A stretch of DNA of 64,000 bases from the IMG/VR virus record IMGVR_UViG_3300028840_006907, positions 224,001-288,000 of that record; one strand, written 5' to 3'. The DNA is from a virus. The notes under the pieces were generated by a model. It was not told the origin of the DNA and made no database searches. It saw only the letters and a program-made list of their open reading frames with translations. How positions within the stretch are numbered: position 1 is the first letter of the stretch; each line of letters starts with the position of its first letter. Position numbers and translations under genes: made by a program. Below are positions 1 to 64,000 of this stretch, one piece after another.

Positions 1-1
1 A

Positions 2-595
2 GCTGTTGTAATTTCCAGTGATATTACCTCAGAGCGTATCGATAAATTAGTGGAATCAGAAAAGATCTCTAAAAAAGTTGCTAGTGCATTAAAAGAAATT
101 ATAAAAACTTACCCATTAAAAGTTGAAGCTTATAAAGAAGACAAATCTGAAAAACAGATTGGTGTTCCAGGTCATTTCCATTCTTTAAATAATTTGAGAC
201 AGGATTCACATTTATCGGAATATCATCAGGCTTCAGTAGAATCTCTTCGTAAAGGTAAAAGCCATGAAGATGTTAAGGAAGAACTTCTTAAAAAGTTGTC
301 AAATGACGAAGCTGATAAAGTCCTTTTGGATGCTGTAAAGGCATTTAATGAATCTCCCGCTGGAACCAAAGCGAATGCTCCAGTGATTCCTGAAAAGAAA
401 AAATTGGTTGCCGATATTGAACCTCCAAAAGTATTACCAGACAAAGAAACGATCATTCCACAGACTCAGGAGTTTATGGATTTTTATAAAGGTTCAAATG
501 AGCTTATAGTCGATATCGATGGTAAATCTGCCAACTCAAATTTATTGGAGATAGAGAATCTGGATAGTAAGTCCGGTATTGATAATGCATTCTAG
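2..595 (+). CDS. hypothetical protein, 5' end probably outside the window
   Basis: The frame is open from nt 2 with no in-frame stop, so the GTG at 50 in the ORF track may be internal. Ends at TAG 593-595. The next gene follows 10 nt later behind AGGAG. No motif recognised. Confidence 0.5.
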   Translation, partial: AVVISSDITSERIDKLVESEKISKKVASALKEIIKTYPLKVEAYKEDKSEKQIGVPGHFHSLNNLRQDSHLSEYHQASVESLRKGKSHEDVKEELLKKLSNDEADKVLLDAVKAFNESPAGTKANAPVIPEKKKLVADIEPPKVLPDKETIIPQTQEFMDFYKGSNELIVDIDGKSANSNLLEIENLDSKSGIDNAF

Positions 596-604
596 GAGCT
601 GTCT

Positions 605-1141
605 ATGGCTGATACTGAGAGGAAATTAGAGAATCTTGATTTGGATTCTGCAATTAAGAATCCTTCTCAACCTATTTCTGCAAATTTAGTGGAAGTAACT
701 GTTGCTCAACCTGAGGAATTAGCTGATGATGAAATTTGTCTTGCGATTAAAGAAGATGAATTGCCTGACACTGTTTTAAAAGCCGTTATTTTAGGTCTTG
801 CTGAAGAGCAGTCTTCATTAAAGACTTTACGTCAAAAGAAACAGAATGAAGGTAAGGATTCTTCTTATATCTCAATGAAACGTGGTATGTTGTTGAAATA
901 CATGTCTGAGACATTAATTCAACGGCAATCTTTAACTGGGTATACAGGAGAATTGGATTTAAGAGGTCCAAGATTCCGTGAAGTATTCAAAATGCTTTTG
1001 AATATTATTTCCGATACTTTTGATGAAATAAAAGTACCTCCAGAATATAAAGAGATGTTTTTTCATGCGTTATCACGAAATTTGGAGGGTTGGGAAGAGA
1101 GAGCTGAGAAGCTAGTAAAGAAGATGACACCTAAGGTATAA
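605..1141 (+). CDS. hypothetical protein (small-terminase position, unproven)
   Basis: 178-aa ORF with TAGGAG 8 nt upstream of the ATG. Its stop lies 3 nt before the large terminase start. The assignment is positional only; no motif recognised. Confidence 0.6.
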   Translation: MADTERKLENLDLDSAIKNPSQPISANLVEVTVAQPEELADDEICLAIKEDELPDTVLKAVILGLAEEQSSLKTLRQKKQNEGKDSSYISMKRGMLLKYMSETLIQRQSLTGYTGELDLRGPRFREVFKMLLNIISDTFDEIKVPPEYKEMFFHALSRNLEGWEERAEKLVKKMTPKV

Positions 1142-1143
1142 GA

Positions 1144-3036
1144 ATGAGTCTTTCTGAACTTTGTACAAATTATATAGGTTCTAATAGGTTAAAAGATGAG
1201 ACTGAGCGAAATATCATAGAATTTGCTGAGGCTCAATGGGGCCTAGGTATGGGTACTATGCCTGGTATCCCGCCTTTATTTCCTGTACAAAAGTTCATTT
1301 TTAAGACTTATTATAATATTCCTCTTGATAACGGTGATGACCGAATAATAATTGTTAAAGACAAGTTTAATGAGAAGGTCAGATACCGATTTAATGAGAA
1401 AGAATATTTAAATTTCTTGTTCAATGAAGGTCGTATAAATATCAAGGAGGTCACTGGAGACCCTAAAGATTCCAGAACTGACCTGGTATTAGTCATAGGA
1501 AGAAGAGGTCTAAAAACAAGTAGTATAGCGGTTTTAGTAAGTTTTGAAACTTACAAACTTCTTAAAAAAGTAAGTCCTCATGAGTATTATGGTATTATGC
1601 CTGATGATGAGATTCGGGTATCATGTGTTGCTACCAATAAAGAACAGGCTGGTGAACTCTTTCGAAGAATCAGTGGCCATCTAGAGCGTTCTGAATATTT
1701 TAAAAAATACCGTGAAAAACCCACATTGAGTTACATGAAATTAAGTACTCAACGTGATATTGAGGAGTACGGTCCTGGTAATAGATCCTCACTTCGTATT
1801 GTTGCCTCTCCCTGTACCGGTAGAGGACTTAGAAGTTATAATAATATCATAGCTGTTTTAGATGAGATGGCTCATTTCTTTGAGTCTGATACATCCACAG
1901 ATAAGTCAGATAAAGTGATTTATGATTCTGTTACTCCTTCTGTTGCAAAATTTGTCACTCCTGAAGGTGATCTTCATGGGAGAGTTATAAGTATATCATC
2001 TCCAAATGATCGATCAGGTAAATTCTATGAACTCTATGAGCGTTCCATGGAAGCTGATTGTGACAATATATTAATGATTCAGGCTCCTACCTGGGAAGTA
2101 GACTATACTCTTTCACCTAAATACCTAAGAGCGAAATATCTAGAAAATGCTGTTTCATATATGAGCGAGTTTGGTGCTGAGTTCTCTGATAGAGTGTCTG
2201 CTTGGATAGATAATGAGCAAATGTTAAGGATTAACATTATTCCAGGTTTGAAGTTAAAAAAGATAAGCTATGAGCGTACGCCTCATTTTATGGGTATTGA
2301 CGTTGGTCTTAAACAGGATGGAACTGCTATTGCAATTTGTCATATAGTAAAAGAAATGATTGGTGATATTGAAAGAAATTTGATTGAATTGGACTGCATA
2401 GATGCACGTTATGCAAAAGATGAGGATAAAGAATATTTCCATCCGGATGAAATAGCGGATTGGATAGCTACTTATAATGAGAAGTTTTACATTGTAAAAG
2501 GTATTATGGACCAATATTATGGTTTAGCTATGATACCTAAACTTCATGAAAAAGGTATAAAACAGATTAATGCAGCCCATTTCAGTCGGGATTTTAATTC
2601 AAAAGTATATCAAAATTTAATGTCGAAAATGCTCGATGTCTCATTAAGAATTCCAGAAGGTGATGAACATTTAGTTGATGGTAAAAAAACAAAGGATCTT
2701 GATTTAGTTACAGAAATGTTAAAGTTACGGGCTGTTACTCATTCAAAATATTTAATTACAGTAAAGGCTCCAGATGTAAAGAATGCTCATGATGATAGAT
2801 CTGATGCTTTTGCTCGTGCAGTCTATTTGGCTACTGAATATATGGCTTCTGGAGGTGGTATAGTAAAAAATAATCGTATTGAGAGTACTGGTAAAAACGC
2901 TTCTTATCGCCAGTATTATATGAAACAAAAAAGAAATGCGATGTATACAATGCGGCCTTCATCTGCCCTTCAAATGGAGATTTCAAGAAACAGACATTTT
3001 AATTCATTAATGAGCCAGCTCGGAACGAGGAGGTAA
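1144..3036 (+). CDS. terL: terminase large subunit
   Basis: 630 aa. Deviant Walker A VIGRRGLKTS, Walker B IIAVLDEMAHF, and an ISISSPN coupling-type motif. C-terminal RNaseH-like nuclease acidic motifs MGIDVGLKQDGTAIAICH and AHDDRSDAFARAVYL. Confidence 0.9.
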   Translation: MSLSELCTNYIGSNRLKDETERNIIEFAEAQWGLGMGTMPGIPPLFPVQKFIFKTYYNIPLDNGDDRIIIVKDKFNEKVRYRFNEKEYLNFLFNEGRINIKEVTGDPKDSRTDLVLVIGRRGLKTSSIAVLVSFETYKLLKKVSPHEYYGIMPDDEIRVSCVATNKEQAGELFRRISGHLERSEYFKKYREKPTLSYMKLSTQRDIEEYGPGNRSSLRIVASPCTGRGLRSYNNIIAVLDEMAHFFESDTSTDKSDKVIYDSVTPSVAKFVTPEGDLHGRVISISSPNDRSGKFYELYERSMEADCDNILMIQAPTWEVDYTLSPKYLRAKYLENAVSYMSEFGAEFSDRVSAWIDNEQMLRINIIPGLKLKKISYERTPHFMGIDVGLKQDGTAIAICHIVKEMIGDIERNLIELDCIDARYAKDEDKEYFHPDEIADWIATYNEKFYIVKGIMDQYYGLAMIPKLHEKGIKQINAAHFSRDFNSKVYQNLMSKMLDVSLRIPEGDEHLVDGKKTKDLDLVTEMLKLRAVTHSKYLITVKAPDVKNAHDDRSDAFARAVYLATEYMASGGGIVKNNRIESTGKNASYRQYYMKQKRNAMYTMRPSSALQMEISRNRHFNSLMSQLGTRR

Positions 3037-3039
3037 AAA

Positions 3040-6000
3040 GTGTCGGAAGTTTATCAGGGTGATTATGCCCCTAATTTATATAATGAGGAAAAGCGTTATT
3101 ACTTATTTCAAGCACAACAGTTGACAAATCTAACTGATGCTGAACTTCGTGATTTACATAATATATCGAACACGTATGTCCGTCGTACAGTGCAAGCTCA
3201 AATTGGTGATTGTGCAATACAAGATGGTTATAAAATTGCTGAGAATACTTCGGATAAGTCTAACAATTTTCTTATAACAGGAGGAAGTGGTACTCTTGAT
3301 GATCCAGGGATGTATTATCTTAAAGGATATCGATTATTCCTTTTAGGTGATATAGCCTATAAAGATCAAACAGATACAGGTACTATTACCGATGACGGTT
3401 ATACTAAAACTATATTACCTGCTCTGACAACGCCTACTGGGGTCACCTCCACTTTAAATAGCCTTTCTTTAAGTAATCCCACTCTTATCTGTTGTGGTGA
3501 TACGAGTGCTATTGCTAACTCTTCTGATTGGGGTCGAAATTGGGTTGATAGAAATGCTATGACATCCCAAAATCTAAATGGTTCTTCTTTAGGAGACGCC
3601 TCAGTCGGTTATGCAGTTGGTAATGTGGGAGCTGTTCTTCGTACAACTGATAGTGGAAATAGTTGGATAAATATCCGAACAAGTTTACCAACTCTACCAA
3701 CAAATTATCAAAATGTTAATTTCTTTGATGCTTATTTTGTGAACTCTTCTATCGGATGGATCACGGGTCAAAGTGGTGCCATATTAAAAACAATAAATGA
3801 TGGGACTAGTTGGACTGTACAGGGATCTGGTGTCACTACTTCAGATTTAAGTGGTGTTCATGGGACTGGATTAACTGATGTGTGGGCTGTCGGTAGTAGT
3901 GGTATGGTGGTAAAAACGACTGATGGTACAACCTGGTCTCAACAAGCTAGTGGAACTCTTTTTAATTTATCAAGAGTACATGCTATTAATACATTGGTCG
4001 CTTATGCTGTTGGTAATAGCGGTACTATAATAAAAACAACGAATGGTGGTACATCTTGGTCTGCACTTACTTCTGATACTACAGAAAATCTTCGTGATGT
4101 TCATTTCACGGATTTAAATAATGGTTGGGCTGTTGGTGATAATGGTACGATTACCCGAACAGATGATGCAGGTTCAACCTGGGATTCTTCTACTATTGCC
4201 AGTGTCGATTTAAGAGCTGTTACTTTTTATGATACCACAGGATTTACTGCTGGTGGAAGTGGTGAGATTTACAGAACTCTTGATAATACAAATTGGGTGA
4301 AATATCGTACTGATTATGTTTACATTGATTTCCATCTAGCTGAGGTTTCAGGTGATGCCACCTCAGGTAGTGAATACATAGATACAAGTTTAGTGGATGC
4401 GACTGTAGGTTATCCAAGTGCCAATAGATTGAGGGTGGTCTCTGATGTAAAAGTGTCTGAAGGGTGGCCAGCTCCAGCCGATTACACCAATACTGATGCT
4501 ACCCTTCAGCATTATATCGCTCCTCTTGCGTCAATAGAGCGTTCGGTGGGTACAAGTGATATAACTTCAGCTAACATCACAGATTTAAGAACTGTTGTTC
4601 GTACTATTGGTGAGATTGATGCTGCCCTTAAAGACGGAAGTATTGGTACTTCTGCAATAGCTGATGGAGCTATTACCCCTGATAAACTTGATAGTACTGG
4701 CGATTATACAATGGGATCACTCAGTATCTTGGGAGATTCTTCTATTGCTGGTGATTTAACTATAGGCGGTATATTAGTTGTTAGTGATTATAGAACTAGC
4801 ACTATCATGGATAATCTTGTGGTACGGGGATCTGCTCAATTAGGTGATTCAACAGCTCCATATGAGGATAGTGTTAATATTTATGGTAATATTACTCAAG
4901 TATTAGATTCAACTAAAATCGCTTATGATATACAAACATCTTCAACAACTGATGCTTCTCCAATAATTAAAATTGTTTCTGATAGTACAGGTAGTGTATG
5001 GCATGTAGAAAGTAAATCTCAAACGACATCGAGTCTTTTTGATGCTACTACACAGAATATGGGGTATGATTTCCATTTAAATCATTTAGGATATGAAGGT
5101 GGCTTATTTAAATTAAGGGATGATGCAAGTAACCATACCATTACTATATCTAAGACAGCTCCAGGATTTAGAGGGTCTGTTTTAGATGTTACAAGTAATA
5201 GCAATGACCCAACAATAAATATCGTAAACAGAGCTTTATCTGATTCAACAAGTTTAAGTATTGACCAGACTCATGGGACCATGATTACTTTGAATACGTT
5301 GGGTGATGCTTCTGGTATCGATATTTATTCACAAGGCTCTGGAAGAGACCTACATATAGATCATTCAGGTACTTTAGGAATAGCTGTAGATATTACTAGT
5401 TCCAGTGCACAGGTTGCAATGAATCTTGTAAATCAGATGGGACCTGCTGTAGTAATAACTCAGAATGGTGATGATGAAGCTCTGTTGGTTTTAAATAAAG
5501 ATTCTACAACCTTAGGAAGAGCTTTAGAGATTAACCATAGAGGTAGTGATGTTGGATTAGGTGTTTATAATACTGGTACTGGAATGGGTCAGCTAATTTC
5601 ACATGTAGGTGATTCTACTCATCCTGCATTAGATATTTATGTAGCAGGGAATGAAAAAGGTCCAGCTCTTCGTATAAATAAGGCAAATGATGAAACTGGT
5701 GAAGGTATAAGAGTATGGAATCAAGGTTTTAGCGAATCCTTAAGATTAATTCAGGATAGAACCGATTCCTCAGCTACAGTACTTTTAATTGAAAGCCAGA
5801 GTATTGGTTATGATGTTAGCTCTAGTAATTGGAATATAGATAGCTCAGGTAATATTTATACCGCTGGAAGTATTACTTCTGATTCTACTGCTACTGTAAC
5901 AAGTTCTAAATTTGCTTTTGATAGTACTTATTATATGACTTCTACAGGGATGTATCTTGATAACAGTGGCTATGATTCCTCTAATCCTGCTGTAGCTGGT

Positions 6001-9000
6001 AGGGCGTTTATAGAATCAGGTTTTTTAAGAGTCAGTGACGGTACTACAGCTTCTCCAATACCTTCATGGGGTGCTACTGGTGCCACAGGAAATACTGGGG
6101 CTACAGGATCCACAGGGGCTACAGGATCAGGGACTCAAGGAACAACAGGAGTTCAAGGATCTGCCGGGGCTACTGGAGCTACTGGACCGGCTGGAACTGG
6201 TTCTACAGGAGTCCAAGGTGTCCAGGGTGAAACCGGTATTCAGGGTCTCCAAGGTGATACGGGTGTTAGTTTAGGAGCAACAGGCTTGCAAGGTATCACA
6301 GGTCTCAGGGGATTCACGGGACTGCAGGGTCAAACCGGTGTTGCTGGGGAAACCGGAGTTCAGGGAGTGCAGGGACAAACCGGAGCTTTTGGTGGCCCTC
6401 CAGGAGAAACTGGCGTGCAAGGTGTCCAAGGAAACACTGGAGTACAAGGAACTACTGGAGTTCAAGGATCAACCGGAGTTCAAGGAATTCAAGGTCAGAC
6501 CGGAATTCAGGGAATCCAAGGAAATACTGGAGTACAAGGAATTCAAGGTAATACTGGAGTACAAGGTCAAACCGGAGTAAGTGGAGAAACTGGAGTACAA
6601 GGAACTACTGGAGTTCAGGGTATTCAAGGTCAAACTGGTATAGCAGGTCAGACAGGTATAGCAGGTCAAACCGGAGTTCAAGGAATCCAGGGAATTCAAG
6701 GTCAAACAGGTGCCCAGGGTTTAACAGGAGTAGCAGGTGAGACTGGAGTCCAAGGATCTCAGGGAAATACCGGAGTTCAAGGTATCCAAGGGCATACGGG
6801 AGCTGGGATACAAGGTACTACTGGTGTTCAAGGTTTACAAGGTCAGACTGGCTCTCAAGGTACTACTGGAATTCAGGGAGAAACTGGTGTAGGTATCCAA
6901 GGTCAGACGGGTGTTGCCGGTGTTGATGGCCAAACCGGAATTCAAGGAATCCAAGGAACCACAGGAGTTCAAGGTGAAACAGGAACTCAAGGAATTCAAG
7001 GAAATACCGGAATTCAAGGAACTCAAGGAAGCACAGGAGTTCAAGGAGAAACTGGAGTTGGTGCTCAAGGAACTACTGGAGTGCAAGGAATACAAGGAAA
7101 TACTGGAGTTCAGGGAACAACCGGAGTTCAGGGAATTCAAGGTCAAACCGGTGTTCAGGGAACACAAGGAGAAACAGGTTATATAGATTCTTCCAGTGTT
7201 AATCATAACGCTCTTCTTAATTTAACTGTTGGTGATGACCATACTCAGTATGCTTTTTTAGCTGGTCGTACTGGTGGGCAAACTATAAATGGTGGTGATG
7301 CTGCTTCAGACGTTTTAACTCTTCAAAGTACTACTGATACTACAAAAGGGAACATCATTCTTAATCCTATTAGTGGGGATGTCCCTGGTAAAGTTGGTAT
7401 AGGAGTAACATCTCCGATTTATCAATTACATGTTGGAGAGATTTTAGATGGCGGTACTGTAGGTATATGTATAAATAACCAGTATACTGCAAATGGATCA
7501 GTTGATGAAACTGCTAGTTTAATATATAGATTTGGTAGGCCACTCAGTCCTCAATATAGAGTAGCAGGTCAAGTATTAGTAGGTAAGGAACAGGATTGGT
7601 GGGATTATAATAGTACTGACGCTTATATGGCTTTTCATACTACTCGTGATACAATTTCACGTGAACAGATGAGAATTAATGCTCAAGGTTATGTTGGAAT
7701 AGGTACAACAAATCCCCAAGCTAAGCTTCATGTAACGACATTTGCTCAATTTGATGAAGGCTTTTCAACTAATATCGGTATAGGTGTTACCGCTCCTCAG
7801 GCACAGTTACATGTCGGAGAGAGTGTAACTGATGGAGATGTTTCAATAATTGTGAATAACTGGTCTTGGACTGGAGGGTCTGTAGATGAGACAGCTAGTT
7901 TACAATTCCGTTTTGGGCCTCCTCCAAGTAATTATTCTGCTGGTAAAATTTCTGCTCATAAAACTTTAGATTATATGAGTTTCGATAATAGAGACTCTTA
8001 TATGACTTTTAGTGTTGTAAATAATCAATCTGAAGTTGAGCGTATGAGGATTTTAAATGATGGAAAGGTAGGTATTGGTACAACTGATCCTCAAGAAAGA
8101 CTGCATGTAATTGATAGGGGTCAATTTGATATGGGGCTACAACAACCTATTGGTATAGGTGTAACGGCTCCATTAGCTGAATTACATGTTGGTAATAGTA
8201 CTAATGGTGGTGATGTAGGCATTATTATTAATAACCAATACAATACTACTGGATCAGTTGATGAAACAGCAAGTTTAATTTATAGATTCGGTACAGTAGG
8301 AAGTGCAAATTATCGAGTAGCTGCCAGAATTTGTGCTCATAAAGAATTAGACTGGCAATCTTTTGATAATGTCGATTCAGCTTTAGCTTTTAGGACTACT
8401 CGAAATCAATCTGAAAATGAAAGAATGAGAATAACTAGTGAAGGTGATGTAGGAATTGGTACTGTCACACCTTCAGAAAAATTACATGTAGAAGGTAATA
8501 TTTATACTACTAATGGTTTTCTTGCTGGTGGGAACATCCAAATTGAAGGGGACTTTTTAGGAGGGACTGATGGTAATTCTAATTTAGGCTCTACTTCAAG
8601 AAGATTTAATAACCTTTATATGGCTTCTTCGATAAATTATAATTCTGATCTAACCTTTGATTGTACGGGTACCCATGTAACCCTTACAACTGGTGGTAAC
8701 GTAGGTATAGGAACTACAAATCCCCAAGGATTATTTCATGTTTCTGATGATACCAATGGTGGTGATGTAGGTATTGTTGTTAGTAATCGCTATATTGGTG
8801 GTGGGTCAGTTGATGAAACAGCTAGTATGATTTATCGTTTTGGCCATCCGTTAGGAGTAGCTAATAAAGTTGCAGCCAGAATAAGTGCCCATAAAGAATT
8901 AGATTGGGCAAACTCTAATAATACTGATGCTGCTTTGATTTTCTGGACTACTCGTGATGCTGTTGAACGACAACAGATGAGAATTGATAGCAATGGTTAC

Positions 9001-10053
9001 TTAGGAATCGGTATAACTAATCCTCAGGAAATATTACATGTAGATGGTAATATCGTAGGATCATCTGGTTCTAATTTAGGGTCTGCTGCATTAAGATTTT
9101 CTAATCTTTATTTGGCTTCTTCTATAAACTATAATTCTGATCTTAATTTTGATTCAACAGGAACACATGTCACTTTTACAACAGGTGGTAATGTAGGTAT
9201 AGGTACTACAGATCCGCAAGCATTATTACATGTCTTTGATAGTACTAACGGTGGTGATGTTGAAGTTATAATTACTAATGACTATTATAGTGTTAGTTCG
9301 TTGGATGAAACTACCAGTATAACTTTTCAAAATAGAGGTCACGATGGTAATAGGTATACTGCAAGTAGAATTCTTTGTGGAAAAGAAGGAGATTTTAGTA
9401 TCTCTGATAGAAAAGGTTATCTAGCTTTCCATACAGTTAATCAAAGTTCATTTGAAAGAATGCGAATTACTTATGATGGTAATGTCGGTATAGATACTAC
9501 GGCACCTTTAGATAAGCTTTCTGTCGAAGGTCAAATGTCTGTGACTCTTGCAGGTGATCGAAAATTTAAAGTAGATAGTACAGGACAAATTTATTCCGAT
9601 GCAGGTACATCAATATTTACTCCTGCTGACCTTGCTGAATGGTCAAAGGTAGAGGGGTATCTGGAAGAATATGAGTTAGGTATGGTAGTACAACAATCCT
9701 GTGTAGATTTAACCGTTAAGCTAGCTGATAGCCCTTCTGAGAGAGTATATGGTGTGGTTACAAACCGTGCCACATTTTTGGGAAGTCTTACTGGTATTGA
9801 TAAGAAAATATTAAAAGAATTAACGGATAGTGAGATAGAAGATGAGTTCAATGCCAAAAAAATAGCAATGGTAGGGCATGTTCAAGTTCTGGTAAAGGGT
9901 ACCGTTAATATAGGTCAGTCATTGACTCTTTCTGATAAGAAAGGAATAGCACGGGGAGCTACAACTTTTGAAGAAAAAGCTCTGGCTCTTGGTATTGCAA
10001 GAGAAAGTTATGATTCAACCGATATAGGACTTATTGAGGCGAGATTATTATAA
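3040..10053 (+). CDS. giant virion fibre protein (BNR/Asp-box propeller + collagen-like tract + GIGT..LHV fibre repeats + C-terminal capping-type module)
   Basis: GTG start 6 nt after AGGAGG; 2,337 aa. About nt 3460-4300 carries repeated Asp-box-like motifs (TTDSGNSW, TINDGTSW, TTDGTTW, TTNGGTSW, TDDAGSTW). About nt 6070-7175 is uninterrupted G-X-Y (GVQGETGIQGLQG...). Nt 7390-9520 has ten copies of [VI]GIGxTxPxxxLHV spaced by conserved GGDVGIxxNN...GSVDETASLxYRFG...MRI units. The C-terminus reads ADLAEWSKVEG...GMVV...YGVVT...VGHVQVLVKG, resembling fibre C-terminal autoprocessing or chaperone modules. Confidence 0.85.
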   Translation: MSEVYQGDYAPNLYNEEKRYYLFQAQQLTNLTDAELRDLHNISNTYVRRTVQAQIGDCAIQDGYKIAENTSDKSNNFLITGGSGTLDDPGMYYLKGYRLFLLGDIAYKDQTDTGTITDDGYTKTILPALTTPTGVTSTLNSLSLSNPTLICCGDTSAIANSSDWGRNWVDRNAMTSQNLNGSSLGDASVGYAVGNVGAVLRTTDSGNSWINIRTSLPTLPTNYQNVNFFDAYFVNSSIGWITGQSGAILKTINDGTSWTVQGSGVTTSDLSGVHGTGLTDVWAVGSSGMVVKTTDGTTWSQQASGTLFNLSRVHAINTLVAYAVGNSGTIIKTTNGGTSWSALTSDTTENLRDVHFTDLNNGWAVGDNGTITRTDDAGSTWDSSTIASVDLRAVTFYDTTGFTAGGSGEIYRTLDNTNWVKYRTDYVYIDFHLAEVSGDATSGSEYIDTSLVDATVGYPSANRLRVVSDVKVSEGWPAPADYTNTDATLQHYIAPLASIERSVGTSDITSANITDLRTVVRTIGEIDAALKDGSIGTSAIADGAITPDKLDSTGDYTMGSLSILGDSSIAGDLTIGGILVVSDYRTSTIMDNLVVRGSAQLGDSTAPYEDSVNIYGNITQVLDSTKIAYDIQTSSTTDASPIIKIVSDSTGSVWHVESKSQTTSSLFDATTQNMGYDFHLNHLGYEGGLFKLRDDASNHTITISKTAPGFRGSVLDVTSNSNDPTINIVNRALSDSTSLSIDQTHGTMITLNTLGDASGIDIYSQGSGRDLHIDHSGTLGIAVDITSSSAQVAMNLVNQMGPAVVITQNGDDEALLVLNKDSTTLGRALEINHRGSDVGLGVYNTGTGMGQLISHVGDSTHPALDIYVAGNEKGPALRINKANDETGEGIRVWNQGFSESLRLIQDRTDSSATVLLIESQSIGYDVSSSNWNIDSSGNIYTAGSITSDSTATVTSSKFAFDSTYYMTSTGMYLDNSGYDSSNPAVAGRAFIESGFLRVSDGTTASPIPSWGATGATGNTGATGSTGATGSGTQGTTGVQGSAGATGATGPAGTGSTGVQGVQGETGIQGLQGDTGVSLGATGLQGITGLRGFTGLQGQTGVAGETGVQGVQGQTGAFGGPPGETGVQGVQGNTGVQGTTGVQGSTGVQGIQGQTGIQGIQGNTGVQGIQGNTGVQGQTGVSGETGVQGTTGVQGIQGQTGIAGQTGIAGQTGVQGIQGIQGQTGAQGLTGVAGETGVQGSQGNTGVQGIQGHTGAGIQGTTGVQGLQGQTGSQGTTGIQGETGVGIQGQTGVAGVDGQTGIQGIQGTTGVQGETGTQGIQGNTGIQGTQGSTGVQGETGVGAQGTTGVQGIQGNTGVQGTTGVQGIQGQTGVQGTQGETGYIDSSSVNHNALLNLTVGDDHTQYAFLAGRTGGQTINGGDAASDVLTLQSTTDTTKGNIILNPISGDVPGKVGIGVTSPIYQLHVGEILDGGTVGICINNQYTANGSVDETASLIYRFGRPLSPQYRVAGQVLVGKEQDWWDYNSTDAYMAFHTTRDTISREQMRINAQGYVGIGTTNPQAKLHVTTFAQFDEGFSTNIGIGVTAPQAQLHVGESVTDGDVSIIVNNWSWTGGSVDETASLQFRFGPPPSNYSAGKISAHKTLDYMSFDNRDSYMTFSVVNNQSEVERMRILNDGKVGIGTTDPQERLHVIDRGQFDMGLQQPIGIGVTAPLAELHVGNSTNGGDVGIIINNQYNTTGSVDETASLIYRFGTVGSANYRVAARICAHKELDWQSFDNVDSALAFRTTRNQSENERMRITSEGDVGIGTVTPSEKLHVEGNIYTTNGFLAGGNIQIEGDFLGGTDGNSNLGSTSRRFNNLYMASSINYNSDLTFDCTGTHVTLTTGGNVGIGTTNPQGLFHVSDDTNGGDVGIVVSNRYIGGGSVDETASMIYRFGHPLGVANKVAARISAHKELDWANSNNTDAALIFWTTRDAVERQQMRIDSNGYLGIGITNPQEILHVDGNIVGSSGSNLGSAALRFSNLYLASSINYNSDLNFDSTGTHVTFTTGGNVGIGTTDPQALLHVFDSTNGGDVEVIITNDYYSVSSLDETTSITFQNRGHDGNRYTASRILCGKEGDFSISDRKGYLAFHTVNQSSFERMRITYDGNVGIDTTAPLDKLSVEGQMSVTLAGDRKFKVDSTGQIYSDAGTSIFTPADLAEWSKVEGYLEEYELGMVVQQSCVDLTVKLADSPSERVYGVVTNRATFLGSLTGIDKKILKELTDSEIEDEFNAKKIAMVGHVQVLVKGTVNIGQSLTLSDKKGIARGATTFEEKALALGIARESYDSTDIGLIEARLL
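6070..7175 (+). repeat. collagen-like (G-X-Y)n coding repeat inside the 2,337-aa fibre gene
   Basis: 9-bp-periodic GGN-NNN-NNN coding with degenerate ggagttcaaggaa-type units. It creates many shadow ORFs on both strands. Confidence 0.9.
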
Positions 10054-10269
10054 TAACTTTTCAATCCTGTTGAGAATGGTGACCAGTTCACTTCGGCATT
10101 TTTCAATTTCATTGAATCTGCCGAAGAATTGGTTACTATGCATTAAATTAGCATCTGTTTTTACTTTTCTTAAATCAGAAGCTTGTTGACCTAATCTTCC
10201 TCTACGTTTTAACCATCTCTTTACAAGTTTTCTCAGATTTTCAACTTCAGTTTTTATCTCATCTTTCAT
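10048..10269 (-). CDS. hypothetical protein
   Basis: 73-aa basic, helical ORF and last gene of the minus-strand helicase operon. Its stop overlaps the stop of the convergent fibre gene by 6 nt. Confidence 0.55.
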   Translation of the reverse strand: MKDEIKTEVENLRKLVKRWLKRRGRLGQQASDLRKVKTDANLMHSNQFFGRFNEIEKCRSELVTILNRIEKLL

Positions 10270-10275
10270 AATATT

Positions 10276-12027
10276 TTATGCCTTGTGAAATCGAAAACTA
10301 TTATTAAATAAATAACTAGGTTTTGACTCAACTGATCTTCCCATGTATGTTCTGGTTTTTGAGTAGCTTATATTTAAACATTTCTGAGCCCTTGTGCATG
10401 CTACGTAAAATAATCTCTCTTCCTCTTTTTTATCTACAGCAAAACTATGAGGCCATACTCCTTCTTCTACACCTACAACTAGGACTGTATTAAATTCAAG
10501 ACCTTTACTGGCATGAGCCGTTAATAACTTAACCCCATGTCCGGTATCTTCTTCCAGAAATGTACTTGCTAAAACCAGGTCCTCTATGGTTCTAAATTCT
10601 CTGATGATTTCTAAAAATGAAGTCAGCATTGTACGGTCACTATCTTTTTTAATAGTAGTTCTATAATCTGTTTTATATAAGATAGTCTCAACAGCCTCTG
10701 AAGGAGTCATGCCCTTTATTTCATTTAAGATATTTATAAGTCCTCTTATACGGGGCATTTCATAAGCCATAGTTTCTAGATAAGACCAGCCTTCTCGAAG
10801 TAAAATTTCTTTTTTCTTTGCTCCGAATCCACGAGGGGGTACATTTACGATTCGGTTTAAACTTTCTAAATCATCTCTATTCGTACTGGCTTTGAGAAAA
10901 CTCATTAAATCTTTGGGAACTCTACGCTTATAATAAGGAAGGGCACCAACAACTTTATATGGTATGTGTTTACTTGCAAAAGCTCTTTCAAAGAATAAGG
11001 ATCTTGCATTTACGCGAAACAGTATTGCGGTATTTTCGTAATCGTTGGCTCTTATAAGGGCATTGGATATTTTCTCTGCCTCGTCTTCCTGACTATTAAA
11101 TCCGGTGAAAGATATTGATCCTTGGAAAGGGTTTTTAGCAACCATCTGATTACCGTATTGAATGTATTGATTGGCATGTTTTATGATCTCTGGAGAACAT
11201 CTGTAGTTGAAACTTAAGTGACATACAGTCGGTTTATGTAATTCTATAAAATGTTTTATGTTCTCAGGATGGGCACCCCTAAATTGGTAAATGGACTGAT
11301 TAAAATCAGCCACTACAAACAATGTCTTTGAATTTTTTGTGTATAGTTTATTTATAATGTCATATTGAATTAAAGATGTATCTTGAAATTCGTCTACTAA
11401 TAGATGAGGCCATTTTTTTGAGTAAAAATCAGCGCAATCTTTATGTCCTAAACAGTCATTGGCATAAATGAGTAGGTCATCGAAATCACATGCATTATTT
11501 TTTAGAAGAATCTCTTGGTAAGTTTTATATACAAGTAAAAAATTTCCTTCATTCAGTTCTGATGTAAACTGCGAAAGTCTGAATGATTTCCTGACATTAT
11601 CGGACCCCATTGATTTGATATGGCTAATAGCCAAGACATATGTTTTGGGTTCTCCGGGCAATTCCCGAGATTTAATGATTGTTTTTACAATTGATAACTG
11701 ATCACCGTCATCATATATACTAAAATTAGGTTTTATTGGTAAATGCCGTGTAAAATTTCTGATTATCCCTACACATAAACTGTGAATTGTGCTGACTTGC
11801 ATTTTTCCAATAGAGTCACAATGTAACTTTAATCGCTCTTTCATTTCATTGGCTGCTTTATTCGTAAAAGTAATAGCACATATATTATCTGGAGAAATAC
11901 CTTGTTCCATAAGCCTTAAAATCTTGGCTATAAGACATCGGGTTTTTCCTGATCCTGCCGAGGCATTAACCATTGTAGGTGATGCAGCTTCAACGGCTCT
12001 GGTTTGTTCTGTATCTAATGATATCAT
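10276..12027 (-). CDS. UvrD/PcrA/Rep-type superfamily 1 DNA helicase
   Basis: 583 aa. Walker A NASAGSGKTRCL, Walker B/motif II LLVDEFQDTS, motif V-VI LLTAHASKGLEFNTVLVVG, and LFYVACTRAQKCL. Start overlaps the upstream stop (TAATG). Confidence 0.9.
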   Translation of the reverse strand: MISLDTEQTRAVEAASPTMVNASAGSGKTRCLIAKILRLMEQGISPDNICAITFTNKAANEMKERLKLHCDSIGKMQVSTIHSLCVGIIRNFTRHLPIKPNFSIYDDGDQLSIVKTIIKSRELPGEPKTYVLAISHIKSMGSDNVRKSFRLSQFTSELNEGNFLLVYKTYQEILLKNNACDFDDLLIYANDCLGHKDCADFYSKKWPHLLVDEFQDTSLIQYDIINKLYTKNSKTLFVVADFNQSIYQFRGAHPENIKHFIELHKPTVCHLSFNYRCSPEIIKHANQYIQYGNQMVAKNPFQGSISFTGFNSQEDEAEKISNALIRANDYENTAILFRVNARSLFFERAFASKHIPYKVVGALPYYKRRVPKDLMSFLKASTNRDDLESLNRIVNVPPRGFGAKKKEILLREGWSYLETMAYEMPRIRGLINILNEIKGMTPSEAVETILYKTDYRTTIKKDSDRTMLTSFLEIIREFRTIEDLVLASTFLEEDTGHGVKLLTAHASKGLEFNTVLVVGVEEGVWPHSFAVDKKEEERLFYVACTRAQKCLNISYSKTRTYMGRSVESKPSYLFNNSFRFHKA

Positions 12028-12338
12028 TAATTATAATTCCAAAATCTTGTTTTCATACTTATAACTGAAGCACCCGCTACAATGTTAACGAGTAATCCAT
12101 AATTATAAGTATGGTTAATGTTATGTTTCTTTTTTACATCGTAAAGTTTTTTTAATGTTAATACTATTTCAGCTACTTCTAATAATAATGGAACTTCTTT
12201 TATTTCCTCTGAAGACTTGACTACTGGTTTATATAAATCGCTAAAAATCTTTTTAAAATAAACTTCTACCTCTCCTTTATCCGTCTTGAAAAAAATTCGA
12301 TACCTCCCCTTACCATTCTTTTTTAGTACCTCCATCAT
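12027..12338 (-). CDS. hypothetical protein
   Basis: 103-aa ORF translationally coupled to the helicase gene (TAATG overlap). No motif recognised. Confidence 0.55.
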   Translation of the reverse strand: MMEVLKKNGKGRYRIFFKTDKGEVEVYFKKIFSDLYKPVVKSSEEIKEVPLLLEVAEIVLTLKKLYDVKKKHNINHTYNYGLLVNIVAGASVISMKTRFWNYN

Positions 12339-12420
12339 AAGTCACTGCTAGTTTGGCTTTAATTAGCATTTTACCTAAATCTTTTCCGTCAACAAAGAAA
12401 TAAGTCATGAATTTAGTCAT
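12310..12420 (-). CDS. possible 36-aa coupling ORF (not in the ORF track)
   Basis: Its ATG overlaps the TGA of the upstream gene (ATGA at 12417-12420). Reads MTKFMTYFFVDGKDLGKMLIKAKLAVTYDGGTKKEW and its stop overlaps the next gene's start region. Supported by position only. Confidence 0.25.
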   Translation of the reverse strand: MTKFMTYFFVDGKDLGKMLIKAKLAVTYDGGTKKEW

Positions 12421-12638
12421 GTTTTATTCTTATTTTTTGAATTGCTCTTTTCATCGATTATATATTTTTTAATAGTATATACCTTTATTATTCCGAGTTT
12501 TTTAAATATATAATCTTGAAATTCTTTTTCTAATTTATCGAAATCATAACTTACTAATTCTAAAGCCCATTTTACCCTGAAATCTTTTTCAGCTAATTGA
12601 ATCAATTTTATTTGAAATTCTGTTTGTGTTAATTCCAT
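12417..12638 (-). CDS. hypothetical protein
   Basis: 73-aa ORF in the minus-strand operon. No motif recognised. Confidence 0.5.
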   Translation of the reverse strand: MELTQTEFQIKLIQLAEKDFRVKWALELVSYDFDKLEKEFQDYIFKKLGIIKVYTIKKYIIDEKSNSKNKNKT

Positions 12639-12658
12639 AAATTTTAAGAAAAGTCCTT

Positions 12659-12934
12659 CTATATTTTAGTTAATGGCTCGTCGTATTTTTCAAGAGTTTC
12701 ATCTCTTTTAACCAATTTGCAGTTTACAAATTCAGGCATTCTCGGGTCTTTATTAAATGTATCCACTAATTCCTGAGCATCATCTTTAAATAGACAACAT
12801 GCTTCGTGTGGGTCTTTCACGAAATGTGTCCATGAGTCATTCTCTGAACTGCGAATTTTTTTCATAGCATAAAAAGTACCATTCGGGTGTTGGATTAAAT
12901 AATCCTGGCTAGTATCTGTGTAAAAATCGTTCAT
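12659..12934 (-). CDS. hypothetical protein
   Basis: 91-aa ORF with AAGGCGG 7 nt upstream. First gene behind the conserved extended -10 motif at 12979-12999. Confidence 0.6.
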   Translation of the reverse strand: MNDFYTDTSQDYLIQHPNGTFYAMKKIRSSENDSWTHFVKDPHEACCLFKDDAQELVDTFNKDPRMPEFVNCKLVKRDETLEKYDEPLTKI

Positions 12935-12978
12935 AATATACCGCCTTTTGAATGAGTGTGAATAAGTTAATAGTGAGT

Positions 12979-12999
12979 CCTTTATAAATATTATACCAG
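12979..12999 (-). promoter_or_regulatory. conserved extended -10 promoter motif, family 2 (CTGGTATAATATTTATARAGG)
   Basis: The minus strand reads CTGGTATAATATTTATAAAGG (TGnTATAAT). A 20/21-identical copy lies at 21974-21994. Both sit upstream of minus-strand genes. Confidence 0.6.
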
Positions 13000-13089
13000 T
13001 CTACCCTTGAAACTCTCCCAAAAAAATTTTAATAAAAAATGTGATGGTTTGTAATTCGTTGAGAAGTATAAAATTATAAAACAAAAAAA

Positions 13090-13428
13090 TTAGTCTAAAA
13101 ACTTCTCAATATTTTCTATTGAATTAATGATTTTACCATTTTCTTGTATGAAATAAAATCTTTTTCCACATTTTATACAACTTATTACAGCCATGTTGGG
13201 AACAACTTCTTTAAAATGAAATTGATTATTGATTTGATCTATTACTGATTGCATATTTGAGAAGATGGTATTTCTTTGATATAATGTGAAGACATATTTA
13301 CAGTGAGGGCAGATAATTCGATGAGGATCAACAATTTTTTCCTTATGTTTTTTTATAAGTTCTATGATAAAACTTATAATAATGTAAATACTGAGAAAAG
13401 TCATGGGAAAAATTAATAATTCTTTCAT
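13090..13428 (-). CDS. small membrane-anchored zinc-ribbon protein
   Basis: 112 aa. N-terminal hydrophobic helix (LLIFPMTFLSIYIIISFII), then ICPHCKY...CIKCGK (two CxxC pairs). Start is 1 nt after the upstream stop. Confidence 0.55.
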   Translation of the reverse strand: MKELLIFPMTFLSIYIIISFIIELIKKHKEKIVDPHRIICPHCKYVFTLYQRNTIFSNMQSVIDQINNQFHFKEVVPNMAVISCIKCGKRFYFIQENGKIINSIENIEKFLD

Positions 13429-13429
13429 T

Positions 13430-13813
13430 CTAAAGATAATCCTCTATTCGTTTAGCCTTTTCATTCAGATATAATAGGACTTTTTCATCATCTTTGATTT
13501 TACCTTTATCATCGATATATGAAGTCATCTCAATAGATTTGATAGGTTTAACAGTCCCATGATTGATTTCAATTTTTCTATGTACTCCTTTTACTAACAA
13601 GTCAATTTCTTCTTTCTCATCTGAGTCCCAGTGGTACTCTGGGAATAAATAATTAATCTGATTCTTACCATAACCTTTAAATCGACTCAGGATGAAACTG
13701 TTATCAAATTTGTTAAATATGCCTAAAGTCGAATTTCTTGCCATTATAAGATACAGGCAATTGTGTATACATTTATTTAATGGGACATATGATTTAAATT
13801 TCTCTATGCTCAT
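13430..13813 (-). CDS. hypothetical protein
   Basis: 127-aa ORF directly downstream of the E1-like gene in the same operon. No motif recognised. Confidence 0.55.
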   Translation of the reverse strand: MSIEKFKSYVPLNKCIHNCLYLIMARNSTLGIFNKFDNSFILSRFKGYGKNQINYLFPEYHWDSDEKEEIDLLVKGVHRKIEINHGTVKPIKSIEMTSYIDDKGKIKDDEKVLLYLNEKAKRIEDYL

Positions 13814-13828
13814 TGAGTAATATATTTT

Positions 13829-14470
13829 TTATCTATCAAATTCTGAAATTTTCATATCTTTTAAAGTGATTATATAATTCTTTTTAACACCACTCTCAAT
13901 GAATTTGATTAATGACTCCGATGCTACTGCCACTGCCAGAAGTATAATATTCCTGGCCAATGGGTACTCGCATACATCAGGAGCTATCGTGTCTTTTGGG
14001 ACGGTATAAGATTCGTTCCATATTATTTCCGCGTAATCCTGAGACAGCCCGACATGTAAACAGCTCAAACCATTATCCTTACAATATTGATAAACTAATT
14101 TTCGGCTAATATTATTATCAAAAGAATCGATGATAATATTTGGTTTTTTCAAATATTTACTCACAGTAGTTTTATTAAGTTCTTTACTATTGGCATTCAA
14201 AACAGTTTTGGTTGAAGCATATGCTCTCATTTTCATAGTCGCTACTTTGTAGGTACCTTTTTCATTTTGGTTCCAGATCTGGGTACCATTATTGTGAGGT
14301 TCAATTCTGTCTTTATCGATAATTGTAATTTCTTTGAATCCCTGTCGAACTAAATTATCACAAAGATTTGACCCTATTGCTCCGACACCACAGAGTGTAA
14401 TTGGGGTTGTTGATAATTTACCAACTACTTCTTCAGATCGATACATTCTTTCATGTATTAATAAATCCAT
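13829..14470 (-). CDS. E1-like (ThiF/MoeB-family) adenylation-domain protein
   Basis: 213 aa. Rossmann motif ITLCGVGAIGSNLCDNLVRQGFKEITIIDKDRIEPHNNGTQ (GxGxxG followed by D-x-D...N...Q), then IIDSFDNNISRKL (the DN of ThiF-type folds). A Cys sits in DVCEYPLARN. The usual Arg of N-x-x-R-Q is Thr here. Confidence 0.75.
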   Translation of the reverse strand: MDLLIHERMYRSEEVVGKLSTTPITLCGVGAIGSNLCDNLVRQGFKEITIIDKDRIEPHNNGTQIWNQNEKGTYKVATMKMRAYASTKTVLNANSKELNKTTVSKYLKKPNIIIDSFDNNISRKLVYQYCKDNGLSCLHVGLSQDYAEIIWNESYTVPKDTIAPDVCEYPLARNIILLAVAVASESLIKFIESGVKKNYIITLKDMKISEFDR

Positions 14471-14474
14471 AATA

Positions 14475-14999
14475 TCATCCTATCCTAGCTATAATGCGAT
14501 CTTTTAACAAGACAAAGGGAATTTCAATACAACCTACAATCCGGTCTTTGTCTCTTTTATATAAATAAAATCTTTGTACTTCTGATTTGATTCCACATAA
14601 TAACGGTTTACCCAAAGCTTTGACCCAACCAGTCATAGTTTTATCATCTAAGGATGAAGGTTCCATTATATTACTTGGATGAGTATGATTAAAACCTACT
14701 ATTTTATTTCTGTCTCTGATTACTTTTTCCCAGTCAAAATCAACTGAACCAGGACCACCAGTGGATTCATAGATTAGTCTACCATAAATCCATTTGCAGT
14801 ATTTTTTACCATATATGATCCAACAATTTTCGTTAATTGTTTGTACTACTTCAATAGCTTCTATTGTTAATTTATTTTTATTGTAAATACCTTTATATGT
14901 TCGACCACATTCTGGGCATGGCATTCTTTGTGTTTCATTTTCTGTAATCCAGCATATATATTTTCCGCACTTACATGTAAATTCACTGCTTTCGGGCAT
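14475..14999 (-). CDS. zinc-ribbon + JAB/MPN+ (JAMM) metallopeptidase
   Basis: 174 aa. N-terminal CKCGKY...CPECGR. Exact JAMM signature GFNHTHPSNIMEPSSLD (H-x-H-x7-S-x2-D). Confidence 0.8.
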   Translation of the reverse strand: MPESSEFTCKCGKYICWITENETQRMPCPECGRTYKGIYNKNKLTIEAIEVVQTINENCWIIYGKKYCKWIYGRLIYESTGGPGSVDFDWEKVIRDRNKIVGFNHTHPSNIMEPSSLDDKTMTGWVKALGKPLLCGIKSEVQRFYLYKRDKDRIVGCIEIPFVLLKDRIIARIG

Positions 15000-15025
15000 A
15001 GGGATATATCCTTATTTTAGATTTT

Positions 15026-15925
15026 CTAATACAACGTTCTACTTATTTGATGAGTGCGTTGACCCTCTTTTATTACAGAAATTAATGCTTTTAAATCATA
15101 GTCTTTATCACCAACATGACCTGTTTCATGGTCGGTTAAACAGATGCCTGCAGTAATAACGTGGTGACTTTGATCTTTAGTAACAATAGTATTAAATTTC
15201 TCTCCATCGATTTCATATGTTACATAAATATGATCCGATTTTTCATCACTGCTCAGGTATTTACCTCCGGCAAATTCTATATCACGTTGAATCTTTGTTT
15301 TTTTCTTTTCTTCAAGTGCTCGTTCACGTTCTTCTTTGATTTTTAAATCGATTTTGTATTTTATGTTAAAAGCAATTTTCTCCTCCAATGTCAGACCAGA
15401 GAATTTTAATTTAGATGGGTCTCTGAATTCTTTCAGGGACTCATTAAGATAATCTGTAATCATCGGATCGGCTGACATATCCATTGAATCAAACCAGATA
15501 TTAGCTCCGTCAAATCGGCATAGACATTTAGAAAATGTTGTAACCATATCATCGAAAAGAAGAACTGGGTATAATTCTGATACTTTTAATCCCAGATGAT
15601 TACTCTTTATCGGGATCCCAAGATAAAAATCTTTCTTTTTATGTACTAAAACCATTCTTATCTTTGGTAAATATTTAAGATAAGATTGAATCTCATCTAT
15701 TTCCGCTAAATCTATTGCTTCAGCCCGTTTATTATCAAGTGCTTTGAATTTGTACCATCCCGGTTCTGTTTTCGGGATGTTTAAGTAATGAATAATTCCT
15801 TGAATACGGATAATGATTCGGTCATTATAATACACAGGAGAAATGATAGTCTTTTCAGTCATCATTTCTTCCTGTTTCCCTATTTTATCAATAAGGTTTA
15901 AAATATTATCTTTTCTTACGGTCAA
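15026..15925 (-). CDS. hypothetical protein with C-terminal E2/UBC-like active-site motif
   Basis: 299 aa. TTG start with GAGGAA 5 nt upstream, overlapping the upstream gene by 20 nt. The C-terminus YVTYEIDGEKFNTIVTKDQSHHVITAGICLTDHETG...LKALISVIKEG resembles the UBC motif HPN-x3-G-x-ICLD...SI-x-LL. The N-terminal ~220 aa has no recognised motif. Confidence 0.45.
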   Translation of the reverse strand: MTVRKDNILNLIDKIGKQEEMMTEKTIISPVYYNDRIIIRIQGIIHYLNIPKTEPGWYKFKALDNKRAEAIDLAEIDEIQSYLKYLPKIRMVLVHKKKDFYLGIPIKSNHLGLKVSELYPVLLFDDMVTTFSKCLCRFDGANIWFDSMDMSADPMITDYLNESLKEFRDPSKLKFSGLTLEEKIAFNIKYKIDLKIKEERERALEEKKKTKIQRDIEFAGGKYLSSDEKSDHIYVTYEIDGEKFNTIVTKDQSHHVITAGICLTDHETGHVGDKDYDLKALISVIKEGQRTHQISRTLY

Positions 15926-17462
15926 AAGATTTCCTCACGGGTAAAGGTGTATCCATGATCTCATATAGAAGATCGAGTTTTGATTTTCTGGATAGCAATG
16001 GAATTAATCCAGGCAATCCATAGTAATCGCTACCTTCAGGTTCATAGTAATCGAAAGGTATTCTAGCTTGTTTTAAATACATGCTGAATTCTTTACGACT
16101 CCATGAACTTGGAATGTAAATAATAGTAATAGTAGGAGTCACATTAAATTTTTTAACATAATTATCCCATATCTCAACGAAAAATGGATTATTATTTTCA
16201 CCTTCATCAGTGACCACTATTATCTGTTCTACATAATAGTTTTTTCTAATAAGGTAATCTAATGCTATACCTATGGAAGTCCCACCATTACTTTTTACAG
16301 GTCTGAAAGCCCTTTCCCAGGCAGACATATTCGGTTCATTAGCTGTGATCTCTCTGGCCATTGTATCAAAAGTAATAGCATAGAGAGGAGCTTCTGTAGC
16401 ACCTGAAATAAGAGCCGCAACATTTTTTCCGACTTCGATGGCTTGAGTCATAGAACCTGATTTATCGATAAAGACTGCAGTAGGTACTTTTATAACACCT
16501 TTCTTTTTAATTTGCTGATCTGCAATTTCATCGAGGATCTTTTGAGATTCCTCATTTTTGATCCGACCTGTTTTCTTTGCTTCTTTGGATTTTAAAGCTG
16601 ATACATTTTTAGCTTTTTTAGCTTTTTCCAATTTAGCCGTAATCAATGTTTTTGTATCCTCATTGTCCATGGCACCACGTTCTTCTAGGGAAGCATAGTT
16701 ATTAATAACTTCCTGTGGAGACATAGCATTGATTAGAGCAATCAGAATTGTAGGAGTGATTTGATCAACCAAACCTACAGCCACCGTATAAGGTACTTTA
16801 TGTTCTATAATCAGCTTTGCCACTTCAGTCGGATTATCAGCTTGTGCTATTTTTTCGAAAACATTTAATTTACTGTCCGTAGGACGTTCATTTCCGAAAA
16901 GAATCTTCTGAGCACGTTCACTAGGTGCTATACGAAGAGTAGCATATAATCCTTTAAGATCTTTTGGACTTTTTAGGGCAATAGCATCAAAAAGATCGTT
17001 GTTGGTTTCAATATATTGAAGAAATTTCTCAACATCCCTTTTAAAGGCAGTAGGAATATTTTTGTAAAGACCTACATTTTTTTCTTCAATTTTTACTTCA
17101 TCGATCATTTTTTTCTTCATTTTTATTTTTTTGCCCGTTTTATTTCTGATCTTTATTTTTTTACCTTTAATAAAACCGACCACACGTCTTTTAAGATATA
17201 CAGGTATTTCCCTGAAGAGGGCTAGCCCAACTTCACGGTTGTCAAGAAATTCATCAACAATAAGTGAACCGATGAATACTTCTTTATGATCCCGAATATC
17301 TCCATTCTTGTAGTACCAGCTTCCAAGGTGGGCATAAAACAGCGGATCTGCTTTTTGTAATTCAAGATGGGTATTTTTTAATTTATCTAGGTCCCGGTGA
17401 GGGCAACTCAGAAATGAGTTAAGCATGTTAACTCTGATATCATTTTCGTTAGCTTGGTTCAT
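15906..17462 (-). CDS. Ro60/TROVE-like protein with C-terminal vWA (MIDAS) domain
   Basis: 518 aa with AAGGAGG upstream. The C-terminal ~190 aa parallels the Ro60 vWA block by block: VFIDKSGSM (DxSxS), AITFDT, NGGTSIGIAL, QIIVVTDEGEN. The N-terminal ~330 aa is helical with ADPLFYAHLGSWYYKNGDIRDHKEVFIGSLIV, similar to the TROVE N-terminal signature. Contains a Lys-rich insert (GKKIKIRNKTGKKIKMKKK). Confidence 0.6.
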   Translation of the reverse strand: MNQANENDIRVNMLNSFLSCPHRDLDKLKNTHLELQKADPLFYAHLGSWYYKNGDIRDHKEVFIGSLIVDEFLDNREVGLALFREIPVYLKRRVVGFIKGKKIKIRNKTGKKIKMKKKMIDEVKIEEKNVGLYKNIPTAFKRDVEKFLQYIETNNDLFDAIALKSPKDLKGLYATLRIAPSERAQKILFGNERPTDSKLNVFEKIAQADNPTEVAKLIIEHKVPYTVAVGLVDQITPTILIALINAMSPQEVINNYASLEERGAMDNEDTKTLITAKLEKAKKAKNVSALKSKEAKKTGRIKNEESQKILDEIADQQIKKKGVIKVPTAVFIDKSGSMTQAIEVGKNVAALISGATEAPLYAITFDTMAREITANEPNMSAWERAFRPVKSNGGTSIGIALDYLIRKNYYVEQIIVVTDEGENNNPFFVEIWDNYVKKFNVTPTITIIYIPSSWSRKEFSMYLKQARIPFDYYEPEGSDYYGLPGLIPLLSRKSKLDLLYEIMDTPLPVRKSFDRKKR

Positions 17463-17483
17463 AATATCTCATCCTCCTTATGT

Positions 17484-17750
17484 TCAGGTTTCAATTTTTC
17501 CGAAAGTAGCATTTGGTCTAACTGTAATGTTACCATTTTTATGGTGTTCAACAACTAATTCAGCAAATTCTGATGCTGGTCTATCATAATGATCTACTAA
17601 AGCCAATTTAATTTGTTCACCAGTTATATTATCCGATGTGATCTCGGTTCCTGGTTCAATCCCGAGTTGTTCCCATCTGTCTTCTGGGAAAAGATCTTTG
17701 AGATTAATATCTTCAGTTTGACCATCATACATTATATGGACTTCACTCAT
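17484..17750 (-). CDS. small acidic protein, candidate ubiquitin-like (beta-grasp) modifier
   Basis: Start revised to the ATG at 17750, with GGAGG 5 nt upstream; the 109-aa version in the track lacks an RBS. 88 aa: MSEVHIMYDGQTEDINL...ITVRPNATFGKIET. First gene of the E2/JAB/E1 operon, with a Gly 4 residues from the C-terminus. Confidence 0.6.
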   Translation of the reverse strand: MSEVHIMYDGQTEDINLKDLFPEDRWEQLGIEPGTEITSDNITGEQIKLALVDHYDRPASEFAELVVEHHKNGNITVRPNATFGKIET

Positions 17751-17790
17751 ATGAGCCTCCTTGTAATAAGTTAAAAAAAGAGTCCCGTAT

Positions 17791-17807
17791 ATTATACGAC
17801 ACGAGAT
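17791..17807 (-). promoter_or_regulatory. conserved promoter motif, family 1 (CTYCRTGTCGTATAAT)
   Basis: The minus strand reads ATCTCGTGTCGTATAAT, about 40 nt upstream of the 17750 start. The same TGTCGTATAAT core recurs at 18956-18972 and 61807-61823 on the plus strand. Confidence 0.6.
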
Positions 17808-17888
17808 TAACATTTCATTAAGTAAAAAATTGGGTAGAATATAAATTCTTGTGTGTCATCATGGTAAATAACTTTTTTAAAAAAATTA

Positions 17889-17917
17889 TTGACACACTTA
17901 AAATTTATGGTTATATT
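17889..17917 (+). promoter_or_regulatory. sigma70-type promoter of the RNA operon
   Basis: TTGACA (17889-17894), a 17-nt spacer, then TATATT (17912-17917). The predicted start near 17924 coincides with the first base of the RNA1 closing helix. Confidence 0.7.
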
Positions 17918-17923
17918 ATTGAC

Positions 17924-18063
17924 AGTTCTGCACTCTAACTTTTGATGCTTACATAGAGAAAATAGCTCAGTTGGTCAGAGCGCGAGATTTAGGTTCTTGA
18001 AGTCTTCGGTTCAATTCCGAATTTTCTTACCATAAAATTAGCACCTTCAACTTGTGCAGAACT
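17924..18063 (+). ncRNA. structured RNA unit 1: shared closing module enclosing a complete tRNA
   Basis: Perfect 10-bp terminal helix AGTTCTGCAC (17924-33) / GTGCAGAACT (18054-63). Family module just inside it: 5' TCTAACTTTTGATGCTTACA and 3' GCACCTTCAACTT. The cargo is the tRNA at 17956-18032. Confidence 0.6.
17956..18032 (+). tRNA. tRNA, anticodon UAG (Leu by the standard table), class-I shape, CCA encoded
   Basis: Hand-folded cloverleaf. Acceptor GAGAAAA/TTTTCTT (G1-U72). D-arm GCTC-AGTTGGTCA-GAGC. Anticodon arm CGAGA-TTTAGGT-TCTTG (U33, anticodon TAG at 17990-92, G37). 5-nt variable loop AAGTC. T-arm TTCGG-TTCAATT-CCGAA, A73, then CCA. Confidence 0.85.
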
Positions 18064-18081
18064 ACTTAAACCAAGAAATAA

Positions 18082-18199
18082 AAGTCAGACATTCTAATTA
18101 TTAGGGCGTACATGGCGTTAAAACCATGCTTCCTGCAGAAATCAGGAAGCAATCTCTGGGCCAAGGCTCAGGGGCGCACTGATGACTTATGTCTGACTT
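18082..18199 (+). ncRNA. structured RNA unit 2: shared closing module enclosing three hairpins
   Basis: 11-bp terminal helix AAGTCAGACAT / ATGTCTGACTT. Module 5' TCTAATTATTAGGGCGTACA and 3' GCGCACTGATGACTT. Interior hairpins: CATGG-cgttaaaa-CCATG, CTTCCTG-cagaaat-CAGGAAG, and CTGGG-ccaagg-CTCAG. Confidence 0.55.
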
Positions 18200-18248
18200 A
18201 ATATAGATTGTAAAGTGTTGTAAAATAAATTTGATCTTTGAAAATTAT

Positions 18249-18430
18249 AGGATAATGCCTTCTAACCTGTTGGGCTTACAAATTTTACTGGTTCGACTCC
18301 AGGTTCCGCCTCTCGGTCCTTTTGTAAAGATTGTAAAGGATCAGGAGGCGGAACAAGCCGGGTGGTCTGGCGATTGAATGCAAATCAATTTATTTGAAAT
18401 TAACGCTCTTTTAACTTGGGCATTTATCCT
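18249..18430 (+). ncRNA. structured RNA unit 3: closing module + circularly permuted tRNA-like core (Y-RNA/YrlA-like)
   Basis: Terminal helix AGGATAATGCC / GGGCATTTATCCT (one bulge), followed by TTTTTT. Order inside: T-arm CTGG-TTCGACT-CCAG (18288-302); a 20-bp closed acceptor-like hairpin (18303-354); AA; D-arm GCC-GGGTGGTCT-GGC; and hairpin ATTGA-ATGCAAA-TCAAT. Confidence 0.6.
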
Positions 18431-18477
18431 TTTTTATAGTAATTTATAATTTTATATAAAGTGATCTTTGAAAATAT

Positions 18478-18660
18478 GAGGTAAGTGCCTCCTAACATAA
18501 CGGGCTTACAAATTAATAGGGTTCAACTCCCTGTTCCCCCGCCTAAGTCTTTGTCATATAATGATTAAGATTTGGGCGGGGGAACGAGCTGGGTGGTTCA
18601 GCAATCAACGTTTAATTGATGAAAAACATTTTTACGCTCTTTTAACTTAGGCACTTACTC
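18478..18660 (+). ncRNA. structured RNA unit 4: closing module + circularly permuted tRNA-like core
   Basis: Terminal helix GAGGTAAGTGCC / GGCACTTACTC, followed by TTTTT. T-arm AGGG-TTCAACT-CCCT. Closed acceptor-like hairpin GTTCCCCCGCC...GGCGGGGGAAC. D-arm GCTG-GGTGGTT-CAGC. Hairpin ATCAA-CGTTTAA-TTGAT. Confidence 0.6.
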
Positions 18661-18681
18661 TTTTTATTAAATTGAAATTAC

Positions 18682-18858
18682 AAGGAGCACCTTCTAACCT
18701 GTTGGGCTTACAAGTTATTCGGGGTTCAAATCCCTGTCCCGGCACTAGGTTGATTCCCTAAAAGTCAACCCAGTGCCGGGATAGCCAAATTGGTAAAGGC
18801 GACTATATTGAACATAGTAAACAAAACTATCTACGCTCTTTTAACTTGGGTGCTCTTT
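18682..18858 (+). ncRNA. structured RNA unit 5: closing module + near-perfect circularly permuted tRNA
   Basis: Terminal helix AAGGAGCACC / GGTGCTCTTT. T-arm CGGGG-TTCAAAT-CCCTG (18720-36). Acceptor 3' strand TCCCGGC + A73, a linker hairpin, then acceptor 5' strand GCCGGGA (18775-81). U8 A9, D-arm GCCA-AATTGGTAA-AGGC, and anticodon arm ACTAT-ATTGAAC-ATAGT (UGA at 18809-11). Confidence 0.6.
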
Positions 18859-18899
18859 ATATATTTCTCGCAAAAGGAATACAGGGTGAAACAGGAGTA

Positions 18900-18940
18900 T
18901 AGGGATTAAGAAGAAATTTTTGATCCCTATTTTATTTTTT
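18900..18940 (+). terminator. intrinsic terminator closing the RNA operon
   Basis: Stem TAGGGAT (18900-06) / ATCCCTA (18923-29), then TTTTATTTTTT. The loop is rather large (16 nt). Confidence 0.5.
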
Positions 18941-18955
18941 CCCGGATTTTCCCTA

Positions 18956-18972
18956 CCTTCATGTCGTATAAT
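18956..18972 (+). promoter_or_regulatory. conserved promoter motif, family 1
   Basis: CCTTCATGTCGTATAAT, 44 nt upstream of the 19016 start. 16 of 17 positions match the copy at 61807-61823. Confidence 0.6.
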
Positions 18973-19015
18973 TATTAGATAAAGATTTTCTAAACATTTT
19001 ATTAGGTAATTAATT

Positions 19016-21643
19016 ATGACATGTAAAATTTGTAAGAGTAATCTTTCTTATACTTTTGATAAATTTCCAGCTTATAAGTTCTGTCCTTGTTGTAACCTTT
19101 ATTTTCAAGAAGAATTTCCACCAAAGATATTTGAAGGTCCTGATGAGAATAACGGGCATGGTCCCGGTACAGGTCATTTAATGTCTGAGGATGAAAAGGA
19201 AATAAATAAAAATTTCGCTAATGTTCTCTATGATATGTTTATTCCTCGAACTCTTCTAGATATAGGTTGTAAATACCCCTATTTTATTAGTGTGTTAAAA
19301 GATAAAATAGATGTATTAGGAATTGATCCTATTTCAGAGATCTTGAAATATGGAGAAGAATTGGGTGTCTCTGTAATTCGTGATGATTTTGAAGATATGA
19401 ATATTACTCCTTTAAAAAATAAATTCGATTTAATAACTTTGATACATACTTTCGAACATTTTTATAGCCCAATAGAGACCATGAAAAAGATAATCGAATG
19501 TCTTACTCATAGAGGAGTGCTTTTAATAAGAATTCCAAACATAGATATTGAAGGTATAGAAAGAGATTTTACTGATCATCATGTTCAAATCCATCCCTTT
19601 ATATATTCAACACAAGCAATGTATCGAATCGCTCAAAAATTTGATTGTGAAATTTTTAGGGTCGATGATATTATTGGATATGGCCAGAGCGATTTTTATT
19701 TAAGGAAGAAAAGGGACCATCTTTCTTTATCGGTTTGTATGATTGTAAAAGATGAGGAAAAGAATGTTTCTGATTGTTTGGAGAGTATAAAAGATGTAGC
19801 TGATGAAATCATAGTTGTGGATACCGGATCTATAGATAATACCAAAGAAATAGTATCCAAATATACAACAAAGATATATGACTTTAAATGGATTGATGAC
19901 TTTTCTGCTGCTAGAAATCACTCTTTAAGTAAGGCAACGGGTGACTTTATTTTATGGCTTGATGCTGATGATATTGTAGAAAATCCAGAAAAGATTAATG
20001 AAATATTAAAAAATGATGATGCTAAGATATTTAATTTTAATATTAAATATGGAAATGATGTCTTTAGTCAGGCTAGACTATTTAGGAATTTTTATAATAT
20101 AAAATTTTCTGGTAGAGTTCATGAATATCCTGTAATCGATAATTTATATATAAAAGATACTGAAGTTAATGTAATTCATAAAACCGAAAAACATTCAACA
20201 GAAAACCGTTCTGATAGAAATCTCCGTCTCCTTAAAAAAGAATACGAAGATAATCCGAACAATTCCCGGACACTTTTTTACCTGGCAAGTGCTTATAAAG
20301 AACTTACTCGTTGGGATGAAGCTATAGATTTTTATCGAAAATATTTAACTATTTCTATCTGGAAAGATGAGAGATGGATGGCTCAAAAGAATATTGGATG
20401 TATTCTTTCCTGGAATAGAAAATATGAAGAAGCCATTGAAGAATTGAAGAAGGCTATTGAAATAGATGATCGATGGGCTGAGTCATATTATTATATAGCT
20501 GAGTGTTATTTCTATTTAAAAAACCCTCAAGAATGTATAAACTGGTCTTTAAAAGCTATTGAGAAAAAGATGCCCGAATCACCTCTTTGGAAAGAGATCC
20601 CAATTTATAATGACGCACCATACCGTTATCTCTTTGCTTCTTATGGTTCTTTAGGTGATTTTGAGAAAGCATTGCATTATTGTAAGATAGCATCAGAAAA
20701 AGTTCCTGAGGATGAATGGCTTAAGGAAAGAGTCACTTATTTTGAGAATGCTACAAAAGGAGTTCCTGTTGTAGTCGAATGTAATCGGTGGGGGGCTTTG
20801 GGTGATTGTTTAATGACAACTGCATCTTTACGTGCCATTAAGCATAAGATTCCGGGTTGTTTTATAAGATATGTCACCCATCCTAGTATGTTCCCGATCC
20901 TTGAAGGGAATAAGTTTATAGATGAACTTGTATCAGAATCTAAATCTGAGAACTCAGAAAAGGTTTATTTCTCATATCCTGACAGTAAATCTCCTATTAA
21001 AGATGAAGGTTATCCTAATAAGCCTTTGAATCGCCATTTAGTACGTATATTCGCAGAATGTGCTGGTTTAAAAGAATTTGATAATCTAAAGATGGAGTGT
21101 ACTCTTACAAAAGATGAGGAGAAATCAGGTCAGTCATTGAGATCTCGATTTAAGAAATATGTGACTCTTCATATCCATTCGGGTTGGTCTGAGTATAAGG
21201 ATTGGTATAATGATCGTTGGGAGACTGTTGTAGATGAGTTATTTAAAAGAGGTTACGTGGTTGTTCAGCTAGGCCATAAAGATGAGGGTCTCTTAGTTGG
21301 TACTGTGGATTATAGAGGCCATACTATAAAAGAAGCTATCTCTGCAATAAAATATGCTGATATTCATTTAGGAGTGGATTCATTTACAAACCATGCCTCG
21401 GCTACTGTGGGGACTCCTGCAGTTATTTTATTTGGGTCTACTTCTCCAACCGGTTCCGGGTATGATCAGAATATAAACCTTTATAAAGATTTGAAATGTC
21501 AGCCTTGTTATAAAGAATATGCATGGTCTAAGGATAATAAAGGAAAATGTCCTTATAATAAACTATGTATGGATCAGATCCTGGTTCAGGAAGTATTAGA
21601 CGGTTTTATGAGATTAGAAAAAAAATTATTTATTGATGGATAA
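19016..21643 (+). CDS. multidomain glycan-modifying enzyme (Zn-ribbon, SAM-methyltransferase-like, GT2, TPR, GT9/heptosyltransferase-like)
   Basis: 875 aa. CKICKS...CPCCN. Methyltransferase motif I-like LLDIGCKYPYF. GT2 motifs LSVCMIVKDEEKNV...IIVVDTGSIDNT and WLDADD. TPR-like LFYLASAYKELTRWDEAIDFYRKYL. GT9-like NRWGALGDCLMTTASLRAIKHKIPG and GVDSFTNHAS. Confidence 0.75.
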   Translation: MTCKICKSNLSYTFDKFPAYKFCPCCNLYFQEEFPPKIFEGPDENNGHGPGTGHLMSEDEKEINKNFANVLYDMFIPRTLLDIGCKYPYFISVLKDKIDVLGIDPISEILKYGEELGVSVIRDDFEDMNITPLKNKFDLITLIHTFEHFYSPIETMKKIIECLTHRGVLLIRIPNIDIEGIERDFTDHHVQIHPFIYSTQAMYRIAQKFDCEIFRVDDIIGYGQSDFYLRKKRDHLSLSVCMIVKDEEKNVSDCLESIKDVADEIIVVDTGSIDNTKEIVSKYTTKIYDFKWIDDFSAARNHSLSKATGDFILWLDADDIVENPEKINEILKNDDAKIFNFNIKYGNDVFSQARLFRNFYNIKFSGRVHEYPVIDNLYIKDTEVNVIHKTEKHSTENRSDRNLRLLKKEYEDNPNNSRTLFYLASAYKELTRWDEAIDFYRKYLTISIWKDERWMAQKNIGCILSWNRKYEEAIEELKKAIEIDDRWAESYYYIAECYFYLKNPQECINWSLKAIEKKMPESPLWKEIPIYNDAPYRYLFASYGSLGDFEKALHYCKIASEKVPEDEWLKERVTYFENATKGVPVVVECNRWGALGDCLMTTASLRAIKHKIPGCFIRYVTHPSMFPILEGNKFIDELVSESKSENSEKVYFSYPDSKSPIKDEGYPNKPLNRHLVRIFAECAGLKEFDNLKMECTLTKDEEKSGQSLRSRFKKYVTLHIHSGWSEYKDWYNDRWETVVDELFKRGYVVVQLGHKDEGLLVGTVDYRGHTIKEAISAIKYADIHLGVDSFTNHASATVGTPAVILFGSTSPTGSGYDQNINLYKDLKCQPCYKEYAWSKDNKGKCPYNKLCMDQILVQEVLDGFMRLEKKLFIDG

Positions 21644-21940
21644 ACGCCATGTAGCAATTATTCCTTTTGGGTTCTCTATAGATACGTTTGTAGTAAATTG
21701 AGAAAGGAGTTCAAAAGGAGTGGTACAAATTACTTCTTTAAGTTCATGCTTATCTATAAGGACTGGTCCATAAGCTACGAAAAAGCAATTAATTATCAAT
21801 TCTATTAGATCAGTTGAGTTAAATTCCTCGATCCATTCTCTCATAAAATCACACCAGGCTTGAGGTGTTGGGGTATCGTCATGTTTTTCAAAGAGTTTTG
21901 CTAATTCCGTATAATCTTGATTTGTGTAAGTGATGCTCAT
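21626..21940 (-). CDS. hypothetical protein
   Basis: 104-aa ORF with AAAGGA RBS, behind the family 2 promoter motif. Its 3' end overlaps the convergent 19016 gene by 18 nt. Confidence 0.55.
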   Translation of the reverse strand: MSITYTNQDYTELAKLFEKHDDTPTPQAWCDFMREWIEEFNSTDLIELIINCFFVAYGPVLIDKHELKEVICTTPFELLSQFTTNVSIENPKGIIATWRLSINK

Positions 21941-21973
21941 CTGGTATTCCTTTCTTTACGTCTTCAATTCTAA

Positions 21974-21994
21974 CCTCTATAAATATTATACCAG
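21974..21994 (-). promoter_or_regulatory. conserved extended -10 promoter motif, family 2
   Basis: The minus strand reads CTGGTATAATATTTATAGAGG, 34 nt upstream of the 21940 start. Confidence 0.6.
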
Positions 21995-22250
21995 GAATTG
22001 GGTGAAAAACTGCCAAAATAATTTCGGCCTTTTTGTAACCTCATAGATATCAATAGATTACCACAGATAAAAATTTATCCTATTATTTATATCTTATTAT
22101 CCATTTTAATAATGTTTTAATACTATCTAGCTCCAATAAAATCTTCTATTCTAATAAATGTTCTTAGTGGGACATATCCGAGGATCAGAATTTACTTTAA
22201 GTGCTACCTTAGGTAAGATGATCTAACCGGCAAAAAGCTAAGGAGTTACG

Positions 22251-25200
22251 ATGGCCAAGACAAAAAGGAAATGGATTGAGCTGGATTGGTACAATCCCAA
22301 TGCCTTACGTGCACAAGACATACCTTACGATCAAACCGAAAGTGTAAAAGATGCTATAGATAGAGCTGCCTCTGGAGTTCTCGGTCCGACGGGGACCACG
22401 GGTTCGACCGGTTCAACAGGTTCGACGGGTCCAACGGGTCCGACGGGAGCCACGGGTGCGACGGGAGCAGGAATCCAGGGTGAAACCGGAGTCGCTGGAG
22501 TTCAAGGAGCTACCGGAACCGGTGGTGGTGGAGATACTGGTGTCCAGGGTGAGACCGGTTTACCCGGAGCCACAGGAATCCAAGGTACAACCGGTATCCA
22601 GGGAACTACAGGAATCCAAGGTGAAACTGGAATCCAGGGACATACAGGTACAGTTGGAACAACGGGTGTTCAAGGAGAAACCGGTTCTCAGGGTACTACT
22701 GGAATCCAGGGAGAAACTGGAGTAAAAGGTGAAACTGGTATTCAAGGTCAAACCGGTATAGCTGGTGGAGCAGGATTTCCAGGAGCAACTGGAGTCCAGG
22801 GCGAAACCGGAGTCCAAGGAACTACTGGGGTTCAAGGGGAAACCGGGGTTCAAGGAACCACAGGAGTAGCCGGAGCAACCGGAGTCCAGGGAACTACTGG
22901 CGTCCAGGGAACTACTGGCATCCAAGGTGAAACGGGTGTCCAGGGAGATACTGGAGTTGGTGCCACTGGAATCCAAGGAACCACAGGTATCCAGGGTCAA
23001 ACCGGTGTTCAAGGTATCACCGGAGCTTATGGTGGTCCTCCTGGAGAAACTGGTGTCAAGGGAGAAACCGGAGTACAGGGGGCTACTGGAATCCAAGGTC
23101 TTCAAGGATTGCAGGGAACCAAAGGTGAGACCGGAACACAAGGTATTCAAGGCCAGACCGGAGTTCAGGGAGAAACTGGAGTTCAAGGGCAGACTGGTAC
23201 AGGTGCTCCAGGAGCCACTGGAGTTCAAGGGCAGACTGGTATCCAGGGAACCACTGGAATAGGTTTAGGTTCAACAGGAGTAGCGGGAGCAACTGGAATT
23301 CAAGGTACTACCGGAGTTCAAGGTAGGACTGGAGTCCAAGGATTTACCGGAGCTGCTGGTTTAGGTGAAACTGGTATCCAAGGAGCTACCGGAGTCCAGG
23401 GTGCCACAGGTATTCAAGGGACTACTGGTGCAGGAATCCAAGGAGCCACAGGTATTAGTGGTGACACGGGAGTTCAAGGAGCCACAGGAATTAGAGGTAC
23501 TACTGGTGCAGGAATCCAAGGAGCCACGGGGGTTCAGGGCATTCAAGGTCAAACTGGAGCCCAGGGCGAAACCGGAGTCCAGGGTGAAACCGGAATAGAA
23601 GGTTCTCAATTTGCAGGATTTAATTATAAAGCAAAAACAGACAATCAATCTGATACAGATCCTGGTATAGGAAATTTAAAGTGGAGTGCTGTAGCTCAAG
23701 TCACATCTAGTGAGCTTTATGTGGATGATGCTGACGTTAATTCTACGGATCTCAGTAATTTTTACCTCACTTTAAAAGCTGCCGACTCTTTACGTATTGT
23801 TCGTATGGAAGATCCTTCTCAGTATCAGATTTTTAATATAACAAACGTTACTGATAGAACCGGATGGTTCCGTTTATCTGTTACACCTGTTGTTTCAGGT
23901 GGTTCGACTTTTAGTTTAAATGATAATATCATACTGATATTTAGTATATCAGGTCCTAGAGGTCAGACCGGAGTAAAAGGTGAGACTGGAATTCAAGGAA
24001 CTACAGGTGTTGCCGGAGCCACAGGAGTCCAAGGTCAAACTGGAATTCAGGGTCAAACTGGAATCCAGGGCATACAGGGCCAGACTGGAATTCAAGGACA
24101 AACTGGTATTCAAGGTCAAACAGGAATCCAAGGTCAGACAGGTGTTGGCGCTCAGGGTGCTACTGGTGTAGCTGGTCAAACCGGGGTCCAGGGAGAAACT
24201 GGGATACAAGGTCAGACTGGTGCAGGAATCCAGGGAACTACTGGTGTTCAAGGCGTTCAAGGATTAACAGGTGTGCAAGGCCAGACAGGTGCCGGAATCC
24301 AAGGTGAAACCGGAGTCCAGGGTACTCAAGGTTTAACCGGTATACAGGGTCAGACAGGTGCTGGAATCCAAGGAGAGACTGGTGTTCAGGGAAACACTGG
24401 GGCTTTTGGTGGTCCTCCCGGAGAAACTGGTGTTCAGGGAGAAACTGGTGCACAAGGTTTAACTGGAGTCCAAGGTCAAACCGGAGCAGGTATTCAGGGA
24501 GCCACTGGTATTCAAGGAGTTACTGGAGTTCAAGGCCAAACCGGTGCTGGTATTCAAGGAGTCACTGGAATCCAAGGACAAACTGGTATACAGGGTCAGA
24601 CAGGAGTAGCAGGTCAGACCGGAGTCCAAGGAATACAAGGCCAGACAGGAGTAGCAGGTCAGACCGGAGTTCAAGGAATTCAAGGACAAACCGGAATAGC
24701 AGGTCAGACCGGAGTTCAGGGTATACAAGGTCAAACTGGAATTCAAGGGCAGACTGGTGCTGGAATCCAAGGTACAACTGGAGTAGCCGGAGCTACAGGA
24801 GTTCAGGGAATTCAAGGTCAAACAGGAGCTGGAATCCAAGGTACAACTGGAGTCCAGGGAACTACAGGAGTTCAAGGTGAAACTGGTACTGGTATTCAGG
24901 GAGAAACTGGTACGCAAGGTATTCAGGGTCAAACCGGAATTCAGGGACAGACTGGGATTCAAGGTAATACTGGTGTAAAAGGTGAAACCGGAGTTCAGGG
25001 TTTTCCAGGTCCTCAGGGTACGAAAGGTGATACTGGTGCTCAAGGTATTCAAGGTGAGACAGGAACTCAAGGAATTCAGGGCCAAACTGGAGTAGCTGGA
25101 GAAACTGGAGTTCAGGGTCAAACGGGTACTCAAGGAATTCAGGGTCAGACTGGTGTAGCTGGTGCAACTGGTGCGGGAATTCAAGGTCAAACTGGTGTTC

Positions 25201-28200
25201 AAGGAATCCAAGGTCAGACTGGAATCCAGGGGCAAACTGGAGTCCAGGGTGAAACAGGTATAGAAGGATCTTTATGGGCTGGATTTAGTTATAATGCCAA
25301 GACTGATGATCAGTCAGATACAGATCCTGGTACAGGGAATCTTAAATGGAGTACTGTTGCTCAGGTAAATGCGGGTGAACTTTATGTAGATGATACTGAT
25401 CAATATTCCATAGATTTAAGTAATTTTTATCTTACGTTAAAGGCTGGTGATTCTCTTCGAATAATTCGTCAGGAAGACCCTTCTCAATATCAAATTTATA
25501 ATATAACAAATGTTACAGATAGAACAGGTTGGTTCCGTCTTAGTGTGACCTATGTTACTTCAGGTGGATCTACTTTCAGTCTTAATGATAATATTATTCT
25601 TGTTTTTGTTAAAGCTGGAATTCAAGGTCAGACAGGTGCCCAAGGTATTCAAGGTCAAACAGGAGTCCAAGGAATTCAAGGACAGACTGGAGTTCAAGGA
25701 GCCACAGGTACCCAAGGAATTCAGGGGCCACAAGGCCAGATAGGTCTTCAAGGTACTACTGGGGTCCAAGGTGAAACCGGAGTCCAGGGCACACAAGGTC
25801 AGACGGGTATCCAGGGTACAACAGGTGCCGGGATTCAGGGTCAAACCGGAGTCCAGGGAATTCAGGGTCAAACCGGTATTCAAGGTCAAACAGGAGCAGG
25901 TATTCAGGGAGCTACTGGTATTGCTGGTATAGATGGTCAGACTGGAATCCAGGGTGAAACCGGAATTCAGGGCCAAACTGGAGCTGGTATTCAGGGAGCT
26001 ACTGGTATTGCTGGTATAGATGGTCAGACTGGAATCCAGGGTGAAACCGGAATTCAGGGCCAAACTGGAGCTGGAATCCAAGGTGAAACCGGTATCCAAG
26101 GAATTCAAGGATTAACAGGTATTCAAGGTACAACTGGTGCTGGCATTCAGGGAGAAACTGGAGTACAGGGTACACAAGGTCAAACAGGTGTTCAAGGTCA
26201 AACAGGTGCCGGAATTCAGGGTGAAACCGGAGTCCAGGGCACACAAGGTCAAACCGGTATTCAGGGTCAAACTGGCGCTGGTATCCAAGGTGTGACAGGA
26301 ATTCAAGGAATACAAGGACAAACTGGTATCCAGGGTCAAACGGGTGCCGGAATCCAAGGAGAAACCGGAGTCCAGGGAGAAACAGGAATACAAGGTCAGA
26401 CTGGTGCAGGAATCCAGGGAACTACTGGTGTTCAAGGCGTCCAAGGATTAACAGGTGTCCAGGGTCAAACTGGTGCTGGTATTCAAGGTGAAACCGGAGT
26501 CCAGGGTACTCAAGGTTTAACTGGTATACAGGGTCAGACAGGTGCTGGCATTCAGGGAGAAACCGGGGTCCAGGGAGAAACTGGAATACAAGGTCAGACT
26601 GGTGCAGGGATTCAGGGTGTGACAGGAATTCAAGGTCAAACTGGAGTTCAGGGAACTACAGGAATCCAGGGTCAAACAGGTGTTGGGATCCAGGGTGTGA
26701 CTGGAGTTCAAGGAATTCAAGGTCAAACCGGTATTCAAGGTCAAACCGGTATTCAAGGTGAAACCGGAGTGTCTGGAGCTACAGGTATTCAGGGAATTCA
26801 AGGTCAAACCGGAATCCAGGGTCAGACCGGAGTCCAAGGAGAAACAGGTGTACAAGGTTCTACAGGTGTATTAGGTGATCCTAATTGGATAGATTTTGTA
26901 CCTCAAGCATCTGCTCCTAGTCATCAGGAAGCTCGCCTTTTTTATGATTCAACAGACCATTCATTGAGTTATTACAATGAAGAATCTGATGTTACCCTGA
27001 ATTTAGGTCGTGAATTATATATCAGAGTGTATAATGCAACAGTTTCAACAATAACTAACGGTCAAGTAGTTTATGTCACAGGTGTTGCTGCAGGATACCC
27101 CACAATAGATTTAGCAGATGGTAGTGATTTAACTAAGACTAATAATATAGGAGTGGCTACTCATAATATAGAAGCCTCAACATTTGGTTATATCACATTA
27201 TTTGGATTAGTAAGAGATATTAATACTAATGCTTTCAGTGCTGGTGATGAAGTTTGGTTAAGTGAAAGTACTCCAGGTGGTTACCAGTCTTTTGCAGGTA
27301 CATATGCCGTTAAAATAGGTTATGTTGTTGTTTCAGATACATTAAATGGTTCAATAATGGTAGCTATGGGTGATACGGAAGCTACTATAGCTGGATTGAA
27401 TGATGTAAATCTTACTAGTATCTCTGATGGTCAGTATTTACAATGGGACTCGGATTCTACTAAATGGGTTAATGTTTCTGAAAGTCCTCAAGGTGATACA
27501 GGTATCCAAGGAGCAACTGGAGTTCAAGGAATTCAAGGAACTACAGGAGTTCAAGGAGCAACTGGAGTTCAAGGTATTCAAGGAACCACAGGAATTCAAG
27601 GACAGACCGGAGTTCAGGGTGAAACCGGAATTCAAGGAACTACAGGAGTCCAGGGAGAAACTGGTACTGCAGGAATAGACGGTCAGACAGGAGTTCAGGG
27701 TGAAACCGGTATTGCAGGAATAGATGGTCAGACAGGAGTTCAAGGTACTACCGGAGTTCAGGGAATTCAAGGAACTACAGGAATTCAGGGAGAAACCGGT
27801 ACTGCAGGAATAGACGGTCAGACAGGAGTTCAAGGTGAAACTGGAACTGCAGGAATAGACGGTCAGACAGGAGTTCAAGGTACTACCGGAGTTCAAGGAA
27901 CCACTGGAATTCAAGGTACTACCGGAATTCAGGGAACTACTGGAATTCAGGGAGAAACCGGTACTGCAGGAATAGACGGTCAGACAGGAGTCCAAGGTAC
28001 TACTGGGATTCAGGGGGAAACCGGAGTCCAAGGTACCACAGGGATTCAGGGAGAAACCGGAGTCCAAGGTACTACTGGAATTCAGGGAGAAACTGGTGTT
28101 TTTGGGATTGTCAATTATATCGATTATGAACCTCAAGATACAGTTCCTTCTCATTTAGAAGGTCGTACCTTTTATGACAGTACAGATCATTCTTTAAGTT

Positions 28201-31200
28201 ATTATTTAGATTCAACCGATGTGACTCTTAATATAGGGCAAGAATTTCTTATTCGAGTTGAGAATAAATCGGGTGGAGCAATAGTAGATGGTCAAGCAGT
28301 CTACGTCACTGGTTCTAATGAAGATGTCCCTGAAGTAAATCTAGCAAAAGCAGATTCTTCAAATACTTCTGAGGTTTTAGGTATTGCTACTCAGGTAATT
28401 GAAAATGATACGCAAGGTTATGTTACTTGTGCTGGAAAAATACGTAACTTAAATACTAGTGATTGGACTTCAGGAGATTTACTTTATTTATCTGATAAAA
28501 CTGCTGGTGCATTGACCAATGTTCAACCTTCAGGTAATAGTAATATATTTAGTGTTCATATAGGTCTTGTTATAAGATCACATGCTAGCGATGGTGTTAT
28601 TTTTGCTCACCGTCATATTCCTCATTACCGTCCAGAACAGTTAAGAGATACCACTGCATCTTCTTTAACTGATGGTCAGGTTTTATCTTATGAAAGTAGT
28701 ACAGATAGATGGATAAATAGCACTTTACCTTCAATTACACAATCTATAGATAGAAATGAACCTGGTGGTTTTGTCAACAGAACAGACAGTACAGTAGGTT
28801 TTACTGAATCTACTCGTACTTTGCAAGTTACAACCGCGAGTTCTTATGATATCTATCAGGCTGGTACTAAATATACAATTAATGCAACCGATTCTACTCA
28901 AATTCCTGATACAAATGGTTTGCACTATATTTATTTCGATACCACTAATATGACTGTACAAACGAATCCAGCACTTCAGAATATTCTAGATATCATATAT
29001 GAAAAATCTCTTATTGCTGCGATATATTGGAACTCTTCCGATGATAGAGCTATTATAACCAATGATGAACGTCATGGTATTGTGATGGATGGTAGGACCC
29101 ATTCTTATCTTCATACTACTAGAGGAACTCAATATACATCACCAGGCTTAACTCCTGGAGATTTTGATATTGATGGAGCTGGAAGTAATGACAGTGCCAG
29201 TCAAATGAGTATTTCTGATGGGCAAATACAAGATGAAGATATTTGGTTTGAAATTCAAGATGGTAATCCTCAAATATTAGATCCTATAGCTGAAATTCCT
29301 GTTATTTATAAAGATGGTGCAGGAGCTGAATGGAAAATAAAATATTGGACAGCTTCATGGGCATCTGCAACCTCTTATCCTACTGGTACTATAATAAGAG
29401 AGAGTAATTCTTATTTTAGATCTAGTGGAGGAACTTCAGGTGGTGCTCTTCCTGCTTTTTCTGCAAATCGTGAACCAGGTGATACTATTGTTGATAATAC
29501 AATTACGTGGACAAATGTTGGTTCTCCATTGTCTCCTGTGATTAATTTTGTGGGAGGTAATTATAGATTAGCATATAATCAGTTTACTGGTGGGGCATGG
29601 CAACAAACCGAAGTAACAAATGGTAATTATGTTCTTACTCATATATTTGCTACGACTGATATTTTTCATCCTATTATGGCTATTCAAGGTGAGAATGAGT
29701 ATGGTAATGTTGCTGCAGCTAGAGCAGGAGCTTTAACAGAACTAGATAGTATTGTATTGTCTGGATTGGATTTTCCTGAATCAATATTTCTTGCTACAGT
29801 TATTTTTCAGACTAATAATACTTATACTAATCAAGTAAAAGCTCGAACTATCTCAACTGATACAGGTGATGATTTTATAGATTGGAGATTTTCTCAAATC
29901 AATGCAGCCTCAACAGGTGATCAAGGTCCTCAAGGAGAAACTGGTGTTCAAGGGGTACAGGGTGAAACCGGAGTACAGGGTGAAACCGGAGTAGCAGGAG
30001 CAACTGGTGTTCAAGGAATACAAGGCCAGACTGGAATCCAGGGAGAAACTGGAATTCAAGGAGCCACAGGTGTTGCCGGAGCAACTGGTGTTCAAGGGAT
30101 CCAAGGTCAGACTGGAATCCAAGGAGAAACTGGAATTCAAGGAACTACGGGAGTAGCAGGAGCAACTGGTGTCCAAGGAATCCAAGGAGAAACCGGAATT
30201 CAAGGAGAAACCGGAATTCAAGGAGCAACTGGTGTTCAAGGTATTCAAGGAACAACCGGAGTTCAAGGAATTCAGGGAACCACAGGAGTTCAGGGTGAAA
30301 CCGGAGTCCAAGGAATTCAAGGAACCACAGGAATTCAAGGAATTCAAGGAACCACAGGAGTTCAGGGTGAAACCGGAGTCCAAGGAATTCAAGGAACCAC
30401 AGGAATTCAGGGTGAAACCGGAATTCAAGGAATTCAAGGAACCACAGGAGTTCAGGGAACCACAGGAGTTCAAGGAATACAAGGAACCACAGGAGTTCAG
30501 GGTGAAACCGGAGTCCAAGGAATTCAAGGAACCACAGGAGTTCAGGGAGAAACTGGAGTTCAGGGGATCCAGGGTCAGACTGGAATTCAGGGAGAAACTG
30601 GAGTAGCCGGAGCAACTGGAGTACAGGGCCAAACAGGAGTTCAAGGAATCCAAGGTCAAACTGGTATACAGGGAGAAACCGGAGTAGCCGGAGCAACCGG
30701 AGTACAGGGTCAAACAGGAGTTCAAGGAATCCAAGGACAAACTGGTGTTCAAGGAGCAACCGGAGTAGCCGGAGCTACTGGAGTTCAGGGAGAAACAGGA
30801 ATTCAAGGAATCCAAGGACAAACTGGTATACAGGGAGAAACCGGGGTAGCCGGAGCAACCGGAGTACAGGGCCAAACAGGAGTTCAAGGAATTCAAGGAA
30901 ATACTGGTGTTCAAGGAGCAACCGGAGTTCAAGGAACTCAAGGAGATACTGGAGTTCAAGGAACAACTGGTGTTCAAGGTGAAACCGGTTTAGAAGCAGC
31001 TTATCATTTCTTTGCGGATCAGTTGGATAGTCCTAATAATGCTGATTGGGCTGTTAATGCTCTTGCTCCAGCTTCTGCTGATACTACAAATAATGCTCTT
31101 GTTGTACGTCGGTTTGATGATACGGATGAAGAAGGTGTAGGATTTATGGTAAATATTCCAACAGGAAGGACAAATATAGTATTTGGATTTAAGAGTAGGG

Positions 31201-31487
31201 CTGAAACAGCTCCTGGATCGGCGCATAATGTAAAACCAAAGGTATATGTCAGGGAAATACCTGATAATACTACTGTGGAAAGTTGGTCTTCTGGTTATGA
31301 TTTAAATGCTTTAAGTATGCCAACAAATACCTATTTTCAATATGATTCTCAATCTGTAGCTTTTACCGCTCTTGATATTACAGGTGGGAGATTGGCTCAA
31401 TTTGAAGTAACAAGAGATCATACGGGTGTAACTCCTGATTTAACTGGTGACTGGGACTTGCTAGAGCTTAATGTTTCATTTACCTAG
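22251..31487 (+). CDS. giant modular collagen-like virion fibre/fibril protein
   Basis: AAGGAG RBS; 3,078 aa. Five G-X-Y tracts (about nt 22383-23600, 23950-25260, 25616-26870, 27486-28100, 29916-30990). They are separated by two copies of a ~118-aa module (FAGFNYKAKTD...DRTGWFRLSVT), two copies of a second module (DPNWIDFVPQASAPSHQEARLFYDSTDHSLSYY / IVNYIDYEPQDTVPSHLEGRTFYDSTDHSLSYY), one ~400-aa unique globular region and a ~165-aa C-terminal domain. Confidence 0.9.
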   Translation: MAKTKRKWIELDWYNPNALRAQDIPYDQTESVKDAIDRAASGVLGPTGTTGSTGSTGSTGPTGPTGATGATGAGIQGETGVAGVQGATGTGGGGDTGVQGETGLPGATGIQGTTGIQGTTGIQGETGIQGHTGTVGTTGVQGETGSQGTTGIQGETGVKGETGIQGQTGIAGGAGFPGATGVQGETGVQGTTGVQGETGVQGTTGVAGATGVQGTTGVQGTTGIQGETGVQGDTGVGATGIQGTTGIQGQTGVQGITGAYGGPPGETGVKGETGVQGATGIQGLQGLQGTKGETGTQGIQGQTGVQGETGVQGQTGTGAPGATGVQGQTGIQGTTGIGLGSTGVAGATGIQGTTGVQGRTGVQGFTGAAGLGETGIQGATGVQGATGIQGTTGAGIQGATGISGDTGVQGATGIRGTTGAGIQGATGVQGIQGQTGAQGETGVQGETGIEGSQFAGFNYKAKTDNQSDTDPGIGNLKWSAVAQVTSSELYVDDADVNSTDLSNFYLTLKAADSLRIVRMEDPSQYQIFNITNVTDRTGWFRLSVTPVVSGGSTFSLNDNIILIFSISGPRGQTGVKGETGIQGTTGVAGATGVQGQTGIQGQTGIQGIQGQTGIQGQTGIQGQTGIQGQTGVGAQGATGVAGQTGVQGETGIQGQTGAGIQGTTGVQGVQGLTGVQGQTGAGIQGETGVQGTQGLTGIQGQTGAGIQGETGVQGNTGAFGGPPGETGVQGETGAQGLTGVQGQTGAGIQGATGIQGVTGVQGQTGAGIQGVTGIQGQTGIQGQTGVAGQTGVQGIQGQTGVAGQTGVQGIQGQTGIAGQTGVQGIQGQTGIQGQTGAGIQGTTGVAGATGVQGIQGQTGAGIQGTTGVQGTTGVQGETGTGIQGETGTQGIQGQTGIQGQTGIQGNTGVKGETGVQGFPGPQGTKGDTGAQGIQGETGTQGIQGQTGVAGETGVQGQTGTQGIQGQTGVAGATGAGIQGQTGVQGIQGQTGIQGQTGVQGETGIEGSLWAGFSYNAKTDDQSDTDPGTGNLKWSTVAQVNAGELYVDDTDQYSIDLSNFYLTLKAGDSLRIIRQEDPSQYQIYNITNVTDRTGWFRLSVTYVTSGGSTFSLNDNIILVFVKAGIQGQTGAQGIQGQTGVQGIQGQTGVQGATGTQGIQGPQGQIGLQGTTGVQGETGVQGTQGQTGIQGTTGAGIQGQTGVQGIQGQTGIQGQTGAGIQGATGIAGIDGQTGIQGETGIQGQTGAGIQGATGIAGIDGQTGIQGETGIQGQTGAGIQGETGIQGIQGLTGIQGTTGAGIQGETGVQGTQGQTGVQGQTGAGIQGETGVQGTQGQTGIQGQTGAGIQGVTGIQGIQGQTGIQGQTGAGIQGETGVQGETGIQGQTGAGIQGTTGVQGVQGLTGVQGQTGAGIQGETGVQGTQGLTGIQGQTGAGIQGETGVQGETGIQGQTGAGIQGVTGIQGQTGVQGTTGIQGQTGVGIQGVTGVQGIQGQTGIQGQTGIQGETGVSGATGIQGIQGQTGIQGQTGVQGETGVQGSTGVLGDPNWIDFVPQASAPSHQEARLFYDSTDHSLSYYNEESDVTLNLGRELYIRVYNATVSTITNGQVVYVTGVAAGYPTIDLADGSDLTKTNNIGVATHNIEASTFGYITLFGLVRDINTNAFSAGDEVWLSESTPGGYQSFAGTYAVKIGYVVVSDTLNGSIMVAMGDTEATIAGLNDVNLTSISDGQYLQWDSDSTKWVNVSESPQGDTGIQGATGVQGIQGTTGVQGATGVQGIQGTTGIQGQTGVQGETGIQGTTGVQGETGTAGIDGQTGVQGETGIAGIDGQTGVQGTTGVQGIQGTTGIQGETGTAGIDGQTGVQGETGTAGIDGQTGVQGTTGVQGTTGIQGTTGIQGTTGIQGETGTAGIDGQTGVQGTTGIQGETGVQGTTGIQGETGVQGTTGIQGETGVFGIVNYIDYEPQDTVPSHLEGRTFYDSTDHSLSYYLDSTDVTLNIGQEFLIRVENKSGGAIVDGQAVYVTGSNEDVPEVNLAKADSSNTSEVLGIATQVIENDTQGYVTCAGKIRNLNTSDWTSGDLLYLSDKTAGALTNVQPSGNSNIFSVHIGLVIRSHASDGVIFAHRHIPHYRPEQLRDTTASSLTDGQVLSYESSTDRWINSTLPSITQSIDRNEPGGFVNRTDSTVGFTESTRTLQVTTASSYDIYQAGTKYTINATDSTQIPDTNGLHYIYFDTTNMTVQTNPALQNILDIIYEKSLIAAIYWNSSDDRAIITNDERHGIVMDGRTHSYLHTTRGTQYTSPGLTPGDFDIDGAGSNDSASQMSISDGQIQDEDIWFEIQDGNPQILDPIAEIPVIYKDGAGAEWKIKYWTASWASATSYPTGTIIRESNSYFRSSGGTSGGALPAFSANREPGDTIVDNTITWTNVGSPLSPVINFVGGNYRLAYNQFTGGAWQQTEVTNGNYVLTHIFATTDIFHPIMAIQGENEYGNVAAARAGALTELDSIVLSGLDFPESIFLATVIFQTNNTYTNQVKARTISTDTGDDFIDWRFSQINAASTGDQGPQGETGVQGVQGETGVQGETGVAGATGVQGIQGQTGIQGETGIQGATGVAGATGVQGIQGQTGIQGETGIQGTTGVAGATGVQGIQGETGIQGETGIQGATGVQGIQGTTGVQGIQGTTGVQGETGVQGIQGTTGIQGIQGTTGVQGETGVQGIQGTTGIQGETGIQGIQGTTGVQGTTGVQGIQGTTGVQGETGVQGIQGTTGVQGETGVQGIQGQTGIQGETGVAGATGVQGQTGVQGIQGQTGIQGETGVAGATGVQGQTGVQGIQGQTGVQGATGVAGATGVQGETGIQGIQGQTGIQGETGVAGATGVQGQTGVQGIQGNTGVQGATGVQGTQGDTGVQGTTGVQGETGLEAAYHFFADQLDSPNNADWAVNALAPASADTTNNALVVRRFDDTDEEGVGFMVNIPTGRTNIVFGFKSRAETAPGSAHNVKPKVYVREIPDNTTVESWSSGYDLNALSMPTNTYFQYDSQSVAFTALDITGGRLAQFEVTRDHTGVTPDLTGDWDLLELNVSFT
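25899..26072 (+). repeat. exact 87-bp tandem duplication inside the collagen-like gene
   Basis: 25899-25985 and 25986-26072 are identical base for base (ggtattcagggagctactggtattgctggtatagatggtcag...ggccaaactggagct). Each copy encodes GIQGATGIAGIDGQTGIQGETGIQGQTGA. Confidence 0.9.
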
Positions 31488-31498
31488 AAGGAGTATTA

Positions 31499-32656
31499 AT
31501 GCCCGAATGGGGAATAGATACCGCAGGTACTACAACAACGACGCCGAATTGGTGTCGTGCTATGGGTGGAACCTCTCCCAATATAGACAATATGCTTTTA
31601 AAAAGTGTGTCTATATATGTAGGTTCTACTCATACTCAACAAATCCGATTAGCAGTTTATTCTGGTGGTAATTTAACGACAGGTCCTGATGGTGCAACTC
31701 TCGTTTATGATGCTGGGGTGACTTCTGGCACGGCTTTAAACACATGGTTAACTATAAATATTCCTACTGAAGTAATTCTTCCTAAAAATGCTGTGACATG
31801 GGTAGCATTTAGAAATAATGGTGGTTATATAATCCATTATTATGGTACCAGTCCAGCCGGAAATGATTTTCAAACTGCTCGTGGTAGATATAGCTCTACT
31901 GTTCTTGATGGAGATGAAACTTCAGCTTTTCCTTCTACATGGCCTTCTGATGGTGGAGCTTTTGCTGCTTTTTGGTATTCTACATATATTATTTATCAAA
32001 TAAGATATTATGGAGGATTATTTTTCGAATCATCGAGTAGTATGTATTTATCTTCCGTATCATCATTTACTCCTCCTGCAAATTGTTCTGTCTCTTTTTG
32101 GCTCTTTCATAGTAATGATGGTGGCACTCCTAGAATAGTTAGCCATAGTGATAATTGGGAAATATGGATAAATGCAAGTAATCAAATATCTAATGATATG
32201 AATTGGGGTACTTCTTTGGTATCTAGTGCTACTATTAATACTAATACACGATATTATATAGTATGTACAAGAGCTTCTGACAATACTTTACAAATATATG
32301 TAAATGGCCAATTTGATAATTCTAGTAGTGGTGGAACAGGTTCACCAGGATCGGCCACGTTTTATGTAGGTGTTAAACAAACATTATTACAATATTTTGA
32401 TGGTTATATAGAAGATTTAAGAATTTATAATAGAGTCCTTTCAGCAAATGAAATAGCCACTATTTATGGCTGTAAAGGAACAGATTCCATTACTTATGGC
32501 TTAATTCATAAATGGCCTATGCAAGAAAAGGCAATAGATGTGGTTGCTAGTGGAACCGGGTCTATAATAGATTTAGGTCCAAGTAGACTAGATTTGACTC
32601 CTAATAATAATCCTACTTATTCTGGAACACAATTGAAATTTAAAAGGTTTGGATAA
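31499..32656 (+). CDS. virion-associated protein with shared LamG-like (concanavalin-type) C-terminal domain, paralogue 1
   Basis: 385 aa with AAGGAG RBS. C-terminus: FTPPANCSVSFWL...WEIWI...YYIVCT...IYVNG...FDGYIEDLRIYNRVLSANEIATIYGCKGTDSITYGLIHKWPMQE. This stretch aligns with the last ~200 aa of the next three paralogues. Confidence 0.7.
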   Translation: MPEWGIDTAGTTTTTPNWCRAMGGTSPNIDNMLLKSVSIYVGSTHTQQIRLAVYSGGNLTTGPDGATLVYDAGVTSGTALNTWLTINIPTEVILPKNAVTWVAFRNNGGYIIHYYGTSPAGNDFQTARGRYSSTVLDGDETSAFPSTWPSDGGAFAAFWYSTYIIYQIRYYGGLFFESSSSMYLSSVSSFTPPANCSVSFWLFHSNDGGTPRIVSHSDNWEIWINASNQISNDMNWGTSLVSSATINTNTRYYIVCTRASDNTLQIYVNGQFDNSSSGGTGSPGSATFYVGVKQTLLQYFDGYIEDLRIYNRVLSANEIATIYGCKGTDSITYGLIHKWPMQEKAIDVVASGTGSIIDLGPSRLDLTPNNNPTYSGTQLKFKRFG

Positions 32657-34878
32657 TGGGTAAACAAATTTTTAGTTCAGAGGGTTCCGATACTTTCACT
32701 GTACCAAAAGGAGTGACTTCCATTACTGTCAAGGCATGGGGTGCAGGAGCTGGTGGTGGAGGGGGTGGAACGGCTAGTGTTGGTGGAGCCGGAGGTGGTG
32801 GAGGTTATGTTCAGGGTGATATATCTGTAACACCTGAAGAAACCCTTAATATTCATGTAGGTGGAAATGGAGGTTTAGGAACTTTTACAGGTACCGCAGC
32901 TTCTGGTGGTGGGGGAGGAGGTAAATCTTCAGTTTACAGAAGTACAACTCCTTTATTTGTAGCTGGCTCTGGAGGAGGCGGAGGTGGTGGTGATAATTCA
33001 TCAGGGACTCCGGCGGGAGCCGGAGGTGCTGGTGGAGGAAGTACTGGTGGGTCTGGTGGTTCTTCCGGAGGAGCTAGTGGCGGTAGTGGTGGCACTCAGT
33101 CAATTGGTGGAACACAGGGTTCTGGAGGTCAAAATGCAGGAGTTTTTGGAAAAGCTCGTGCAGAAACCACTTTAAATAATGCCTTAAATTTTGATGGTGA
33201 TCCTGAATATGTTACAATAGGAACAGATTCTGTTTTTAATTTTACTAATTCTTTTACCCTTGAATGTTGGATTAAACCCGATAATGTAACAGGATCTAAA
33301 AGGGTAATAAGTTCAAGATCATCTGATACCAATAATGGAGTTGGATTTGGTATTAACGGTAACAATCCTGCTTTTACAACATATGGTAAACAAGATTTTA
33401 CTTCTACTGGAACCGTTTCAGCAGGAGTTTGGGCTCATATAGCAGTAGTCTTTACTTCAGGTAATAATGCAAGATTTTATATAAATGGAGAGTTTATAAA
33501 TCAGGTAGACGGTACCCAAGCAGCTACAACTTCTGGTATATATATGGTTCTTGGTATGCTTGGTTTTTATGATGATGAACAATATTGGGTAGGTGAACTT
33601 GATGAAATAAGAATGTGGAATGATGAGCGTACTGATAAAGAGATATCTGATTATTATGCTCAAACTCTTACAGGTAGTGAAGCAAACTTAGTCGCTTACT
33701 ATAAATGTAATGAATCATCAGGTACAAATCTTCCCGACGAAACCACAAATAGTAATGATGGCACACTCCAAAATATGGAAGATGCTGATTGGGTTACATC
33801 AAGTTGGTCTCCATTGACAGACGCTGCTGATGCTGGGGCTGGTGGTGACGGTGGAATGGGTACTGGCACTGGGGGTGGTGGCTCTGGTGGCACAACATAT
33901 GGCGGTGATGGTGGAATTGGTGATAGTGGTGGCACCCCTGGATTTTCTGGCGGTGGCGGAGGCGGTGCAGGCTATGGTGGAGGTGGCGGGGGATCATGTT
34001 CGGTTTCTGGCGGAGACGCTGGTGGTGGTGGGGGCGCTGGCTCTAGCTATATTATAGGTACCGCTACGTCAACTACCAATACGCAAGCATCAGGCCAGAA
34101 TCCACCTAATACGGGCGACCCAGACTATACTGGTTCTGTAGGAGTTGGAGGAAATGGGGGTAGTACAAGTACAAATGGGAATAATGGTAATGATGGTTTA
34201 ATAGTTATCAGTTGGGTTGACCCTCCAGCATATATAGGTATGAAATTTGAATCAGATAGTTCACAATTTTTGTCTTCTGTAGCAAATTTTACCGCTCCTT
34301 CTAGTACAACTGTTACATTTTGGTTATCTTCTACTAATCTCACAGGATTAAAAAGAATTATTGGTTGGTCCGATTTTTGGGAAATAAAGACGATTGATAA
34401 TGATATATCTAATGATTTAAATGGAGAGTTAACCACTTATTCTACAACTCCATTAGATCTTAATACTCTTTATCATGTTGCTTGTACATATAATTCCTCT
34501 GATGATGCTGCGAAAGTATATATAGATGGGTCTCTTGATGGTACGGGTTCAAATACTGAAACTCCTTCTGGAACAACACTACAAATAGGTTTTAGACCTG
34601 GTGCACCTGACGGTTATTTTGACGGTTATTTAGGTGATATAAGAATTTATGATAGGGTTTTATCTGATTTTGAAATAGCCACAATTCATGCATGTCGAGG
34701 AACTGATGGAATAGTCCATGGTTTACGTAATAGGTATTTATTAAATGAAAGAGCAATGAATGTTGCTGCTGATGGGACAGGTTCGGTTAAAGATATGGCT
34801 CAGGATCAATTAAACATGACTCCAAATAATAGTCCTGTTTATGAAGGAACAACATTAAAATATAGAAGGATGGGTTGA
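32656..34878 (+). CDS. glycine-rich (polyglycine-type) + LamG + shared LamG-like C-terminal domain protein, paralogue 2
   Basis: 740 aa. N-terminal FTVPKGVTSITVKAWGAGAGGGGGG...GGGGYVQGDISVTPEETLNIHVGGNGG matches the Gly_rich family pattern. Central LamG motifs FTLECWIKPD, WAHIAVVF, FYINGEF, GELDEIRMWN. A second Gly-rich block, then C-terminal FDGYLGDIRIYDRVLSDFEIATIHACRGTDG. Confidence 0.75.
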   Translation: MGKQIFSSEGSDTFTVPKGVTSITVKAWGAGAGGGGGGTASVGGAGGGGGYVQGDISVTPEETLNIHVGGNGGLGTFTGTAASGGGGGGKSSVYRSTTPLFVAGSGGGGGGGDNSSGTPAGAGGAGGGSTGGSGGSSGGASGGSGGTQSIGGTQGSGGQNAGVFGKARAETTLNNALNFDGDPEYVTIGTDSVFNFTNSFTLECWIKPDNVTGSKRVISSRSSDTNNGVGFGINGNNPAFTTYGKQDFTSTGTVSAGVWAHIAVVFTSGNNARFYINGEFINQVDGTQAATTSGIYMVLGMLGFYDDEQYWVGELDEIRMWNDERTDKEISDYYAQTLTGSEANLVAYYKCNESSGTNLPDETTNSNDGTLQNMEDADWVTSSWSPLTDAADAGAGGDGGMGTGTGGGGSGGTTYGGDGGIGDSGGTPGFSGGGGGGAGYGGGGGGSCSVSGGDAGGGGGAGSSYIIGTATSTTNTQASGQNPPNTGDPDYTGSVGVGGNGGSTSTNGNNGNDGLIVISWVDPPAYIGMKFESDSSQFLSSVANFTAPSSTTVTFWLSSTNLTGLKRIIGWSDFWEIKTIDNDISNDLNGELTTYSTTPLDLNTLYHVACTYNSSDDAAKVYIDGSLDGTGSNTETPSGTTLQIGFRPGAPDGYFDGYLGDIRIYDRVLSDFEIATIHACRGTDGIVHGLRNRYLLNERAMNVAADGTGSVKDMAQDQLNMTPNNSPVYEGTTLKYRRMG

Positions 34879-34881
34879 TAA

Positions 34882-37173
34882 ATGGGACAGCAATCTTTCA
34901 GTACAGCCGGTTTAACTTCATTTCAAGTTCCTGTTGATATTACATCTATAACGGTAAAGTGTTGGGCTGGTGGAGCTGGTGGAGGAGCCGGGGGGACTTC
35001 TGGTGTTGGAGGAGTGGGTGGCGGTGGTGGCTATGTTCAGGGAGATATAACCGTCACTCCTTCGGAAATACTTAGTATTCATCTTGGGGGTGCTGGGAAT
35101 TCAGGAAGTTTTGGAGGAACTTCTGGTTCTGGAGGTGGTGGTGCTGGTCTATCTAGTGTCTCGCGTGGCTCAACACCTTTATTTGTAGCCGGAGCAGGTG
35201 GGGGAGGCGGTGGTGGAGACAATAGTAATCCGGCTGCTGGTGGAGCTGGTGGGGCAGGAGGTTCCTCTACCGGAGGAACTGGAGGCAGTTCTCTAAATGC
35301 CAATGGAGGAACTGGTGGAAGTCAAGTATCTGGTGGTACTGGTGGTACTGGTGGTATAGTTTCAGGTGCTGCTGGAGGTGCCCCTATTTCTGCAGCAGCT
35401 AATTTTGGTAATTGCCTTGACTTTGATGGAACAGATGAATGGGTCTCTTCAGCTAATTCTTATTCTAATCCTCAGACTTTTACAACTGAGTTATGGTTTA
35501 AAACTACCACTACTTCAGGAGGATTATTAATTGGTTTCGGAAACAGTCAAACAGGAACTTCTACCAGTTATGACAGAAGGATCTGGTTAAGTAATTCCGG
35601 AAATGTCTATTGTGGAGTTTATGCTGGATTAATTTTAGGAGTTCAGACGGTAAATTCTTCTGGTACATATAATGATGGAGAATGGCATCATGTTGCAATG
35701 GTCCATGACTCTGGAGGGTTTGAATTATTTGTTGATGGTATATCACAAGGAACAAATGCAAATCCTTCACAAGATACTTTTACAGGTTACTGGCGACTCG
35801 CAGGAACTACGGTTTGGTCGGGATGGTCTCCTGCTCCTACTAATAATTATTATGTAGGTCAAATTGATGAAGTCAGATTTTGGCAAGAAGCTCGAACAAC
35901 TTGTCAATTAATAAATAATGCAAATAAATATTTAGCTGGAACTGAGACTAATTTAGCTTTTTATTGGAAATTAAATGAATCTTCCGGTTCTACCGCAAAT
36001 GATGAAACTACCAATAATAATGATGGCACACTCCAAAATATGGAAGATGCAGACTGGGTTACTTCTAGTTGGAGTGGTAAGTGGATAGGTATTGGTACTG
36101 GAGGTGATGGTGGAGACGGTAATGATGGAGGGACTACTAGAGGATCAGAGGCTAATGGAGGTATCACTTGTGCTGGATCAGGTGGTACAGCCGATGTCGG
36201 TGCTGCTGGTTATGGTGGCGGTGGTGGCGGTGGCGCTGGTTACGGTGGAGGTGGAGGAGGCTCGGCTTCTCAAGCTTCAAATGCTGGTGGAGGTGGTGGA
36301 GGAGGTGGCTCCAGTTATATAATTGGTTCTGCTACGTCAACTACCAATACGCAAGCTTCGGGACAGAATCCTCCCAACACAAGCGACCCGGACTATACTG
36401 GTTCTGCAGGAGTTGGTGGAAATGGGGGTGCTACAAGTACTGCAGGATCAAATGGTAATAATGGTTTGATTGTTATTAGTTGGACAGAACCTCCGACATA
36501 TGTTGGGATAACATTTGTAGCGAGTAGTTCTCAAAGATTGGCATCAGTAGCAAATTTTACTCCTCCTCAAAATTGCTCCGTATCATGGTGGTTAAAACTA
36601 TCTTCGTTGAATCAGTTTGGGAGGACAGCAAGTCTAAGTGTTAATTGGGAAATAGGTCTATCTGATAATGCAGGTACTCCTACTGCTAATGGTATTATTA
36701 ATGCTATGAATAGTGGTGCTCTTTTGTATTCTTCAACAAGTCTTCAAGCTGATCTTCGTTATCATGTTGTATGTACAGCAACTTCTAGTGCCCGTCAAAT
36801 ATTTTTAAATGGTGTTCTTGATAATAGTGCTGCTTCTGGAGGGACTGCTCCTGCAGCAGGGACTCTTTATGTTGGATGTCAATATGGTGGAACTCTATAT
36901 TTTCTTGATGGGGCTATAGAGGATTTAAGGGTATATAATCGGATAATTACTGCAGAAGAAGTGGCTACAATTTATGCTTGTGAAGGAAGAGACGGTATAA
37001 CATATGGCTTAATACATCGATGGCCTATGAATGAAGGTGCAGCAGGTGTTGTAGCGAGTGGTACTGGTTCTGTAAAAGATGAGGCTACAAATCAATTGAA
37101 TTTAACTGCAACTAATAGTCCAGTTTATTCTGGATCACAATTGAATTATAGACGAAAATATAGGACTCATTAA
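34882..37173 (+). CDS. glycine-rich + LamG + shared LamG-like C-terminal domain protein, paralogue 3
   Basis: 763 aa with the same architecture as 32656-34878: FQVPVDITSITVKCWAGGAGGGAGG...GGGGYVQGDITVTPSEILSIHLGG; FTTELWFKTT, WHHVAMVH, LFVDG, GQIDEVRFWQ; LDGAIEDLRVYNRIITAEEVATIYACEGRDG. Long stretches are identical with paralogue 2 (DGTLQNMEDADWVTSSW; TSTTNTQASGQNPPNT). Confidence 0.75.
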   Translation: MGQQSFSTAGLTSFQVPVDITSITVKCWAGGAGGGAGGTSGVGGVGGGGGYVQGDITVTPSEILSIHLGGAGNSGSFGGTSGSGGGGAGLSSVSRGSTPLFVAGAGGGGGGGDNSNPAAGGAGGAGGSSTGGTGGSSLNANGGTGGSQVSGGTGGTGGIVSGAAGGAPISAAANFGNCLDFDGTDEWVSSANSYSNPQTFTTELWFKTTTTSGGLLIGFGNSQTGTSTSYDRRIWLSNSGNVYCGVYAGLILGVQTVNSSGTYNDGEWHHVAMVHDSGGFELFVDGISQGTNANPSQDTFTGYWRLAGTTVWSGWSPAPTNNYYVGQIDEVRFWQEARTTCQLINNANKYLAGTETNLAFYWKLNESSGSTANDETTNNNDGTLQNMEDADWVTSSWSGKWIGIGTGGDGGDGNDGGTTRGSEANGGITCAGSGGTADVGAAGYGGGGGGGAGYGGGGGGSASQASNAGGGGGGGGSSYIIGSATSTTNTQASGQNPPNTSDPDYTGSAGVGGNGGATSTAGSNGNNGLIVISWTEPPTYVGITFVASSSQRLASVANFTPPQNCSVSWWLKLSSLNQFGRTASLSVNWEIGLSDNAGTPTANGIINAMNSGALLYSSTSLQADLRYHVVCTATSSARQIFLNGVLDNSAASGGTAPAAGTLYVGCQYGGTLYFLDGAIEDLRVYNRIITAEEVATIYACEGRDGITYGLIHRWPMNEGAAGVVASGTGSVKDEATNQLNLTATNSPVYSGSQLNYRRKYRTH

Positions 37174-37220
37174 TTATAAAATTTACATATAAGATCTATA
37201 TAACATATAAGGAGGTTCAA

Positions 37221-37736
37221 ATGTATAAAACAGCATTAGTATGTGGAGTCTGGGACAAATTGCATGAAGGGCATAAAAATATAATTAAATATTCTATAGA
37301 AAATTCTGAATTACTGAAAATTTTTGTATTAGAAATTAATATACATGATAGACATGAAGAGCCTTTTATACCTTATGAAGAAAGAAAAAAAACAGTCGAA
37401 AATTATGTCCTTTCTTTAGGGGCAAGAGATAAGGTACAAATAATAGGAAAAAAAGATGCTACGGAAGTTATGGTATTGGATGAATTGAGAACTGTAGATT
37501 GCGCCTTTGCTTGTGCTAAAGATAAAAATCAGCAAATTTTAGAAATGATAAAAATAACTCAAGATAGAGTTGCTAAATTAGAAGGCCCTGATGGACGTAA
37601 GCCATTTGTTATGGAATGGGTAGATCCTGTGAAAAATGATGAAGGAAAAATAATCTCTTCAAGTAAATACAGGAAAAAAAGCCGTTTAGAAAAAGAAAAG
37701 AGAGTAAATTCTTCAGGTGGATATGGTCGATTTTAA
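37221..37736 (+). CDS. cytidylyltransferase-family nucleotidyltransferase
   Basis: 171 aa with AAGGAGG RBS. N-terminal ALVCGVWDKLHEGHKNIIKYS carries the (H/T)xGH signature of the cytidylyltransferase / PPAT / TagD fold. Confidence 0.6.
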   Translation: MYKTALVCGVWDKLHEGHKNIIKYSIENSELLKIFVLEINIHDRHEEPFIPYEERKKTVENYVLSLGARDKVQIIGKKDATEVMVLDELRTVDCAFACAKDKNQQILEMIKITQDRVAKLEGPDGRKPFVMEWVDPVKNDEGKIISSSKYRKKSRLEKEKRVNSSGGYGRF

Positions 37737-38959
37737 TGGCACAATATAAAGTTCGTACATCTAATGCTAACCAAGGCCAGTATATGAAAAATGCTGGCTC
37801 TCGAACTACTACTGGTCCATTACAATTTGGGAGATCTGGTAAAGGAACAGCAAATGATGTTCGAATAGCTTTAAGATGGCAACCAAATATAGATATGACT
37901 GGTAAATATATGATAGTTACTTCTGCCTATATTCGTGTTACAAGAGAGACTGAAGATACTGGCGCATTTACAGCTACAGTTAGAGTGCATAATGGTTCTG
38001 CTCCTGATTTATCTACAACTGATTTAGCTTGGGGTTATTCTGATATAGGTTATTCTCAATCATGGTCGATAGCAGATTCATGGAGTGCTGATACTGAATT
38101 TACTTCACCTGATATGAAAAGCGCAGTACAAGCTTGGTTTAATAGGAGTGCTCATTCAAGTACGGATTGGATTGGTTTCATTATTGATGATGGTGATTCT
38201 GCTGATGATGAATATAAAGGAGTCTATGATGCTGATCATTCTACTTCAAGTTATCGTCCTGAATTAGAAATAAATTATAAAATATATTCAGGAGGAGATA
38301 ATGGTGGATTATCTTTTACAGCATCGAGTTCTCAGTATTTGGAATCAGTTAGTAATATTACACCTCCTGCAACATCTTCAGTATCTTTTTGGATTTATTT
38401 AACTGAATTGAATCAATTTGGTCGAACTATTAGTCGATTTGCTTATGAAATTGGTCTATCAGATAATGCCGGATCTCCTCCTAATGGGATAGTTAATGCT
38501 ATGACTAGTGGAACTATACTTGTATCAAGTTCTCTTACAGTGAATACCCTTTATCATTGTGTTTGTACGGCCTCATCTACTGCTCGACAGATATATCTTA
38601 ATGGAGTATTGAATACTTCAGGAGGTGGTGGTACGGTATCAACAGCAGGGACTATGTGGATCGGGTCACAAGATGGTGTTGATTTTTTCCTATCTGGTCA
38701 TTTAGAAGATATACGAATTTATAATCGTATCCTTACATTAGCTGAAGTTCAAACTATTTATGCTTGCCAAGGCTCAGATAGTATTACTTATGGATTAATT
38801 CATAGATGGCTTATGAATGAGGGTCCGATAAGTTCGGTAGCAAGTGGTACTGGACTAGTAAAAGATTATGGGATAAATCAAGTAAATATGACTCCATTTA
38901 ATAGTCCAGTTTTTTTAGGAACTCAAATGAAAAATAGGAATAAGTATAGGACCCATTAG
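37736..38959 (+). CDS. virion-associated protein with shared LamG-like C-terminal domain, paralogue 4
   Basis: 407 aa; start overlaps the upstream stop (TAATG). Distinct N-terminal beta-rich domain ending SSYRPELEINYKI. C-terminus LSGHLEDIRIYNRILTLAEVQTIYACQGSDSITYGLIHRWLMNE. Confidence 0.7.
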   Translation: MAQYKVRTSNANQGQYMKNAGSRTTTGPLQFGRSGKGTANDVRIALRWQPNIDMTGKYMIVTSAYIRVTRETEDTGAFTATVRVHNGSAPDLSTTDLAWGYSDIGYSQSWSIADSWSADTEFTSPDMKSAVQAWFNRSAHSSTDWIGFIIDDGDSADDEYKGVYDADHSTSSYRPELEINYKIYSGGDNGGLSFTASSSQYLESVSNITPPATSSVSFWIYLTELNQFGRTISRFAYEIGLSDNAGSPPNGIVNAMTSGTILVSSSLTVNTLYHCVCTASSTARQIYLNGVLNTSGGGGTVSTAGTMWIGSQDGVDFFLSGHLEDIRIYNRILTLAEVQTIYACQGSDSITYGLIHRWLMNEGPISSVASGTGLVKDYGINQVNMTPFNSPVFLGTQMKNRNKYRTH

Positions 38960-39048
38960 GTTGTAATAATGTATAAATATTTCATTAATAATATTACAGG
39001 AATATGTCGATTTTAAAAAGATTTGGATAAAAATAAGGAGATTTTAAA

Positions 39049-40779
39049 ATGGCAGATGTATTAAATAGAACAACGAAAGAACAGAGGTTCAGTGTTCATA
39101 CTCCCGATTATTCAGTAGTAGACTGGATAATAAATCCAGATCTATCCGGAGTGATTGGAGTCCCAGTAAAATATTGGAAAATAGATGGTGATGTTGTTTC
39201 AGAGATGAATCAATCTGAAAAAGATGCGGTTGATAGTGCTCTATTGCCTGGTATAAAAACAGCTAAAAAAGCTTCTTTAAGAACAGAGGGTGACCAATTA
39301 ATAGAAAATCAAGGCTATTCAGCAGGTAAACAAAGATCATTAATTTCTCAGCATTCTAAAAGTACTAAAATGAAACCCAAAAGAGAAAAGTATGTTAGAG
39401 ATTTTATGGATTGGATTGAGCAAGTAGATGAAGAAGTCGTATTAAAACAAGATTTGGTAGATGATCAGACTTCAGAAGCAGGAGTAAATTCTGTTATTTT
39501 AGATTCTGCAGGTCTTATTGCTGCTGATCCTGGTGTTACCATTTCAGGTACTCTTGATACTACAGATAGTTCTAGCTTAGATAATTATCTTGATACAAAT
39601 GCTGAAGTGACTGATCCATTAACCGGTATTGTAGGTCCGTGGGATCAAATGCAGATATTAAATCATCGACGTGAAATATATAATGACTCATCAAATCCAA
39701 TTTATTGGCCTGATAATACTGCCATTTTAGGTTCGGGAGGTTATTTAGAAGATCATGCCAATCGGATTAATAATCTTGAAGTGATTCATGGAAAGTTAGG
39801 TTGGCATAATCAATTAATAACTCAAGCGACTTATACTCGACCTAAAGATCTGCTCATTTATTATGGGTGGTTAAACTCTTATAATTCAGGAATTCTTTCT
39901 TGGAACAATGAGAGCGTGGCTCAGCATATGGCGAGATATAGTCTTCTTGTTTTTGGAGACGGTATTCAGGATCCTGGCCATGGAGATTATGCCAATACTC
40001 AAGTTATTGTTCCACGTGTAAAGGCTTTAAGTTGTTATTCTGAAATTTATGGCTATGTAACTGTTGATCAAACTTTTAGTGATTTTACTTCAAAAGTTGA
40101 TCAATGGGATACCTTACAAGTAGATGGAATATTTTTAGATGAAGCGGGTTATGATCATGGTCGGACTCGGGATGAATTTAATCAGAGAGTAGATTATGTC
40201 CATGGCAAAACTTATGCTAATAAATGTTTTGCTAATGCTTGGAATACAGATCATATTTTAGGAATAACCAATGATCCTAGTTATCCTGATTCTACATATA
40301 ATGACTCTTGTGCTGAATCTAATTTAACTTTAAACGATTGGATTCTTCTTGAAAGTTTTCCTGTCAATACTACAGCATATGCAGCAAATGATGGGTATGA
40401 ATCTATCAGTGATTGGGCCACAAGAGGAGTAAAAGCGAAAGATTTAAGAGCTACATATGGTGTAAATTTTGCCAGTGTTAGTATGATTTCCAATGACCAT
40501 ACAGATAATACTGCTTTATCTAACTTTGCCTTTACTTCTTCGATGATGTTTTCATTAGAAGGTCATGGAACCTCAGATACCAATTATGCTGCTAGTTCTG
40601 CTAGGGTTAATTATTTTCCTCGTCCAGATATCACACAAATGGGAGTTGTTTATAGCTTAAATTGTTCTGTCCAAATTGATGCGAATGATTCGTCAGTCTA
40701 TCATAGATATACACCGAATGCTAAAATGTCGTTAGATTTTTCTGATGGTGCTCATACAAGTACTATAGCAAAATTTTAA
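39049..40779 (+). CDS. putative polysaccharide-active (beta/alpha)8-barrel-like protein with N-terminal extension, paralogue A
   Basis: 576 aa with AAGGAG RBS. The C-terminal ~310 aa is collinear with 41276-42208: RPKDLLIYYGWLNSYNS, LLVFGDGIQDPGHGDYANTQ, YGYVTVDQ, VDGIFLDEAGYDHG, NAWNTDHILG, WILLESFPVN. The DGIF[LM]DE block resembles GH114 / spherulin-4-type hydrolases. This comparison is from memory only. Confidence 0.5.
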   Translation: MADVLNRTTKEQRFSVHTPDYSVVDWIINPDLSGVIGVPVKYWKIDGDVVSEMNQSEKDAVDSALLPGIKTAKKASLRTEGDQLIENQGYSAGKQRSLISQHSKSTKMKPKREKYVRDFMDWIEQVDEEVVLKQDLVDDQTSEAGVNSVILDSAGLIAADPGVTISGTLDTTDSSSLDNYLDTNAEVTDPLTGIVGPWDQMQILNHRREIYNDSSNPIYWPDNTAILGSGGYLEDHANRINNLEVIHGKLGWHNQLITQATYTRPKDLLIYYGWLNSYNSGILSWNNESVAQHMARYSLLVFGDGIQDPGHGDYANTQVIVPRVKALSCYSEIYGYVTVDQTFSDFTSKVDQWDTLQVDGIFLDEAGYDHGRTRDEFNQRVDYVHGKTYANKCFANAWNTDHILGITNDPSYPDSTYNDSCAESNLTLNDWILLESFPVNTTAYAANDGYESISDWATRGVKAKDLRATYGVNFASVSMISNDHTDNTALSNFAFTSSMMFSLEGHGTSDTNYAASSARVNYFPRPDITQMGVVYSLNCSVQIDANDSSVYHRYTPNAKMSLDFSDGAHTSTIAKF

Positions 40780-40788
40780 GAGGATTTT

Positions 40789-41262
40789 ATGGATGTTTTA
40801 TTTGATGTTTATGATTCTGTTGGGGGTGTAGATGTTGATAGTGCTGTAACAGTATTATTTGATACTTCGAGATATATATGTAATAATGTGTCTTTATTAT
40901 CAGGAGAAATTAATATCTTACCTAATTCTCATAGTATAATTCCTCCAGACAATGATATCTTATTACTTATGGCAAAAGTTACAATAGATGCTGTTAGTGG
41001 GAATAATCAAACTCAAGCAAAGATATGGCTCGAAGTTGACACAGGTTCAGGTTATGTAGTGGTACCTGGAACTGATAGTTATTCTTATAGTATTTCAAAT
41101 AGTGTGGGTCATGGTACTGCTATTATAAATACCACATATCAAATTAGTAAATTAAATAAGATTATTTGTAAATTTAGAGTTAGAGCAGAAAAATCAGTGG
41201 GGAATAATTCTTTAAGTACACTAGCTCAAGCTAGTAATTTCATAGGTTTAATTAACGAATGA
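40789..41262 (+). CDS. hypothetical protein
   Basis: 157-aa ORF with AGAGGA RBS, lying between the two barrel-like paralogues. No motif recognised. Confidence 0.6.
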   Translation: MDVLFDVYDSVGGVDVDSAVTVLFDTSRYICNNVSLLSGEINILPNSHSIIPPDNDILLLMAKVTIDAVSGNNQTQAKIWLEVDTGSGYVVVPGTDSYSYSISNSVGHGTAIINTTYQISKLNKIICKFRVRAEKSVGNNSLSTLAQASNFIGLINE

Positions 41263-41275
41263 GGGAGGATTATTT

Positions 41276-42208
41276 ATGAGACCAAAGAACCTGTTAATTT
41301 ATTATGGGTGGCTTAACGCTTATAATAGCGCAGAAAATCAATGGCAAAATGAGAACGTGGCGATTGACCTTTGTAAATATAATGTACTCGTTTTTGGAGA
41401 TGGGATTCAGGATCCAAGTCACGGGGATTTTGCAAATACTCAAGCAATACTCGCTCGAATCAGGGAATTAAACCCAGCTTCATTGATTTTCGGTTATGTG
41501 ACTGTAAACCAATCTATAACAGATTTTACTACAAAAGTAGTATTATGGAATGATCTTGAAGTTGACGGCATCTTTATGGATGAAGCAGGCTATGATTATG
41601 GGAAAAATCGTGCTGAGTTAAATAGTCGTATTGATGTTGTCCATAGTCAAGAGACAGCAAATACATGCTTTTTAAATGCTTGGAATATTGATCATATTCT
41701 TGGTATAGAAGAAGATTCAAATTTTCCTAATGCCACTTTTAATCCAGGTTTAGTAGATTCTAATGCTTATGAAGATGATTGGTATTTATTAGAAAGTTTT
41801 GCCGTTAATACTTCAGCTTATGGTACAAATGATGGGTATGCTAATGGAAGTGAATGGGTTGTTCGTGGAAATAAAGCTATAGAAAAACGAAAAGAATATG
41901 GTATAAAGTTAGCCTCAACTGGAATTATTAATGATGATAATCCTGAAGGTCAGAGTTTATTTGATTTTTGTTATAGGTCTGCATTGGCTTTTAGTTTAAA
42001 TGCCAATGGTACTTCGGATGCTTTTTATGGAGCTAGTTCTGCAGCTACTAAATATTGGGATCGTCCTAAACCTTATCATTTCACCAAAGAGGAAGAATTT
42101 TCTGTAGTGGAAGATCAGAAGACAGCTAATGCTTATATTAGATTTTTTCCATTCATGAAAGTAACTCTTAATTTCGGAACCAATAGTTCATCTATATTAA
42201 GATGGTAA
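41276..42208 (+). CDS. putative polysaccharide-active (beta/alpha)8-barrel-like protein, paralogue B
   Basis: 310 aa with GGGAGG RBS: RPKNLLIYYGWLNAYNS, VLVFGDGIQDPSHGDFANTQ, VDGIFMDEAGYDYG, NAWNIDHILG, WYLLESFAVN. Confidence 0.5.
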   Translation: MRPKNLLIYYGWLNAYNSAENQWQNENVAIDLCKYNVLVFGDGIQDPSHGDFANTQAILARIRELNPASLIFGYVTVNQSITDFTTKVVLWNDLEVDGIFMDEAGYDYGKNRAELNSRIDVVHSQETANTCFLNAWNIDHILGIEEDSNFPNATFNPGLVDSNAYEDDWYLLESFAVNTSAYGTNDGYANGSEWVVRGNKAIEKRKEYGIKLASTGIINDDNPEGQSLFDFCYRSALAFSLNANGTSDAFYGASSAATKYWDRPKPYHFTKEEEFSVVEDQKTANAYIRFFPFMKVTLNFGTNSSSILRW

Positions 42209-42209
42209 G

Positions 42210-42226
42210 TTAATAATCTTTTGATA
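42210..42226 (+). promoter_or_regulatory. conserved intergenic motif, family 3 (TTAATAATCTTYTRATA)
   Basis: TTAATAATCTTTTGATA immediately after the stop at 42208. An 18-nt spacer then TATATA follows. Three further copies lie in the head-module intergenic regions. Confidence 0.45.
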
Positions 42227-42284
42227 CGAAAGCTATATATAGATAGTAATAAAATCCAAATAACAAATACAGATAGGAGATAGT

Positions 42285-42464
42285 ATGAATCAGGTTGATA
42301 TTGAAAGAGAACGTCTTGCTTTTGATGAAAAAGTAGCACTTGCTGAATTAGAGGAAGCGAAAGCAAATCAGAGAGTGAAAGAAATTAAATATCAAAAAGC
42401 TCGTTTTTGTTTAGAAATTTTCGTAGCGAATGCTCGGGAAGAAACTCAAAAAACACAAGGATAG
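42285..42464 (+). CDS. small coiled-coil-like protein (59 aa, below the ORF-track cutoff)
   Basis: AGGAGA 4 nt upstream of the ATG. Reads MNQVDIERERLAFDEKVALAELEEAKANQRVKEIKYQKARFCLEIFVANAREETQKTQG. Fills a gap otherwise covered only by an antisense ORF. Confidence 0.5.
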   Translation: MNQVDIERERLAFDEKVALAELEEAKANQRVKEIKYQKARFCLEIFVANAREETQKTQG

Positions 42465-42470
42465 AATTTT

Positions 42471-42782
42471 ATGCCAGGAGAATTAAAAGATCCTGAACAA
42501 TCTATACCTTTTCACTATGACCCTAAATATGATCAAGTCCCTGGTGCTAATCAGCCAGGGGCTAGAAATACTGATGGGTATATAGAATCTATTATTATGG
42601 AGAATTTAGGGATAAGAGTCAGTCCTGAGAAGATGGAAATGATCATAGAAAAATTGGACGACAAAGGATTCTTTCATAGAAATCCGGGTAGTCAGGAGTT
42701 CAGGGATGAAGTGGTCAAACTAACTAAACGCTTTGTAATGGCGGGAAGGGTCGCTAGAAAATGCCTGATTTTAATAAATTGA
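42471..42782 (+). CDS. hypothetical protein
   Basis: 103-aa ORF with AAGGA upstream. Overlaps the next gene by 22 nt. Confidence 0.6.
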   Translation: MPGELKDPEQSIPFHYDPKYDQVPGANQPGARNTDGYIESIIMENLGIRVSPEKMEMIIEKLDDKGFFHRNPGSQEFRDEVVKLTKRFVMAGRVARKCLILIN

Positions 42783-43141
42783 TAACTGAAATTGATGATG
42801 ATAGTAAAGACATAAAGATAAAATTAGGAAATTTATTTGAAAAATATGAAAATCTTTATCGGGAAGGGAATAGACAGTTTAGAACAGAGAGAATAGCTTC
42901 TGCTGGGTCAATGGATGGTCTGGAAGAATTTCGTCGTTTGATGCTTATTGTAAAAAGAAATAAGGATGTAGTGGCCTCGCTAATGCGGGGTATAGCTAAT
43001 TTTAGGTCTATTTCAAATTTTAAGTTTGTAGAAGAGGAAGTAGAAATTTCAAAACCGAAACCAAAGAAAACAAAGAAAGCTACTCCTGAAAAAGTGATCA
43101 TACCTATACCAATAGTAGCGGAGGAATTTAATGGCGAATAA
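42761..43141 (+). CDS. hypothetical protein
   Basis: 126-aa ORF overlapping the portal start by 11 nt. Has a Lys-rich C-terminal segment. Confidence 0.6.
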   Translation: MPDFNKLITEIDDDSKDIKIKLGNLFEKYENLYREGNRQFRTERIASAGSMDGLEEFRRLMLIVKRNKDVVASLMRGIANFRSISNFKFVEEEVEISKPKPKKTKKATPEKVIIPIPIVAEEFNGE

Positions 43142-46100
43142 ACGAATAAGAGTTGTAACAGCGCAAGATAATGTACCGAAACGGGCAACTCGAAGAAAAG
43201 TAGTCAGCAGGGATACTAATCCTAAGGTGACAAATCTTACAGATAATGAAAAAAGAGCCAGACGGATTGCTACAACAACATCTATGGGATTCGGTCTTCG
43301 TTCTGCAAGTGATATTGTAAATAGCAGTGAAGCAAACTTTTACTCCCCCCAATTAAGTACTGATTTTCTTGAGAAGCCACAGAATCTACGTGAACGTAGA
43401 GCCTTTTATAGATTCTTTTATAATACGAATGAAATTATCGGACAATCTATTGATATTCATTCCACATTACCTCTTTCGAAATTGCGTCTCGTTCCTCCAA
43501 AAGGGAGAAATAAACATCAGAACAATTACGTTTTTAAGTTTTTCCAAAAGATGTGTGATGAAATGAAGCTCTTTAAAACACTTATTGAGATAACTCATGA
43601 ATACTTTCTTTTTGGTAATTGCTTGGCTAAGTATGCCGAGGTAAAGACTCCCTTTGGGTATAAGGAAGCGAAAGAGATAGAAGTAGGTGACTTCTTATTG
43701 ACAGATAAAGGGCGCTATAGGAAAGTCTTGAAGAAATGTGTAAGACCTTCTGAAAATGTTCTCAAAGTTAAATGTTGGAAAGATTTTAGGGAATTACCTG
43801 TTTCTGAAGAACATCCTATAGAAATATTAAAAGATGATGGCTTTGTTTTTGCCCAAGCTGAGGAATTGTCCTTAAACGACTATATCCGAGTTACTTGGCC
43901 TACTGAAATATCTGATAAAGAATATGTTCCTTTTGAATTTACAGATAAATATACAAAAGTGGAAAATGGCTATGAGTTAAAATTTGAAGTACTGCGTACC
44001 AGAAATCCTCATGCTTTCCGTGCTCGAAAAGAATTATTATCATGGCTAAGTTCTTTATCTAAACCAGTAATAAGGACAAGAAAACAGTTGTCCGAAGATT
44101 TTGATGTTCCTCTTTCCACATTGAATAATGTGATTTATAAACTTGGGAAAGAACTTGATGTAAAATTTCATGAAAGAATAGGTGCTTCAGGTTTTCAAAA
44201 AGGTTCTCAAGTAAAATGGTTTCCTATTGAGGACATAGAAGTCACGGATTCCTATAGTATTCATAAAACCCTATTTTTAGATGCTATTGATGGAATTGAT
44301 ATCAATAATGATTTTGCGTATCTTGCAGGATATTGGTTGGGAGATGGCACTTTGGCTCGTGATTCGCAAAGAGGGACATGGGGTCGTGGTTTGTGGCAAA
44401 TTTCAGTAGACCAGGAATTTGAAGGTTTAAATCGGATACGAAGTATTTTACATAATTTTTTTGGTTCTGGTAATGTGATAGAATGGAATTCGGGTAATCT
44501 ACTTTATTTAAAAGTTATCTCAAATCCTGCTTTTTTAGAATGGTGGGCTGAAAATTTTGGTGAAACTTCTTTCGGTAGAAATTATAAAAGAATTCCTGAA
44601 TGGTTTATAAAACTTCCTATGGAAAAACTTCAAAATTTTCTGGCAGGTTTGATAGATTCAGATGGTTGTATTAGTGTGAGTGGTGAAAATCAGAAATGTA
44701 TAACGAATATCTCAATGGCGTCTCGAAATATAATGGATTCTGTAAGAGACATAACTTTAAAATGTGGTGTTGTAGTGAATTACAACGAAGGAACTGAAAG
44801 AGAAGTTACTTTACCACAGGGAGACAAATGTTTCTCAAAAAAAATGTATACTGTAACAGCCTCAGATGAAGAATCCTGTAAAATTTTAACTCAATATGCC
44901 ACAAAAAGTATACCTGTAGATGCCCAATTCTCAGAAATGGGAAGATATTGGATAAGAACTGATTCAGGTTTAGCCTTCAAAATTAAGTCTATAAAAACAG
45001 AAGAATATAATGATTTAGTATACAATTTTGAAGTAGAAGAAGACCATACCTATCAAGTAGCTGGTTTTAGTACTCATAATTGCTTTATTTTTGCTGAAGA
45101 AGATGATTGGAAGGAAGGTATAACTACCGAAAACATAGGACAGAAAAAAGAAGAGGCCAAACAACGTTCCCAGCTCCTTAAAGATAAATTTGATATTAAG
45201 GATAAGAATCCTCTTTATAAAGGATGGAAAAAGCTTCTTATACTTCCTCCTGACCAGGTTAGGGTTCGTAAACTTCCTCTTACTGATGAGGTAGCAATTG
45301 AATATATGCCTGATCCGGAAACTCGAAAATTTCTGACTTCTGATATACCAATTGATCCTACAGATCCTACAAGAAGGTTAGACTATTCTATTTCTAATGA
45401 ATTGCGGGAAAAAGTACGTCAAAGTGGGGTTATACCTTTGGATACCGATCCTTATACAGGTTCACATGTTTTTCATCTGGCAAGAAAGAAATCACAATAT
45501 GAGCCTCTTGGTGTATCTATCGTTGAGCGTTGCATAAATACTCTTGTTTTAATGGATAAATTGAGACAGGCTCAGACATCGATTGCATCGCGTCACATGA
45601 CTCCTATGCGTGTTGTATGGGCTGAGGACTTAAATTCGGATGATGTCGATAATTTACGTGAGCAGGTTGATCTTGCTTTAGTAGATCCTGATTTCAGTAT
45701 TATTGCCAATTATGAAATTCACTGGGAAGAAATGGGATCGAATGGCCGTTTATTAGATGTAGAAGCGGAAATGGAAAGCTCATTAAATAGATTATTTGCC
45801 GGATTAGGTGTGACTCGGGAAATGTTAACTGGTGAAGGTACTTATACAGGGAGTAGAGTTTCATTAGAAATAATGAATACTATGTATCTTCTTTTCCGTG
45901 AAGTGCTCCAGGATTATATAGAAAATACATTGTTTAAGCCTATAGCTAAAAAGAAGGGTTTTATAGAATATGATGAATATGGTAATGAGACACTTCTTTA
46001 TCCGAAAATCAGTTTTACCCGATTGGCTATTAGAGATAATGAGCAATATTTTGACGCAGCCTTTCAGTTATATCAGAAGGGTTCAATTTCCATCGATCTT

Positions 46101-46484
46101 ATTTTGGATATTCTTAATATTGATCCTGATGCGACCAGGGAAAAGATTGAACAAGATCTGTTTACTGTTAATGATAGTCTTTTCAATGAAATGATGAGAA
46201 ACCTTTATACAAATGTGGCTGCCCCACTTGTAGAGGAAACTAATGTTACTGAGAAATTGGCTAAATATCTTCATTTAGAAAAGACTGAAAAACCTGAGGC
46301 CACAGAAGGTGAATCTCGATTTAGTTCTGTTAATGGAAAGGATTACAGGAAAAAGCTTTCAAAAGTCATGAAATACTTTATTGATAATCCTGAAAAATTA
46401 AATTCCATTTTTGCAAAGAATGGACAGTTAAAACCTAAACAAGCGAGAAATAATCAATGCGTTGTCGCTCAATCCCGGAATTAA
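43131..46484 (+). CDS. portal (head-tail connector) protein interrupted by an intein
   Basis: GGAGGA RBS; 1,117 aa, or 630 aa once residues 164-650 (the intein) are removed. Extein blocks resemble T7-gp8-type connectors from memory: LFKTLIEITHEYFLFGN|CFIFAEE versus LFEALKQLVVAGNVLLYLPE, and YEPLGVSIVERCINTLVLMDKLRQAQ versus GESYGRSYIEEYLGDLRSLENLQEA. It heads the capsid gene block. Confidence 0.75.
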   Translation: MANKRIRVVTAQDNVPKRATRRKVVSRDTNPKVTNLTDNEKRARRIATTTSMGFGLRSASDIVNSSEANFYSPQLSTDFLEKPQNLRERRAFYRFFYNTNEIIGQSIDIHSTLPLSKLRLVPPKGRNKHQNNYVFKFFQKMCDEMKLFKTLIEITHEYFLFGNCLAKYAEVKTPFGYKEAKEIEVGDFLLTDKGRYRKVLKKCVRPSENVLKVKCWKDFRELPVSEEHPIEILKDDGFVFAQAEELSLNDYIRVTWPTEISDKEYVPFEFTDKYTKVENGYELKFEVLRTRNPHAFRARKELLSWLSSLSKPVIRTRKQLSEDFDVPLSTLNNVIYKLGKELDVKFHERIGASGFQKGSQVKWFPIEDIEVTDSYSIHKTLFLDAIDGIDINNDFAYLAGYWLGDGTLARDSQRGTWGRGLWQISVDQEFEGLNRIRSILHNFFGSGNVIEWNSGNLLYLKVISNPAFLEWWAENFGETSFGRNYKRIPEWFIKLPMEKLQNFLAGLIDSDGCISVSGENQKCITNISMASRNIMDSVRDITLKCGVVVNYNEGTEREVTLPQGDKCFSKKMYTVTASDEESCKILTQYATKSIPVDAQFSEMGRYWIRTDSGLAFKIKSIKTEEYNDLVYNFEVEEDHTYQVAGFSTHNCFIFAEEDDWKEGITTENIGQKKEEAKQRSQLLKDKFDIKDKNPLYKGWKKLLILPPDQVRVRKLPLTDEVAIEYMPDPETRKFLTSDIPIDPTDPTRRLDYSISNELREKVRQSGVIPLDTDPYTGSHVFHLARKKSQYEPLGVSIVERCINTLVLMDKLRQAQTSIASRHMTPMRVVWAEDLNSDDVDNLREQVDLALVDPDFSIIANYEIHWEEMGSNGRLLDVEAEMESSLNRLFAGLGVTREMLTGEGTYTGSRVSLEIMNTMYLLFREVLQDYIENTLFKPIAKKKGFIEYDEYGNETLLYPKISFTRLAIRDNEQYFDAAFQLYQKGSISIDLILDILNIDPDATREKIEQDLFTVNDSLFNEMMRNLYTNVAAPLVEETNVTEKLAKYLHLEKTEKPEATEGESRFSSVNGKDYRKKLSKVMKYFIDNPEKLNSIFAKNGQLKPKQARNNQCVVAQSRN
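43620..45080 (+). mobile_element. intein with LAGLIDADG homing-endonuclease domain (487 aa) in the portal gene
   Basis: Begins with Cys (CLAKYAEVKT...VGDFLL). Block B is SEEHPIEI. Two LAGLIDADG motifs: LAGYWLGDGTLA and LAGLIDSDGCIS. Ends VYNFEVEEDHTYQVAGFSTHN, followed by the +1 Cys (CFIF). In frame, 1,461 nt. Confidence 0.9.
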
Positions 46485-46816
46485 TCCGTTTAATTGCTAA
46501 AGAGATGGATAATGAGGGTGAGGTTGTTAAGAAGTTTAAGGCCAAACCAAAAAATAAACCTCCTCGTCGAAAGCCTTCTATTCAGAATGAAAGTAGTAAA
46601 TCTGATTATATGAAGAATTATATGGAAGAGTATCGGGGAGATGGTAAGGATTATCAAAAGAAGCCTGAATTGATAAAAGAACTTCGAAAGAAGCAAAGAG
46701 AACGTTTAAAGGGTAAAAAATTGCTAAAAGCTTCTGGTAATGTTGGCATAGGATCTAATACTCCTGTACGTGAATTATATATAACAGAGTCTTCTGATAT
46801 TCTATTTATAGATTAA
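46457..46816 (+). CDS. basic small protein carrying one fibre-type GNVGIGSNTPVRELYI motif
   Basis: 119-aa ORF overlapping the portal 3' end by 28 nt; the start is uncertain (an alternative ATG lies 16 codons in). The C-terminal GNVGIGSNTPVRELYI matches the repeat of the 3040-10053 fibre. Confidence 0.55.
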   Translation: MRCRSIPELIRLIAKEMDNEGEVVKKFKAKPKNKPPRRKPSIQNESSKSDYMKNYMEEYRGDGKDYQKKPELIKELRKKQRERLKGKKLLKASGNVGIGSNTPVRELYITESSDILFID

Positions 46817-46829
46817 TAATCTTTTGATA
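46813..46829 (+). promoter_or_regulatory. conserved intergenic motif, family 3
   Basis: TTAATAATCTTTTGATA overlapping the stop codon at 46814-46816. Confidence 0.45.
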
Positions 46830-46870
46830 TTTATTTGATTCTTCCAAGTTTAGAGAGAAGGAATAAAGGT

Positions 46871-47257
46871 ATGTCGAAGAAAAAAGGTTTAGGACAACAT
46901 GTTGAGAAATCTCTTACTGTGATGGATGATCTAGCAAAGGGTTTAAAAGATTTTGCTCATATGCCTTTGAAAAAAGGTTTAGTTTCAAACGATACCTATG
47001 ACGATGATATAGGGAAATTAATTAATAGTGCTAAGGAAGAGGCTTTTGCCCTTATTAATAAAATCGATGATTTAAAGCATAAAGTAAAGGGTATGAAGAA
47101 AAAGCACAATAGCCGTTTTGCTAGAAATGTTGTAGCTCGTTTTCTTGAGTCTAAGACTGAGATGGAAGAGTGGGTAAAAACGGTTAAAGAAGAAAAAGTT
47201 AGTGAAGATCCTGAAAAATGGGTAAAAACAGTCAAAGAGAAAAAGGTTCAGAAATAA
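46871..47257 (+). CDS. hypothetical protein
   Basis: Start moved to the ATG at 46871 (GAAGGAATAAAGGT upstream); the track's 46835 start is a TTG. Sequence MSKKKGLGQH..., with a duplicated C-terminal WVKTVKE(E/K)KV. Confidence 0.6.
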   Translation: MSKKKGLGQHVEKSLTVMDDLAKGLKDFAHMPLKKGLVSNDTYDDDIGKLINSAKEEAFALINKIDDLKHKVKGMKKKHNSRFARNVVARFLESKTEMEEWVKTVKEEKVSEDPEKWVKTVKEKKVQK

Positions 47258-47259
47258 GA

Positions 47260-47276
47260 TTAATAATCTTCTAATA
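47260..47276 (+). promoter_or_regulatory. conserved intergenic motif, family 3 (variant)
   Basis: TTAATAATCTTCTAATA, 3 nt after the stop at 47257. Confidence 0.4.
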
Positions 47277-47317
47277 ATGCTTTAAAAGGCAACAATAATA
47301 AATAAAGGTATTTAGCG

Positions 47318-47887
47318 ATGAATATTATTTTATTAGTCCCCAAAGTGGTACAAAATTATATAGGTCAATTTCCAGAAGTTAGACATAATGCATATAATTA
47401 TTTCAATTATGATAACAGAATCATAGATGAAAGAGTTAATCGTCATGATCAAAAGCCCCCTTATAAAGGGCCAGATGATTTTTCTAATCCGGATTATGAC
47501 GCTTTGATTACATATGCTAAAACTATAATAAATCCTATTCTAGCTAAATATAGTATGAAAGTGGCTCATGAGGATGCTCTTCATACAGCAATTCGTGATT
47601 TCAATAACGGTTTATTCGATGGTAAAGTTAATGCCTCTAAATTTGAAGTATTGTTGAAAGGGATGGCTTTACCTGCAGTGCCAATGCAACCTCCTTGTCC
47701 GTGTGGGGTTATGGCCAAGAAAGAAGATAAAAAAGAAAAACCTACTGAAATTAAACCTCATGTTTTAAAACAGTTAGGTTTAAGTCCTAAAGATATTCCA
47801 ATGAGACAAGTTGTTAAAAAAGTGGTGCAAAGAGGTAAGGCACCCCTTGTTGTTCGTGAAAAAGGTAAGCATATAATTAAGAAATAA
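47318..47887 (+). CDS. hypothetical protein
   Basis: 189-aa ORF in the head module. No motif recognised. Confidence 0.6.
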   Translation: MNIILLVPKVVQNYIGQFPEVRHNAYNYFNYDNRIIDERVNRHDQKPPYKGPDDFSNPDYDALITYAKTIINPILAKYSMKVAHEDALHTAIRDFNNGLFDGKVNASKFEVLLKGMALPAVPMQPPCPCGVMAKKEDKKEKPTEIKPHVLKQLGLSPKDIPMRQVVKKVVQRGKAPLVVREKGKHIIKK

Positions 47888-47917
47888 ATTTACAAAAAAA
47901 TACTAAGGAGGATTGTA

Positions 47918-48250
47918 ATGGCTCTTAAGAATGCGAAAGAATATACTGAAAGATTAGACAAAATCGCTGATAAAATTGAAAAGATTTCTCCAGAACTTGC
48001 TCTCTGCATAGATAAAATCTCAGATGTTATTGAGGGCAAAAAAGATGCTTCTACTCTTAAGTTTGATCCAGATGAAGCAAAATACATGGCTAATCGTTTT
48101 AACTTTGATGTACGTCAACGTGAAGCTGATGAACCTTACATGGATAATTTCAACAAGAGTGATTTCGAACAAGTAATGGATGAAAAGAAAAATCCAGAGC
48201 CAATCCGTACTGCAAGCGTTCCTTATCAAAAAGTACAAGAAGAAAAATAA
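47918..48250 (+). CDS. hypothetical protein
   Basis: 110-aa ORF with AAGGAGG RBS. Confidence 0.65.
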   Translation: MALKNAKEYTERLDKIADKIEKISPELALCIDKISDVIEGKKDASTLKFDPDEAKYMANRFNFDVRQREADEPYMDNFNKSDFEQVMDEKKNPEPIRTASVPYQKVQEEK

Positions 48251-48283
48251 TTTTTGTTCTCTTTTGATTTAAGGAGGTAATTA

Positions 48284-48820
48284 ATGCCTGCATTATATCC
48301 ATCAGCGGTGGCACCTGAGGCTTTTAAACCAGGTGAATGCGTTAGAAGGTTTGTAACGGAATGGAATGTTACTCCCTATTTGGGTGTTGTGTCACATATT
48401 GTTCCGGCAACTAGTAAAGTATGGGTTCAATGGCCTTTTGGGTCTCAACCTGAAGATCCTGAATTTCTTGTTAAAGTAAATCCTGATGTTGCAGGAATGC
48501 CTACAGCTTTTATTGATCGAGGTTATAACTCTTATGAGAAGACTTTGTCGGAAAAGGCTTATGGAGCTATTCCTAAAAGAATAATACCTAGTCGTGACTG
48601 TGTTAAACCTATAGTTGTTACTGCTCGGGATAAAATGGCCATACGTATTGCTCATACATTTGCTACTCGGACGATAGGGAGTCTTGTTGATGACATTGAA
48701 GGTTGTTTAAAAGATGGTATGACAGATGTACAGACCTATAATAAAATCTTTAATAAATATGGGACTATATGTTCTGATTATATCATAAAATCTTCAATTA
48801 AAAAGATTTATCAATCGTAA
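48284..48820 (+). CDS. hypothetical protein
   Basis: 178-aa ORF with AAGGAGG RBS. Confidence 0.65.
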   Translation: MPALYPSAVAPEAFKPGECVRRFVTEWNVTPYLGVVSHIVPATSKVWVQWPFGSQPEDPEFLVKVNPDVAGMPTAFIDRGYNSYEKTLSEKAYGAIPKRIIPSRDCVKPIVVTARDKMAIRIAHTFATRTIGSLVDDIEGCLKDGMTDVQTYNKIFNKYGTICSDYIIKSSIKKIYQS

Positions 48821-48830
48821 GGAGATATCA

Positions 48831-49127
48831 ATGATACATAAATGGACTACTAAGTTCGGGCCAGTAGTTTTAATTACTCCCGAATCAGAAGGTAGAAGGA
48901 GACCTACAGTAGGAATTTTTTCAAAAGGTTATGAGGGTTACGCTGTAGGTAATAAAGCAAATGTGCTTAAGACTCTTATAGAGACTAAAGCTCATTTTAC
49001 TCAGGAGAAAGATGAAAAACCCGATGTTTCAGATAAAGTAAAAAGCCCTATTAAAAAGTTTTCATTTGCAAATGTGATTCGTGTTTATGCGAAAAAATTA
49101 GAGGAGAAGAATAATGTTTCTTCATAA
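48831..49127 (+). CDS. hypothetical protein
   Basis: 98-aa ORF with AAGGAG RBS. Confidence 0.6.
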   Translation: MIHKWTTKFGPVVLITPESEGRRRPTVGIFSKGYEGYAVGNKANVLKTLIETKAHFTQEKDEKPDVSDKVKSPIKKFSFANVIRVYAKKLEEKNNVSS

Positions 49128-49416
49128 ATATAAGGATGAATCAGGGACTTTTTATGGTTTGACGGGTTCGAGTAATTCTAATAATGTGAAGCTATTAGCA
49201 GATTCTGTAGGAAAGAATGTTATCCCGGCTGACCGGGTTAAGAATGCTCTTGCCCTTATAGAAGCTGCCTTTAGGGAGAAGCCTGAGGAAAAGAAACCAG
49301 AACCTGAGAAAAAGAAACCCGAGAAAGAAGAGAAGTCTGAAAAAAAGGAAAAAACAGCTATTTCGGATGTAATCCGTAAATACGGGCTGACGCTAAATTC
49401 ACTAGATAAGGAATAA
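49114..49416 (+). CDS. hypothetical protein
   Basis: 100-aa ORF with GAGGAG RBS, overlapping the upstream gene by 14 nt. Contains a KPE/KEK-rich segment. Confidence 0.6.
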   Translation: MFLHKYKDESGTFYGLTGSSNSNNVKLLADSVGKNVIPADRVKNALALIEAAFREKPEEKKPEPEKKKPEKEEKSEKKEKTAISDVIRKYGLTLNSLDKE

Positions 49417-49420
49417 TTAT

Positions 49421-50989
49421 ATGGCAATGCTAAAATACGGCTCGGCTGTTATAATCGATTCTGAAGTAAGCACTGATCAGTGGTCTAAGAGTGTTTGTTG
49501 CGGTAATAAAGGTAAACATTCTTGTGGTGAAGGTAAATGCCGGGTCAAGATTGCTAAAAATGTATTTGCTAAATATACTCCTGAGAAATACTTATTGAGC
49601 CATTGTACGATTATAGCTGCAGTTGATACTGAATTAGCTAATCCTTCTGATCCTAAAAGTGATTATTATATCCATCCTAATTTTTCCAAATATGTAAATA
49701 ATAATGGTGATGCATGGTCAAAGCAGATGCTTGCTTCATGTTACCGTTCTTTTATAGGTTCCCATAATTACTTGGAACATGTACAAATACCCGAACTCAG
49801 TAAGGGGAGGGTAATTGATGCTATTCTGAGAGAAGTCCCTATAGGACGAGATAAACAGGGTAAAGAGTTAACAACCTATTATGTTGATATTCTTGTTGCT
49901 ACTGAGAGAAAGCATAAACAGTTAATAGCTGATATTCAATCAAAGAAGCTTAATTCTCTTAGTATGGGATGTAAAATAGCTTATAGCATATGTACTAAAT
50001 GTGGTAAAAAGGCAGTAGATGAAACAGAGGCTTGTCAGCATATTCGTTTTGAAAAGAACAATATGTTTTATGATAATAATGGTGTTCAACGTAAGGTAGC
50101 TGAATTGTGTGGCCATTATTCTGAGCCTGAGAGTGTTACTTTCATCGATGCTTCATGGGTAAAAAATCCTGCATTTACTGGTGCTGTAATTCGAAATATC
50201 GTTAATCCACCAGAAAACATCTTGGCTAAAATTGAGGAAGCTAGTAAAAAAGAAAGTTATCTGATTCAAGAAGATGATTTTCTTAAGGCTGCTCATAAAA
50301 TAGCCCAGGATCCTCCAGCAGAAGAAGAACCTCCTGCAGAGGAAGAGACTGCTCCTGATACTGAGGCACCAGAAGCTCCTCCTGAAGAAGCTACTCCAGC
50401 CGATGAAGGTGGTGCTGTTGAAGAGCCTCCTGCCGAGTTACCTGAGGTAGATCAGAATAATGTCAAGACTTGGAAAAATGAGGTAAAGAAAAAGGTCCTT
50501 CAAGAATTGGGTGATGAATTAGTTGAAGAGATGACAAAAGAAGATGATATGGGACCTCGTGAATTAGAAACTTTGGATGATAGTTTAATTCAACCAACCG
50601 CATCTCAAGCATTAAAGCGTATGTGGGTATTAAAGGAAGGTTGGAATAAATTCCTGAAGGAAACGACAAATGGTTTAAGTAAAGATAATCATGATCGGTT
50701 AAAATTCGGTGCTTTCATAATGTTGAATAGCAATGATCCTAAAGTTTTATCTCATTATGGTTATAACCGTAGGGATTTTTTAGCAGTGATGTCTTACATA
50801 GATCAATTTTTTAAGAATCGTTTACCAGTAAGAGTGAAGAAAGCAGTAGCTAAGCTCAATGGTACGAAGGATTTATCATTAAAAGATACTGTACATTCTT
50901 TACAAAAGCTTTCGGGAAAAAGGCTTGCTGAAAAAGAAATTAAGAAGTCTTTAGTGTGGTTAAAATTAATGGATTTGTACAAAGAATAA
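49421..50989 (+). CDS. head-module protein, possible prohead protease fused to an acidic linker and C-terminal domain
   Basis: 522 aa with AAGGA RBS. The N-terminal ~250 aa has SHNYLEH and KKLNSLSMGC blocks, reminiscent of HK97-type prohead protease His and Ser blocks (weak, from memory). It also has a CxxC...C..H cluster (CTKCGKKAVDETEACQH), then a PAEEEPPAEEETAPDTEAPEAPPEE linker. Confidence 0.4.
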   Translation: MAMLKYGSAVIIDSEVSTDQWSKSVCCGNKGKHSCGEGKCRVKIAKNVFAKYTPEKYLLSHCTIIAAVDTELANPSDPKSDYYIHPNFSKYVNNNGDAWSKQMLASCYRSFIGSHNYLEHVQIPELSKGRVIDAILREVPIGRDKQGKELTTYYVDILVATERKHKQLIADIQSKKLNSLSMGCKIAYSICTKCGKKAVDETEACQHIRFEKNNMFYDNNGVQRKVAELCGHYSEPESVTFIDASWVKNPAFTGAVIRNIVNPPENILAKIEEASKKESYLIQEDDFLKAAHKIAQDPPAEEEPPAEEETAPDTEAPEAPPEEATPADEGGAVEEPPAELPEVDQNNVKTWKNEVKKKVLQELGDELVEEMTKEDDMGPRELETLDDSLIQPTASQALKRMWVLKEGWNKFLKETTNGLSKDNHDRLKFGAFIMLNSNDPKVLSHYGYNRRDFLAVMSYIDQFFKNRLPVRVKKAVAKLNGTKDLSLKDTVHSLQKLSGKRLAEKEIKKSLVWLKLMDLYKE

Positions 50990-51022
50990 GTGAAAAAAAG
51001 TTAAGTACAATAGTTTCAATTA

Positions 51023-51039
51023 TTAATAATCTTTTAATA
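51023..51039 (+). promoter_or_regulatory. conserved intergenic motif, family 3 (variant)
   Basis: TTAATAATCTTTTAATA followed by TTGGTATGAT (a TGnTATGAT-like extended -10). Lies 63 nt upstream of the scaffold gene start. Confidence 0.45.
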
Positions 51040-51101
51040 TTGGTATGATGGACAACAAAAAAGATTAAAAATAAAAGATAAATATTCATAGGAGGTTAAA
51101 C

Positions 51102-51935
51102 ATGGCGAGAGAAAGATTGAGCTGGGATAAGAAGAAGGAAGCCGAACAAAAGAAACAGGCTGATCCTTACACAATGAATCAAGATCATACTAATCCACCA
51201 GCTTCGAAATACGATATTGGTGGTCCTTCTGAATTTGCAGAAGATCCAGATATGAAAACTCCATGGAAAAATGAGGGTCGTGTTGAGACTGGTCATCCTG
51301 CTCCAGCTCGTGAAGCAGTTAAAGCTGCTCGTCAGTTGGAAGACAAAGCTCTCAAATGCATTACCATTGCTCAGAGAATACTTCCAGGAGCCTCTGATAA
51401 CATTATCGAAGATCAAGCGACTGATTTTATGCATTTACCTGACAAATGCATCCTCGCTACTCTTCAACGTCAAGCTGAATTAGCAGAAAAGCTTGCTAAA
51501 GATGATGAGAAGGACGAGGAAAAAATGGAAGAAGAAAAGGAAGCTAAAGAAGAAAAAGTAGTTGAAGAAAAGCCTGCTGAAAAAGAAGCAGCTAAAGAAA
51601 AAGAAGAACCGGAAGAAGAGGAAGAAAAGGAAGCTAAAGAAGAAAAAGTAGCTGAAGAAAAGCCTGCTGAAAAAGAAGCAGCTAAAGAAAAAGAAGAGCC
51701 GGAAGAAGAAGAGGAAGAAAAGGAAGCTAAAGAAGAGCCAAAAAAAGAAGCTACCGCAGAAATGGATATTGAATTAGGTGGTGATAATAGTGTGGATCTT
51801 CTCGATTCAGTATTTGCTGCTGAAGAAAAACAAGGTGCAAAAAAACTTAGTGGGATAGTGAAACAGGCTTCATCAGAAGGTGAATTGGGTAGTCTCTGGA
51901 CTTCTCCACCTGATGTGTCTGAAGCTTTCAAATAA
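51102..51935 (+). CDS. acidic scaffolding-type protein
   Basis: 277 aa with AGGAGG RBS. Extremely E/K-rich centre with a tandem repeat. Sits two genes upstream of the capsid gene, after the portal. Confidence 0.6.
   Translation: MARERLSWDKKKEAEQKKQADPYTMNQDHTNPPASKYDIGGPSEFAEDPDMKTPWKNEGRVETGHPAPAREAVKAARQLEDKALKCITIAQRILPGASDNIIEDQATDFMHLPDKCILATLQRQAELAEKLAKDDEKDEEKMEEEKEAKEEKVVEEKPAEKEAAKEKEEPEEEEEKEAKEEKVAEEKPAEKEAAKEKEEPEEEEEEKEAKEEPKKEATAEMDIELGGDNSVDLLDSVFAAEEKQGAKKLSGIVKQASSEGELGSLWTSPPDVSEAFK
51537..51719 (+). repeat. 90/93-bp tandem repeat in the scaffold gene
   Basis: aaggaagctaaagaagaaaaagta[gt/gc]tgaagaaaagcctgctgaaaaagaagcagctaaagaaaaagaaga... occurs twice (starts at 51537 and 51627), and a third partial copy starts near 51720. 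Encodes KEAKEEKV(V/A)EEKPAEKEAAKEKEEPEEEEE. Confidence 0.85.
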
Positions 51936-51985
51936 AGAAGATATTCGCAATTAACAGAATTTACTAACTTAGGAGGTTAAGATTT

Positions 51986-52549
51986 ATGGCTAGTTCAAAT
52001 CTCCCGCTCCCTAATGCGCATTGTAATGTTCTGTATCGTCAGACTTTCAATACTTACGGTACAATCGTTGCTGCTGGATTAACTCAGAATAACCGCGTAG
52101 GGAACGCACAGAAAGCGAACAATACTCGCCTGAATGCAAATACCAATTTAGGTATTCTCGCAGGTAGTGTTGTTGCTGTAGCTGGAAGTGGTACAATTGG
52201 GCCGTGCGCCGGTGACGCTTCTGCAAATGACCTTGCAGTAGGTATTGCAGTAAATGATGCTGTCGGTAACGCCTATGAGTCAAGTTCCGCTGTAGCATCG
52301 AACAGAGTAGTTTATGCCCATGGAACCGGTACAGTCTTTAATACCGATATCTATGAGACAAAAGCAACGGACGGCACCGCTGCTGTTACCTATACTGCAG
52401 GTGACAGATTGTATTCATCCCAGAATGGGTTGCTTACAAATTCAAGTGGTATGGCCTTAGTTCCTAGTGCCTATCATACTATGATTGGCATTGTTTTAGA
52501 AGTTCCAACTGCTTCTAATCCATATATGACCGTTCAAATGAGAATATAA
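51986..52549 (+). CDS. putative capsid decoration / head-associated protein
   Basis: 187 aa with AGGAGG RBS, immediately upstream of the capsid gene. Ala/Gly/Val-rich beta-type sequence (AVGIAVNDAVGNAY...YTAGDRLYSSQNGLL...MIGIVLEV), like small head-decoration proteins. Visibly GC-richer codon usage, as in the capsid gene. Confidence 0.4.
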   Translation: MASSNLPLPNAHCNVLYRQTFNTYGTIVAAGLTQNNRVGNAQKANNTRLNANTNLGILAGSVVAVAGSGTIGPCAGDASANDLAVGIAVNDAVGNAYESSSAVASNRVVYAHGTGTVFNTDIYETKATDGTAAVTYTAGDRLYSSQNGLLTNSSGMALVPSAYHTMIGIVLEVPTASNPYMTVQMRI

Positions 52550-52564
52550 GGGAGGTGAGTCTCA

Positions 52565-53437
52565 ATGGCTGAAATTAGCAATCAAGTAAAACAAGAAATT
52601 ATTGCTGAGTATATTAAAACTGCCGGTGGACGTGCGAAACTCGCTGCGTCAATGACTCAGCCTTTACGTCTTAGGAGAGACTACACCAGTGTAGGTCGTA
52701 AGACTTTCTTGGTAGAACAGCTCCCTGACGGTGCATTACCAATTTATGACAAAGATCCTAATGTCACAGCATATGTGATTGGTGAAGAAGGTGCCAACAT
52801 TTTGGCTATCACCAAACCTCGCCGTGTCATTTTTCCTTTGTTTGAAATTGCATCCAATCCGGAAATTCCGTTAACTCAAATCAAAGAACGTCGTTTCGAT
52901 CTCATCGAACGTGCTCAAGACCTTGCTAAATCAGAAATTCAGGCTGAAGAAGACACACGTGTTTTTGAAGTTCTGGATGCTGTAGCAACAAATGGTTTTG
53001 ATAACATCGGTGCAACGAATGCAGATATCCCTGCAACTGCTCCTCTTACACCTTCAGACCTCGCTGATGCTTTTGCACTAGTAGAGCGCCATGATCTGCG
53101 TGTAGCAAGAGTATTTGCCAATGCACTGGATTACAGTGACATTCGTAAGTGGGGACGTGATGTTCTTGATATCGAGAGTCAGGCAACATTACTTAAAACT
53201 GGTCTTATGGCAACCGTTTGGGGAGCCCAGATCATAGTTTCAAGAAAAGTTCCTGTAGGATACATCTATGTATGTGCAGAACCTGAATTCTTTGGCCGGA
53301 TACCTGTCCGTACAGAGCTTACAGTTCTCTCTGCTGATGATCCACGTAACCGTACAATCGGATTTTCATGTTTTGAAAATCTTGGTATTGGTTGCCACAA
53401 TCCTCTCGGCTTGGATCGTGTCGTACTTTCTCGATAA
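52565..53437 (+). CDS. major capsid protein (HK97-fold type)
   Basis: 290 aa with GGGAGGTGA RBS. Biased, GC-richer codon usage and a strong terminator just downstream. Position after the scaffold, and size and sequence style typical of short HK97/encapsulin-like shell proteins (no delta domain). Confidence 0.7.
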   Translation: MAEISNQVKQEIIAEYIKTAGGRAKLAASMTQPLRLRRDYTSVGRKTFLVEQLPDGALPIYDKDPNVTAYVIGEEGANILAITKPRRVIFPLFEIASNPEIPLTQIKERRFDLIERAQDLAKSEIQAEEDTRVFEVLDAVATNGFDNIGATNADIPATAPLTPSDLADAFALVERHDLRVARVFANALDYSDIRKWGRDVLDIESQATLLKTGLMATVWGAQIIVSRKVPVGYIYVCAEPEFFGRIPVRTELTVLSADDPRNRTIGFSCFENLGIGCHNPLGLDRVVLSR

Positions 53438-53460
53438 GAATTGATACTTATTGATAAAAA

Positions 53461-53505
53461 GGGCTATTAGAGGGACAGTCCCCACTAATGGCCCTTTCTT
53501 TTTTT
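53461..53505 (+). terminator. rho-independent terminator after the capsid gene
   Basis: GGGCTATTAG (53461-70) pairs with CTAATGGCCC (53485-94) with one G-U pair. Followed by TTTCTTTTTTT. Confidence 0.8.
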
Positions 53506-53526
53506 ATGAATTAAAGGGAGTAAAAA

Positions 53527-53892
53527 ATGAAAAGTCTATCATCGTTTTTAAAAAAGATAGCTTATCGTATAGCTACTGAATTCCCTGATACTTCAGAATT
53601 ACGCGAGAATGAACCTGATTGGTCTGAGCTAAATAAAGAGTCTCTTCCATGGCAGGCATTTGCTAATTATAAGTCCATGGATAAAGAGAAAAAATCTACC
53701 TGGAAATATCCTCATCATTTTATAGCTGGAGGTAAAAAAGAGGATGGGATTTTTACATCAGGTACGATGTATCTTCATAAAGGTGGTTTAAACGCTGCCT
53801 GGGCTGCTGCTCAAGGTGCTCGGTCAGGAAAAAAAGCTACTCCAGAAATTATCACTCATTTAGAAAGACATCGTAAAGCTATAAAAGAATAA
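53527..53892 (+). CDS. hypothetical protein
   Basis: 121-aa ORF with AAGGGAG RBS. No motif recognised. Confidence 0.6.
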   Translation: MKSLSSFLKKIAYRIATEFPDTSELRENEPDWSELNKESLPWQAFANYKSMDKEKKSTWKYPHHFIAGGKKEDGIFTSGTMYLHKGGLNAAWAAAQGARSGKKATPEIITHLERHRKAIKE

Positions 53893-54028
53893 GCTAAAAA
53901 AATTTGTAATTATTCTTCATTTAAAACGTTTTGATTTAAAAGAAGTTATCATATTTTATGGTAACTTTTTTTCATTTGTTTAAAAAATTTTGCTGTTCGT
54001 TTCCCTTCTAAACCTTGTATTAATATGT

Positions 54029-55063
54029 ATGGGAAAGAAATGCAAAGATAAGCACTGTTTTAATGATGCTGAAATAAAAGGTTATTGTGTAAGGCATTAT
54101 TTTAGCCTACCTAGATGTGAGTATCCTGGGTGTCCGAATATTACTCTTGTTAAAAACGGCCTCTGTAAAAAACACTCTGAATTAGATCCAAAAGACATAC
54201 CTAATTATAAACCGAAAAGAAGACAGGAATCGGTTAAAAGGGAAATTAAGTTTCCTAAAAATTGGAATCATTTTTCTTTGGAACAGAAAAAAATCCTTCT
54301 TAATAAGGAAACGAAGTCTAAATTAATAATATATATCTTAAAAAAGGATCAAAGTTTTGATGTAAAGAATGCTTGTAAAAGGAGGCTTCTGGAATTAGGG
54401 TGTGAAATACCAAAAGATTTAACGTATAAATGTAAAGTCCCTGGTTGTGATAATGGTCCAAGTTCGTTAAATCATTATACTAGTGGATTTTGCCAAACTC
54501 ATTATCAGCAATATCTAAAAGGAATAATAGATAAAGACGGTAAATCAATCAGGGATTTGGTAGATGTAGGGAAACACAATGCTAATATATCTCCTGAAAG
54601 GGCTATATTATCTAAATATAATACTTTAATTAAAGGCATACACCATATCAGGAAAGAATTGCGAAATCTGAGAGATATGTCCTTTGACATGGATTATAAA
54701 TTTAATTTCTTTCCGCAATTAGGGTTTGTTGAAGACAGTTTAAAATTTATTTATAGTCCCCATTTTATTCTGAAGAATACATCGTTTTTGAAAAACACTA
54801 CATTAAAGGAGATCTTGGGAGAGAAAGAAGAACACGCACAGGTGATGTTGAAATTAGATGGCAATGAATATAAGGGGGAATTGATTCAGGGAGATGAATC
54901 AAAAATATTCATTACTGATAAAATAGATAAGAAAGGTTCAGTAGTTCTTTTTTTGAGAGGTATAGAAGATTTTACAGAATATCCTTTTGAATGCAAAGCT
55001 TATGATAAGGAAACTAACATAGTACAGAATATACGAATAGAGGAAATTCGTGAAGATAAGTAG
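54029..55063 (+). CDS. Cys/His zinc-finger repeat protein
   Basis: The ATG at 54029 is preferred over the TTG at 53990 (neither has a clear RBS). Three repeats of C-x2-5-C-x8-13-C-x2-H: KKCKDKHCFNDAEIKGYCVRHY; CEYPGCPNITLVKNGLCKKH; CKVPGCDNGPSSLNHYTSGFCQTHY. Confidence 0.6.
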   Translation: MGKKCKDKHCFNDAEIKGYCVRHYFSLPRCEYPGCPNITLVKNGLCKKHSELDPKDIPNYKPKRRQESVKREIKFPKNWNHFSLEQKKILLNKETKSKLIIYILKKDQSFDVKNACKRRLLELGCEIPKDLTYKCKVPGCDNGPSSLNHYTSGFCQTHYQQYLKGIIDKDGKSIRDLVDVGKHNANISPERAILSKYNTLIKGIHHIRKELRNLRDMSFDMDYKFNFFPQLGFVEDSLKFIYSPHFILKNTSFLKNTTLKEILGEKEEHAQVMLKLDGNEYKGELIQGDESKIFITDKIDKKGSVVLFLRGIEDFTEYPFECKAYDKETNIVQNIRIEEIREDK

Positions 55064-55068
55064 GTTTT

Positions 55069-55245
55069 ATGATTATAACGACTCTTTCTTGTGCCATTAT
55101 TTTAATCGCAATATTTTTATTGATATTGTCTTTATTATCTGATTGTGAGCCTTTTGGGATAAGTCGAGATCTAATAGTCACTCTTTTTCAGATATTAAAT
55201 GCTATTTTAGCTGGAGCTATAATCATTTATCATAATTGGGGTTAA
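55069..55245 (+). CDS. possible 58-aa two-helix membrane protein (below the ORF-track cutoff)
   Basis: MIITTLSCAIILIAIFLLILSLLSDCEPFGISRDLIVTLFQILNAILAGAIIIYHNWG. Two hydrophobic helices. Starts 6 nt after the upstream stop with a weak RBS. Confidence 0.35.
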   Translation: MIITTLSCAIILIAIFLLILSLLSDCEPFGISRDLIVTLFQILNAILAGAIIIYHNWG

Positions 55246-55249
55246 TTTA

Positions 55250-55459
55250 TTACCACTTATTGTAATTTCTGCCATATGAATTATTTCTATGGTTTTGATT
55301 GCTTCCATTCCTATCATCTTTTTCGGCTTTTCTTTTTTTCCTACAATCTGGACATCTTACTGGATCGCTGAAACCTTTTTGATTAAAGAAATCCTGTTCA
55401 CCGGCTGTGAAAGTAAAATTATTACCACAATCTCTGCAAGCTATCTGTCTGTCAGACAT
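55250..55459 (-). CDS. zinc-ribbon protein (CxxC...CxxC)
   Basis: 69 aa with AAGGAG RBS. CRDCGNNFTFTAGEQDFFNQKGFSDPVRCPDCRKKRK matches the small 'probable zinc-ribbon' family pattern C-x2-CG-x-F-x5-EQ...P-x-C-x2-CR. Confidence 0.7.
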   Translation of the reverse strand: MSDRQIACRDCGNNFTFTAGEQDFFNQKGFSDPVRCPDCRKKRKAEKDDRNGSNQNHRNNSYGRNYNKW

Positions 55460-55473
55460 ATTTTCTCCTTTGG

Positions 55474-56361
55474 TTATTCCTCTAATTTTTCTACAATCGA
55501 TTTCAATTTATTAATATGTTCTTGTTCTTCTTGTATTTTTTCTTCCCATAGATCAGAATCTTTAAGTGAGGTAATAGTCCGGTCTATAAGATTTACGAGA
55601 ACACTCGGTTCTAATGCATCCAGTTCCCAGCTTTCTTCTCCAAATTTTATAATATATGATTGATATCGGGAATCAGTAGTTTTGGCAGGATTGGGAGGAG
55701 GGCTAAATTCCTCTATTTGATTAAAGTTCAGAGCGATACGTTTTACTTCCATTCCACCCATAAATAATTCTAATCGATCAGTTATGTCCCTAGTCATATC
55801 GATCCCAGATGGATCATGATCGCCTAGATGGATGACAATAGGTATCTGTGATTTACCTTTAAATTTCATTGCATGTCTTCTGAATCTGCGACCTGCTGAC
55901 CACATTTCACTTTGAGAAGTATAACCTCTACATGAAAAATATGGCACATCATGTTGATTACATATCCTGTCTATAACTCCGACAAGAGCATCTTTTTCTA
56001 TCCAGACTTCGGGACGATATATTTGGTTTTCCCATTTATCGATTTCATATTGTTCAATACAAGTTTCGATAATTTGAGCTGGGCTGTCCCAATGAGATAA
56101 CTGTTGTAATTCTCTTGTTCTATCTTCAAGTCTATCCCAATCTACTAATCCAGCAAGTCGAGCATCATTGATAATAGATCCCAATCTTTTATACTCTGAT
56201 TGTTTATTAGCAATAAGATCTCGGGAGACAAACTGGTAGTATAATTGACGAAGAGTAAGTTTAAATCCTTGCCCTCTATATTCTTCGATGATATTATTAG
56301 CTTGATCTATTATAGTTAAGCTAGAACTTGCGAAATTTTTCTTGATATATGCTATTTTCAT
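55474..56361 (-). CDS. Spo11 / topoisomerase VI-A-like protein (catalytic-Tyr motif + TOPRIM)
   Basis: 295 aa. LTLRQLYYQFVSR matches the (T/S)-x-R-[DEQ]-[IL]-Y-Y tyrosine motif. IVIHLGDHDPSGIDM matches the TOPRIM D-x-D-P-x-G motif. Start overlaps the upstream stop (ATGA). Confidence 0.6.
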   Translation of the reverse strand: MKIAYIKKNFASSSLTIIDQANNIIEEYRGQGFKLTLRQLYYQFVSRDLIANKQSEYKRLGSIINDARLAGLVDWDRLEDRTRELQQLSHWDSPAQIIETCIEQYEIDKWENQIYRPEVWIEKDALVGVIDRICNQHDVPYFSCRGYTSQSEMWSAGRRFRRHAMKFKGKSQIPIVIHLGDHDPSGIDMTRDITDRLELFMGGMEVKRIALNFNQIEEFSPPPNPAKTTDSRYQSYIIKFGEESWELDALEPSVLVNLIDRTITSLKDSDLWEEKIQEEQEHINKLKSIVEKLEE

Positions 56362-57038
56362 TGGGAGATAATATTTATTGTAGTTGGGTATTGGTTTTTT
56401 ACTATGAATTCTGCTTCTGCTTCATTTAAAGCTTCTACTGAAACAGTTTTATTATGAATGATACTTTTTTTATTATAATAAAATTCAATATTCATTTGAA
56501 ATTTTCGTTTCTTTGGTGGGGTAAAATCCTGTTGTATATCTATAAAAAAATTTTGTGGGCCTAAAATAGAAGGACCTATAAGTTTTTCAGTAGTTTCCTT
56601 TTTTATACTAATTATTTCTTTTGGAGAAAATTGGTCTTTTATTTTTTTAATAGCGTCTTCGATATCTTCAGCAAAAATATTAATTGTTGTTGGGGTTTCG
56701 AATTCTTTTGTTTCTCCTAATATTTTATTCTGATAAAAGAGTATCATTTGAACTTCAAATCGTTGATGAGTTTTATACGGCTTATTAAAGTTTTCGATTA
56801 TTCTTTTTTCAAGTGAAGCATAATCAAATTCAAATGTATTAGGACCATAATCCATTCGGCAATGGTTAGGCCATAGAGGTTGTGATTCTGGAGAATGGTG
56901 TTCAGTATATGGATTGGAGCTTTTTGGTTCACCTTTAAGTTCTGGTCTATAAAAATCTGTCCAGTCTGTCAATTGCCCAGTTTTAATAAGAAGTTTTAAA
57001 TATGCTGGATCTATTCTTTTGTATTTATGATCTTCCAT
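56358..57038 (-). CDS. hypothetical protein
   Basis: Start moved to the ATG at 57038 (AAGGA 5 nt upstream); the track start at 57086 lacks an RBS. 226 aa; no motif recognised. Confidence 0.55.
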   Translation of the reverse strand: MEDHKYKRIDPAYLKLLIKTGQLTDWTDFYRPELKGEPKSSNPYTEHHSPESQPLWPNHCRMDYGPNTFEFDYASLEKRIIENFNKPYKTHQRFEVQMILFYQNKILGETKEFETPTTINIFAEDIEDAIKKIKDQFSPKEIISIKKETTEKLIGPSILGPQNFFIDIQQDFTPPKKRKFQMNIEFYYNKKSIIHNKTVSVEALNEAEAEFIVKNQYPTTINIISQ

Positions 57039-57373
57039 AATTTTCCTTAAAAAAGATGTTTGAATTATAACTAAAATATAATTCAAACATCAACAAATTT
57101 TATGTAGAAATAAATTGTATGGGGAGAATCCCACAATATCTAAGTATACTAAAAAGTTTAGACAAAGACAAAGAAAAAAACTAATTTGAAGAAATAAAAT
57201 ACTATATTAAGTAAGAAATATACCAAAATAGCCCAAAATATACCAAAAGTTTTTGCTTATTTCATCTAAGTCTAATTTTTTGAAGTATTTGGAATAAAAA
57301 TAATATAATTTATGATTTATTATGGTTTTTCTTATTAAGTAGATCGTGTATCTAATTTTGAAAGGAGTTGCCT

Positions 57374-58087
57374 ATGGCAGAAGAACAAAAGAGCTATAAA
57401 GATGTTTATCCTGAGATTGACCCTCTCATTAAAGCAGATCCTCTCCTTAATTGGGGAAGATTTAAAAAAGAGCATCCTGATTTATCTAATAAAATTACAA
57501 GATGGTCTTATCTTCGTCGAAGAAGCATAATTTTAGGTTACGGGGGTTATGGGAGTAAGATGAAAAATAAGAAAAAGAGTAAGAAAGGTGCCCGTAGAAT
57601 GAAAAAGAAAGAAACTCCAAAGAAAGTTAAAGTAGTAAAGACTATCCAGAATTTAAAAGGTGTTACTGATGAGCAGATTGTCAAGTATGTTAGTGATACT
57701 CTTCCAACCTCGAAAAATAAAAGGGAATATGTCAAATTGGGTAAAATATTAGTAAAAAACCCAGGTATATCATATCCAGATTTAAAGAAAAAGAAGTTTG
57801 TAACAATGAGCAATCCGACTTATTACATATTCAGAAAAAACTTTATTAATCATTTCAGTGCTAATGGTAAAGTAGAGCCGGAAGTAGTTGAGACGAAACC
57901 TAAGAAAAAGAATGGCTATAAAAGAAAAGGGACTATTTATAGATCTATACTTATCGATAAAGAAGCTAGTGATGTTGAGGTAGCTCAAGCGAAAAAAATT
58001 ATTGGAGCAATGAGAGAAGAAGAAAAAATGAATTATGAAGTAGAAGAATTAAAAACTGGTTATGAAATCAGAAAGTTTACTAAATAA
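57374..58087 (+). CDS. lysine-rich basic protein
   Basis: ATG at 57374, 6 nt after AAGGAG; the track lists a TTG two codons upstream. KNKKKSKKGARRMKKKETPKKVKV segment, possibly nucleic-acid binding. Confidence 0.6.
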   Translation: MAEEQKSYKDVYPEIDPLIKADPLLNWGRFKKEHPDLSNKITRWSYLRRRSIILGYGGYGSKMKNKKKSKKGARRMKKKETPKKVKVVKTIQNLKGVTDEQIVKYVSDTLPTSKNKREYVKLGKILVKNPGISYPDLKKKKFVTMSNPTYYIFRKNFINHFSANGKVEPEVVETKPKKKNGYKRKGTIYRSILIDKEASDVEVAQAKKIIGAMREEEKMNYEVEELKTGYEIRKFTK

Positions 58088-58103
58088 TTAAGGAGGTTAA
58101 TGT

Positions 58104-58490
58104 ATGACTAGAGGCTCACTTAAGAAAAAGTTGTCGGGAGAAAAATCTTGGCTTATTATTAATGATGGCTCAGATGGGGTGAAGGTGGTAAAGGAGTTTG
58201 GTATACAGAAACGGAAAGTAATTGAGTTTTCTTTAGTTTGTGTTTCAGAGGGTATTTATATCAAACATCCTCACTATGAGTTCCGATCTACTGTATCTCA
58301 TTATTGCTCTACTCAGAAGGACATAAGATTGAGTCTAAATAAGACATTTCTTTCGTCAATTATAAAAACCCTAAGAAAGATAGGTTTGTGGGAAGCCATT
58401 GTAAACAAGGACTTTTTACAAGTCAATCGAGATAACTCAAAATCAAATAAAGGTGTCGTGAAAAGGGAATTAAGACGATTATTGGGGTAG
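58104..58490 (+). CDS. hypothetical protein
   Basis: 128-aa ORF with AAGGAGG RBS. Confidence 0.6.
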   Translation: MTRGSLKKKLSGEKSWLIINDGSDGVKVVKEFGIQKRKVIEFSLVCVSEGIYIKHPHYEFRSTVSHYCSTQKDIRLSLNKTFLSSIIKTLRKIGLWEAIVNKDFLQVNRDNSKSNKGVVKRELRRLLG

Positions 58491-58494
58491 TTTA

Positions 58495-59253
58495 GTGAAG
58501 AGGAAAGAATCAACAAAGACTTCAGAGTTTCTAGAAAATCTTTTGAAAAAGATGGCTTCTAGGAGACTCATTCGAATTCGTACAGAAAATAATAAATCCT
58601 TGAAGATTTCCTATAAAGGGTGCAGTGATCTTTTTAGTTCAAAATGGAATATAAAAATATACAATTCAGGGACAGTTGTATGTACTGATTTAGTACCTTT
58701 AAGAAAGTATGCTGTTGGGAAATTTAAGCTTCCTGATCCGTCTTTAAAATTGATAAAATGCGACGACAGCGGCTGGGGGTTTCCCTTATGCGGAATTTTG
58801 ATAGGTCTTGAATTTAATAGAAAAATATATGTGGGTGAAATAGGTGTTGAGTATTTTAAGTCACCTTCATTTGAAAAGAAAGAGTATTTGAAAAAATATT
58901 CTGATGAGGGTATTAAAATACTTAATAAAAAAATAGGTGCTAATCCTAAAACCCATAGAATTGAAATATGTACTGGATATGTAAATGGAACTCTTCGAGA
59001 TGATTTAAGAGAATTAGGATATGATGTACGAACAGTCGAAATAACGGGTCTACTCCAGAATAAGCTAGAGATATATTATAAAATGTACATAAAGAAGAAG
59101 ACTGGAGTAGATCTCGCCTATGACCCTAAAGAAGTAACAAAAAAACAGCTAGTTTTTGAATACCACAAGGCCCTGGAATGGGGTCAGAAGTATGCACCTC
59201 ATTTATTGAAATCTGGATGGCAGTCCATGAAAGATAAAGGTATTACTGGATAA
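58495..59253 (+). CDS. hypothetical protein
   Basis: 252-aa ORF with a GTG start 4 nt after the upstream stop. The start is uncertain. Confidence 0.5.
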   Translation: MKRKESTKTSEFLENLLKKMASRRLIRIRTENNKSLKISYKGCSDLFSSKWNIKIYNSGTVVCTDLVPLRKYAVGKFKLPDPSLKLIKCDDSGWGFPLCGILIGLEFNRKIYVGEIGVEYFKSPSFEKKEYLKKYSDEGIKILNKKIGANPKTHRIEICTGYVNGTLRDDLRELGYDVRTVEITGLLQNKLEIYYKMYIKKKTGVDLAYDPKEVTKKQLVFEYHKALEWGQKYAPHLLKSGWQSMKDKGITG

Positions 59254-59332
59254 TACCACCCACCTAAAATATTTCCAAAAATTAATAATTTATTGATATT
59301 TTCTTTTCTGGAAAAAGCAGAAAGGAAAATAT

Positions 59333-59764
59333 ATGCGTGTATTAATATCTGATGTAATTCGAAAGACTGCTATAGATTTTAGTGTGTTACGAAAAATTCC
59401 CGGTTTTCTTAAAAATCCTATAGAAGCTGCTAAAAAATATATTGTAGATCTTATTTTAGAAGATCCTGAAAAGAATTTAATGCCTGTTTTAAATTTTAAA
59501 CCTGGTGCAAGTGCCAAAACTGCTCTTGTACCTTATCCAAAAGGAACACCCAGACCTAAAAAGAAAAAGAAGATTATGGATACAAAGACAATCCTAGGTC
59601 TTACTGCAGTAGTAGCTTTGACGTTTTTGCTTCAAATATTTGGTCCAGGATTTGTAAAGGATATTGAAAAAGATGTCCAATCTAAAATAAATGATAAAAA
59701 AATTATCCAAACTATAAAGACTAATTATGCTGAGACACAAAAAGCAATAGAAGGAGAATTCTAA
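59333..59764 (+). CDS. hypothetical protein with one predicted transmembrane helix
   Basis: 143 aa with AAAGGA RBS. Hydrophobic ILGLTAVVALTFLLQIFGPGF segment after a KKKKK stretch. Confidence 0.55.
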   Translation: MRVLISDVIRKTAIDFSVLRKIPGFLKNPIEAAKKYIVDLILEDPEKNLMPVLNFKPGASAKTALVPYPKGTPRPKKKKKIMDTKTILGLTAVVALTFLLQIFGPGFVKDIEKDVQSKINDKKIIQTIKTNYAETQKAIEGEF

Positions 59765-59808
59765 TTCCCGCCTTTCTTATGGTTAAGTGTTTTCTAGTAA
59801 GGGAGTGA

Positions 59809-60537
59809 GTGTATGCACTCCCTTCGAAATGGATCTCAAAAATTATGAAAATTACGATAGCTTCCTGTATAAGAAAAACTGCACTGCAATCAAAAGCTGA
59901 TCACTGGGCTTCTAAGATCAGAGACAATTATGATATGACCTGTGAGTTTGGTCCAAAAGTCTATGATGGTCATTTAATCCTTAGAGAAGTATACAATATA
60001 TTAAAACCGGTTCCACCAGCCCTTATAAAAGATTGTGGTATTAAGAAGCTCCTGATTCGGGGAGACATGGGTCCGAATAAACCGTATTATCCGAATCACG
60101 GATATTTTGTAGGTGATCAAGTAGCATTAAATGCTGATATTTTCCACCATCCTGATTTACCCGATGATTTTTTTGATCATCGTGGGTATTTTCTAACTCG
60201 TCCTCAACAGACACTTTTACATGAAGTTTCTCATGCATTCGATTTTCATAACGGTGAATTATCTAGAAAAGAAAATTGGTTAAAATTGTCTGGATGGAGT
60301 GATAGTTTTAGACCCGGTCTTAAACGTCTCATTATTAGTGAGCCTGGTACTCCTCAAATAGTTGGAGATATGTATTATGATCCTAAAGCTGAAGGATTTA
60401 CAAGATTTTATGCTCGTAGAAATAGTGAAGAAGATTGGGCTGATTCTAGTGCCTTTTATATAGGTGGGCTTAAGAATAAAGTGCCTATAAAAAAACATAC
60501 CTATTTTGATAATATTTATAAAAAATATTATCCCTAA
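59809..60537 (+). CDS. putative zinc metallopeptidase (HExxH)
   Basis: 242 aa with a GTG start after GGGAG. TLLHEVSHAFDF contains HExxH. No other motif recognised. Confidence 0.5.
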   Translation: MYALPSKWISKIMKITIASCIRKTALQSKADHWASKIRDNYDMTCEFGPKVYDGHLILREVYNILKPVPPALIKDCGIKKLLIRGDMGPNKPYYPNHGYFVGDQVALNADIFHHPDLPDDFFDHRGYFLTRPQQTLLHEVSHAFDFHNGELSRKENWLKLSGWSDSFRPGLKRLIISEPGTPQIVGDMYYDPKAEGFTRFYARRNSEEDWADSSAFYIGGLKNKVPIKKHTYFDNIYKKYYP

Positions 60538-60607
60538 CTTTTTAAACTATTATTTTAAATCAGAGATTATAGTATATTTCTAAGATTATACCATAAGATA
60601 TTAAGTA

Positions 60608-61783
60608 ATGATTCCAGAAAATAATTCTCTATTAGATTTGACAGGTGAAAAATTTGGAGACTGGAAAGTTATTTCTCGTGCTTCAAATATTAAAGGCCAT
60701 ACCAGATGGCTTTGTGTCTGTAATTGTGGTAAAAAAGTTCCTGTTTATACCTCAAGTTTAAGGTCAGGAAAATCAACTAGTTGTGGGCATAAGAAAAGAA
60801 ATTTCATAGATTTATCAGGTAAAAGATTTGGTAAGTTATATGTAATTGGTGAGACAACAAAAAACCCTTATACCTATGCCTTAAGATATCGTTCCAAAAA
60901 TAAAGGAAAATGTTGGGAATGTTTATGTGATTGTGGAAATAAATGTATTGTAACTTCTAGGAATTTGTTATCGGGTAATACTAAAAGTTGTGGTTGTTTA
61001 GGGATTTTTTCTGATCCCACTAAAGGTTCTAAAAAGGCTCTTTTTAGAAAATATAAAAGAAGTGCAAAAATAAGAGACCATTCTTTTAATATATCTTTTG
61101 ATCAATTTTTAGTTATGATAGATCAAGAGTGCTTTTATTGTGGAAAAAGTCCTTCTCAAACTTTTAAAGGTAATAGAGAAGATTTTCTTTATAATGGTAT
61201 TGATAGATTAGAGAGTAATAGAGGTTATGAAATAGGTAACATAGTTACTTGTTGTAAAGAATGTAATTATTTAAAATGGACAAAAAGTATTAACGATTTT
61301 TTAATATGGCTAAAAATGTGTTATAATCATTTAAATCTTGAGTTCACTGACTCCCTTTTAACTATCCAAATAAATTCAAATGAAGTGGATATTCAAAATA
61401 ATGAAAAATATAATCTAAGAAAAGATGATCCTTGTTATTACTCTAAGAATACGTTTTATAATGTTTATAAAAATGTTTGTGGTAAGAAAAGAGGGTTAAT
61501 TTTTGAATTGAGTTTTGAGGAATTCTTTTCTATTAGTCAAAGGAAATGTTTTTATTGTGGTATAGAACCTAATAAGCTCTTTAAAAAGGGTTCAAGTAAA
61601 GGATTCTTTTATAATGGTCTTGATAGGATAAATAATGACATGGGTTATATCAAAGATAATATTGTTACTTGTTGTTCAATTTGCAATGAATCTAAGATGA
61701 ATTTAGATCAAAAAATTTTTATTAATAGAATCAAAAAATGCTATGGATATTTAAAGAAATATTATTTAAAAAAATTTTTTTGA
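60608..61783 (+). CDS. HNH-type endonuclease-like protein with duplicated modules
   Basis: 391 aa. Two N-terminal Cys-rich repeats (WLCVCNCGKK...STSCGH; WECLCDCGNK...TKSCGC). Two HNH-like modules (CFYCG...YNGIDRLESNRGYEIGNIVTCCKECNYLK; CFYCG...YNGLDRINNDMGYIKDNIVTCCSICNESK). Confidence 0.65.
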   Translation: MIPENNSLLDLTGEKFGDWKVISRASNIKGHTRWLCVCNCGKKVPVYTSSLRSGKSTSCGHKKRNFIDLSGKRFGKLYVIGETTKNPYTYALRYRSKNKGKCWECLCDCGNKCIVTSRNLLSGNTKSCGCLGIFSDPTKGSKKALFRKYKRSAKIRDHSFNISFDQFLVMIDQECFYCGKSPSQTFKGNREDFLYNGIDRLESNRGYEIGNIVTCCKECNYLKWTKSINDFLIWLKMCYNHLNLEFTDSLLTIQINSNEVDIQNNEKYNLRKDDPCYYSKNTFYNVYKNVCGKKRGLIFELSFEEFFSISQRKCFYCGIEPNKLFKKGSSKGFFYNGLDRINNDMGYIKDNIVTCCSICNESKMNLDQKIFINRIKKCYGYLKKYYLKKFF

Positions 61784-61806
61784 ATTTTTTGCTTAATACT
61801 TACCCT

Positions 61807-61823
61807 CCTTCGTGTCGTATAAT
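61807..61823 (+). promoter_or_regulatory. conserved promoter motif, family 1
   Basis: CCTTCGTGTCGTATAAT, 43 nt upstream of the 61866 start. Confidence 0.6.
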
Positions 61824-61865
61824 AGATAGGGTTGATCCAATTTCAACATTTAGTTTAGGAATTTT

Positions 61866-63947
61866 ATGAAACCAACAATTTCTCTTGTAATGGTAGTCTA
61901 TAATGTCAGTAAGACACTTGATAGATGTCTTAAAGGTTTTAGTCAGTGTTCGGATGAAATAGTAGTTGTTATAGATAATAAAACAACGGATAATAGTGAA
62001 GAAATTGCTCGAAAATATACCGATAAAATTTATCATTTCGATTGGATAGATGACTTTTCTGCCGCGAGAAATTTCTCTTTTGATAAGTGCACATGTGATT
62101 TTATCCACTGGTGCGATGGTGATGATTACATTCTTCCTGAAGATATAAAAATGATAAATGATCTAGATCTTACTGATTGGGATATGGTTGTTATGGATTA
62201 TGTCTATGCTCAGGATGAGTTTGGAAATGATAAATCGGTTGTCCCCAGAGAGAGAATTATAAGAAGATCTCTGGGATTGAAATGGGAGGGTGAAATACAT
62301 GAGTGTATTTTACTTCAAGGAAGAGTAAAACATACCCATATCCGAACTTATCATGATAAACAGCATGGGACTTCTGAACGTAATCTTGCCATATTAGAAA
62401 GAATTACTGAGAAAAATCCTAGTTCAAGAAATCTCTATTATCTCGGTAAAGAATATTATGATATGGGTAGAATTGATGAGGCAATTAATTATCTTTTGAA
62501 ATTTCTTGATTGTCCTGATGCCTTTTGGGAAAATGCTTATCAGGCTCATTGTAAATTGGCTATGGCTTATTTACAGAAAAAAGATGAGACTAGATTTAAA
62601 AAGCATATTTTTGAATCGATTAAGATGGAAGACCGTCAGGCAGAACCTATATATTTTCTCGCTTTATATTATATGAATAAAGGTCAATGGGATAGAGCTA
62701 TTCAGTGGTTTGAAGTATGTGCTCATATGGAGCATCCTGCAGATCTTCTAGGTGCTCATTTACCAGAATATTATACATGGTTACCTAATTTAAATCTTTG
62801 TGTTTGTTATAATGCTATTGGTGAAATTGAGAAAGCATACGAATGTAATGAAAAAGTTTTGAAATACCGTTCAAAAGATCCTCGTGCTGTCAGTAATAGA
62901 GAAATTCTTAAAAATGCTTTAAACTCAAAAAAGAAGAAAGAAGATGGTCAAGGTAAAAAACTGAATCTCGGTTGTGGTGGTAAACCTGTAGAGGGTTTTG
63001 TCAGTGTTGATATATTTAAAAGTCCCAAAATTGATGAAGTTTTTGATATGGGTGATATTCCGTATAAAGATAATACTATAGGAGCTATTTATAGTGAGCA
63101 TGCTTTAGAACATGTTTCTTTTGAACGAGTAGAAGAAGTTCTTAAAGAATGGTTTCGAGTTTTACAACCAGGGGGAGAACTTTTCCTTTATATGCCTGAT
63201 TTTGAAAATTGTTGTAAAAGTTATATAAATGCTCCGATTGACCATCCTCATTTTATGAATACTAAAGCTTGGTTTAAATATACTGTCTATGGAATTCAAA
63301 AGAGTCAGGGCGGGGAACCAGATGAAGCCCAGTTCCATCTTAGTGGCTTTTCAAAAGAGGAGATAAAAATAGTATTAGAACGGAATGGTTTTGTTATTGA
63401 TAAAGTAGAAAATTATGGTGGGGAAGGTCAGAAGCCTGATTATGGAACTCCTTCTATGGAAATCCATGCCCGAAAGCCTGAAGTAAAAAAGGAAATAATA
63501 CCTGTCAAGAAAGAGTCTGTGAAAGTGGTAGAGAAACCGAAACCTGTGAAAAAGGATTCGGGTATAAAGGTAGCCTGGATCGGGACTGAGAATTGGGTAG
63601 CTGCTCAGACAAGAATCAGAATATTAAATGTGCATCAATGGTTAAATGACCATGGTATAGAATCGGTGGTAACAAATAACTGCAAGGATGTAATCACGCA
63701 AGATTTTGATGTAGCCATTGTCGGAAAGAGATTTGATGAAGAAATTTATAATGGTGTCAAGGAATTGAAGAAGTCCAATAAAATAGTCTATTGCGATTTA
63801 TGTGAGGATGTTGTTAATTGGGCCTGGGTAAATGAGATAATGGTTGAATGTGATAAAGTTATCTGTTGTTCTAATACTCTTGCTGAGAGGGTGAAGCCAG
63901 TGAATCCTAATGTTGTAGTTATTGAAGATGCCTACGAGATGGTATAA
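61866..63947 (+). CDS. multidomain glycan-modifying enzyme (GT2, TPR, SAM-methyltransferase, C-terminal GT-like domain)
   Basis: 693 aa. GT2 motifs ISLVMVVYNVSKTLDRCL...IVVVIDNKTTDNS and WCDGDD. TPR-like LYYLGKEYYDMGRIDEAINYLLKFL. Methyltransferase motifs KLNLGCGGKPVEGFVSVD and LQPGGELFLYMPD. The GT2-TPR part is collinear with 19016-21643. Confidence 0.75.
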   Translation: MKPTISLVMVVYNVSKTLDRCLKGFSQCSDEIVVVIDNKTTDNSEEIARKYTDKIYHFDWIDDFSAARNFSFDKCTCDFIHWCDGDDYILPEDIKMINDLDLTDWDMVVMDYVYAQDEFGNDKSVVPRERIIRRSLGLKWEGEIHECILLQGRVKHTHIRTYHDKQHGTSERNLAILERITEKNPSSRNLYYLGKEYYDMGRIDEAINYLLKFLDCPDAFWENAYQAHCKLAMAYLQKKDETRFKKHIFESIKMEDRQAEPIYFLALYYMNKGQWDRAIQWFEVCAHMEHPADLLGAHLPEYYTWLPNLNLCVCYNAIGEIEKAYECNEKVLKYRSKDPRAVSNREILKNALNSKKKKEDGQGKKLNLGCGGKPVEGFVSVDIFKSPKIDEVFDMGDIPYKDNTIGAIYSEHALEHVSFERVEEVLKEWFRVLQPGGELFLYMPDFENCCKSYINAPIDHPHFMNTKAWFKYTVYGIQKSQGGEPDEAQFHLSGFSKEEIKIVLERNGFVIDKVENYGGEGQKPDYGTPSMEIHARKPEVKKEIIPVKKESVKVVEKPKPVKKDSGIKVAWIGTENWVAAQTRIRILNVHQWLNDHGIESVVTNNCKDVITQDFDVAIVGKRFDEEIYNGVKELKKSNKIVYCDLCEDVVNWAWVNEIMVECDKVICCSNTLAERVKPVNPNVVVIEDAYEMV

Positions 63948-63956
63948 GGAGTACAA

Positions 63957-64000
63957 ATGGAAGTTAGGAAATTTGAAAATGTCCGAGAACTAATAGATAG
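63957..64000 (+). CDS. start of a further CDS running off the window
   Basis: ATG 6 nt after AAGGAG. The frame stays open to the window end (MEVRKFENVRELID...). Confidence 0.5.
   Translation, partial: MEVRKFENVRELID

Follow-up and report, generated by a model that had tools for sequence, protein, structure and literature searches.

Genes for predicted glycosylation of collagen-like fibres in a huge phage related to Bacillus phage G

A 64,000-nucleotide stretch of a viral genome (positions 224,001 to 288,000 of IMG/VR record IMGVR_UViG_3300028840_006907, hereafter the window) encodes two multi-module glycosyltransferases that probably O-glycosylate collagen-like fibres of the phage itself. 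This inference from the genes is the best-supported reading, and three independent lines of evidence point to it. The closest solved relatives of the GT2-TPR modules of both enzymes act on proteins or peptides, not on polysaccharide or LPS; the characterised SgtA-bclA3 pair is a bacterial precedent that shares both the module and the layout of the genes; and genes for GT2-TPR enzymes and for G-X-T collagen-like proteins show a strong and recurrent tendency to be neighbours, in viral contigs of diverse kinds as well as in the genomes of Bacillota. The sequence-only reading had suggested that this phage may add sugars and methyl groups to its own Thr/Gln-rich collagen-like fibres, naming the two enzymes and a cytidylyltransferase as the toolkit. 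The relatives of the enzymes, the SgtA precedent and the gene adjacency favour the core of this proposal, whereas its cytidylyltransferase component is not retained and the target of the second enzyme is less certain.

Genomic context and collagen-like proteins

Both enzyme genes are located within a rightward block of virion genes of a phage of about 470 kb related to Bacillus phage G (Table 1), and a protein identical to the 875-aa enzyme is also encoded on a 469,617-bp contig. Comparison of 20 kb of the window with isolated phages by megablast gave no match. The 485-kb phage LR745208.1, whose head protein is 77% identical, has a different gene order and carries neither of the two enzymes nor similar collagen DNA.

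The collagen-like giants reported close to the enzyme gene in the sequence-only reading are real according to Pfam, the E-values of both the collagen and the domain matches being far beyond chance. About 1750 residues of the 3078-aa protein fall into G-X-Y runs, with Thr and Gln found 257 and 238 times, respectively, at the Y position of the triplets, while the G-X-T/Q collagen tract of the 2337-aa protein occupies residues ~1210-1570. Nearly every Y position of these giants is Thr or Gln, and they have the extended, unbroken runs of G-X-Y triplets with Thr in the Y position that characterise BclA-type proteins. Only 608 bp separate the end of the 875-aa gene from the start of the 3078-aa collagen gene, both being on the same strand with the enzyme gene upstream, and in a 62%-identical relative (L006) a homologous collagen giant likewise follows the enzyme gene. 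The small ORF situated between the two genes in antisense orientation is also seen at this position in a relative. In the 1.2-kb gap that precedes the 875-aa gene, Rfam identified nothing but the tRNA. The Laminin_G_3 proteins of the same block are likely fibre or adhesin components, and it is possible that they act as further acceptors or as glycan binders.

Table 1. Features of the window relevant to the predicted glycosylation system
Feature	Coordinates	Strand	Basis
2337-aa protein with BNR-like propeller, collagen tract and repeated C-terminal domains; proposed second acceptor	3040..10053	+	Pfam Collagen 2.1e-47
875-aa five-module enzyme (Zn-ribbon, methyltransferase, GT2, TPR, GT9)	19016..21643	+	Intact ORF, Pfam domains
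N-terminal zinc-ribbon CxxC...CxxC, residues 1-30 of the 875-aa protein	19016..19105	+	Seen in sequence
Class I SAM-methyltransferase domain, residues 77-213 of the 875-aa protein	19244..19654	+	Pfam Methyltransf_23 1.8e-15
SgtA/GmaR/SunS-like GT2-TPR module, residues 231-575 of the 875-aa protein	19706..20740	+	PDB and NCBIfam matches
GT9-family GT-B domain, residues 580-875 of the 875-aa protein	20753..21640	+	Profile against PDB, AF2 model, Foldseek
Cys4 finger (C828, C831, C845, C851) inserted in the GT9 C-lobe	21497..21568	+	All four invariant in 22 homologues
Small antisense ORF of 104 aa between enzyme gene and collagen gene	21626..21940	-	No Pfam hit
3078-aa collagen-like fibre protein; proposed main acceptor	22251..31487	+	Pfam Collagen 6.3e-225
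Four Laminin_G_3 (ConA-like lectin) proteins	31499..38959	+	PHROG 'virion structural protein' matches
171-aa HxGH/ISSSxYR nucleotidyltransferase among the Laminin_G_3 genes	37221..37736	+	PF01467 CTP_transf_like 2.1e-7
693-aa enzyme (GT2, TPR, methyltransferase, Rossmann-like end domain)	61866..63947	+	Pfam domains
Conserved C-terminal alpha/beta domain of the 693-aa protein, ~130 aa	63558..63944	+	AF2 pLDDT 91

Domain organisation of the 875-aa enzyme

Pfam matches and the conservation of the ribbon among homologues bear out the five parts previously assigned to the 875-aa protein, namely a Zn-ribbon followed by methyltransferase, GT2, TPR and GT9 domains. In 22 homologues the ribbon residues C3, C6, C23 and C26 are at least 90% conserved, and D82, G84, D104 and D138 of the methyltransferase domain are conserved as well. 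Within the GT2-TPR module, Pfam Glycos_transf_2 covers residues 239-359 (1.5e-20), and several Pfam TPR families, including TPR_1 and TPR_2, match residues ~400-530 (best 5.8e-15). The GT2 domain carries a DADD metal-binding motif at residues 316-319, of which D316, D318 and D319 are invariant in the 22 homologues. The best PDB relatives of the module are GmaR (6.3e-28) and SunS (4.5e-19), the SunS family is the best NCBIfam match (3.9e-22), and over its full length the module is 30-36% identical to bacterial proteins of ~353 aa that are encoded beside collagen-like genes.

The C-terminal part of the protein matches Pfam Glyco_transf_9 at residues 690-834 (6.5e-10) and contains the catalytic GALGD597 and K728. 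Profile comparison with the PDB retrieved 3tov (1.5e-12), as well as WaaC, WaaF and TibC; profiles were required, and the C-lobe used as a single-sequence query returned only noise. The AF2 model of the domain has a pLDDT of 85, and Foldseek searches with this model identified 3tov (4.6e-15), TibC (1.5e-11) and WaaF (4.5e-10). Three cysteines of the inserted finger, C828, C831 and C845, align with the iron ligands C339, C342 and C358 of TibC, and C851, the fourth cysteine of this predicted metal finger, sits just past the stretch aligned with TibC. Neither the 875-aa nor the 693-aa protein has any predicted membrane segment.

The 693-aa enzyme and its surroundings

The 693-aa protein had been described as a combination of GT2, TPR and methyltransferase domains with an extra C-terminal domain, and this description holds. 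The GT2 domain spans residues 6-136 (Pfam 2.4e-17) and has a DGDD metal-binding motif, the TPR region spans residues ~170-335, the methyltransferase ~360-512, with a Pfam Methyltransf_11 match at 392-440 (1.3e-9), and the conserved end domain ~565-693. The GT2-TPR part is a paralogue of the module of the 875-aa enzyme (34% identity, 8e-47), and its best PDB relatives are again GmaR (4.5e-18) and SunS.

The model of the end domain gives its best TM-scores, 0.64-0.73 with weak E-values, to single lobes of the GT-B enzymes SenB and MGD1, and a full GT4 domain occupies the same position in longer homologues of the 693-aa protein and in collagen-adjacent phage enzymes. The end domain is probably the remnant N-lobe of a GT4-type GT-B. 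Designed TIM barrels, the sole PDB matches to its profile, were judged to reflect alpha/beta repeat bias. A conserved 249-aa gene downstream was considered as the missing GT-B C-lobe and rejected, as its product has no Pfam hit and does not resemble the GT4 part of P0191, one of the longer homologues.

The 693-aa gene follows the major head gene at a distance of ~8 kb. In three genomes it is found with no collagen gene beside it, and its family is far more widespread among huge phages, so the target of this enzyme is less certain. Just downstream, beyond the window, are further glycan genes, for a 994-aa protein with GT2, GT4 and methyltransferase domains and for a UDP-glucose/GDP-mannose dehydrogenase. 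A thymidylate kinase gene is also located downstream.

Comparison with characterised protein glycosyltransferases

SgtA of C. difficile consists of a GT-A domain (aa 1-260) and four TPR repeats (262-358), and its gene is immediately upstream of bclA3. Using UDP-GlcNAc and Mn2+, it adds beta-O-GlcNAc to Thr of BclA3 collagen-repeat peptides. Both phage enzymes resemble SgtA in having a GT-A/GT2 domain with a DxD motif and a TPR region directly C-terminal to it, and in being soluble, whereas only the 875-aa gene is beside, and co-oriented with, a G-X-T-rich collagen gene. The comparison with SgtA itself covers architecture and gene arrangement; sequence homology links the phage module to GmaR, SunS and SgtA-like proteins of Clostridium and Bacillus, its nearest relatives in bacteria being the ~353-aa proteins that Bacillota encode beside collagen-like genes. 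Unlike SgtA, the phage module forms part of a fused 875-aa protein that also contains a Zn-ribbon methyltransferase and a GT9 domain. Its gene belongs to a huge phage of lytic type, and the presumed acceptors are virion fibres, 2337 and 3078 aa long, in which Thr and Gln alternate.

The best solved relatives, Listeria GmaR, which is a flagellin GlcNAc transferase, and Bacillus SunS, both pair a glycosyltransferase with TPR for protein or peptide substrates. However, the substrate of GmaR, which also contains an antirepressor domain, is flagellin, and SunS S-glycosylates a bacteriocin, neither context being found here.

The GT9 part is similar to the bacterial autotransporter heptosyltransferases TibC and AAH (the BAHT family) in its GT-B fold and in the Cys4 finger, which is inserted at the same place of the C-lobe with three ligands aligned. 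TibC and AAH act on repetitive protein substrates, as is proposed for the phage enzyme. Differences are also evident: the N-terminal beta-barrel of TibC/AAH is absent, TPR helices preceding the phage GT9 domain and its model beginning with the Rossmann lobe; of the four residues with which TibC binds heptose, two are not conserved (R286 is replaced by Ala and W305 by an invariant His); the score against TIGR04414 (BAHT) is 22.8 bits, with a cut-off of 200; and an autotransporter substrate is absent.

Among viruses, Mimivirus encodes its own glycosylation machinery, which decorates surface fibrils with glycans that include methylated sugars; it is a eukaryotic virus and employs different enzyme families. 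For phages, virion glycosylation by phage-encoded glycosyltransferases is documented so far for the capsid and tail-tube proteins of mycobacteriophages (Freeman et al. 2023, as cited in PMC12619734); according to this source, the C-termini of capsid and tail-tube subunits are modified, not collagen-like fibres.

Linkage of GT2-TPR and collagen-like genes

The 80 best viral loci with a relative of the GT2-TPR module were collected by an alignment-based search, the single 875-aa protein as a query having found nothing in viral contigs, and G-X-T collagen-like ORFs within 10 kb were counted. Such an ORF is present at 30 of the 80 loci. Of the 36 ORFs at these loci, 14 are within 300 bp of the enzyme gene and 35 share its strand; with few exceptions, Thr accounts for a fraction of 0.3-0.98 of their Y positions. 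The enzymes form 21 clusters at 50% identity, the GC content of the loci ranges from 30 to 66%, and fusions with methyltransferase and GT-B domains also occur in collagen-adjacent phage enzymes. At control loci chosen around a helicase gene, a collagen-like ORF was found in 5 of 80 (Fisher p = 2e-6 against 30 of 80), and four of these five are close relatives of the present phage. In two relatives, L092 and L093, collagen genes lie near the helicase and the enzyme is absent within 10 kb; the adjacency could in part reflect shared placement in variable tail-fibre regions. In bacteria, a G-X-T collagen-like ORF adjoins 39 of the 80 closest relatives of the module, mostly in spore-forming Bacillota. 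The pair is also carried by a cultured relative, Tunturiibacter phage Tunturi_5, in the form of the GT2-TPR protein gp35 and the collagen-like tail fibre gp29. A literature search combining huge phage, glycosyltransferase and collagen found no paper.

Alternative substrates

At the remaining 50 of the 80 viral loci no collagen ORF is present within 10 kb, and in some phages (MW202524.1, Dickeya phage JA11) the module is located in the head module instead; the family therefore has other targets. It is unlikely, though it deserves consideration before the other alternatives, that the enzymes of the present phage glycosylate non-collagen proteins, such as capsid, decoration, tail or lectin-like Laminin_G proteins, or a host protein, for example flagellin. 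Such targets would suit the uncultured podovirus MW202524.1, in which a multidomain GT2-TPR gene directly follows the major capsid gene, accompanied by more glycosyltransferases and methyltransferases and no collagen, and they would also suit the position of the 693-aa gene relative to the major head gene and the activity of GmaR as the closest solved relative. However, the immediate neighbour of the 875-aa gene is the collagen giant, adjacency and Thr-rich Y positions recur across many lineages, and no flagellin-like gene was seen nearby.

Remodelling of host envelope glycans (LPS core or O-antigen, teichoic acids, capsule), for instance to block superinfection, is improbable. It is the usual view in the literature of glycosyltransferases in fibre regions of myophages, and relatives are named 'beta-1,4-glycosyltransferase' and 'ADP-heptose:LPS heptosyltransferase' in databases; the GT2 family is frequent in polysaccharide synthesis, and the best-known GT9 enzymes are LPS heptosyltransferases (RfaQ 1.2e-9, HepIII 7.3e-9). 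Nevertheless, the phage GT9 domain bears the TibC-type Cys finger, which is absent from LPS heptosyltransferases in the alignment, the enzymes are free of membrane segments and have TPR fused to the glycosyltransferase, and their nearest solved homologues target proteins or peptides. Moreover, the linkage to collagen genes also holds for bacteria, where the function is known, and flippase, polymerase or Gtr-type genes were not found among the annotated neighbours.

Synthesis of an S- or O-glycosylated bacteriocin (glycocin), as by SunS for sublancin on the SPbeta prophage, is very improbable: the SunS matches in NCBIfam and PDB, together with SPbeta yolJ among the phage matches, are set against SunS-family scores of 78.7 and 49.3 bits with a cut-off of 350, a location in the virion-gene block, and the failure to find a precursor peptide, an ABC transporter/peptidase or a thiol-disulfide oxidoreductase among the neighbouring proteins scanned. 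Equally little weight can be given to glycosylation of hypermodified DNA bases in evasion of restriction, a frequent role of phage glycosyltransferases according to PMC12619734 and one in line with nucleotide-metabolism genes nearby such as that for thymidylate kinase, since the TPR domains, the homology to protein glycosyltransferases, the lack of a visible hydroxymethylase in the window, and an architecture and neighbourhood that fit SgtA-BclA all speak against it.

The 171-aa nucleotidyltransferase

A cytidylyltransferase embedded in the adhesin array had been thought to activate sugars or polyols. Its superfamily assignment stands (31.6 bits against a cut-off of 21 for PF01467), as do its position amid the Laminin_G_3 genes and the motifs of the nucleotidyltransferase fold, HEGH at residues 15-18 and ISSSKYR at 144-150. 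The function does not: the best NCBIfam match is archaeal-type phosphopantetheine adenylyltransferase (PPAT, 8.9e-9), TagD reached merely 0.12 in the PDB search, and a TagD-like sugar or polyol cytidylyltransferase was rejected. A word-indexed homologue search returned the query alone; among 12 remote relatives found, PPAT was the best match for all 10 scanned, five of which exceed the PPAT cut-off. A PPAT-CoaE fusion of a related huge phage proved to be unrelated to the 171-aa protein. Since the closest family of this orphan is archaeal-type PPAT, sugar activation is unsupported, and judging from its sequence the protein probably stands outside the glycosylation system.

Proposed pathway and implications

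Returning to glycosylation of the fibres, the domains, homologies, conserved residues and gene linkage described above can be arranged in a model, in which the choice of acceptor and sugars, the step order and the timing are proposals. The 875-aa and 693-aa proteins would be soluble cytoplasmic multi-module enzymes of protein glycosylation, most likely produced together with the virion proteins. The GT2-TPR module of the 875-aa enzyme would act as SgtA does, its TPR repeats holding the unfolded or folding collagen-like chain while the metal-dependent GT-A domain uses a UDP-sugar to place the first sugar on Thr at the Y position of G-X-T in the fibre proteins of 3078 and 2337 aa; this sugar is most likely a HexNAc, for example GlcNAc. 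A TibC-like Cys4 metal finger would stabilise the fused GT9-type GT-B domain, which would attach either an additional sugar or another type of O-glycan, and the Zn-ribbon methyltransferase would cap the glycan by O-methylating a sugar. The 693-aa paralogue and the 994-aa GT2-GT4-methyltransferase enzyme may extend the glycan or serve other virion proteins.

The literature usually reads phage glycosyltransferases in fibre regions as modifiers of the host surface or of DNA. The recurrence of the pairing in many unrelated phages suggests that sugar-coated phage fibres may be common. Tentatively, O-glycosylation of G-X-T collagen fibres by fused phage enzymes, combining an SgtA-like GT2-TPR module with methyltransferase and GT-B domains, may be widespread yet unrecognised in tailed phages with genomes of ~20 to ~500 kb and hosts of 30-66% GC. 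As Tunturi_5 is cultured and carries the pair, the idea is directly testable, and the gene pair also represents a compact toolkit to glycosylate designed collagen peptides. If the reading is true, phage "tail fibre" genes include a large class that codes for glycoproteins, and the receptor binding, protease resistance and antigenicity of the fibres would depend on phage-encoded sugars, which matters for predicting host range, for phage therapy and for annotating hundreds of viral glycosyltransferase genes. Such fibres would correspond, in viruses, to the nap of glycosylated BclA on spores and would influence adsorption, stability or the evasion of host and immune recognition.

Phage origin and gene context

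The window is phage DNA, containing genes for the large terminase, portal, head protease and major head protein. The exact 875-aa and 693-aa enzymes encoded here are also found on public contigs of 388-469 kb, so the source is a huge phage. For the head protein, identity is 76.6% to the uncultured 485-kb phage LR745208.1, 49.5% to Tunturiibacter phage Tunturi_5 and 39.9% to Bacillus phage G; a megablast search with 20 kb of the window gave no DNA-level match to isolated phages. From position 19016 to the window end nearly all genes are on the plus strand, and this block holds the virion genes and both enzyme genes.

Features of the window discussed in the text
Feature	Position	Strand
Large terminase	1144-3036	
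Collagen-like protein, 2337 aa	3040-10053	+
UvrD-type helicase	10276-12027	-
ThiF-like E1 and Prok-JAB pair	13829-14999	-
vWA-like protein, 518 aa	15906-17462	-
ORF-poor gap	17814-19015	
tRNA-Leu	17956-18032	+
Terminator-like hairpin	18899-18930	
875-aa enzyme	19016-21643	+
Collagen-like protein, 3078 aa	22251-31487	+
Laminin_G_3 array	31499-38959	
171-aa nucleotidyltransferase	37221-37736	+
Portal	43131-46484	+
Head protease	49421-50989	
Major head protein	52565-53437	
693-aa enzyme	61866-63947	+

The 1.2-kb gap between a leftward operon and the 875-aa gene contains a strong hairpin and a tRNA-Leu gene (anticodon UAG), beyond which an Rfam search of the gap found nothing. The E1 enzyme (1.9e-23) adjoins a weak Prok-JAB match, and relatives keep this pair beside the helicase; it may serve in ubiquitin-like conjugation or in counter-defence. 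The 518-aa protein carries a vWA-like MIDAS motif (VFIDKSGSM) and had no match in a Pfam search; relatives encode it too, with a length of 525 aa in the related locus L006. An intein carrying a LAGLIDADG homing endonuclease splits the portal (1117 aa) at about residues 202-650, unlike the uninterrupted portals of relatives; other phages have inteins in their homologues of the two glycosyltransferases (proteins P0011, P0128, P0130, P0136 and P0147, and locus L034).

Two soluble multidomain glycosyltransferases

The sequence-only reading had assigned zinc-ribbon, methyltransferase-like, GT2, TPR and GT9-like domains to the 875-aa enzyme, and GT2, TPR, methyltransferase and additional C-terminal domains to the 693-aa enzyme; all are present with strong Pfam statistics. 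The two GT2-TPR modules are paralogues (34% identity, 8e-47). Among all solved structures, the best non-designed relative of both is GmaR (6.3e-28 and 4.5e-18), the Listeria enzyme that places GlcNAc on flagellin; SunS, a peptide S-glycosyltransferase of the SPbeta prophage, is also among the best (4.5e-19 and 1e-12), and its family is the top NCBIfam match, well under the cut-off. All 22 full-length homologues compared with the 875-aa protein keep the DxD motif and the nucleotide-binding stretch VVDTGSxD unchanged. Since GmaR and SunS are nearest and neither enzyme has a hydrophobic segment, both are assigned on sequence grounds to a clade of soluble enzymes acting on proteins or peptides.

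A GT9 profile built from residues 572-875 of the 875-aa protein matched a Veillonella GT9 structure (1.5e-12), WaaC and WaaF (about 1e-5) and TibC (2.6e-5) among solved structures. Foldseek returned the same set for the AlphaFold model (pLDDT 85), with TibC ranking next after the Veillonella protein (1.5e-11). The catalytic Asp (GALGD597), K728 and cysteines 828, 831, 845 and 851 are invariant in the 22 homologues. Aligned residue by residue, C828, C831 and C845 match C339, C342 and C358 of TibC, which supply three of the four iron-finger ligands; TibC requires this finger for oligomerisation and for binding of its repetitive protein substrate. The alignments of LPS heptosyltransferases end ahead of this insertion. 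Membership in the BAHT family of TibC was rejected, since the domain lacks the N-terminal beta-barrel, has the heptose-binding R286 and W305 replaced, and scores far under the family cut-off. Some homologues of the 875-aa protein (P0018, P0019, P0022 and P0023) reach 1160-1440 aa through an additional GT1-type domain and sulfotransferase domains, a hint that related phages may make sulfated glycans.

The 693-aa enzyme belongs to a family of 402 proteins (E <= 1e-10), far bigger than the family of the 875-aa enzyme; most of its best 120 members are full-length, and contigs of 200-590 kb carry many relatives. Its C-terminal 130 aa or so are confidently predicted to form a Rossmann-like alpha/beta domain (pLDDT 91), with best TM-scores of 0.64-0.73 to single GT-B lobes and weak E-values. 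It is read as a remnant GT4 N-lobe because of this single-lobe likeness and because a full GT4 occupies the same position in longer homologues; it does so also in collagen-adjacent phage enzymes. Just past the window end in the same phage (L003, 12092-22082), the 693-aa gene is followed by a conserved 249-aa partner gene and by genes for a thymidylate kinase, a UDP-glucose/GDP-mannose dehydrogenase and a 994-aa protein with GT2, GT4 and methyltransferase domains. The 994-aa protein and the dehydrogenase make the toolkit larger than originally described.

In a 512-kb related phage (L004, 7310-22070), a PPAT-CoaE fusion lies near the 693-aa homologue, together with KdsA-like, DHDPS/NeuB-like, CTP_transf_3, GT29 sialyltransferase-like, SPASM and methyltransferase genes. 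The cluster suggests that a nonulosonic or Kdo-type sugar is made and transferred.

The 171-aa protein had been taken for a cytidylyltransferase activating sugars or polyols, a link for which nothing was found. It has HxGH and ISSSxYR motifs and exceeds the PF01467 threshold; its own top family is archaeal-type phosphopantetheine adenylyltransferase (8.9e-9), with TagD at just 0.12. A word-indexed search gave no homologues and exhaustive HMMER against 1.84 billion representatives just 12 weak relatives, the same family being the top match in all 10 scanned (five above its cut-off).

Collagen-like giants

The description of the neighbouring giants as Thr/Gln-rich collagen-like proteins was borne out by Pfam Collagen matches (6.3e-225 for the 3078-aa and 2.1e-47 for the 2337-aa protein). 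The third (Y) position of their G-X-Y triplets holds almost nothing other than T and Q (257 and 238 in the larger, 51 and 50 in the smaller). The supposed adhesin array consists of four Laminin_G_3 (ConA-like lectin) proteins.

The size of the larger giant varies by assembly of the same phage, being 3078 aa in the window and elsewhere 2980 aa or split into 581 and 2404 aa (compare L001 13236-22472 and L002 13236-22178). Either the repeats vary in length or the assembly has collapsed.

Linkage of GT2-TPR and collagen genes

The enzyme-collagen arrangement recurs in some relatives. At 62% enzyme identity, the enzyme gene is followed by a small antisense ORF and then a collagen giant with T/Q at Y; at 58%, an enzyme lacking the methyltransferase has such collagen genes on both flanks; at 35%, no collagen gene occurs within 10 kb.

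The best 80 of 448 confirmed viral-contig loci encoding GT2-TPR relatives were surveyed in all six frames for ORFs that place 45 or more residues in runs of at least six G-X-Y triplets. Such ORFs occurred at 30 loci (36 ORFs altogether); 14 of the 36 were no farther than 300 bp from the enzyme ORF and 18 no farther than 1 kb, 35 were co-stranded with it, and Thr occupied 0.3-0.98 of Y positions in nearly all. The paired enzymes form 21 clusters at 50% identity, from loci of 30-66% GC. Of 80 control loci, fetched with the neighbouring helicase, 5 were positive (Fisher p = 2e-6), four being close relatives of this phage; without the five closest-relative loci the figure is 1/75. Since the query held no collagen sequence, the selection was not biased towards collagen. 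In bacteria (one genome per species), the 80 closest relatives come mostly from Bacillus, Paenibacillus, Clostridium and further Bacillota; for 39 of them a G-X-T collagen-like ORF lies no more than 6 kb away and in most cases abuts the gene of the enzyme. These bacterial enzymes are about 353 aa long and align over the entire phage GT2-TPR module.

Proposed function and alternatives

The phage module and its collagen neighbour share architecture and gene arrangement with Clostridioides difficile SgtA, a 358-aa protein in which four TPR repeats come after a GT-A domain, and whose gene is immediately upstream of bclA3. SgtA transfers beta-O-linked GlcNAc from UDP-GlcNAc, with Mn2+, onto Thr of BclA3 collagen-repeat peptides, and the glycoprotein signal at the spore surface disappears when sgtA is mutated. 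The phage chemistry is most likely of this known kind. Thr at Y would be the acceptor and a HexNAc the first sugar; the GT9 domain would extend the glycan or add a second kind, and the methyltransferases would cap the sugars; modification would take place in the cytoplasm ahead of or during triple-helix folding. Collagen-adjacent enzymes of other phages are likewise fused to methyltransferase and GT4 domains. The earlier proposal that the phage may glycosylate and methylate its own fibres is partly supported: the analysis shows the domains, their catalytic residues, the paralogy and solubility of the enzymes, the TibC-like finger and the recurrent G-X-T linkage, while the acceptor, the sugars, the role of GT9, the capping and the timing are what we infer.

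Judged by gene context, the targets of the GT2-TPR family clearly differ in some phages: the gene sits in the head module of Dickeya phage JA11, and 50 of the 80 viral loci have no collagen ORF in reach. The 693-aa enzyme may therefore act on a different virion protein. In the uncultured podovirus MW202524.1 (L250, 1656-11978), the gene immediately after that for the major capsid protein encodes a 762-aa GT2-TPR multidomain protein; two further glycosyltransferases, a pair of methyltransferases and a 'has synthase' come next, and collagen genes are absent. The region is a candidate cassette for glycosylating the capsid.

Remodelling of host glycans, the conventional reading of such phage glycosyltransferases in the literature, fits poorly with the TPR fusion, the lack of membrane segments and the homology pattern. 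Glycosylation of DNA and synthesis of a glycocin have little support.

No paper was found tying phage collagen-like fibres to phage-encoded glycosyltransferases. Three things appear to be new: the viral setting, the fusion of MT, GT2, TPR and GT9 domains in one protein that also bears a TibC-like finger, and how broadly enzyme and collagen genes are paired across phages.

The cultured 309-kb relative Tunturi_5 (PP885688.1, L252) has a GT2-TPR gene, gp35 (8016-9119, +), beside the 'nucleotidyltransferase' gp36 and 3.7 kb from the annotated tail fibre gp29 (12831-16715, -), a G-P-T/G-A-T collagen-like protein; four paralogous genes of about 285 aa each lie between gp35 and gp29. Being cultured and carrying both genes, Tunturi_5 offers a direct experimental test case for fibre glycosylation.

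Follow-up and report, generated by a model that had tools for sequence, protein, structure and literature searches.

Analysis of the window, by which we mean the whole 64,000-nucleotide stretch of DNA from an uncultured huge phage, suggested that four paralogous genes together occupy the middle slot, here expanded, of a three-gene fibre cassette that is conserved and portable, and in which exchangeable heads are carried on a constant LamG unit; we hold this reading at about even confidence. Homology, folds, domain architecture, gene pairing, copy number and the fission and fusion of domains were all observed, and are given below.

Organization of the array

The array consists of four plus-strand ORFs of 385, 740, 763 and 407 aa, located where the first-pass annotation had placed them.

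31499..32656, plus strand: paralogue 1 (385 aa); domain B, aa 1-171; apparently permuted LamG unit, aa 172-385 (nt 32012-32653)
32656..34878, plus strand: paralogue 2 (740 aa), delimited by ORF, Pfam, AF2 model, in-silico excision and hhalign to P0022
32656-33165: paralogue 2, Gly-rich N-half, aa 1-170
33166-33816: paralogue 2, inserted LamG including its own tail, aa 171-387
33817-34215: paralogue 2, Gly-rich C-half, aa 388-520
34216-34875: paralogue 2, C-terminal, apparently permuted LamG unit, aa 521-740
34882..37173, plus strand: paralogue 3 (763 aa), architecture as paralogue 2; approximate segments aa 1-175, 176-400, 401-540 and 541-763 (approximately nt 34882-35406, 35407-36081, 36082-36501 and 36502-37170)
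37221..37736, plus strand: nucleotidyltransferase, cytidylyltransferase-like, 171 aa, HxGH motif (CTP_transf_like, 31.6 bits)
37736..38959, plus strand: paralogue 4 (407 aa); N-domain, aa 1-189; apparently permuted LamG unit, aa 190-407 (nt 38303-38956)

The common C-domain that had been proposed for the four genes was confirmed, the last ~215 residues being alignable at pairwise identities of 42-62%, with 49 columns invariant; the C-unit of paralogue 4 was most like the one in paralogue 3 (identity 62%). At the DNA level the four C-domains were 61-71% identical over 273 nt, and the repeats D3, D4 and D6 were common to paralogues 2 and 3. The dN/dS ratio across the C-domains was roughly 0.3-0.6, a weakly informative estimate with dS at 0.8-1.5, near saturation. 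The gene between paralogues 3 and 4 was correctly described as a cytidylyltransferase, since the ORF exceeds the CTP_transf_like cutoff of 21 bits; NCBIfam searches with it returned PPAT-like matches only, all sub-threshold.

The orthologue of paralogue 3 is P0002 (69% identity). A DNA search of cultured phages with the array region gave a single match of 130 nt at low identity, and tblastn with paralogue 2 retrieved generic LamG matches only, in cyanophage structural proteins. Scanning of the region revealed promoter-like sites that were rarer than in shuffled sequences and terminator-like sites that were about as frequent.

The C-terminal LamG unit and its strand order

The C-unit of ~215 aa comprises a Pfam Laminin_G_3 core and a conserved tail of ~60 aa. 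Laminin_G_3 (PF13385, gathering threshold 27.6 bits) scored 64.6-154.5 bits across the four proteins; whole-protein E values were 3.5e-22 for paralogue 1 and 1.4e-17 for paralogue 4 with one domain each, and 3e-45 for paralogue 2 and 2.4e-36 for paralogue 3 with two matched stretches each, which bears out the internal LamG domain announced for paralogues 2 and 3. The LamG jelly-roll fold of the C-domain was upheld by Pfam, by AF2 and by Foldseek. AF2 modelled the C-unit of paralogue 2 at pLDDT >90 and its internal LamG at ~85, and Foldseek with the full model retrieved laminin LG, PAPP-A LamG and pentraxins (E 1e-10 to 1e-7); LamG matches dominated this search, which returned nothing on the Gly-rich part.

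In Pfam Laminin_G_3 the segment GL.a.W.f.e..D.sG..n.G normally lies ahead of the core, whereas in every cassette unit it was found behind the C-terminal helix, a departure from the canonical strand order. Since the tail segment lies behind this helix, the LamG unit looks circularly permuted, as judged from the order of its sequence segments. The core occupies residues 3-170 and the tail residues 171-220 of the cassette proteins, while in canonical single-domain LamG proteins (P0061-P0087) the core runs from residue ~80 to the end, and weak matches of the tail HMM were found before the core in 8 of 12 of them (iE 6e-5 to 4e-2, 3.6-12.9 bits). The (T/S)P(N/F)N(N/S)P tail with which the proteins close is conserved, as had been reported, but is not a separate element, belonging instead to the LamG unit as its apparently permuted N-terminal strand segment. 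Helix and tail are the most conserved part of the unit (0.66-0.72 vs 0.57).

Bare LamG units of 217-256 aa account for most slot-2 proteins, which indicates that the unit is autonomous. Relatives include a LamG nested within another LamG.

The glycine-rich domain of paralogues 2 and 3

The N-terminal parts of paralogues 2 and 3 contain 35-41% glycine and G4-G8 runs, in agreement with their description as polyglycine-rich. The 'second Gly-rich block' of the same description was shown by excision and hhalign to be no separate block but the other half of one Gly-rich domain, which is split by the inserted LamG. Searched directly, paralogue 2 matched Gly_rich_2 (PF21722) at 21.8 bits, against a gathering threshold of 24.3, and paralogue 3 gave no match; after in-silico removal of the LamG, paralogue 2 scored 24.4 bits with a match that crosses the junction and covers profile positions 3-205. 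In alignment A3, where only 15 Gly-rich rows were able to match Gly_rich_2, eight members did so at E<0.01 (best 9.8e-10). The reconstituted domain (A7) aligned to residues 212-481 of P0022, a Myxococcota protein (hhalign 99.35%, E 6.6e-21, 253 columns), which itself passes ALK_LTK_GRD (PF12810) at residues 230-451 with 43.8 bits and matches PF21722 at residues 214-479. Assignment to the Gly_rich family therefore stands as far as the link to ALK/LTK is concerned, by transitive homology via P0022; as a direct Gly_rich_2 match it is borderline, the hit being below threshold in paralogue 2 and absent in paralogue 3.

Non-glycine motifs common to the domain, the ALK/LTK GRD and Gly_rich_2 include F.VP..VTS.TVK.WG, GYV.G.I.VTP.E.L, GGTQ, SSYI, DPDY and GL.VI; one difference is that a whole LamG is inserted mid-domain in paralogues 2 and 3. 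AF2 modelled the Gly-rich domain of paralogue 2 confidently only at residues 1-115 and ~460-520, with pLDDT <50 at residues 116-169 and 388-459; the glycine stretch at residues 29-50 was confident (block means 81-93) and had no DSSP helix or strand. The proposed likeness to gp38 adhesins did not hold at the sequence level: a match to gp38 was sought in PDB and Pfam and none was obtained, a PDB sequence search with the Gly-rich profile found no solved structure, and no sequence relation emerged, either with gp38 or with a solved PGII structure.

N-terminal domains and modularity in relatives

Domain B of paralogue 1 (aa 1-171) matched no known family; P0010 contains an internal domain that resembles it with 36% identity (E 1e-22). 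Nor was the N-domain of paralogue 4 (aa 1-189) assigned to a family; its equivalence to the DNRLRE-like N-domain of relatives was considered and drew no clear support, BLASTP giving nothing and hhalign a probability of 18% (E 1.3e-3). The relative P0009 scored 24.3 bits against DNRLRE (NF033679), where the cutoff is 34.

The N-terminal add-ons are modular and have undergone fission and fusion among relatives. With G(L) denoting the Gly-rich domain with inserted LamG, B domain B and C the LamG unit, the relative L002 carries A-G(L)-B-C fused in one protein of 1091 aa, L076 carries A-G(L)-C and G(L)-C, and L078 carries newN-C, G-C and G(L)-C. The arrangement recognized in the first-pass annotation, with variable N-modules on a constant C-unit, was borne out, and is strengthened by relatives in which these modules are fused in a different order; the 'receptor-binding tips' and 'anchoring domain' of that annotation are roles inferred from the layout.

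The fibre gene and its C-terminal domain

The gene upstream of the array encodes a fibre protein that is 60% collagen-like and ends in a conserved domain (CTD).

22251..31487, plus strand: slot 1 fibre, 3078 aa, 60% collagen-like G-X-Y (ORF; Pfam Collagen E 6e-225, 23 stretches)
30996..31484, plus strand: conserved fibre CTD, aa 2916-3078, CBM6/35/36-like beta jelly roll, no Pfam family

Non-collagen inserts were located at aa 454-567, 1009-1122, 1545-1747 and 1955-2555. A fold search revealed that the CTD is a beta jelly roll superposable on CBM6/35/36, and its sequence resembles no CBM family and no Pfam model; PDB sequence searches with P0011, the fibre CTD and the slot-3 protein gave nothing useful. 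A C1q/TNF-like fold, as in collagen-stalk proteins, was considered for the CTD and rejected, fold searches having given CBMs instead. The motifs DSPNNxxW and FDDTxEEG are strongly conserved and specific to the CTD family.

The CTD is 40-65% identical across very different phages, also terminates beta-helix and non-collagen proteins, and can be repeated in tandem at the ends of fibres; the lectin-like fold and the tandem copies are as expected for a distal binding domain. About 1,000 clusters were counted at 50% identity, but the domain was found in only one of 50,697 cultured phage records and, among 185,579 species-representative bacterial and archaeal genomes, on four MAG contigs only. A second collagen giant in the window (3040-10053) carries no CTD and has no LamG partner.

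Gene order and distribution of the cassette

The array is part of a larger fibre/LamG/slot-3 cassette, which the first-pass annotation had missed and which occurs in many environmental phages. Of 62 distinct CTD genes, 61 had a LamG gene as their downstream neighbour (median gap -1 nt), and at 48 of the 62 loci a slot-3 gene came behind the LamG gene(s). One LamG copy was present in 52 loci and two in 8; four were found only in the present array, where the fibre gene and paralogue 1 are separated by 11 nt. The phages with the cassette range from contigs of ~20 kb to genomes of 470 kb. The only cultured phage with the trio is Sinorhizobium phage Phosso (PV764938.1), whose genes 160-162 represent a minimal version, and literature searches brought up no account of Phosso, PF21722 or a fibre/LamG/slot-3 cassette. 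The near-obligate pairing with the fibre CTD lends new support to the tip and anchor reading.

The same pairing could also be expected if the slot-2 LamG proteins were fibre assembly chaperones of the T4 gp38/Tfa type, off the virion or loosely on it, which would aid folding or trimerisation of the CTD-bearing fibre, the four copies being variants. The gene lies directly downstream of the fibre gene and is translationally coupled to it, such start/stop overlap is just as usual for fibre chaperones, the bare LamG unit is small (~220-250 aa), and in L034 the cassette sits in the tail-fibre/chaperone slot behind tape measure and baseplate wedge genes. Nevertheless, the LamG unit matched no Tfa/gp38 chaperone family in Pfam or NCBIfam, the sole weak match, to phrog_863 ('tail fiber assembly', E 5.8e-7), falling on the Gly-rich N-half of paralogue 2; it is difficult to see why a pure chaperone would have a lectin-type jelly roll and large add-ons of binding type (GRD, extra LamG), four copies would be superfluous for one fibre gene, and CTD-only proteins of 165-175 aa, which offer little to assemble, are likewise paired with a LamG partner. 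We consider a chaperone role improbable.

Gene neighbourhoods gave both tail placement (L034) and head placement, the cassette being surrounded by head genes in L060, in L004 and in the present window. The latter placement would suit independent virion-surface lectins, decorating head or tail or forming short side fibres, in which the LamG unit itself binds glycans and the linkage to the fibre reflects co-regulation only. LamG_3 is moreover frequent in proteins annotated as phage virion structural (PHROGs 18802, 701 and 8510; cyanophage matches). CTD-LamG fusion proteins, sought among 75 loci and 150 representatives, were not found, so Rosetta-stone support for a contact is lacking; internal CTD matches taken as candidate fusions were rejected, having proved to be tandem CTDs. 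On the other side, pairing with start/stop overlap maintained from ~20 kb to 470 kb is much tighter than co-regulation needs, and no distinct segment for virion attachment is obvious in the bare unit of 220 aa, so that we give independent lectins a low probability.

Slot 3 and neighbouring genes

39049..40779, plus strand: slot 3 protein, 576 aa (NTPDY HMM E 1e-39)
41276..42208, plus strand: 310-aa paralogue of the slot-3 C-terminal part, Spherulin4-like (20.8 bits vs cutoff 30.2)

The N-domain of the slot-3 protein (aa 1-80) carries the motif NTPDY..W.INPdLSG...P.KYWK...EM..EK..VD, and its C-terminal part is weakly Spherulin4-like (16.3 bits, below cutoff). L078 keeps the 310-aa gene at the position equivalent to 41276..42208.

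The nucleotidyltransferase within the array, the glycosyltransferase/methyltransferase genes of the window (19016-21643 and 61866-63947) and the glycosyltransferases downstream of the L002 cassette might suggest non-structural proteins which, together with these enzymes and the Spherulin4-like proteins, act on glycans during infection or on the phage's own fibre glycosylation. This is very unlikely, given that small phages have the cassette without such enzymes, that the related contigs L078 and L076 have no nucleotidyltransferase at the equivalent position, and that Pfam and NCBIfam searches detected no catalytic domain in any of the four paralogues.

Discussion

Because of their middle-slot position in a fibre cassette, the paralogues look like interchangeable binding heads for the giant collagen-like fibre. 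Slot 1 would be held by a fibre of any length that is always CTD-terminated, here the 3078-aa protein; slot 2 by one or more permuted-LamG proteins translationally coupled to slot 1; and slot 3 by a protein whose N-terminal NTPDY domain is conserved and whose C-part varies, the latter being here possibly of glycosidase-like Spherulin4 fold. The constant LamG unit would assemble with the fibre CTD, perhaps also with the slot-3 N-domain, and the LamG proteins would accordingly be physically associated with the fibre, be present on the virion and bind ligands. The N-terminal add-ons, namely the ALK/LTK-type Gly-rich domain with LamG (twice), domain B and the unassigned beta domain, may be exchangeable ligand-binding modules that diversify the ligands bound at the fibre end. 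Against binding heads, the CTD shows a degree of conservation that is unusual in a receptor-binding tip and the position of the cassette is not diagnostic; the C-terminal location of the conserved part of slot 2 also sets it apart from gp38-type adhesins.

The T2/T6/S16-type long tail fibre consists, in the account given in PMC12032242 (Dunne et al. 2018, cited therein), of gp37 and the gp38 adhesin; the same paper describes gp38 as an N-terminal attachment domain followed by a beta-helix and, at the C-terminus, a PGII sandwich that bears hypervariable loops. In both systems a separate gene directly downstream of the fibre gene encodes a modular protein with a glycine-rich domain, proposed here as an exchangeable head at the fibre C-terminal end. 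The domain order is reversed, the constant LamG being C-terminal and the Gly-rich domain N-terminal, a CBM-like jelly roll ends the fibre in place of a gp37 tip, and four paralogues are found instead of one gene. Closest to the fibre CTD are CBM6, CBM35 and CBM36 and the lectin-like C-terminal domains of depolymerases (e.g. KP32gp38, 9qrm), but no sequence similarity to a CBM family accompanies the resemblance. Bacillus BclA-type filaments have a collagen stalk with a globular C-terminal head. They resemble the present fibre in the long G-X-Y stalk ending in a beta-sandwich head, but the fold search indicated that the head is here CBM-like and not C1q/TNF-like.

More tentatively, and with rather less confidence than in the slot assignment, the permuted LamG may be a universal plug on the CBM-like end of trimeric phage fibres, with the slot-3 N-domain as third partner, so that one giant collagen fibre would carry up to four heads, two of them of ALK/LTK-type polyglycine.

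Of all parts of uncultured and huge phages, the receptor-binding machinery is understood least. The cassette, newly defined here and with two of its three conserved domains lacking a Pfam family, provides a testable handle on host recognition, the cultured Phosso carrying a minimal version. Its domain engineering is unusual, with an apparently circularly permuted LamG, a LamG inside an ALK-type glycine-rich domain and LamG-in-LamG in relatives, and such rearrangements are useful for the study of protein evolution and for the engineering of modular binders. If the LamG unit is indeed a universal plug, fibre tips would be mixed combinatorially and host range would be broadened or switchable, and the cassette, with about 1,000 sequence clusters, would represent an undescribed and widespread receptor-binding complex of environmental phages.

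Four paralogous genes in a three-gene fibre cassette

The genes considered here are located in the window as follows.

1144-3036, large terminase
22251-31487, collagen-like fibre (slot 1 of the cassette), 3078 aa, 60% collagen-like, directly upstream of par1
31499-32656, + strand, par1 (slot 2), 385 aa
32656-34878, + strand, par2 (slot 2), 740 aa
34882-37173, + strand, par3 (slot 2), 763 aa
37221-37736, small ORF between par3 and par4, 171 aa, Pfam CTP_transf_like match
37736-38959, + strand, par4 (slot 2), 407 aa
39049-40779, slot-3 gene, identified with the 'NTPDY' N-domain HMM
43131-46484, portal
49421-50989, prohead protease

Analysis of par1 to par4 indicated that the first-pass annotation had described them accurately: the ORFs, the shared C-terminal unit (C), a strong Pfam Laminin_G_3 match in all four, a second, internal LamG in par2 and par3 (Pfam) and the cytidylyltransferase gene between par3 and par4 were all recovered. 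The final ~215 residues are 42-62% identical, with 49 columns invariant in the alignment, and the closest pair is formed by par3 and par4; the last 273 nt of the four copies share 61-71% DNA identity. The LamG fold proposed for this unit was borne out by Pfam, by the AF2 model of par2 (pLDDT >90 at residues 520-737, including the tail) and by Foldseek matches of that model to laminin LG pairs, the PAPP-A LamG module and pentraxins. dS among the four copies, at 0.8-1.5, is close to saturation, which makes the duplications old, and a dN/dS of ~0.3-0.6 shows constraint on the C unit. A 72-nt stretch of par2 (33736-33807) is 89% identical to par3 (36001-36072), longer DNA repeats between the two genes being 70-76% identical; it codes for the inserted LamG's tail strands (DETTN.NDGTLQNMEDADWVTSSW), and its high identity points to local gene conversion or else to strong constraint.

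The final ~160 residues of the collagen-like fibre constitute a domain, CTD, with no Pfam match and no PDB sequence match, which also terminates collagen-like, beta-helix and other proteins on unrelated contigs. Among 1.84 billion representatives the family comprises 1,342 clusters at E<=1e-3 and 1,028 at E<=1e-10; the domain lies nearly always at the extreme C-terminus, in some proteins as two or three tandem copies. When 67 IMG/VR loci and other fetched loci were scanned with HMMs built in this analysis, the LamG gene was the next gene after 61 of the 62 distinct CTD genes (median gap -1 nt), and a gene with the 'NTPDY' N-domain then came in 48 of the 62. Slot 2 is occupied by one gene in 52 loci, by two in 8 and by four in the window only, its products being mostly bare LamG units of 217-256 aa. 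Of cultured phages, only Sinorhizobium phage Phosso (469 kb) carries the trio, as genes 160-162, each annotated 'hypothetical', and among 185,579 species-representative genomes the CTD was found on four MAG contigs only.

The fibre is broken by globular inserts at aa 454-567, 1009-1122, 1545-1747 and 1955-2555, none with a Pfam match; one domain of ~114 aa and one of NWIDFVPQ...HSLSYY type each occur twice. The slot-3 protein and the product of a downstream ORF (41276-42208, 310 aa) have in common a Spherulin4-like domain (16-21 bits, Pfam threshold 30) with no PDB sequence match, possibly a TIM barrel of glycoside-hydrolase-like type, as would be fitting for a depolymerase.

Segment order of the LamG unit

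The helix and the tail (GLIHRW.mNEg....asGtG.vKD.g.nqlNmTPnNsPvy.G..lk) are the most conserved portion of the LamG unit. The tail is not an additional anchor peptide: a similar segment, e.g. GLVAHWKMNDTSGTTVVDTKGNNG, lies N-terminal to the core in canonical single-domain LamG_3 proteins, which end directly after the C-terminal helix. With core and tail scored by two separate HMMs, the core of canonical proteins lies at residues ~80 to the end, with weak tail matches ahead of it in 8 of 12; cassette proteins start with the core (3-170) and carry the tail C-terminal to the helix (171-220). The internal LamGs of par2 and par3 have the identical order (strands C-terminal to the helix at 327-333, AF2 model). 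From the order of the segments in sequence, the unit is read as a circular permutation.

N-terminal domains

The Gly-rich regions of par2 and par3 contain 35-41% Gly. The first-pass annotation had noted an internal LamG and a second Gly-rich block in both; the LamG was recovered, and the supposed blocks are the halves of a single domain that it interrupts. Both halves are contiguous in three relatives (P0011, P0012 and P0014), and excision of the LamG from par2 in silico extended the Pfam Gly_rich_2 match from profile positions 3-156 to 3-205 and raised its score from 21.8 to 24.4 bits (threshold 24.3). Par3 gave no direct Gly_rich_2 match, and 8 members of alignment A3, in which only 15 Gly-rich rows are able to match, did so at E<0.01. 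By hhalign, the reconstituted profile matched residues 212-481 of a Myxococcota protein (253 aligned columns, 99.35%, E 6.6e-21), a region that passes Pfam ALK_LTK_GRD (43.8 bits) and also matches Gly_rich_2. The proposed relationship to the ALK/LTK glycine-rich family is thus supported, by transitive homology. A sequence search of the PDB found no solved structure for the domain, and the AF2 model of par2 is confident in it for residues 1-115 and ~460-520 only; a putative polyglycine-II geometry is plausible. The suggested gp38-type adhesin pattern can be kept as an analogy only: gp38 has its attachment domain N-terminal and its polyglycine-II sandwich C-terminal (PMC12032242), whereas in par2 and par3 this order is reversed, with the Gly-rich domain N-terminal and the constant unit C-terminal.

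No family was found for the N-domains of par1 (domain B) and par4. Domain B recurs inside the relative P0010 (36% identity, E 1e-22) and is also present in P0012, P0013 and P0014; the resemblance of the par4 N-domain to a DNRLRE-like N-domain of relatives was below significance.

Module shuffling in relatives

Below, A and B are N-domains, G is the Gly-rich domain and G(L) is G with the inserted LamG. In contig L078, whose portal is 85% identical to that of the window, the fibre gene is followed by genes for a 434-aa protein (another N-domain plus C), P0011 (G-C), P0002 (G(L)-C) and slot 3, without nucleotidyltransferase and without par4. L076 encodes P0007 (A-G(L)-C) and P0003 (G(L)-C), L002 encodes one 1091-aa protein (A-G(L)-B-C), and in P0012 a LamG is nested in the C-terminal LamG. 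Thus one set of modules has been repeatedly split, fused and reordered; in the shuffled slot-2 proteins the C unit is always last. Like P0012, other relatives have extreme architectures: in P0013 a LamG insertion splits domain B, and in P0212, P0215, P0221, P0222 and P0262 the fibre ends in two or three tandem CTDs.

Genomic context

Exact copies of the proteins were found on metagenomic contigs, the longest of 469,617 bp; the contig examined here was JGI 3300017963 Ga0180437_10000019 (388,651 bp). The terminase is 35% identical to that of an uncultured 485-kb phage and 27% to that of a 308-kb Tunturiibacter phage; the source is an uncultured huge phage without a close cultured relative. The cassette lies between terminase and portal in the window, after tape measure and baseplate wedge genes, the classical tail-fibre slot, in L034, between portal and head morphogenesis/major capsid genes in L060 and after the major capsid gene in L004. 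These positions fit neither tail nor head attachment exclusively and do not decide between them.

Inserted in the portal (1117 aa) is a ~485-aa intein that includes a LAGLIDADG homing endonuclease. The 630-aa portal of L078, a close relative, reads uninterrupted FLFGN-AFLF at this site and is 85% identical C-terminal of the insert and 60% N-terminal; the insert begins FLFGN/C... and finishes ...STHN/C. A second giant collagen-like protein (3040-10053, 2337 aa, BNR/PSII_BNR-like repeats) directly follows the terminase; its C-terminus is different and lacks the CTD, and downstream of it there is no LamG partner gene. A minus-strand block (10276-17813), including a UvrD-type helicase (10276-12027), breaks the plus-strand structural region, and GC skew changes sign across it. 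Long antisense or alternative-frame ORFs at 22560-30977 (several), 34125-34436 and 36168-36458 are not genes but artefacts of sequence of low complexity; they lie inside collagen-like or Gly-rich coding regions and are of repetitive Ser/Leu/Asn/Cys or Trp/Arg composition. Two large multidomain enzymes, of 875 aa (19016-21643; methyltransferase, GT2, TPR repeats, GT9) and 693 aa (61866-63947; GT2, methyltransferase), may glycosylate virion fibres; glycosyltransferases also lie downstream of the cassette in L002.

Proposed role of the cassette

LamG proteins are a known kind, as are glycine-rich adhesin-like domains and pairs of a fibre gene with an accessory gene. The cassette itself, with two of its three conserved domains unannotated, appears to be new, as do the permuted LamG, the insertion of LamG into the Gly-rich domain and the four-fold expansion; literature searches found no paper on any of these.

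The favoured reading, that the LamG unit docks on the fibre end and carries exchangeable binding modules, has, as a whole, about an even chance of being correct. The analysis shows the homology, the folds, the statistics of gene pairing and the shuffling of modules, and infers contact with the fibre, a place in the virion and ligands. The data examined contained no CTD-LamG fusion, which counts against contact between the two. The slot-2 proteins might instead act as Tfa-like chaperones, which is unlikely, or be independent surface lectins, to which we give equally little weight; a non-structural, glycan-related role is more improbable still. Under docking, the putatively permuted unit would be the constant part, assembling in the virion with the CTD, the CBM-like end domain of the fibre, and possibly also with the slot-3 N-domain, and the N-terminal additions of par1 to par4 would contact the presumed ligands. 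The four genes would then supply several heads, alternative or simultaneous, for one giant collagen fibre.

Follow-up and report, generated by a model that had tools for sequence, protein, structure and literature searches.

Does the open reading frame at positions 43131 to 46484 encode one long structural protein, or a portal protein with a mobile element nested inside it? The window analyzed here is a stretch of 64,000 nucleotides, in which the ORF listing and translation assign this plus-strand frame 1117 amino acids followed by a stop codon. We read the gene as a portal precursor composed of N-extein, intein and C-extein. The N-extein (43131..43619, + strand), delimited by translation and homologue alignment, corresponds to portal residues 1–163 and ends in ...HEYFLFGN. 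The intein (43620..45080, +), assigned by translation, Pfam, AlphaFold2 (AF2) and Foldseek, comprises 487 amino acids and precursor residues 164–650; it starts with CLAKYAEV at residue 164 (nt 43620) and finishes with GFSTHN at residue 650 (nt 45080), the class 1 arrangement of Cys1 and a terminal His-Asn. The C-extein (45081..46484, +), based on translation, PHROG and tblastn, contributes residues 164–630 of the spliced portal and has the +1 Cys as its first residue (CFIFAEEDDW...). The original prediction of a complete 487-aa intein between FGN and CFIF proved exact in its coordinates upon translation, and all the elements it had named were located, i.e., Cys1, block B, two LAGLIDADG motifs and THN followed by the +1 Cys. 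We consider it very probable that this is a canonical class 1 intein with a double-motif LAGLIDADG homing endonuclease, placed in-frame within the portal gene of an uncultivated, tailed huge phage.

The protein that hosts the intein is a tailed-phage portal. Its spliced form of 630 amino acids matched PHROG 16240 'portal protein' at 4e-31 as well as PHROGs 9232 and 2833, and tblastn recovered the portals of Bacillus phage G and Tunturi_5. No Pfam portal family was matched by the spliced product at E<=0.1. A PDB sequence search with the portal profile returned nothing at E<=1, and the fold is therefore shown through structure prediction. The homologue modeled was P0001, an intein-free protein that aligns with 100% of the spliced product at 85% identity and has the same gene order as the window. 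The P0001 model reached a pLDDT of just 66.6, i.e., moderate confidence, and its top 50 PDB Foldseek matches were all portals (HFTV1 at 3.7e-8, HK97, T4, phage 812 and lambda). Blocks near the insertion site were modeled with mean pLDDT values of 86–89. The gene is located in a head-morphogenesis module, with a prohead-protease-like ORF at 49421–50989 and TerL, itself uninterrupted by an intein, at 1144–3036. When the whole gene was compared with 50,697 phage records by Megablast, no match emerged, hence no close cultured relative exists.

Within the intein, the N-terminal lobe of the Hint splicing domain spans residues 1–100 (43620..43919, +) and contains block A with Cys1 and block B. Its extent was set by pLDDT and by alignment with the gp41-1 intein (PDB 6qaz, E 0.005), which includes the EEH block. 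An extra middle domain follows at residues ~101–225 (43920..44294, +), with approximate boundaries taken from alignment gaps and AF2 topology. The LAGLIDADG homing-endonuclease domain, assigned by Pfam and Foldseek, covers residues ~226–440 (44295..44939, +), and the C-terminal Hint lobe covers residues 441–487 (44940..45080, +), where allelic alignment and motif positions place block F VYNFEVEEDHTYQV (nt 45018–45059, +) and block G GFSTHN. Intein Cys1, equivalent to Cys164 of the precursor, is a Cys in 23 of 23 aligned inteins (the window's and 22 allelic copies). Motif mapping positions block B, SEEHPIEI, at nt 43803–43826 (+). The window's intein has S-E-E-H here (intein residues 62–65) and relatives have T/S-x-E-H, with H65 nearly invariant; the change from Thr to Ser is conservative. 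H486 and N487 are likewise nearly invariant among the allelic inteins. Position 4 of block F, usually Asp in inteins, is Asn, and like the Ser at the start of block B this is a family-wide or conservatively varying feature.

The AF2 model of the intein had a pLDDT of 89.1, with values of 93–97 in the N-terminal Hint lobe, and the predicted structure shows the Hint fold of a class 1 intein. Best PDB matches in Foldseek were PI-SceI (E 1e-17, probability 1.00), PI-TkoII, the TliVMA and PhoVMA inteins and PI-PfuI, and I-DmoI, I-OnuI and I-AniI were matched at E ~1e-6. Matches in BFVD were intein-bearing RNR, ThyX, terminase and polymerase proteins. The endonuclease was also detected by Pfam, as LAGLIDADG_3 (PF14528; 9.8e-12, 45.4 bits against a cut-off of 22.5) and Hom_end (PF05204; 2.6e-6, 27.9 bits against a cut-off of 21.1). 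The match to intein and endonuclease families is thereby far beyond chance. Motif 1 FAYLAGYWLGDGT (..LGDGT) lies at nt 44313–44351 (+) and motif 2 LQNFLAGLIDSDGC (..IDSDGC) at nt 44628–44669 (+), as located by motif mapping, and the acidic residue is present in both (GDG, DSDG).

The middle domain is confined to alleles of ~490 aa and, according to the gap pattern of the alignment, absent from smaller ones. Its topology in AF2 (H130-145, E150-153, H154-161, H165-179, E184-187, E197-200) is predicted to be winged-helix-like, a description taken from predicted topology because Pfam searches with seven members and a PDB profile search gave no significant family. Sub-threshold matches were to Z-alpha, HTH_11 and IclR-type domains (E 0.05–1). 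A literature search found nothing relevant that joins intein, winged helix and LAGLIDADG. On the basis of the model, the domain is probably an accessory DNA-binding module.

The insertion is clean and its distribution polymorphic. Among 117 near-full-length homologues, 20 carry an intein at exactly this GN|C site and 97 lack the insert; eight further intein-bearing alleles were found in IMG/VR. When intein-free homologues were aligned, the 487 amino acids were missing outright and the extein rejoined exactly at GN|A/C, so that the intein assignment stands. The healed empty site derived from the window reads ...CTTTTTGGTAAT|TGCTTTATTTTTGCT..., and the empty site of the P0001 allele reads ...TTATTTGGTAAC|GCATTCCTGTTTTGT.... 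The allelic inteins fall into three size classes. The ~490-aa class, to which the window's intein belongs, keeps GDG and DSDG, an intact endonuclease and the extra winged-helix-like domain. In the ~355-aa class the Asp of the first-motif GDG is replaced in six of six alleles (GNG, GSQ or NKG), and the second-motif DSDG is degraded in most of them (DSS, DSC, DSN, DSM, or truncated to DSD). Mini-inteins of 150–185 aa make up the third class. Intein-bearing and intein-free alleles are interspersed in the extein tree, and this scatter over the portal tree is, as read from the sequences, the classic cycle of invasion, decay and loss. An HMM of the allelic inteins, used to search the window translated in six frames, matched this copy only, so that no second related intein was detected.

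The element may still splice while its endonuclease has become dead or inert; it would then be a passenger, inherited vertically and no longer homing, that persists only because imprecise loss would destroy an essential gene. We rate this as a possible, if rather unlikely, account. It fits with an intein that diverges faster than its extein: the window's intein shares 75% identity with that of P0004, the closest intein, and the exteins share 84%, and the corresponding values for P0038 are 61% and 75%. Furthermore, no near-identical intein in a divergent portal was found among the compared alleles, a result that gives no indication of very recent homing, and sister alleles did take such a path, namely the ~355-aa class with its degraded motifs and the minis. 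However, the acidic residues are kept in both LAGLIDADG motifs of the window's intein and of all ~490-aa alleles. Compared with P0004, pN is 0.15 and pS 0.65 over the whole intein, and 0.18 and 0.62 over the endonuclease part (dN/dS ~0.16). Middle and endonuclease domains give dN/dS ~0.13–0.16, unexpected for 340 functionless amino acids, and the N-terminal Hint lobe gives ~0.05, all of these being rough values as synonymous sites are saturated. All parts of the intein are under purifying selection. A passenger also sits poorly with P0007 and P0004, which share 91% of the flanking extein and just 40% of the intein, a discordance that points to transfer between alleles and suggests separate invasions. 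We therefore favor a homing element: since the catalytic motifs are intact and pN is much lower than pS, the endonuclease may well be active or recently active, although the support for this is indirect.

The same gene could in principle encode a Hint/LAGLIDADG insertion that does not splice and so remains a permanent additional domain of the mature portal. In favor of such a reading, splicing is predicted here from sequence, and the Pfam Intein_splicing match (PF14890; E 3.4e-8, residues 39–487, across the nested endonuclease) scores 33.9 bits, slightly under the gathering cut-off of 35.8 bits. In our view the score narrowly misses a curated threshold, and the shortfall is no evidence against membership. 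A permanent domain is very improbable given that each catalytic position (Cys1, block B His, block F His, His-Asn and +1 Cys) is found, and conserved, throughout the 23 aligned portal inteins; a direct check of junction residues in relatives found them conserved in 22 of 22 allelic inteins aligned with the window's. The +1 residue is especially telling. It is Cys in 20/20 intein-bearing alleles vs 23/97 intein-free ones, where the site holds A (45), C (23), T (10), V (9), S (7), G (2) or I (1), a bias to be expected only where the nucleophile is required. The insert is missing from most relatives, and it lies directly behind a Gly-Asn that is found in 109/117 homologues, at a helix-to-strand junction in a high-confidence region of the portal model; H156, L160, G162 and N163 are invariant among 61 intein-free homologues. 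An assembly or annotation artefact, i.e., a chimeric contig or the misjoined read-through of two genes, can practically be dismissed even for a metagenome assembly, as the identical 1117-aa protein occurs on six contigs (including JGI Ga0180437_10000019, 388,651 bp), allelic inteins occupy the same codon in independent JGI, NCBI, ENA, Logan and IMG/VR assemblies, the reading frame is unbroken and GC content is level across both intein junctions. With no GC step at the junctions, composition offers no evidence for a recent foreign origin.

For a splicing and homing intein, the following course can be proposed, its splicing steps being those of established intein chemistry. Translation would yield a 1117-aa precursor, in which an N-S acyl shift at Cys1 would be followed by attack of the +1 Cys and trans-thioesterification. 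Cyclization of Asn487, aided by His486, would free the intein, and an S-N shift would restore the native portal of 630 aa, joined as ...FGN-CFIF.... From the conserved residues we infer that splicing takes place. A precursor that fails to splice would presumably be unable to form a portal ring, and it is a reasonable inference that capsid assembly depends on splicing. The released intein would act as a site-specific endonuclease, which presumably still cuts, with the winged-helix-like domain probably adding DNA contacts. During co-infection it would cleave intein-free portal alleles of related phages, and repair would copy the intein into them. In the phage clade the element is seen at mixed stages of the homing cycle, with empty sites, full-length inteins, degraded endonuclease motifs and mini-inteins.

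A further, speculative and in our view unlikely reading gives the element a role for the phage itself. Endonuclease and middle module might together serve as a weapon when related huge phages co-infect, cutting the essential portal gene of competitors that lack the intein (marker exclusion), and/or splicing through Cys1 and Cys+1 might be conditional, e.g., redox-gated, and time the supply of assembly-competent portal. If true, the module between Hint lobe and endonuclease would represent a distinct intein architecture kept by selection.

For annotation, the 1117-aa ORF should be recorded as two entities, a portal of 630 aa and a mobile element of 487 aa, and inteins need to be removed before portal trees of huge phages are built. 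Screens based on length or Pfam would mislabel such genes, as exemplified by the GenBank record of phage LE2-3 discussed below. The portal intein leaves the current understanding of inteins unchanged. What the locus offers is one codon of an essential structural gene at which every stage of the homing cycle can be seen within a large clade of uncultivated phages, so that the portal alleles form a tidy natural dataset on intein gain, endonuclease decay and loss. The allele pattern also implies that the huge phages of this clade meet in co-infections. As tools, the related Cys1/Cys+1 inteins, including minis of 150–185 aa, constitute a family of interest, and the window's enzyme is a candidate rare-cutting LAGLIDADG endonuclease with an accessory DNA-binding module.

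Among structurally characterized systems, PI-SceI (the VMA1 intein), PI-TkoII, PI-PfuI and TliVMA/PhoVMA share with the window's intein a double-motif LAGLIDADG endonuclease nested in a Hint domain (Foldseek 1e-17 to 3e-11). They differ from it in sequence, with an identity of only 11–15%, and in being hosted by enzymes of eukaryotes or archaea. In PI-SceI and PI-PfuI there are accessory regions that bind DNA, to which the extra domain would be analogous; the window's module, winged-helix-like and placed between N-terminal Hint lobe and endonuclease, was not matched to these accessory regions. The gp41-1 intein is a naturally split mini-intein without endonuclease, and its host is a helicase-type protein. 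This cyanophage-like intein (PDB 6qaz, 6riz) and the window's are both class 1 with phage-type sequences, and its match to the N-terminal lobe is marginal (E 0.005).

A closer parallel in terms of host gene is found in Eggerthella phage LE2-3 (MW679026), whose portal (QXJ36669.1) is a distant homologue of the window portal (19% identity, E 3e-14). It too carries a Cys1...His-Asn|Cys LAGLIDADG intein, and the GenBank label is just 'portal protein'. The endonuclease and C-terminal parts of the two inteins are 25% identical (E 1e-15). At 398 aa the LE2-3 intein is without the middle domain, as judged by its length and by a match restricted to residues 226–487 of the window intein. Its site lies 58 residues upstream of the window's, at the position that corresponds to Q105|S106 in the spliced portal of the window, and represents an independent invasion of another conserved motif.

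Inteins in phage portals have also been described in actinophages. The 'PORT' intein occurs in six cluster C1 mycobacteriophages (Kelley et al. 2016, PMC5050341), and a 2025 survey of actinophages in PhagesDB lists the portal protein among previously reported intein hosts and distinguishes five separate portal-intein groups, with intein trees built from inteins that have canonical LAGLIDADG endonuclease domains (10.1101/2025.01.02.630785). Several genome papers mention an intein alongside a portal protein, but in these the intein interrupts terminase or polymerase. A tblastn search with either the window's extein or its intein at E<=1e-5 recovered no portal or intein from actinophages, so portal family, host range and intein lineage differ from those of the window. 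Common to both are an intein within a phage portal gene and a sporadic occurrence among related phages. The portal had originally been put forward as an unusual intein host, a claim that does not hold in light of the published portal inteins (PMC5050341; 10.1101/2025.01.02.630785), and the window's intein adds a new member to a kind already described.

The plus-strand ORF at 43131-46484 codes for a protein of 1117 aa, and its translation exactly reproduces the 487-aa intein of the original prediction, starting with CLAKYAEV at residue 164 (nt 43620), ending with GFSTHN at residue 650 (nt 45080) and flanked by ...THEYFLFGN upstream and CFIFAEEDDW... downstream. All motifs named in that prediction were found, i.e., block B SEEHPIEI (nt 43803-43826, +), a first LAGLIDADG motif FAYLAGYWLGDGT (nt 44313-44351, +), a second one LQNFLAGLIDSDGC (nt 44628-44669, +), and the terminal His-Asn followed by the Cys of the C-extein; block F is present as VYNFEVEEDHTYQV. 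In Pfam, LAGLIDADG_3 (45.4 bits) and Hom_end (27.9 bits) scored above their curated cut-offs of 22.5 and 21.1, and the splicing domain (E 3.4e-8, 33.9 bits) slightly below its cut-off of 35.8. The gp41-1 intein, whose structure is solved, aligns with the N-terminal lobe, including the EEH of block B. An AlphaFold2 model of the intein built from 20 aligned sequences was confident (mean pLDDT 89.1), and its top PDB matches were the bifunctional intein endonucleases PI-SceI (E 1e-17), PI-TkoII, TliVMA, PhoVMA and PI-PfuI, with free-standing LAGLIDADG enzymes, e.g., I-DmoI, ranking next. Predicted viral structures matching the model were intein-bearing ribonucleotide reductases, thymidylate synthase, terminases and polymerases. 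The portal gene of this huge uncultivated phage contains a real and complete LAGLIDADG intein, which is probably functional.

The spliced 630-aa product matched PHROG 16240 'portal protein' at 4e-31. When used as a tblastn query, it aligned in a single unbroken stretch to an unannotated 485-kb uncultured phage (46% identity) and also retrieved two phage portals, the one annotated in Tunturiibacter phage Tunturi_5 (309 kb) and gp14 of Bacillus phage G (498 kb). Since searches against Pfam portal models and PDB sequences returned zero matches, the intein-free homologue P0001 (85% identical) was modelled instead. The quality of this model was moderate (pLDDT 66.6), with block means of 86-89 near the insertion site, and 50/50 best PDB fold matches were portal proteins, including those of HFTV1, HK97, T4, phage 812 and lambda. 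The window further encodes a large terminase (1144-3036), a helicase and giant fibre proteins with collagen repeats, and its ORF at 49421-50989 resembles a prohead protease; a JGI metagenome contig of 388,651 bp carries an identical precursor. Based on this gene content, the contig and the portal matches, the host genome is that of a huge tailed phage, a distant relative of the phage G group.

Several other genes of the window were recorded. A 3078-aa ORF at 22251-31487 (+) is made up mostly of collagen triple-helix repeats, with 21 stretches matched by Pfam Collagen (6e-225), and is presumably a giant virion fibre. Directly 3' of the terminase gene, a 2337-aa ORF (3040-10053, +) has a BNR/YCF48-like propeller region together with collagen repeats and matches to tail-fibre PHROGs. 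Two large ORFs (19016-21643 and 61866-63947, both +) fuse family-2 glycosyltransferase, TPR repeat and SAM-methyltransferase domains, the former with an additional heptosyltransferase-like domain, and may modify the virion or host surface. A single tRNA-Leu gene (anticodon TAG; 17956-18032, +) separates the helicase-side genes from the structural block. The 157-aa ORF at 40789-41262 (+), flanked by 576-aa and 310-aa genes, is missing in an otherwise collinear intein-free relative, so that the two genomes differ here by a small indel.

Searching the spliced portal against 5.8 billion proteins gave 1572 hits at E<=1e-10, and alleles were counted among the best 120 of these plus the window, 117 being near full length. 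The insert is absent in 97/117, which are continuous through the site, and present in 20/117, always at precisely one position; the Gly-Asn preceding it shows no variation across 61 aligned intein-free proteins. The +1 residue is Cys in 20/20 intein-bearing alleles, whereas the 97 empty alleles carry Ala (45), Cys (23), Thr (10), Val (9), Ser (7), Gly (2) or Ile (1), as a requirement for a +1 nucleophile would predict. Both the clean insertion and the conserved splice junction on which the original prediction depended are thus borne out. IMG/VR holds eight additional intein-bearing alleles with the insert at the identical codon, and P0001 shares the gene order of the window. In the P0001 model, the insertion point directly follows the invariant Gly-Asn where a conserved helix meets a strand, within a well-modelled part of the portal; given this position, it is reasonable to expect that an unspliced precursor would be unable to form the dodecamer. 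The Tunturi_5 portal (L002 2869-5316) reaches 815 aa owing to a long Ala/Gly/Asp/Pro-rich low-complexity insert, not an intein, slightly downstream of the equivalent position, and this portal region therefore tolerates length variation.

An alignment of the window intein with 22 allelic portal inteins (23 in total at this site) revealed three architectures. The 487-491-aa class, including the window, comprises Hint lobes, a nested LAGLIDADG domain with intact GDG and DSDG, and an added ~125-aa segment (intein residues ~101-225) that separates the N-terminal Hint lobe from the endonuclease. Inteins of 351-363 aa are without this segment; the Asp of their first motif is replaced in 6/6 alleles (GNG, GSQ or NKG), and in most of them DSDG of the second is degraded, reading DSS, DSC, DSN or DSM or being shortened to DSD. 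The smallest, mini-inteins of 150-185 aa, lack an endonuclease. The AlphaFold2 model gives the extra segment a helix-strand-helix-helix-strand-strand order, i.e., winged helix topology, but in sequence searches the only hits, to Z-alpha and HTH families, stayed below threshold. We therefore call it winged-helix-like, and infer that this module of the largest alleles is probably DNA-binding.

The standard intein explanation, self-excision by the class-1 pathway and then homing, fits these observations best. Following translation of the precursor, the intein would excise itself in four steps: an acyl shift at Cys1, trans-thioesterification onto Cys+1, cyclisation of Asn487 aided by His486, and an S-N shift producing the mature FGN-CFIF junction. 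The freed intein would cut empty alleles of co-infecting relatives, and repair would copy it in. The main rival, that the window copy splices and no longer homes, is possible, if rather unlikely. Alleles with altered endonuclease motifs do occur at this site, and a search for a near-identical copy of the window intein in divergent portals found none, hence there is no sign of very recent spread. The window copy itself retains both motifs, and comparison with its closest allele, P0004, gave pN 0.15 and pS 0.65, with ratios of ~0.16 for the endonuclease part and 0.13 for the middle domain, figures that are rough owing to saturated synonymous sites. Even so, purifying selection has clearly acted on all intein parts. 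A permanent, non-splicing domain, set beside the 97 empty portals, is very unlikely, as is an assembly artefact, set beside the recurrence of the insert at one codon.

In the extein tree (neighbour-joining), alleles with inteins of each of the three classes are interspersed with empty ones, and the nearest relative of the window, P0001, is empty. Similarity between the intein-bearing alleles P0007 and P0004 is 91% in the flanking extein and just 40% in the intein; between the window and P0004 it is 89% and 75%, respectively. This discordance suggests that the site was invaded more than once, a pattern that very unequal rates could mimic. Inteins outside portal genes match weakly at best (E 1e-11 to 1e-6), the closest being those of glycosyltransferases, a cytosine methylase and a likely terminase (P0131; our own reading, as no source names it so). 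The added value of the system is modest and lies in a whole homing cycle visible at one codon of an essential structural gene in a large phage clade, and in the extra, probably DNA-binding module of the largest alleles.

Portal inteins are not new, and a portal host is no surprise to the specialist. The original prediction fairly stated that phage inteins are known mostly from reports on replication and packaging enzymes; a portal host, however, was already documented (PMC5050341; 10.1101/2025.01.02.630785). 'PORT' inteins are listed for six cluster C1 mycobacteriophages (Kelley et al. 2016, PMC5050341), and a 2025 actinophage survey names the portal protein as a previously reported intein host, with portal inteins forming five separate groups (10.1101/2025.01.02.630785). 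None of these mycobacteriophage or actinophage portal inteins was among the tblastn matches of the window portal and intein, and the window intein and portal family are therefore distinct from them. A distant homologue of the window portal, the 1073-aa portal of Eggerthella phage LE2-3 (MW679026; L003 2236-5457), labelled merely 'portal protein' in GenBank, carries a LAGLIDADG intein of 398 aa that the record does not annotate, inserted 58 aa upstream of the window site, equivalent to Q105|S106 of the spliced window portal. This second insertion point, independent of the first and used in distantly related portals, follows ...NPVMRA in LE2-3 and ...HHMVPT in an IMG/VR contig where it is also occupied (UViG_3300037067_006514; L020 2501-3655).
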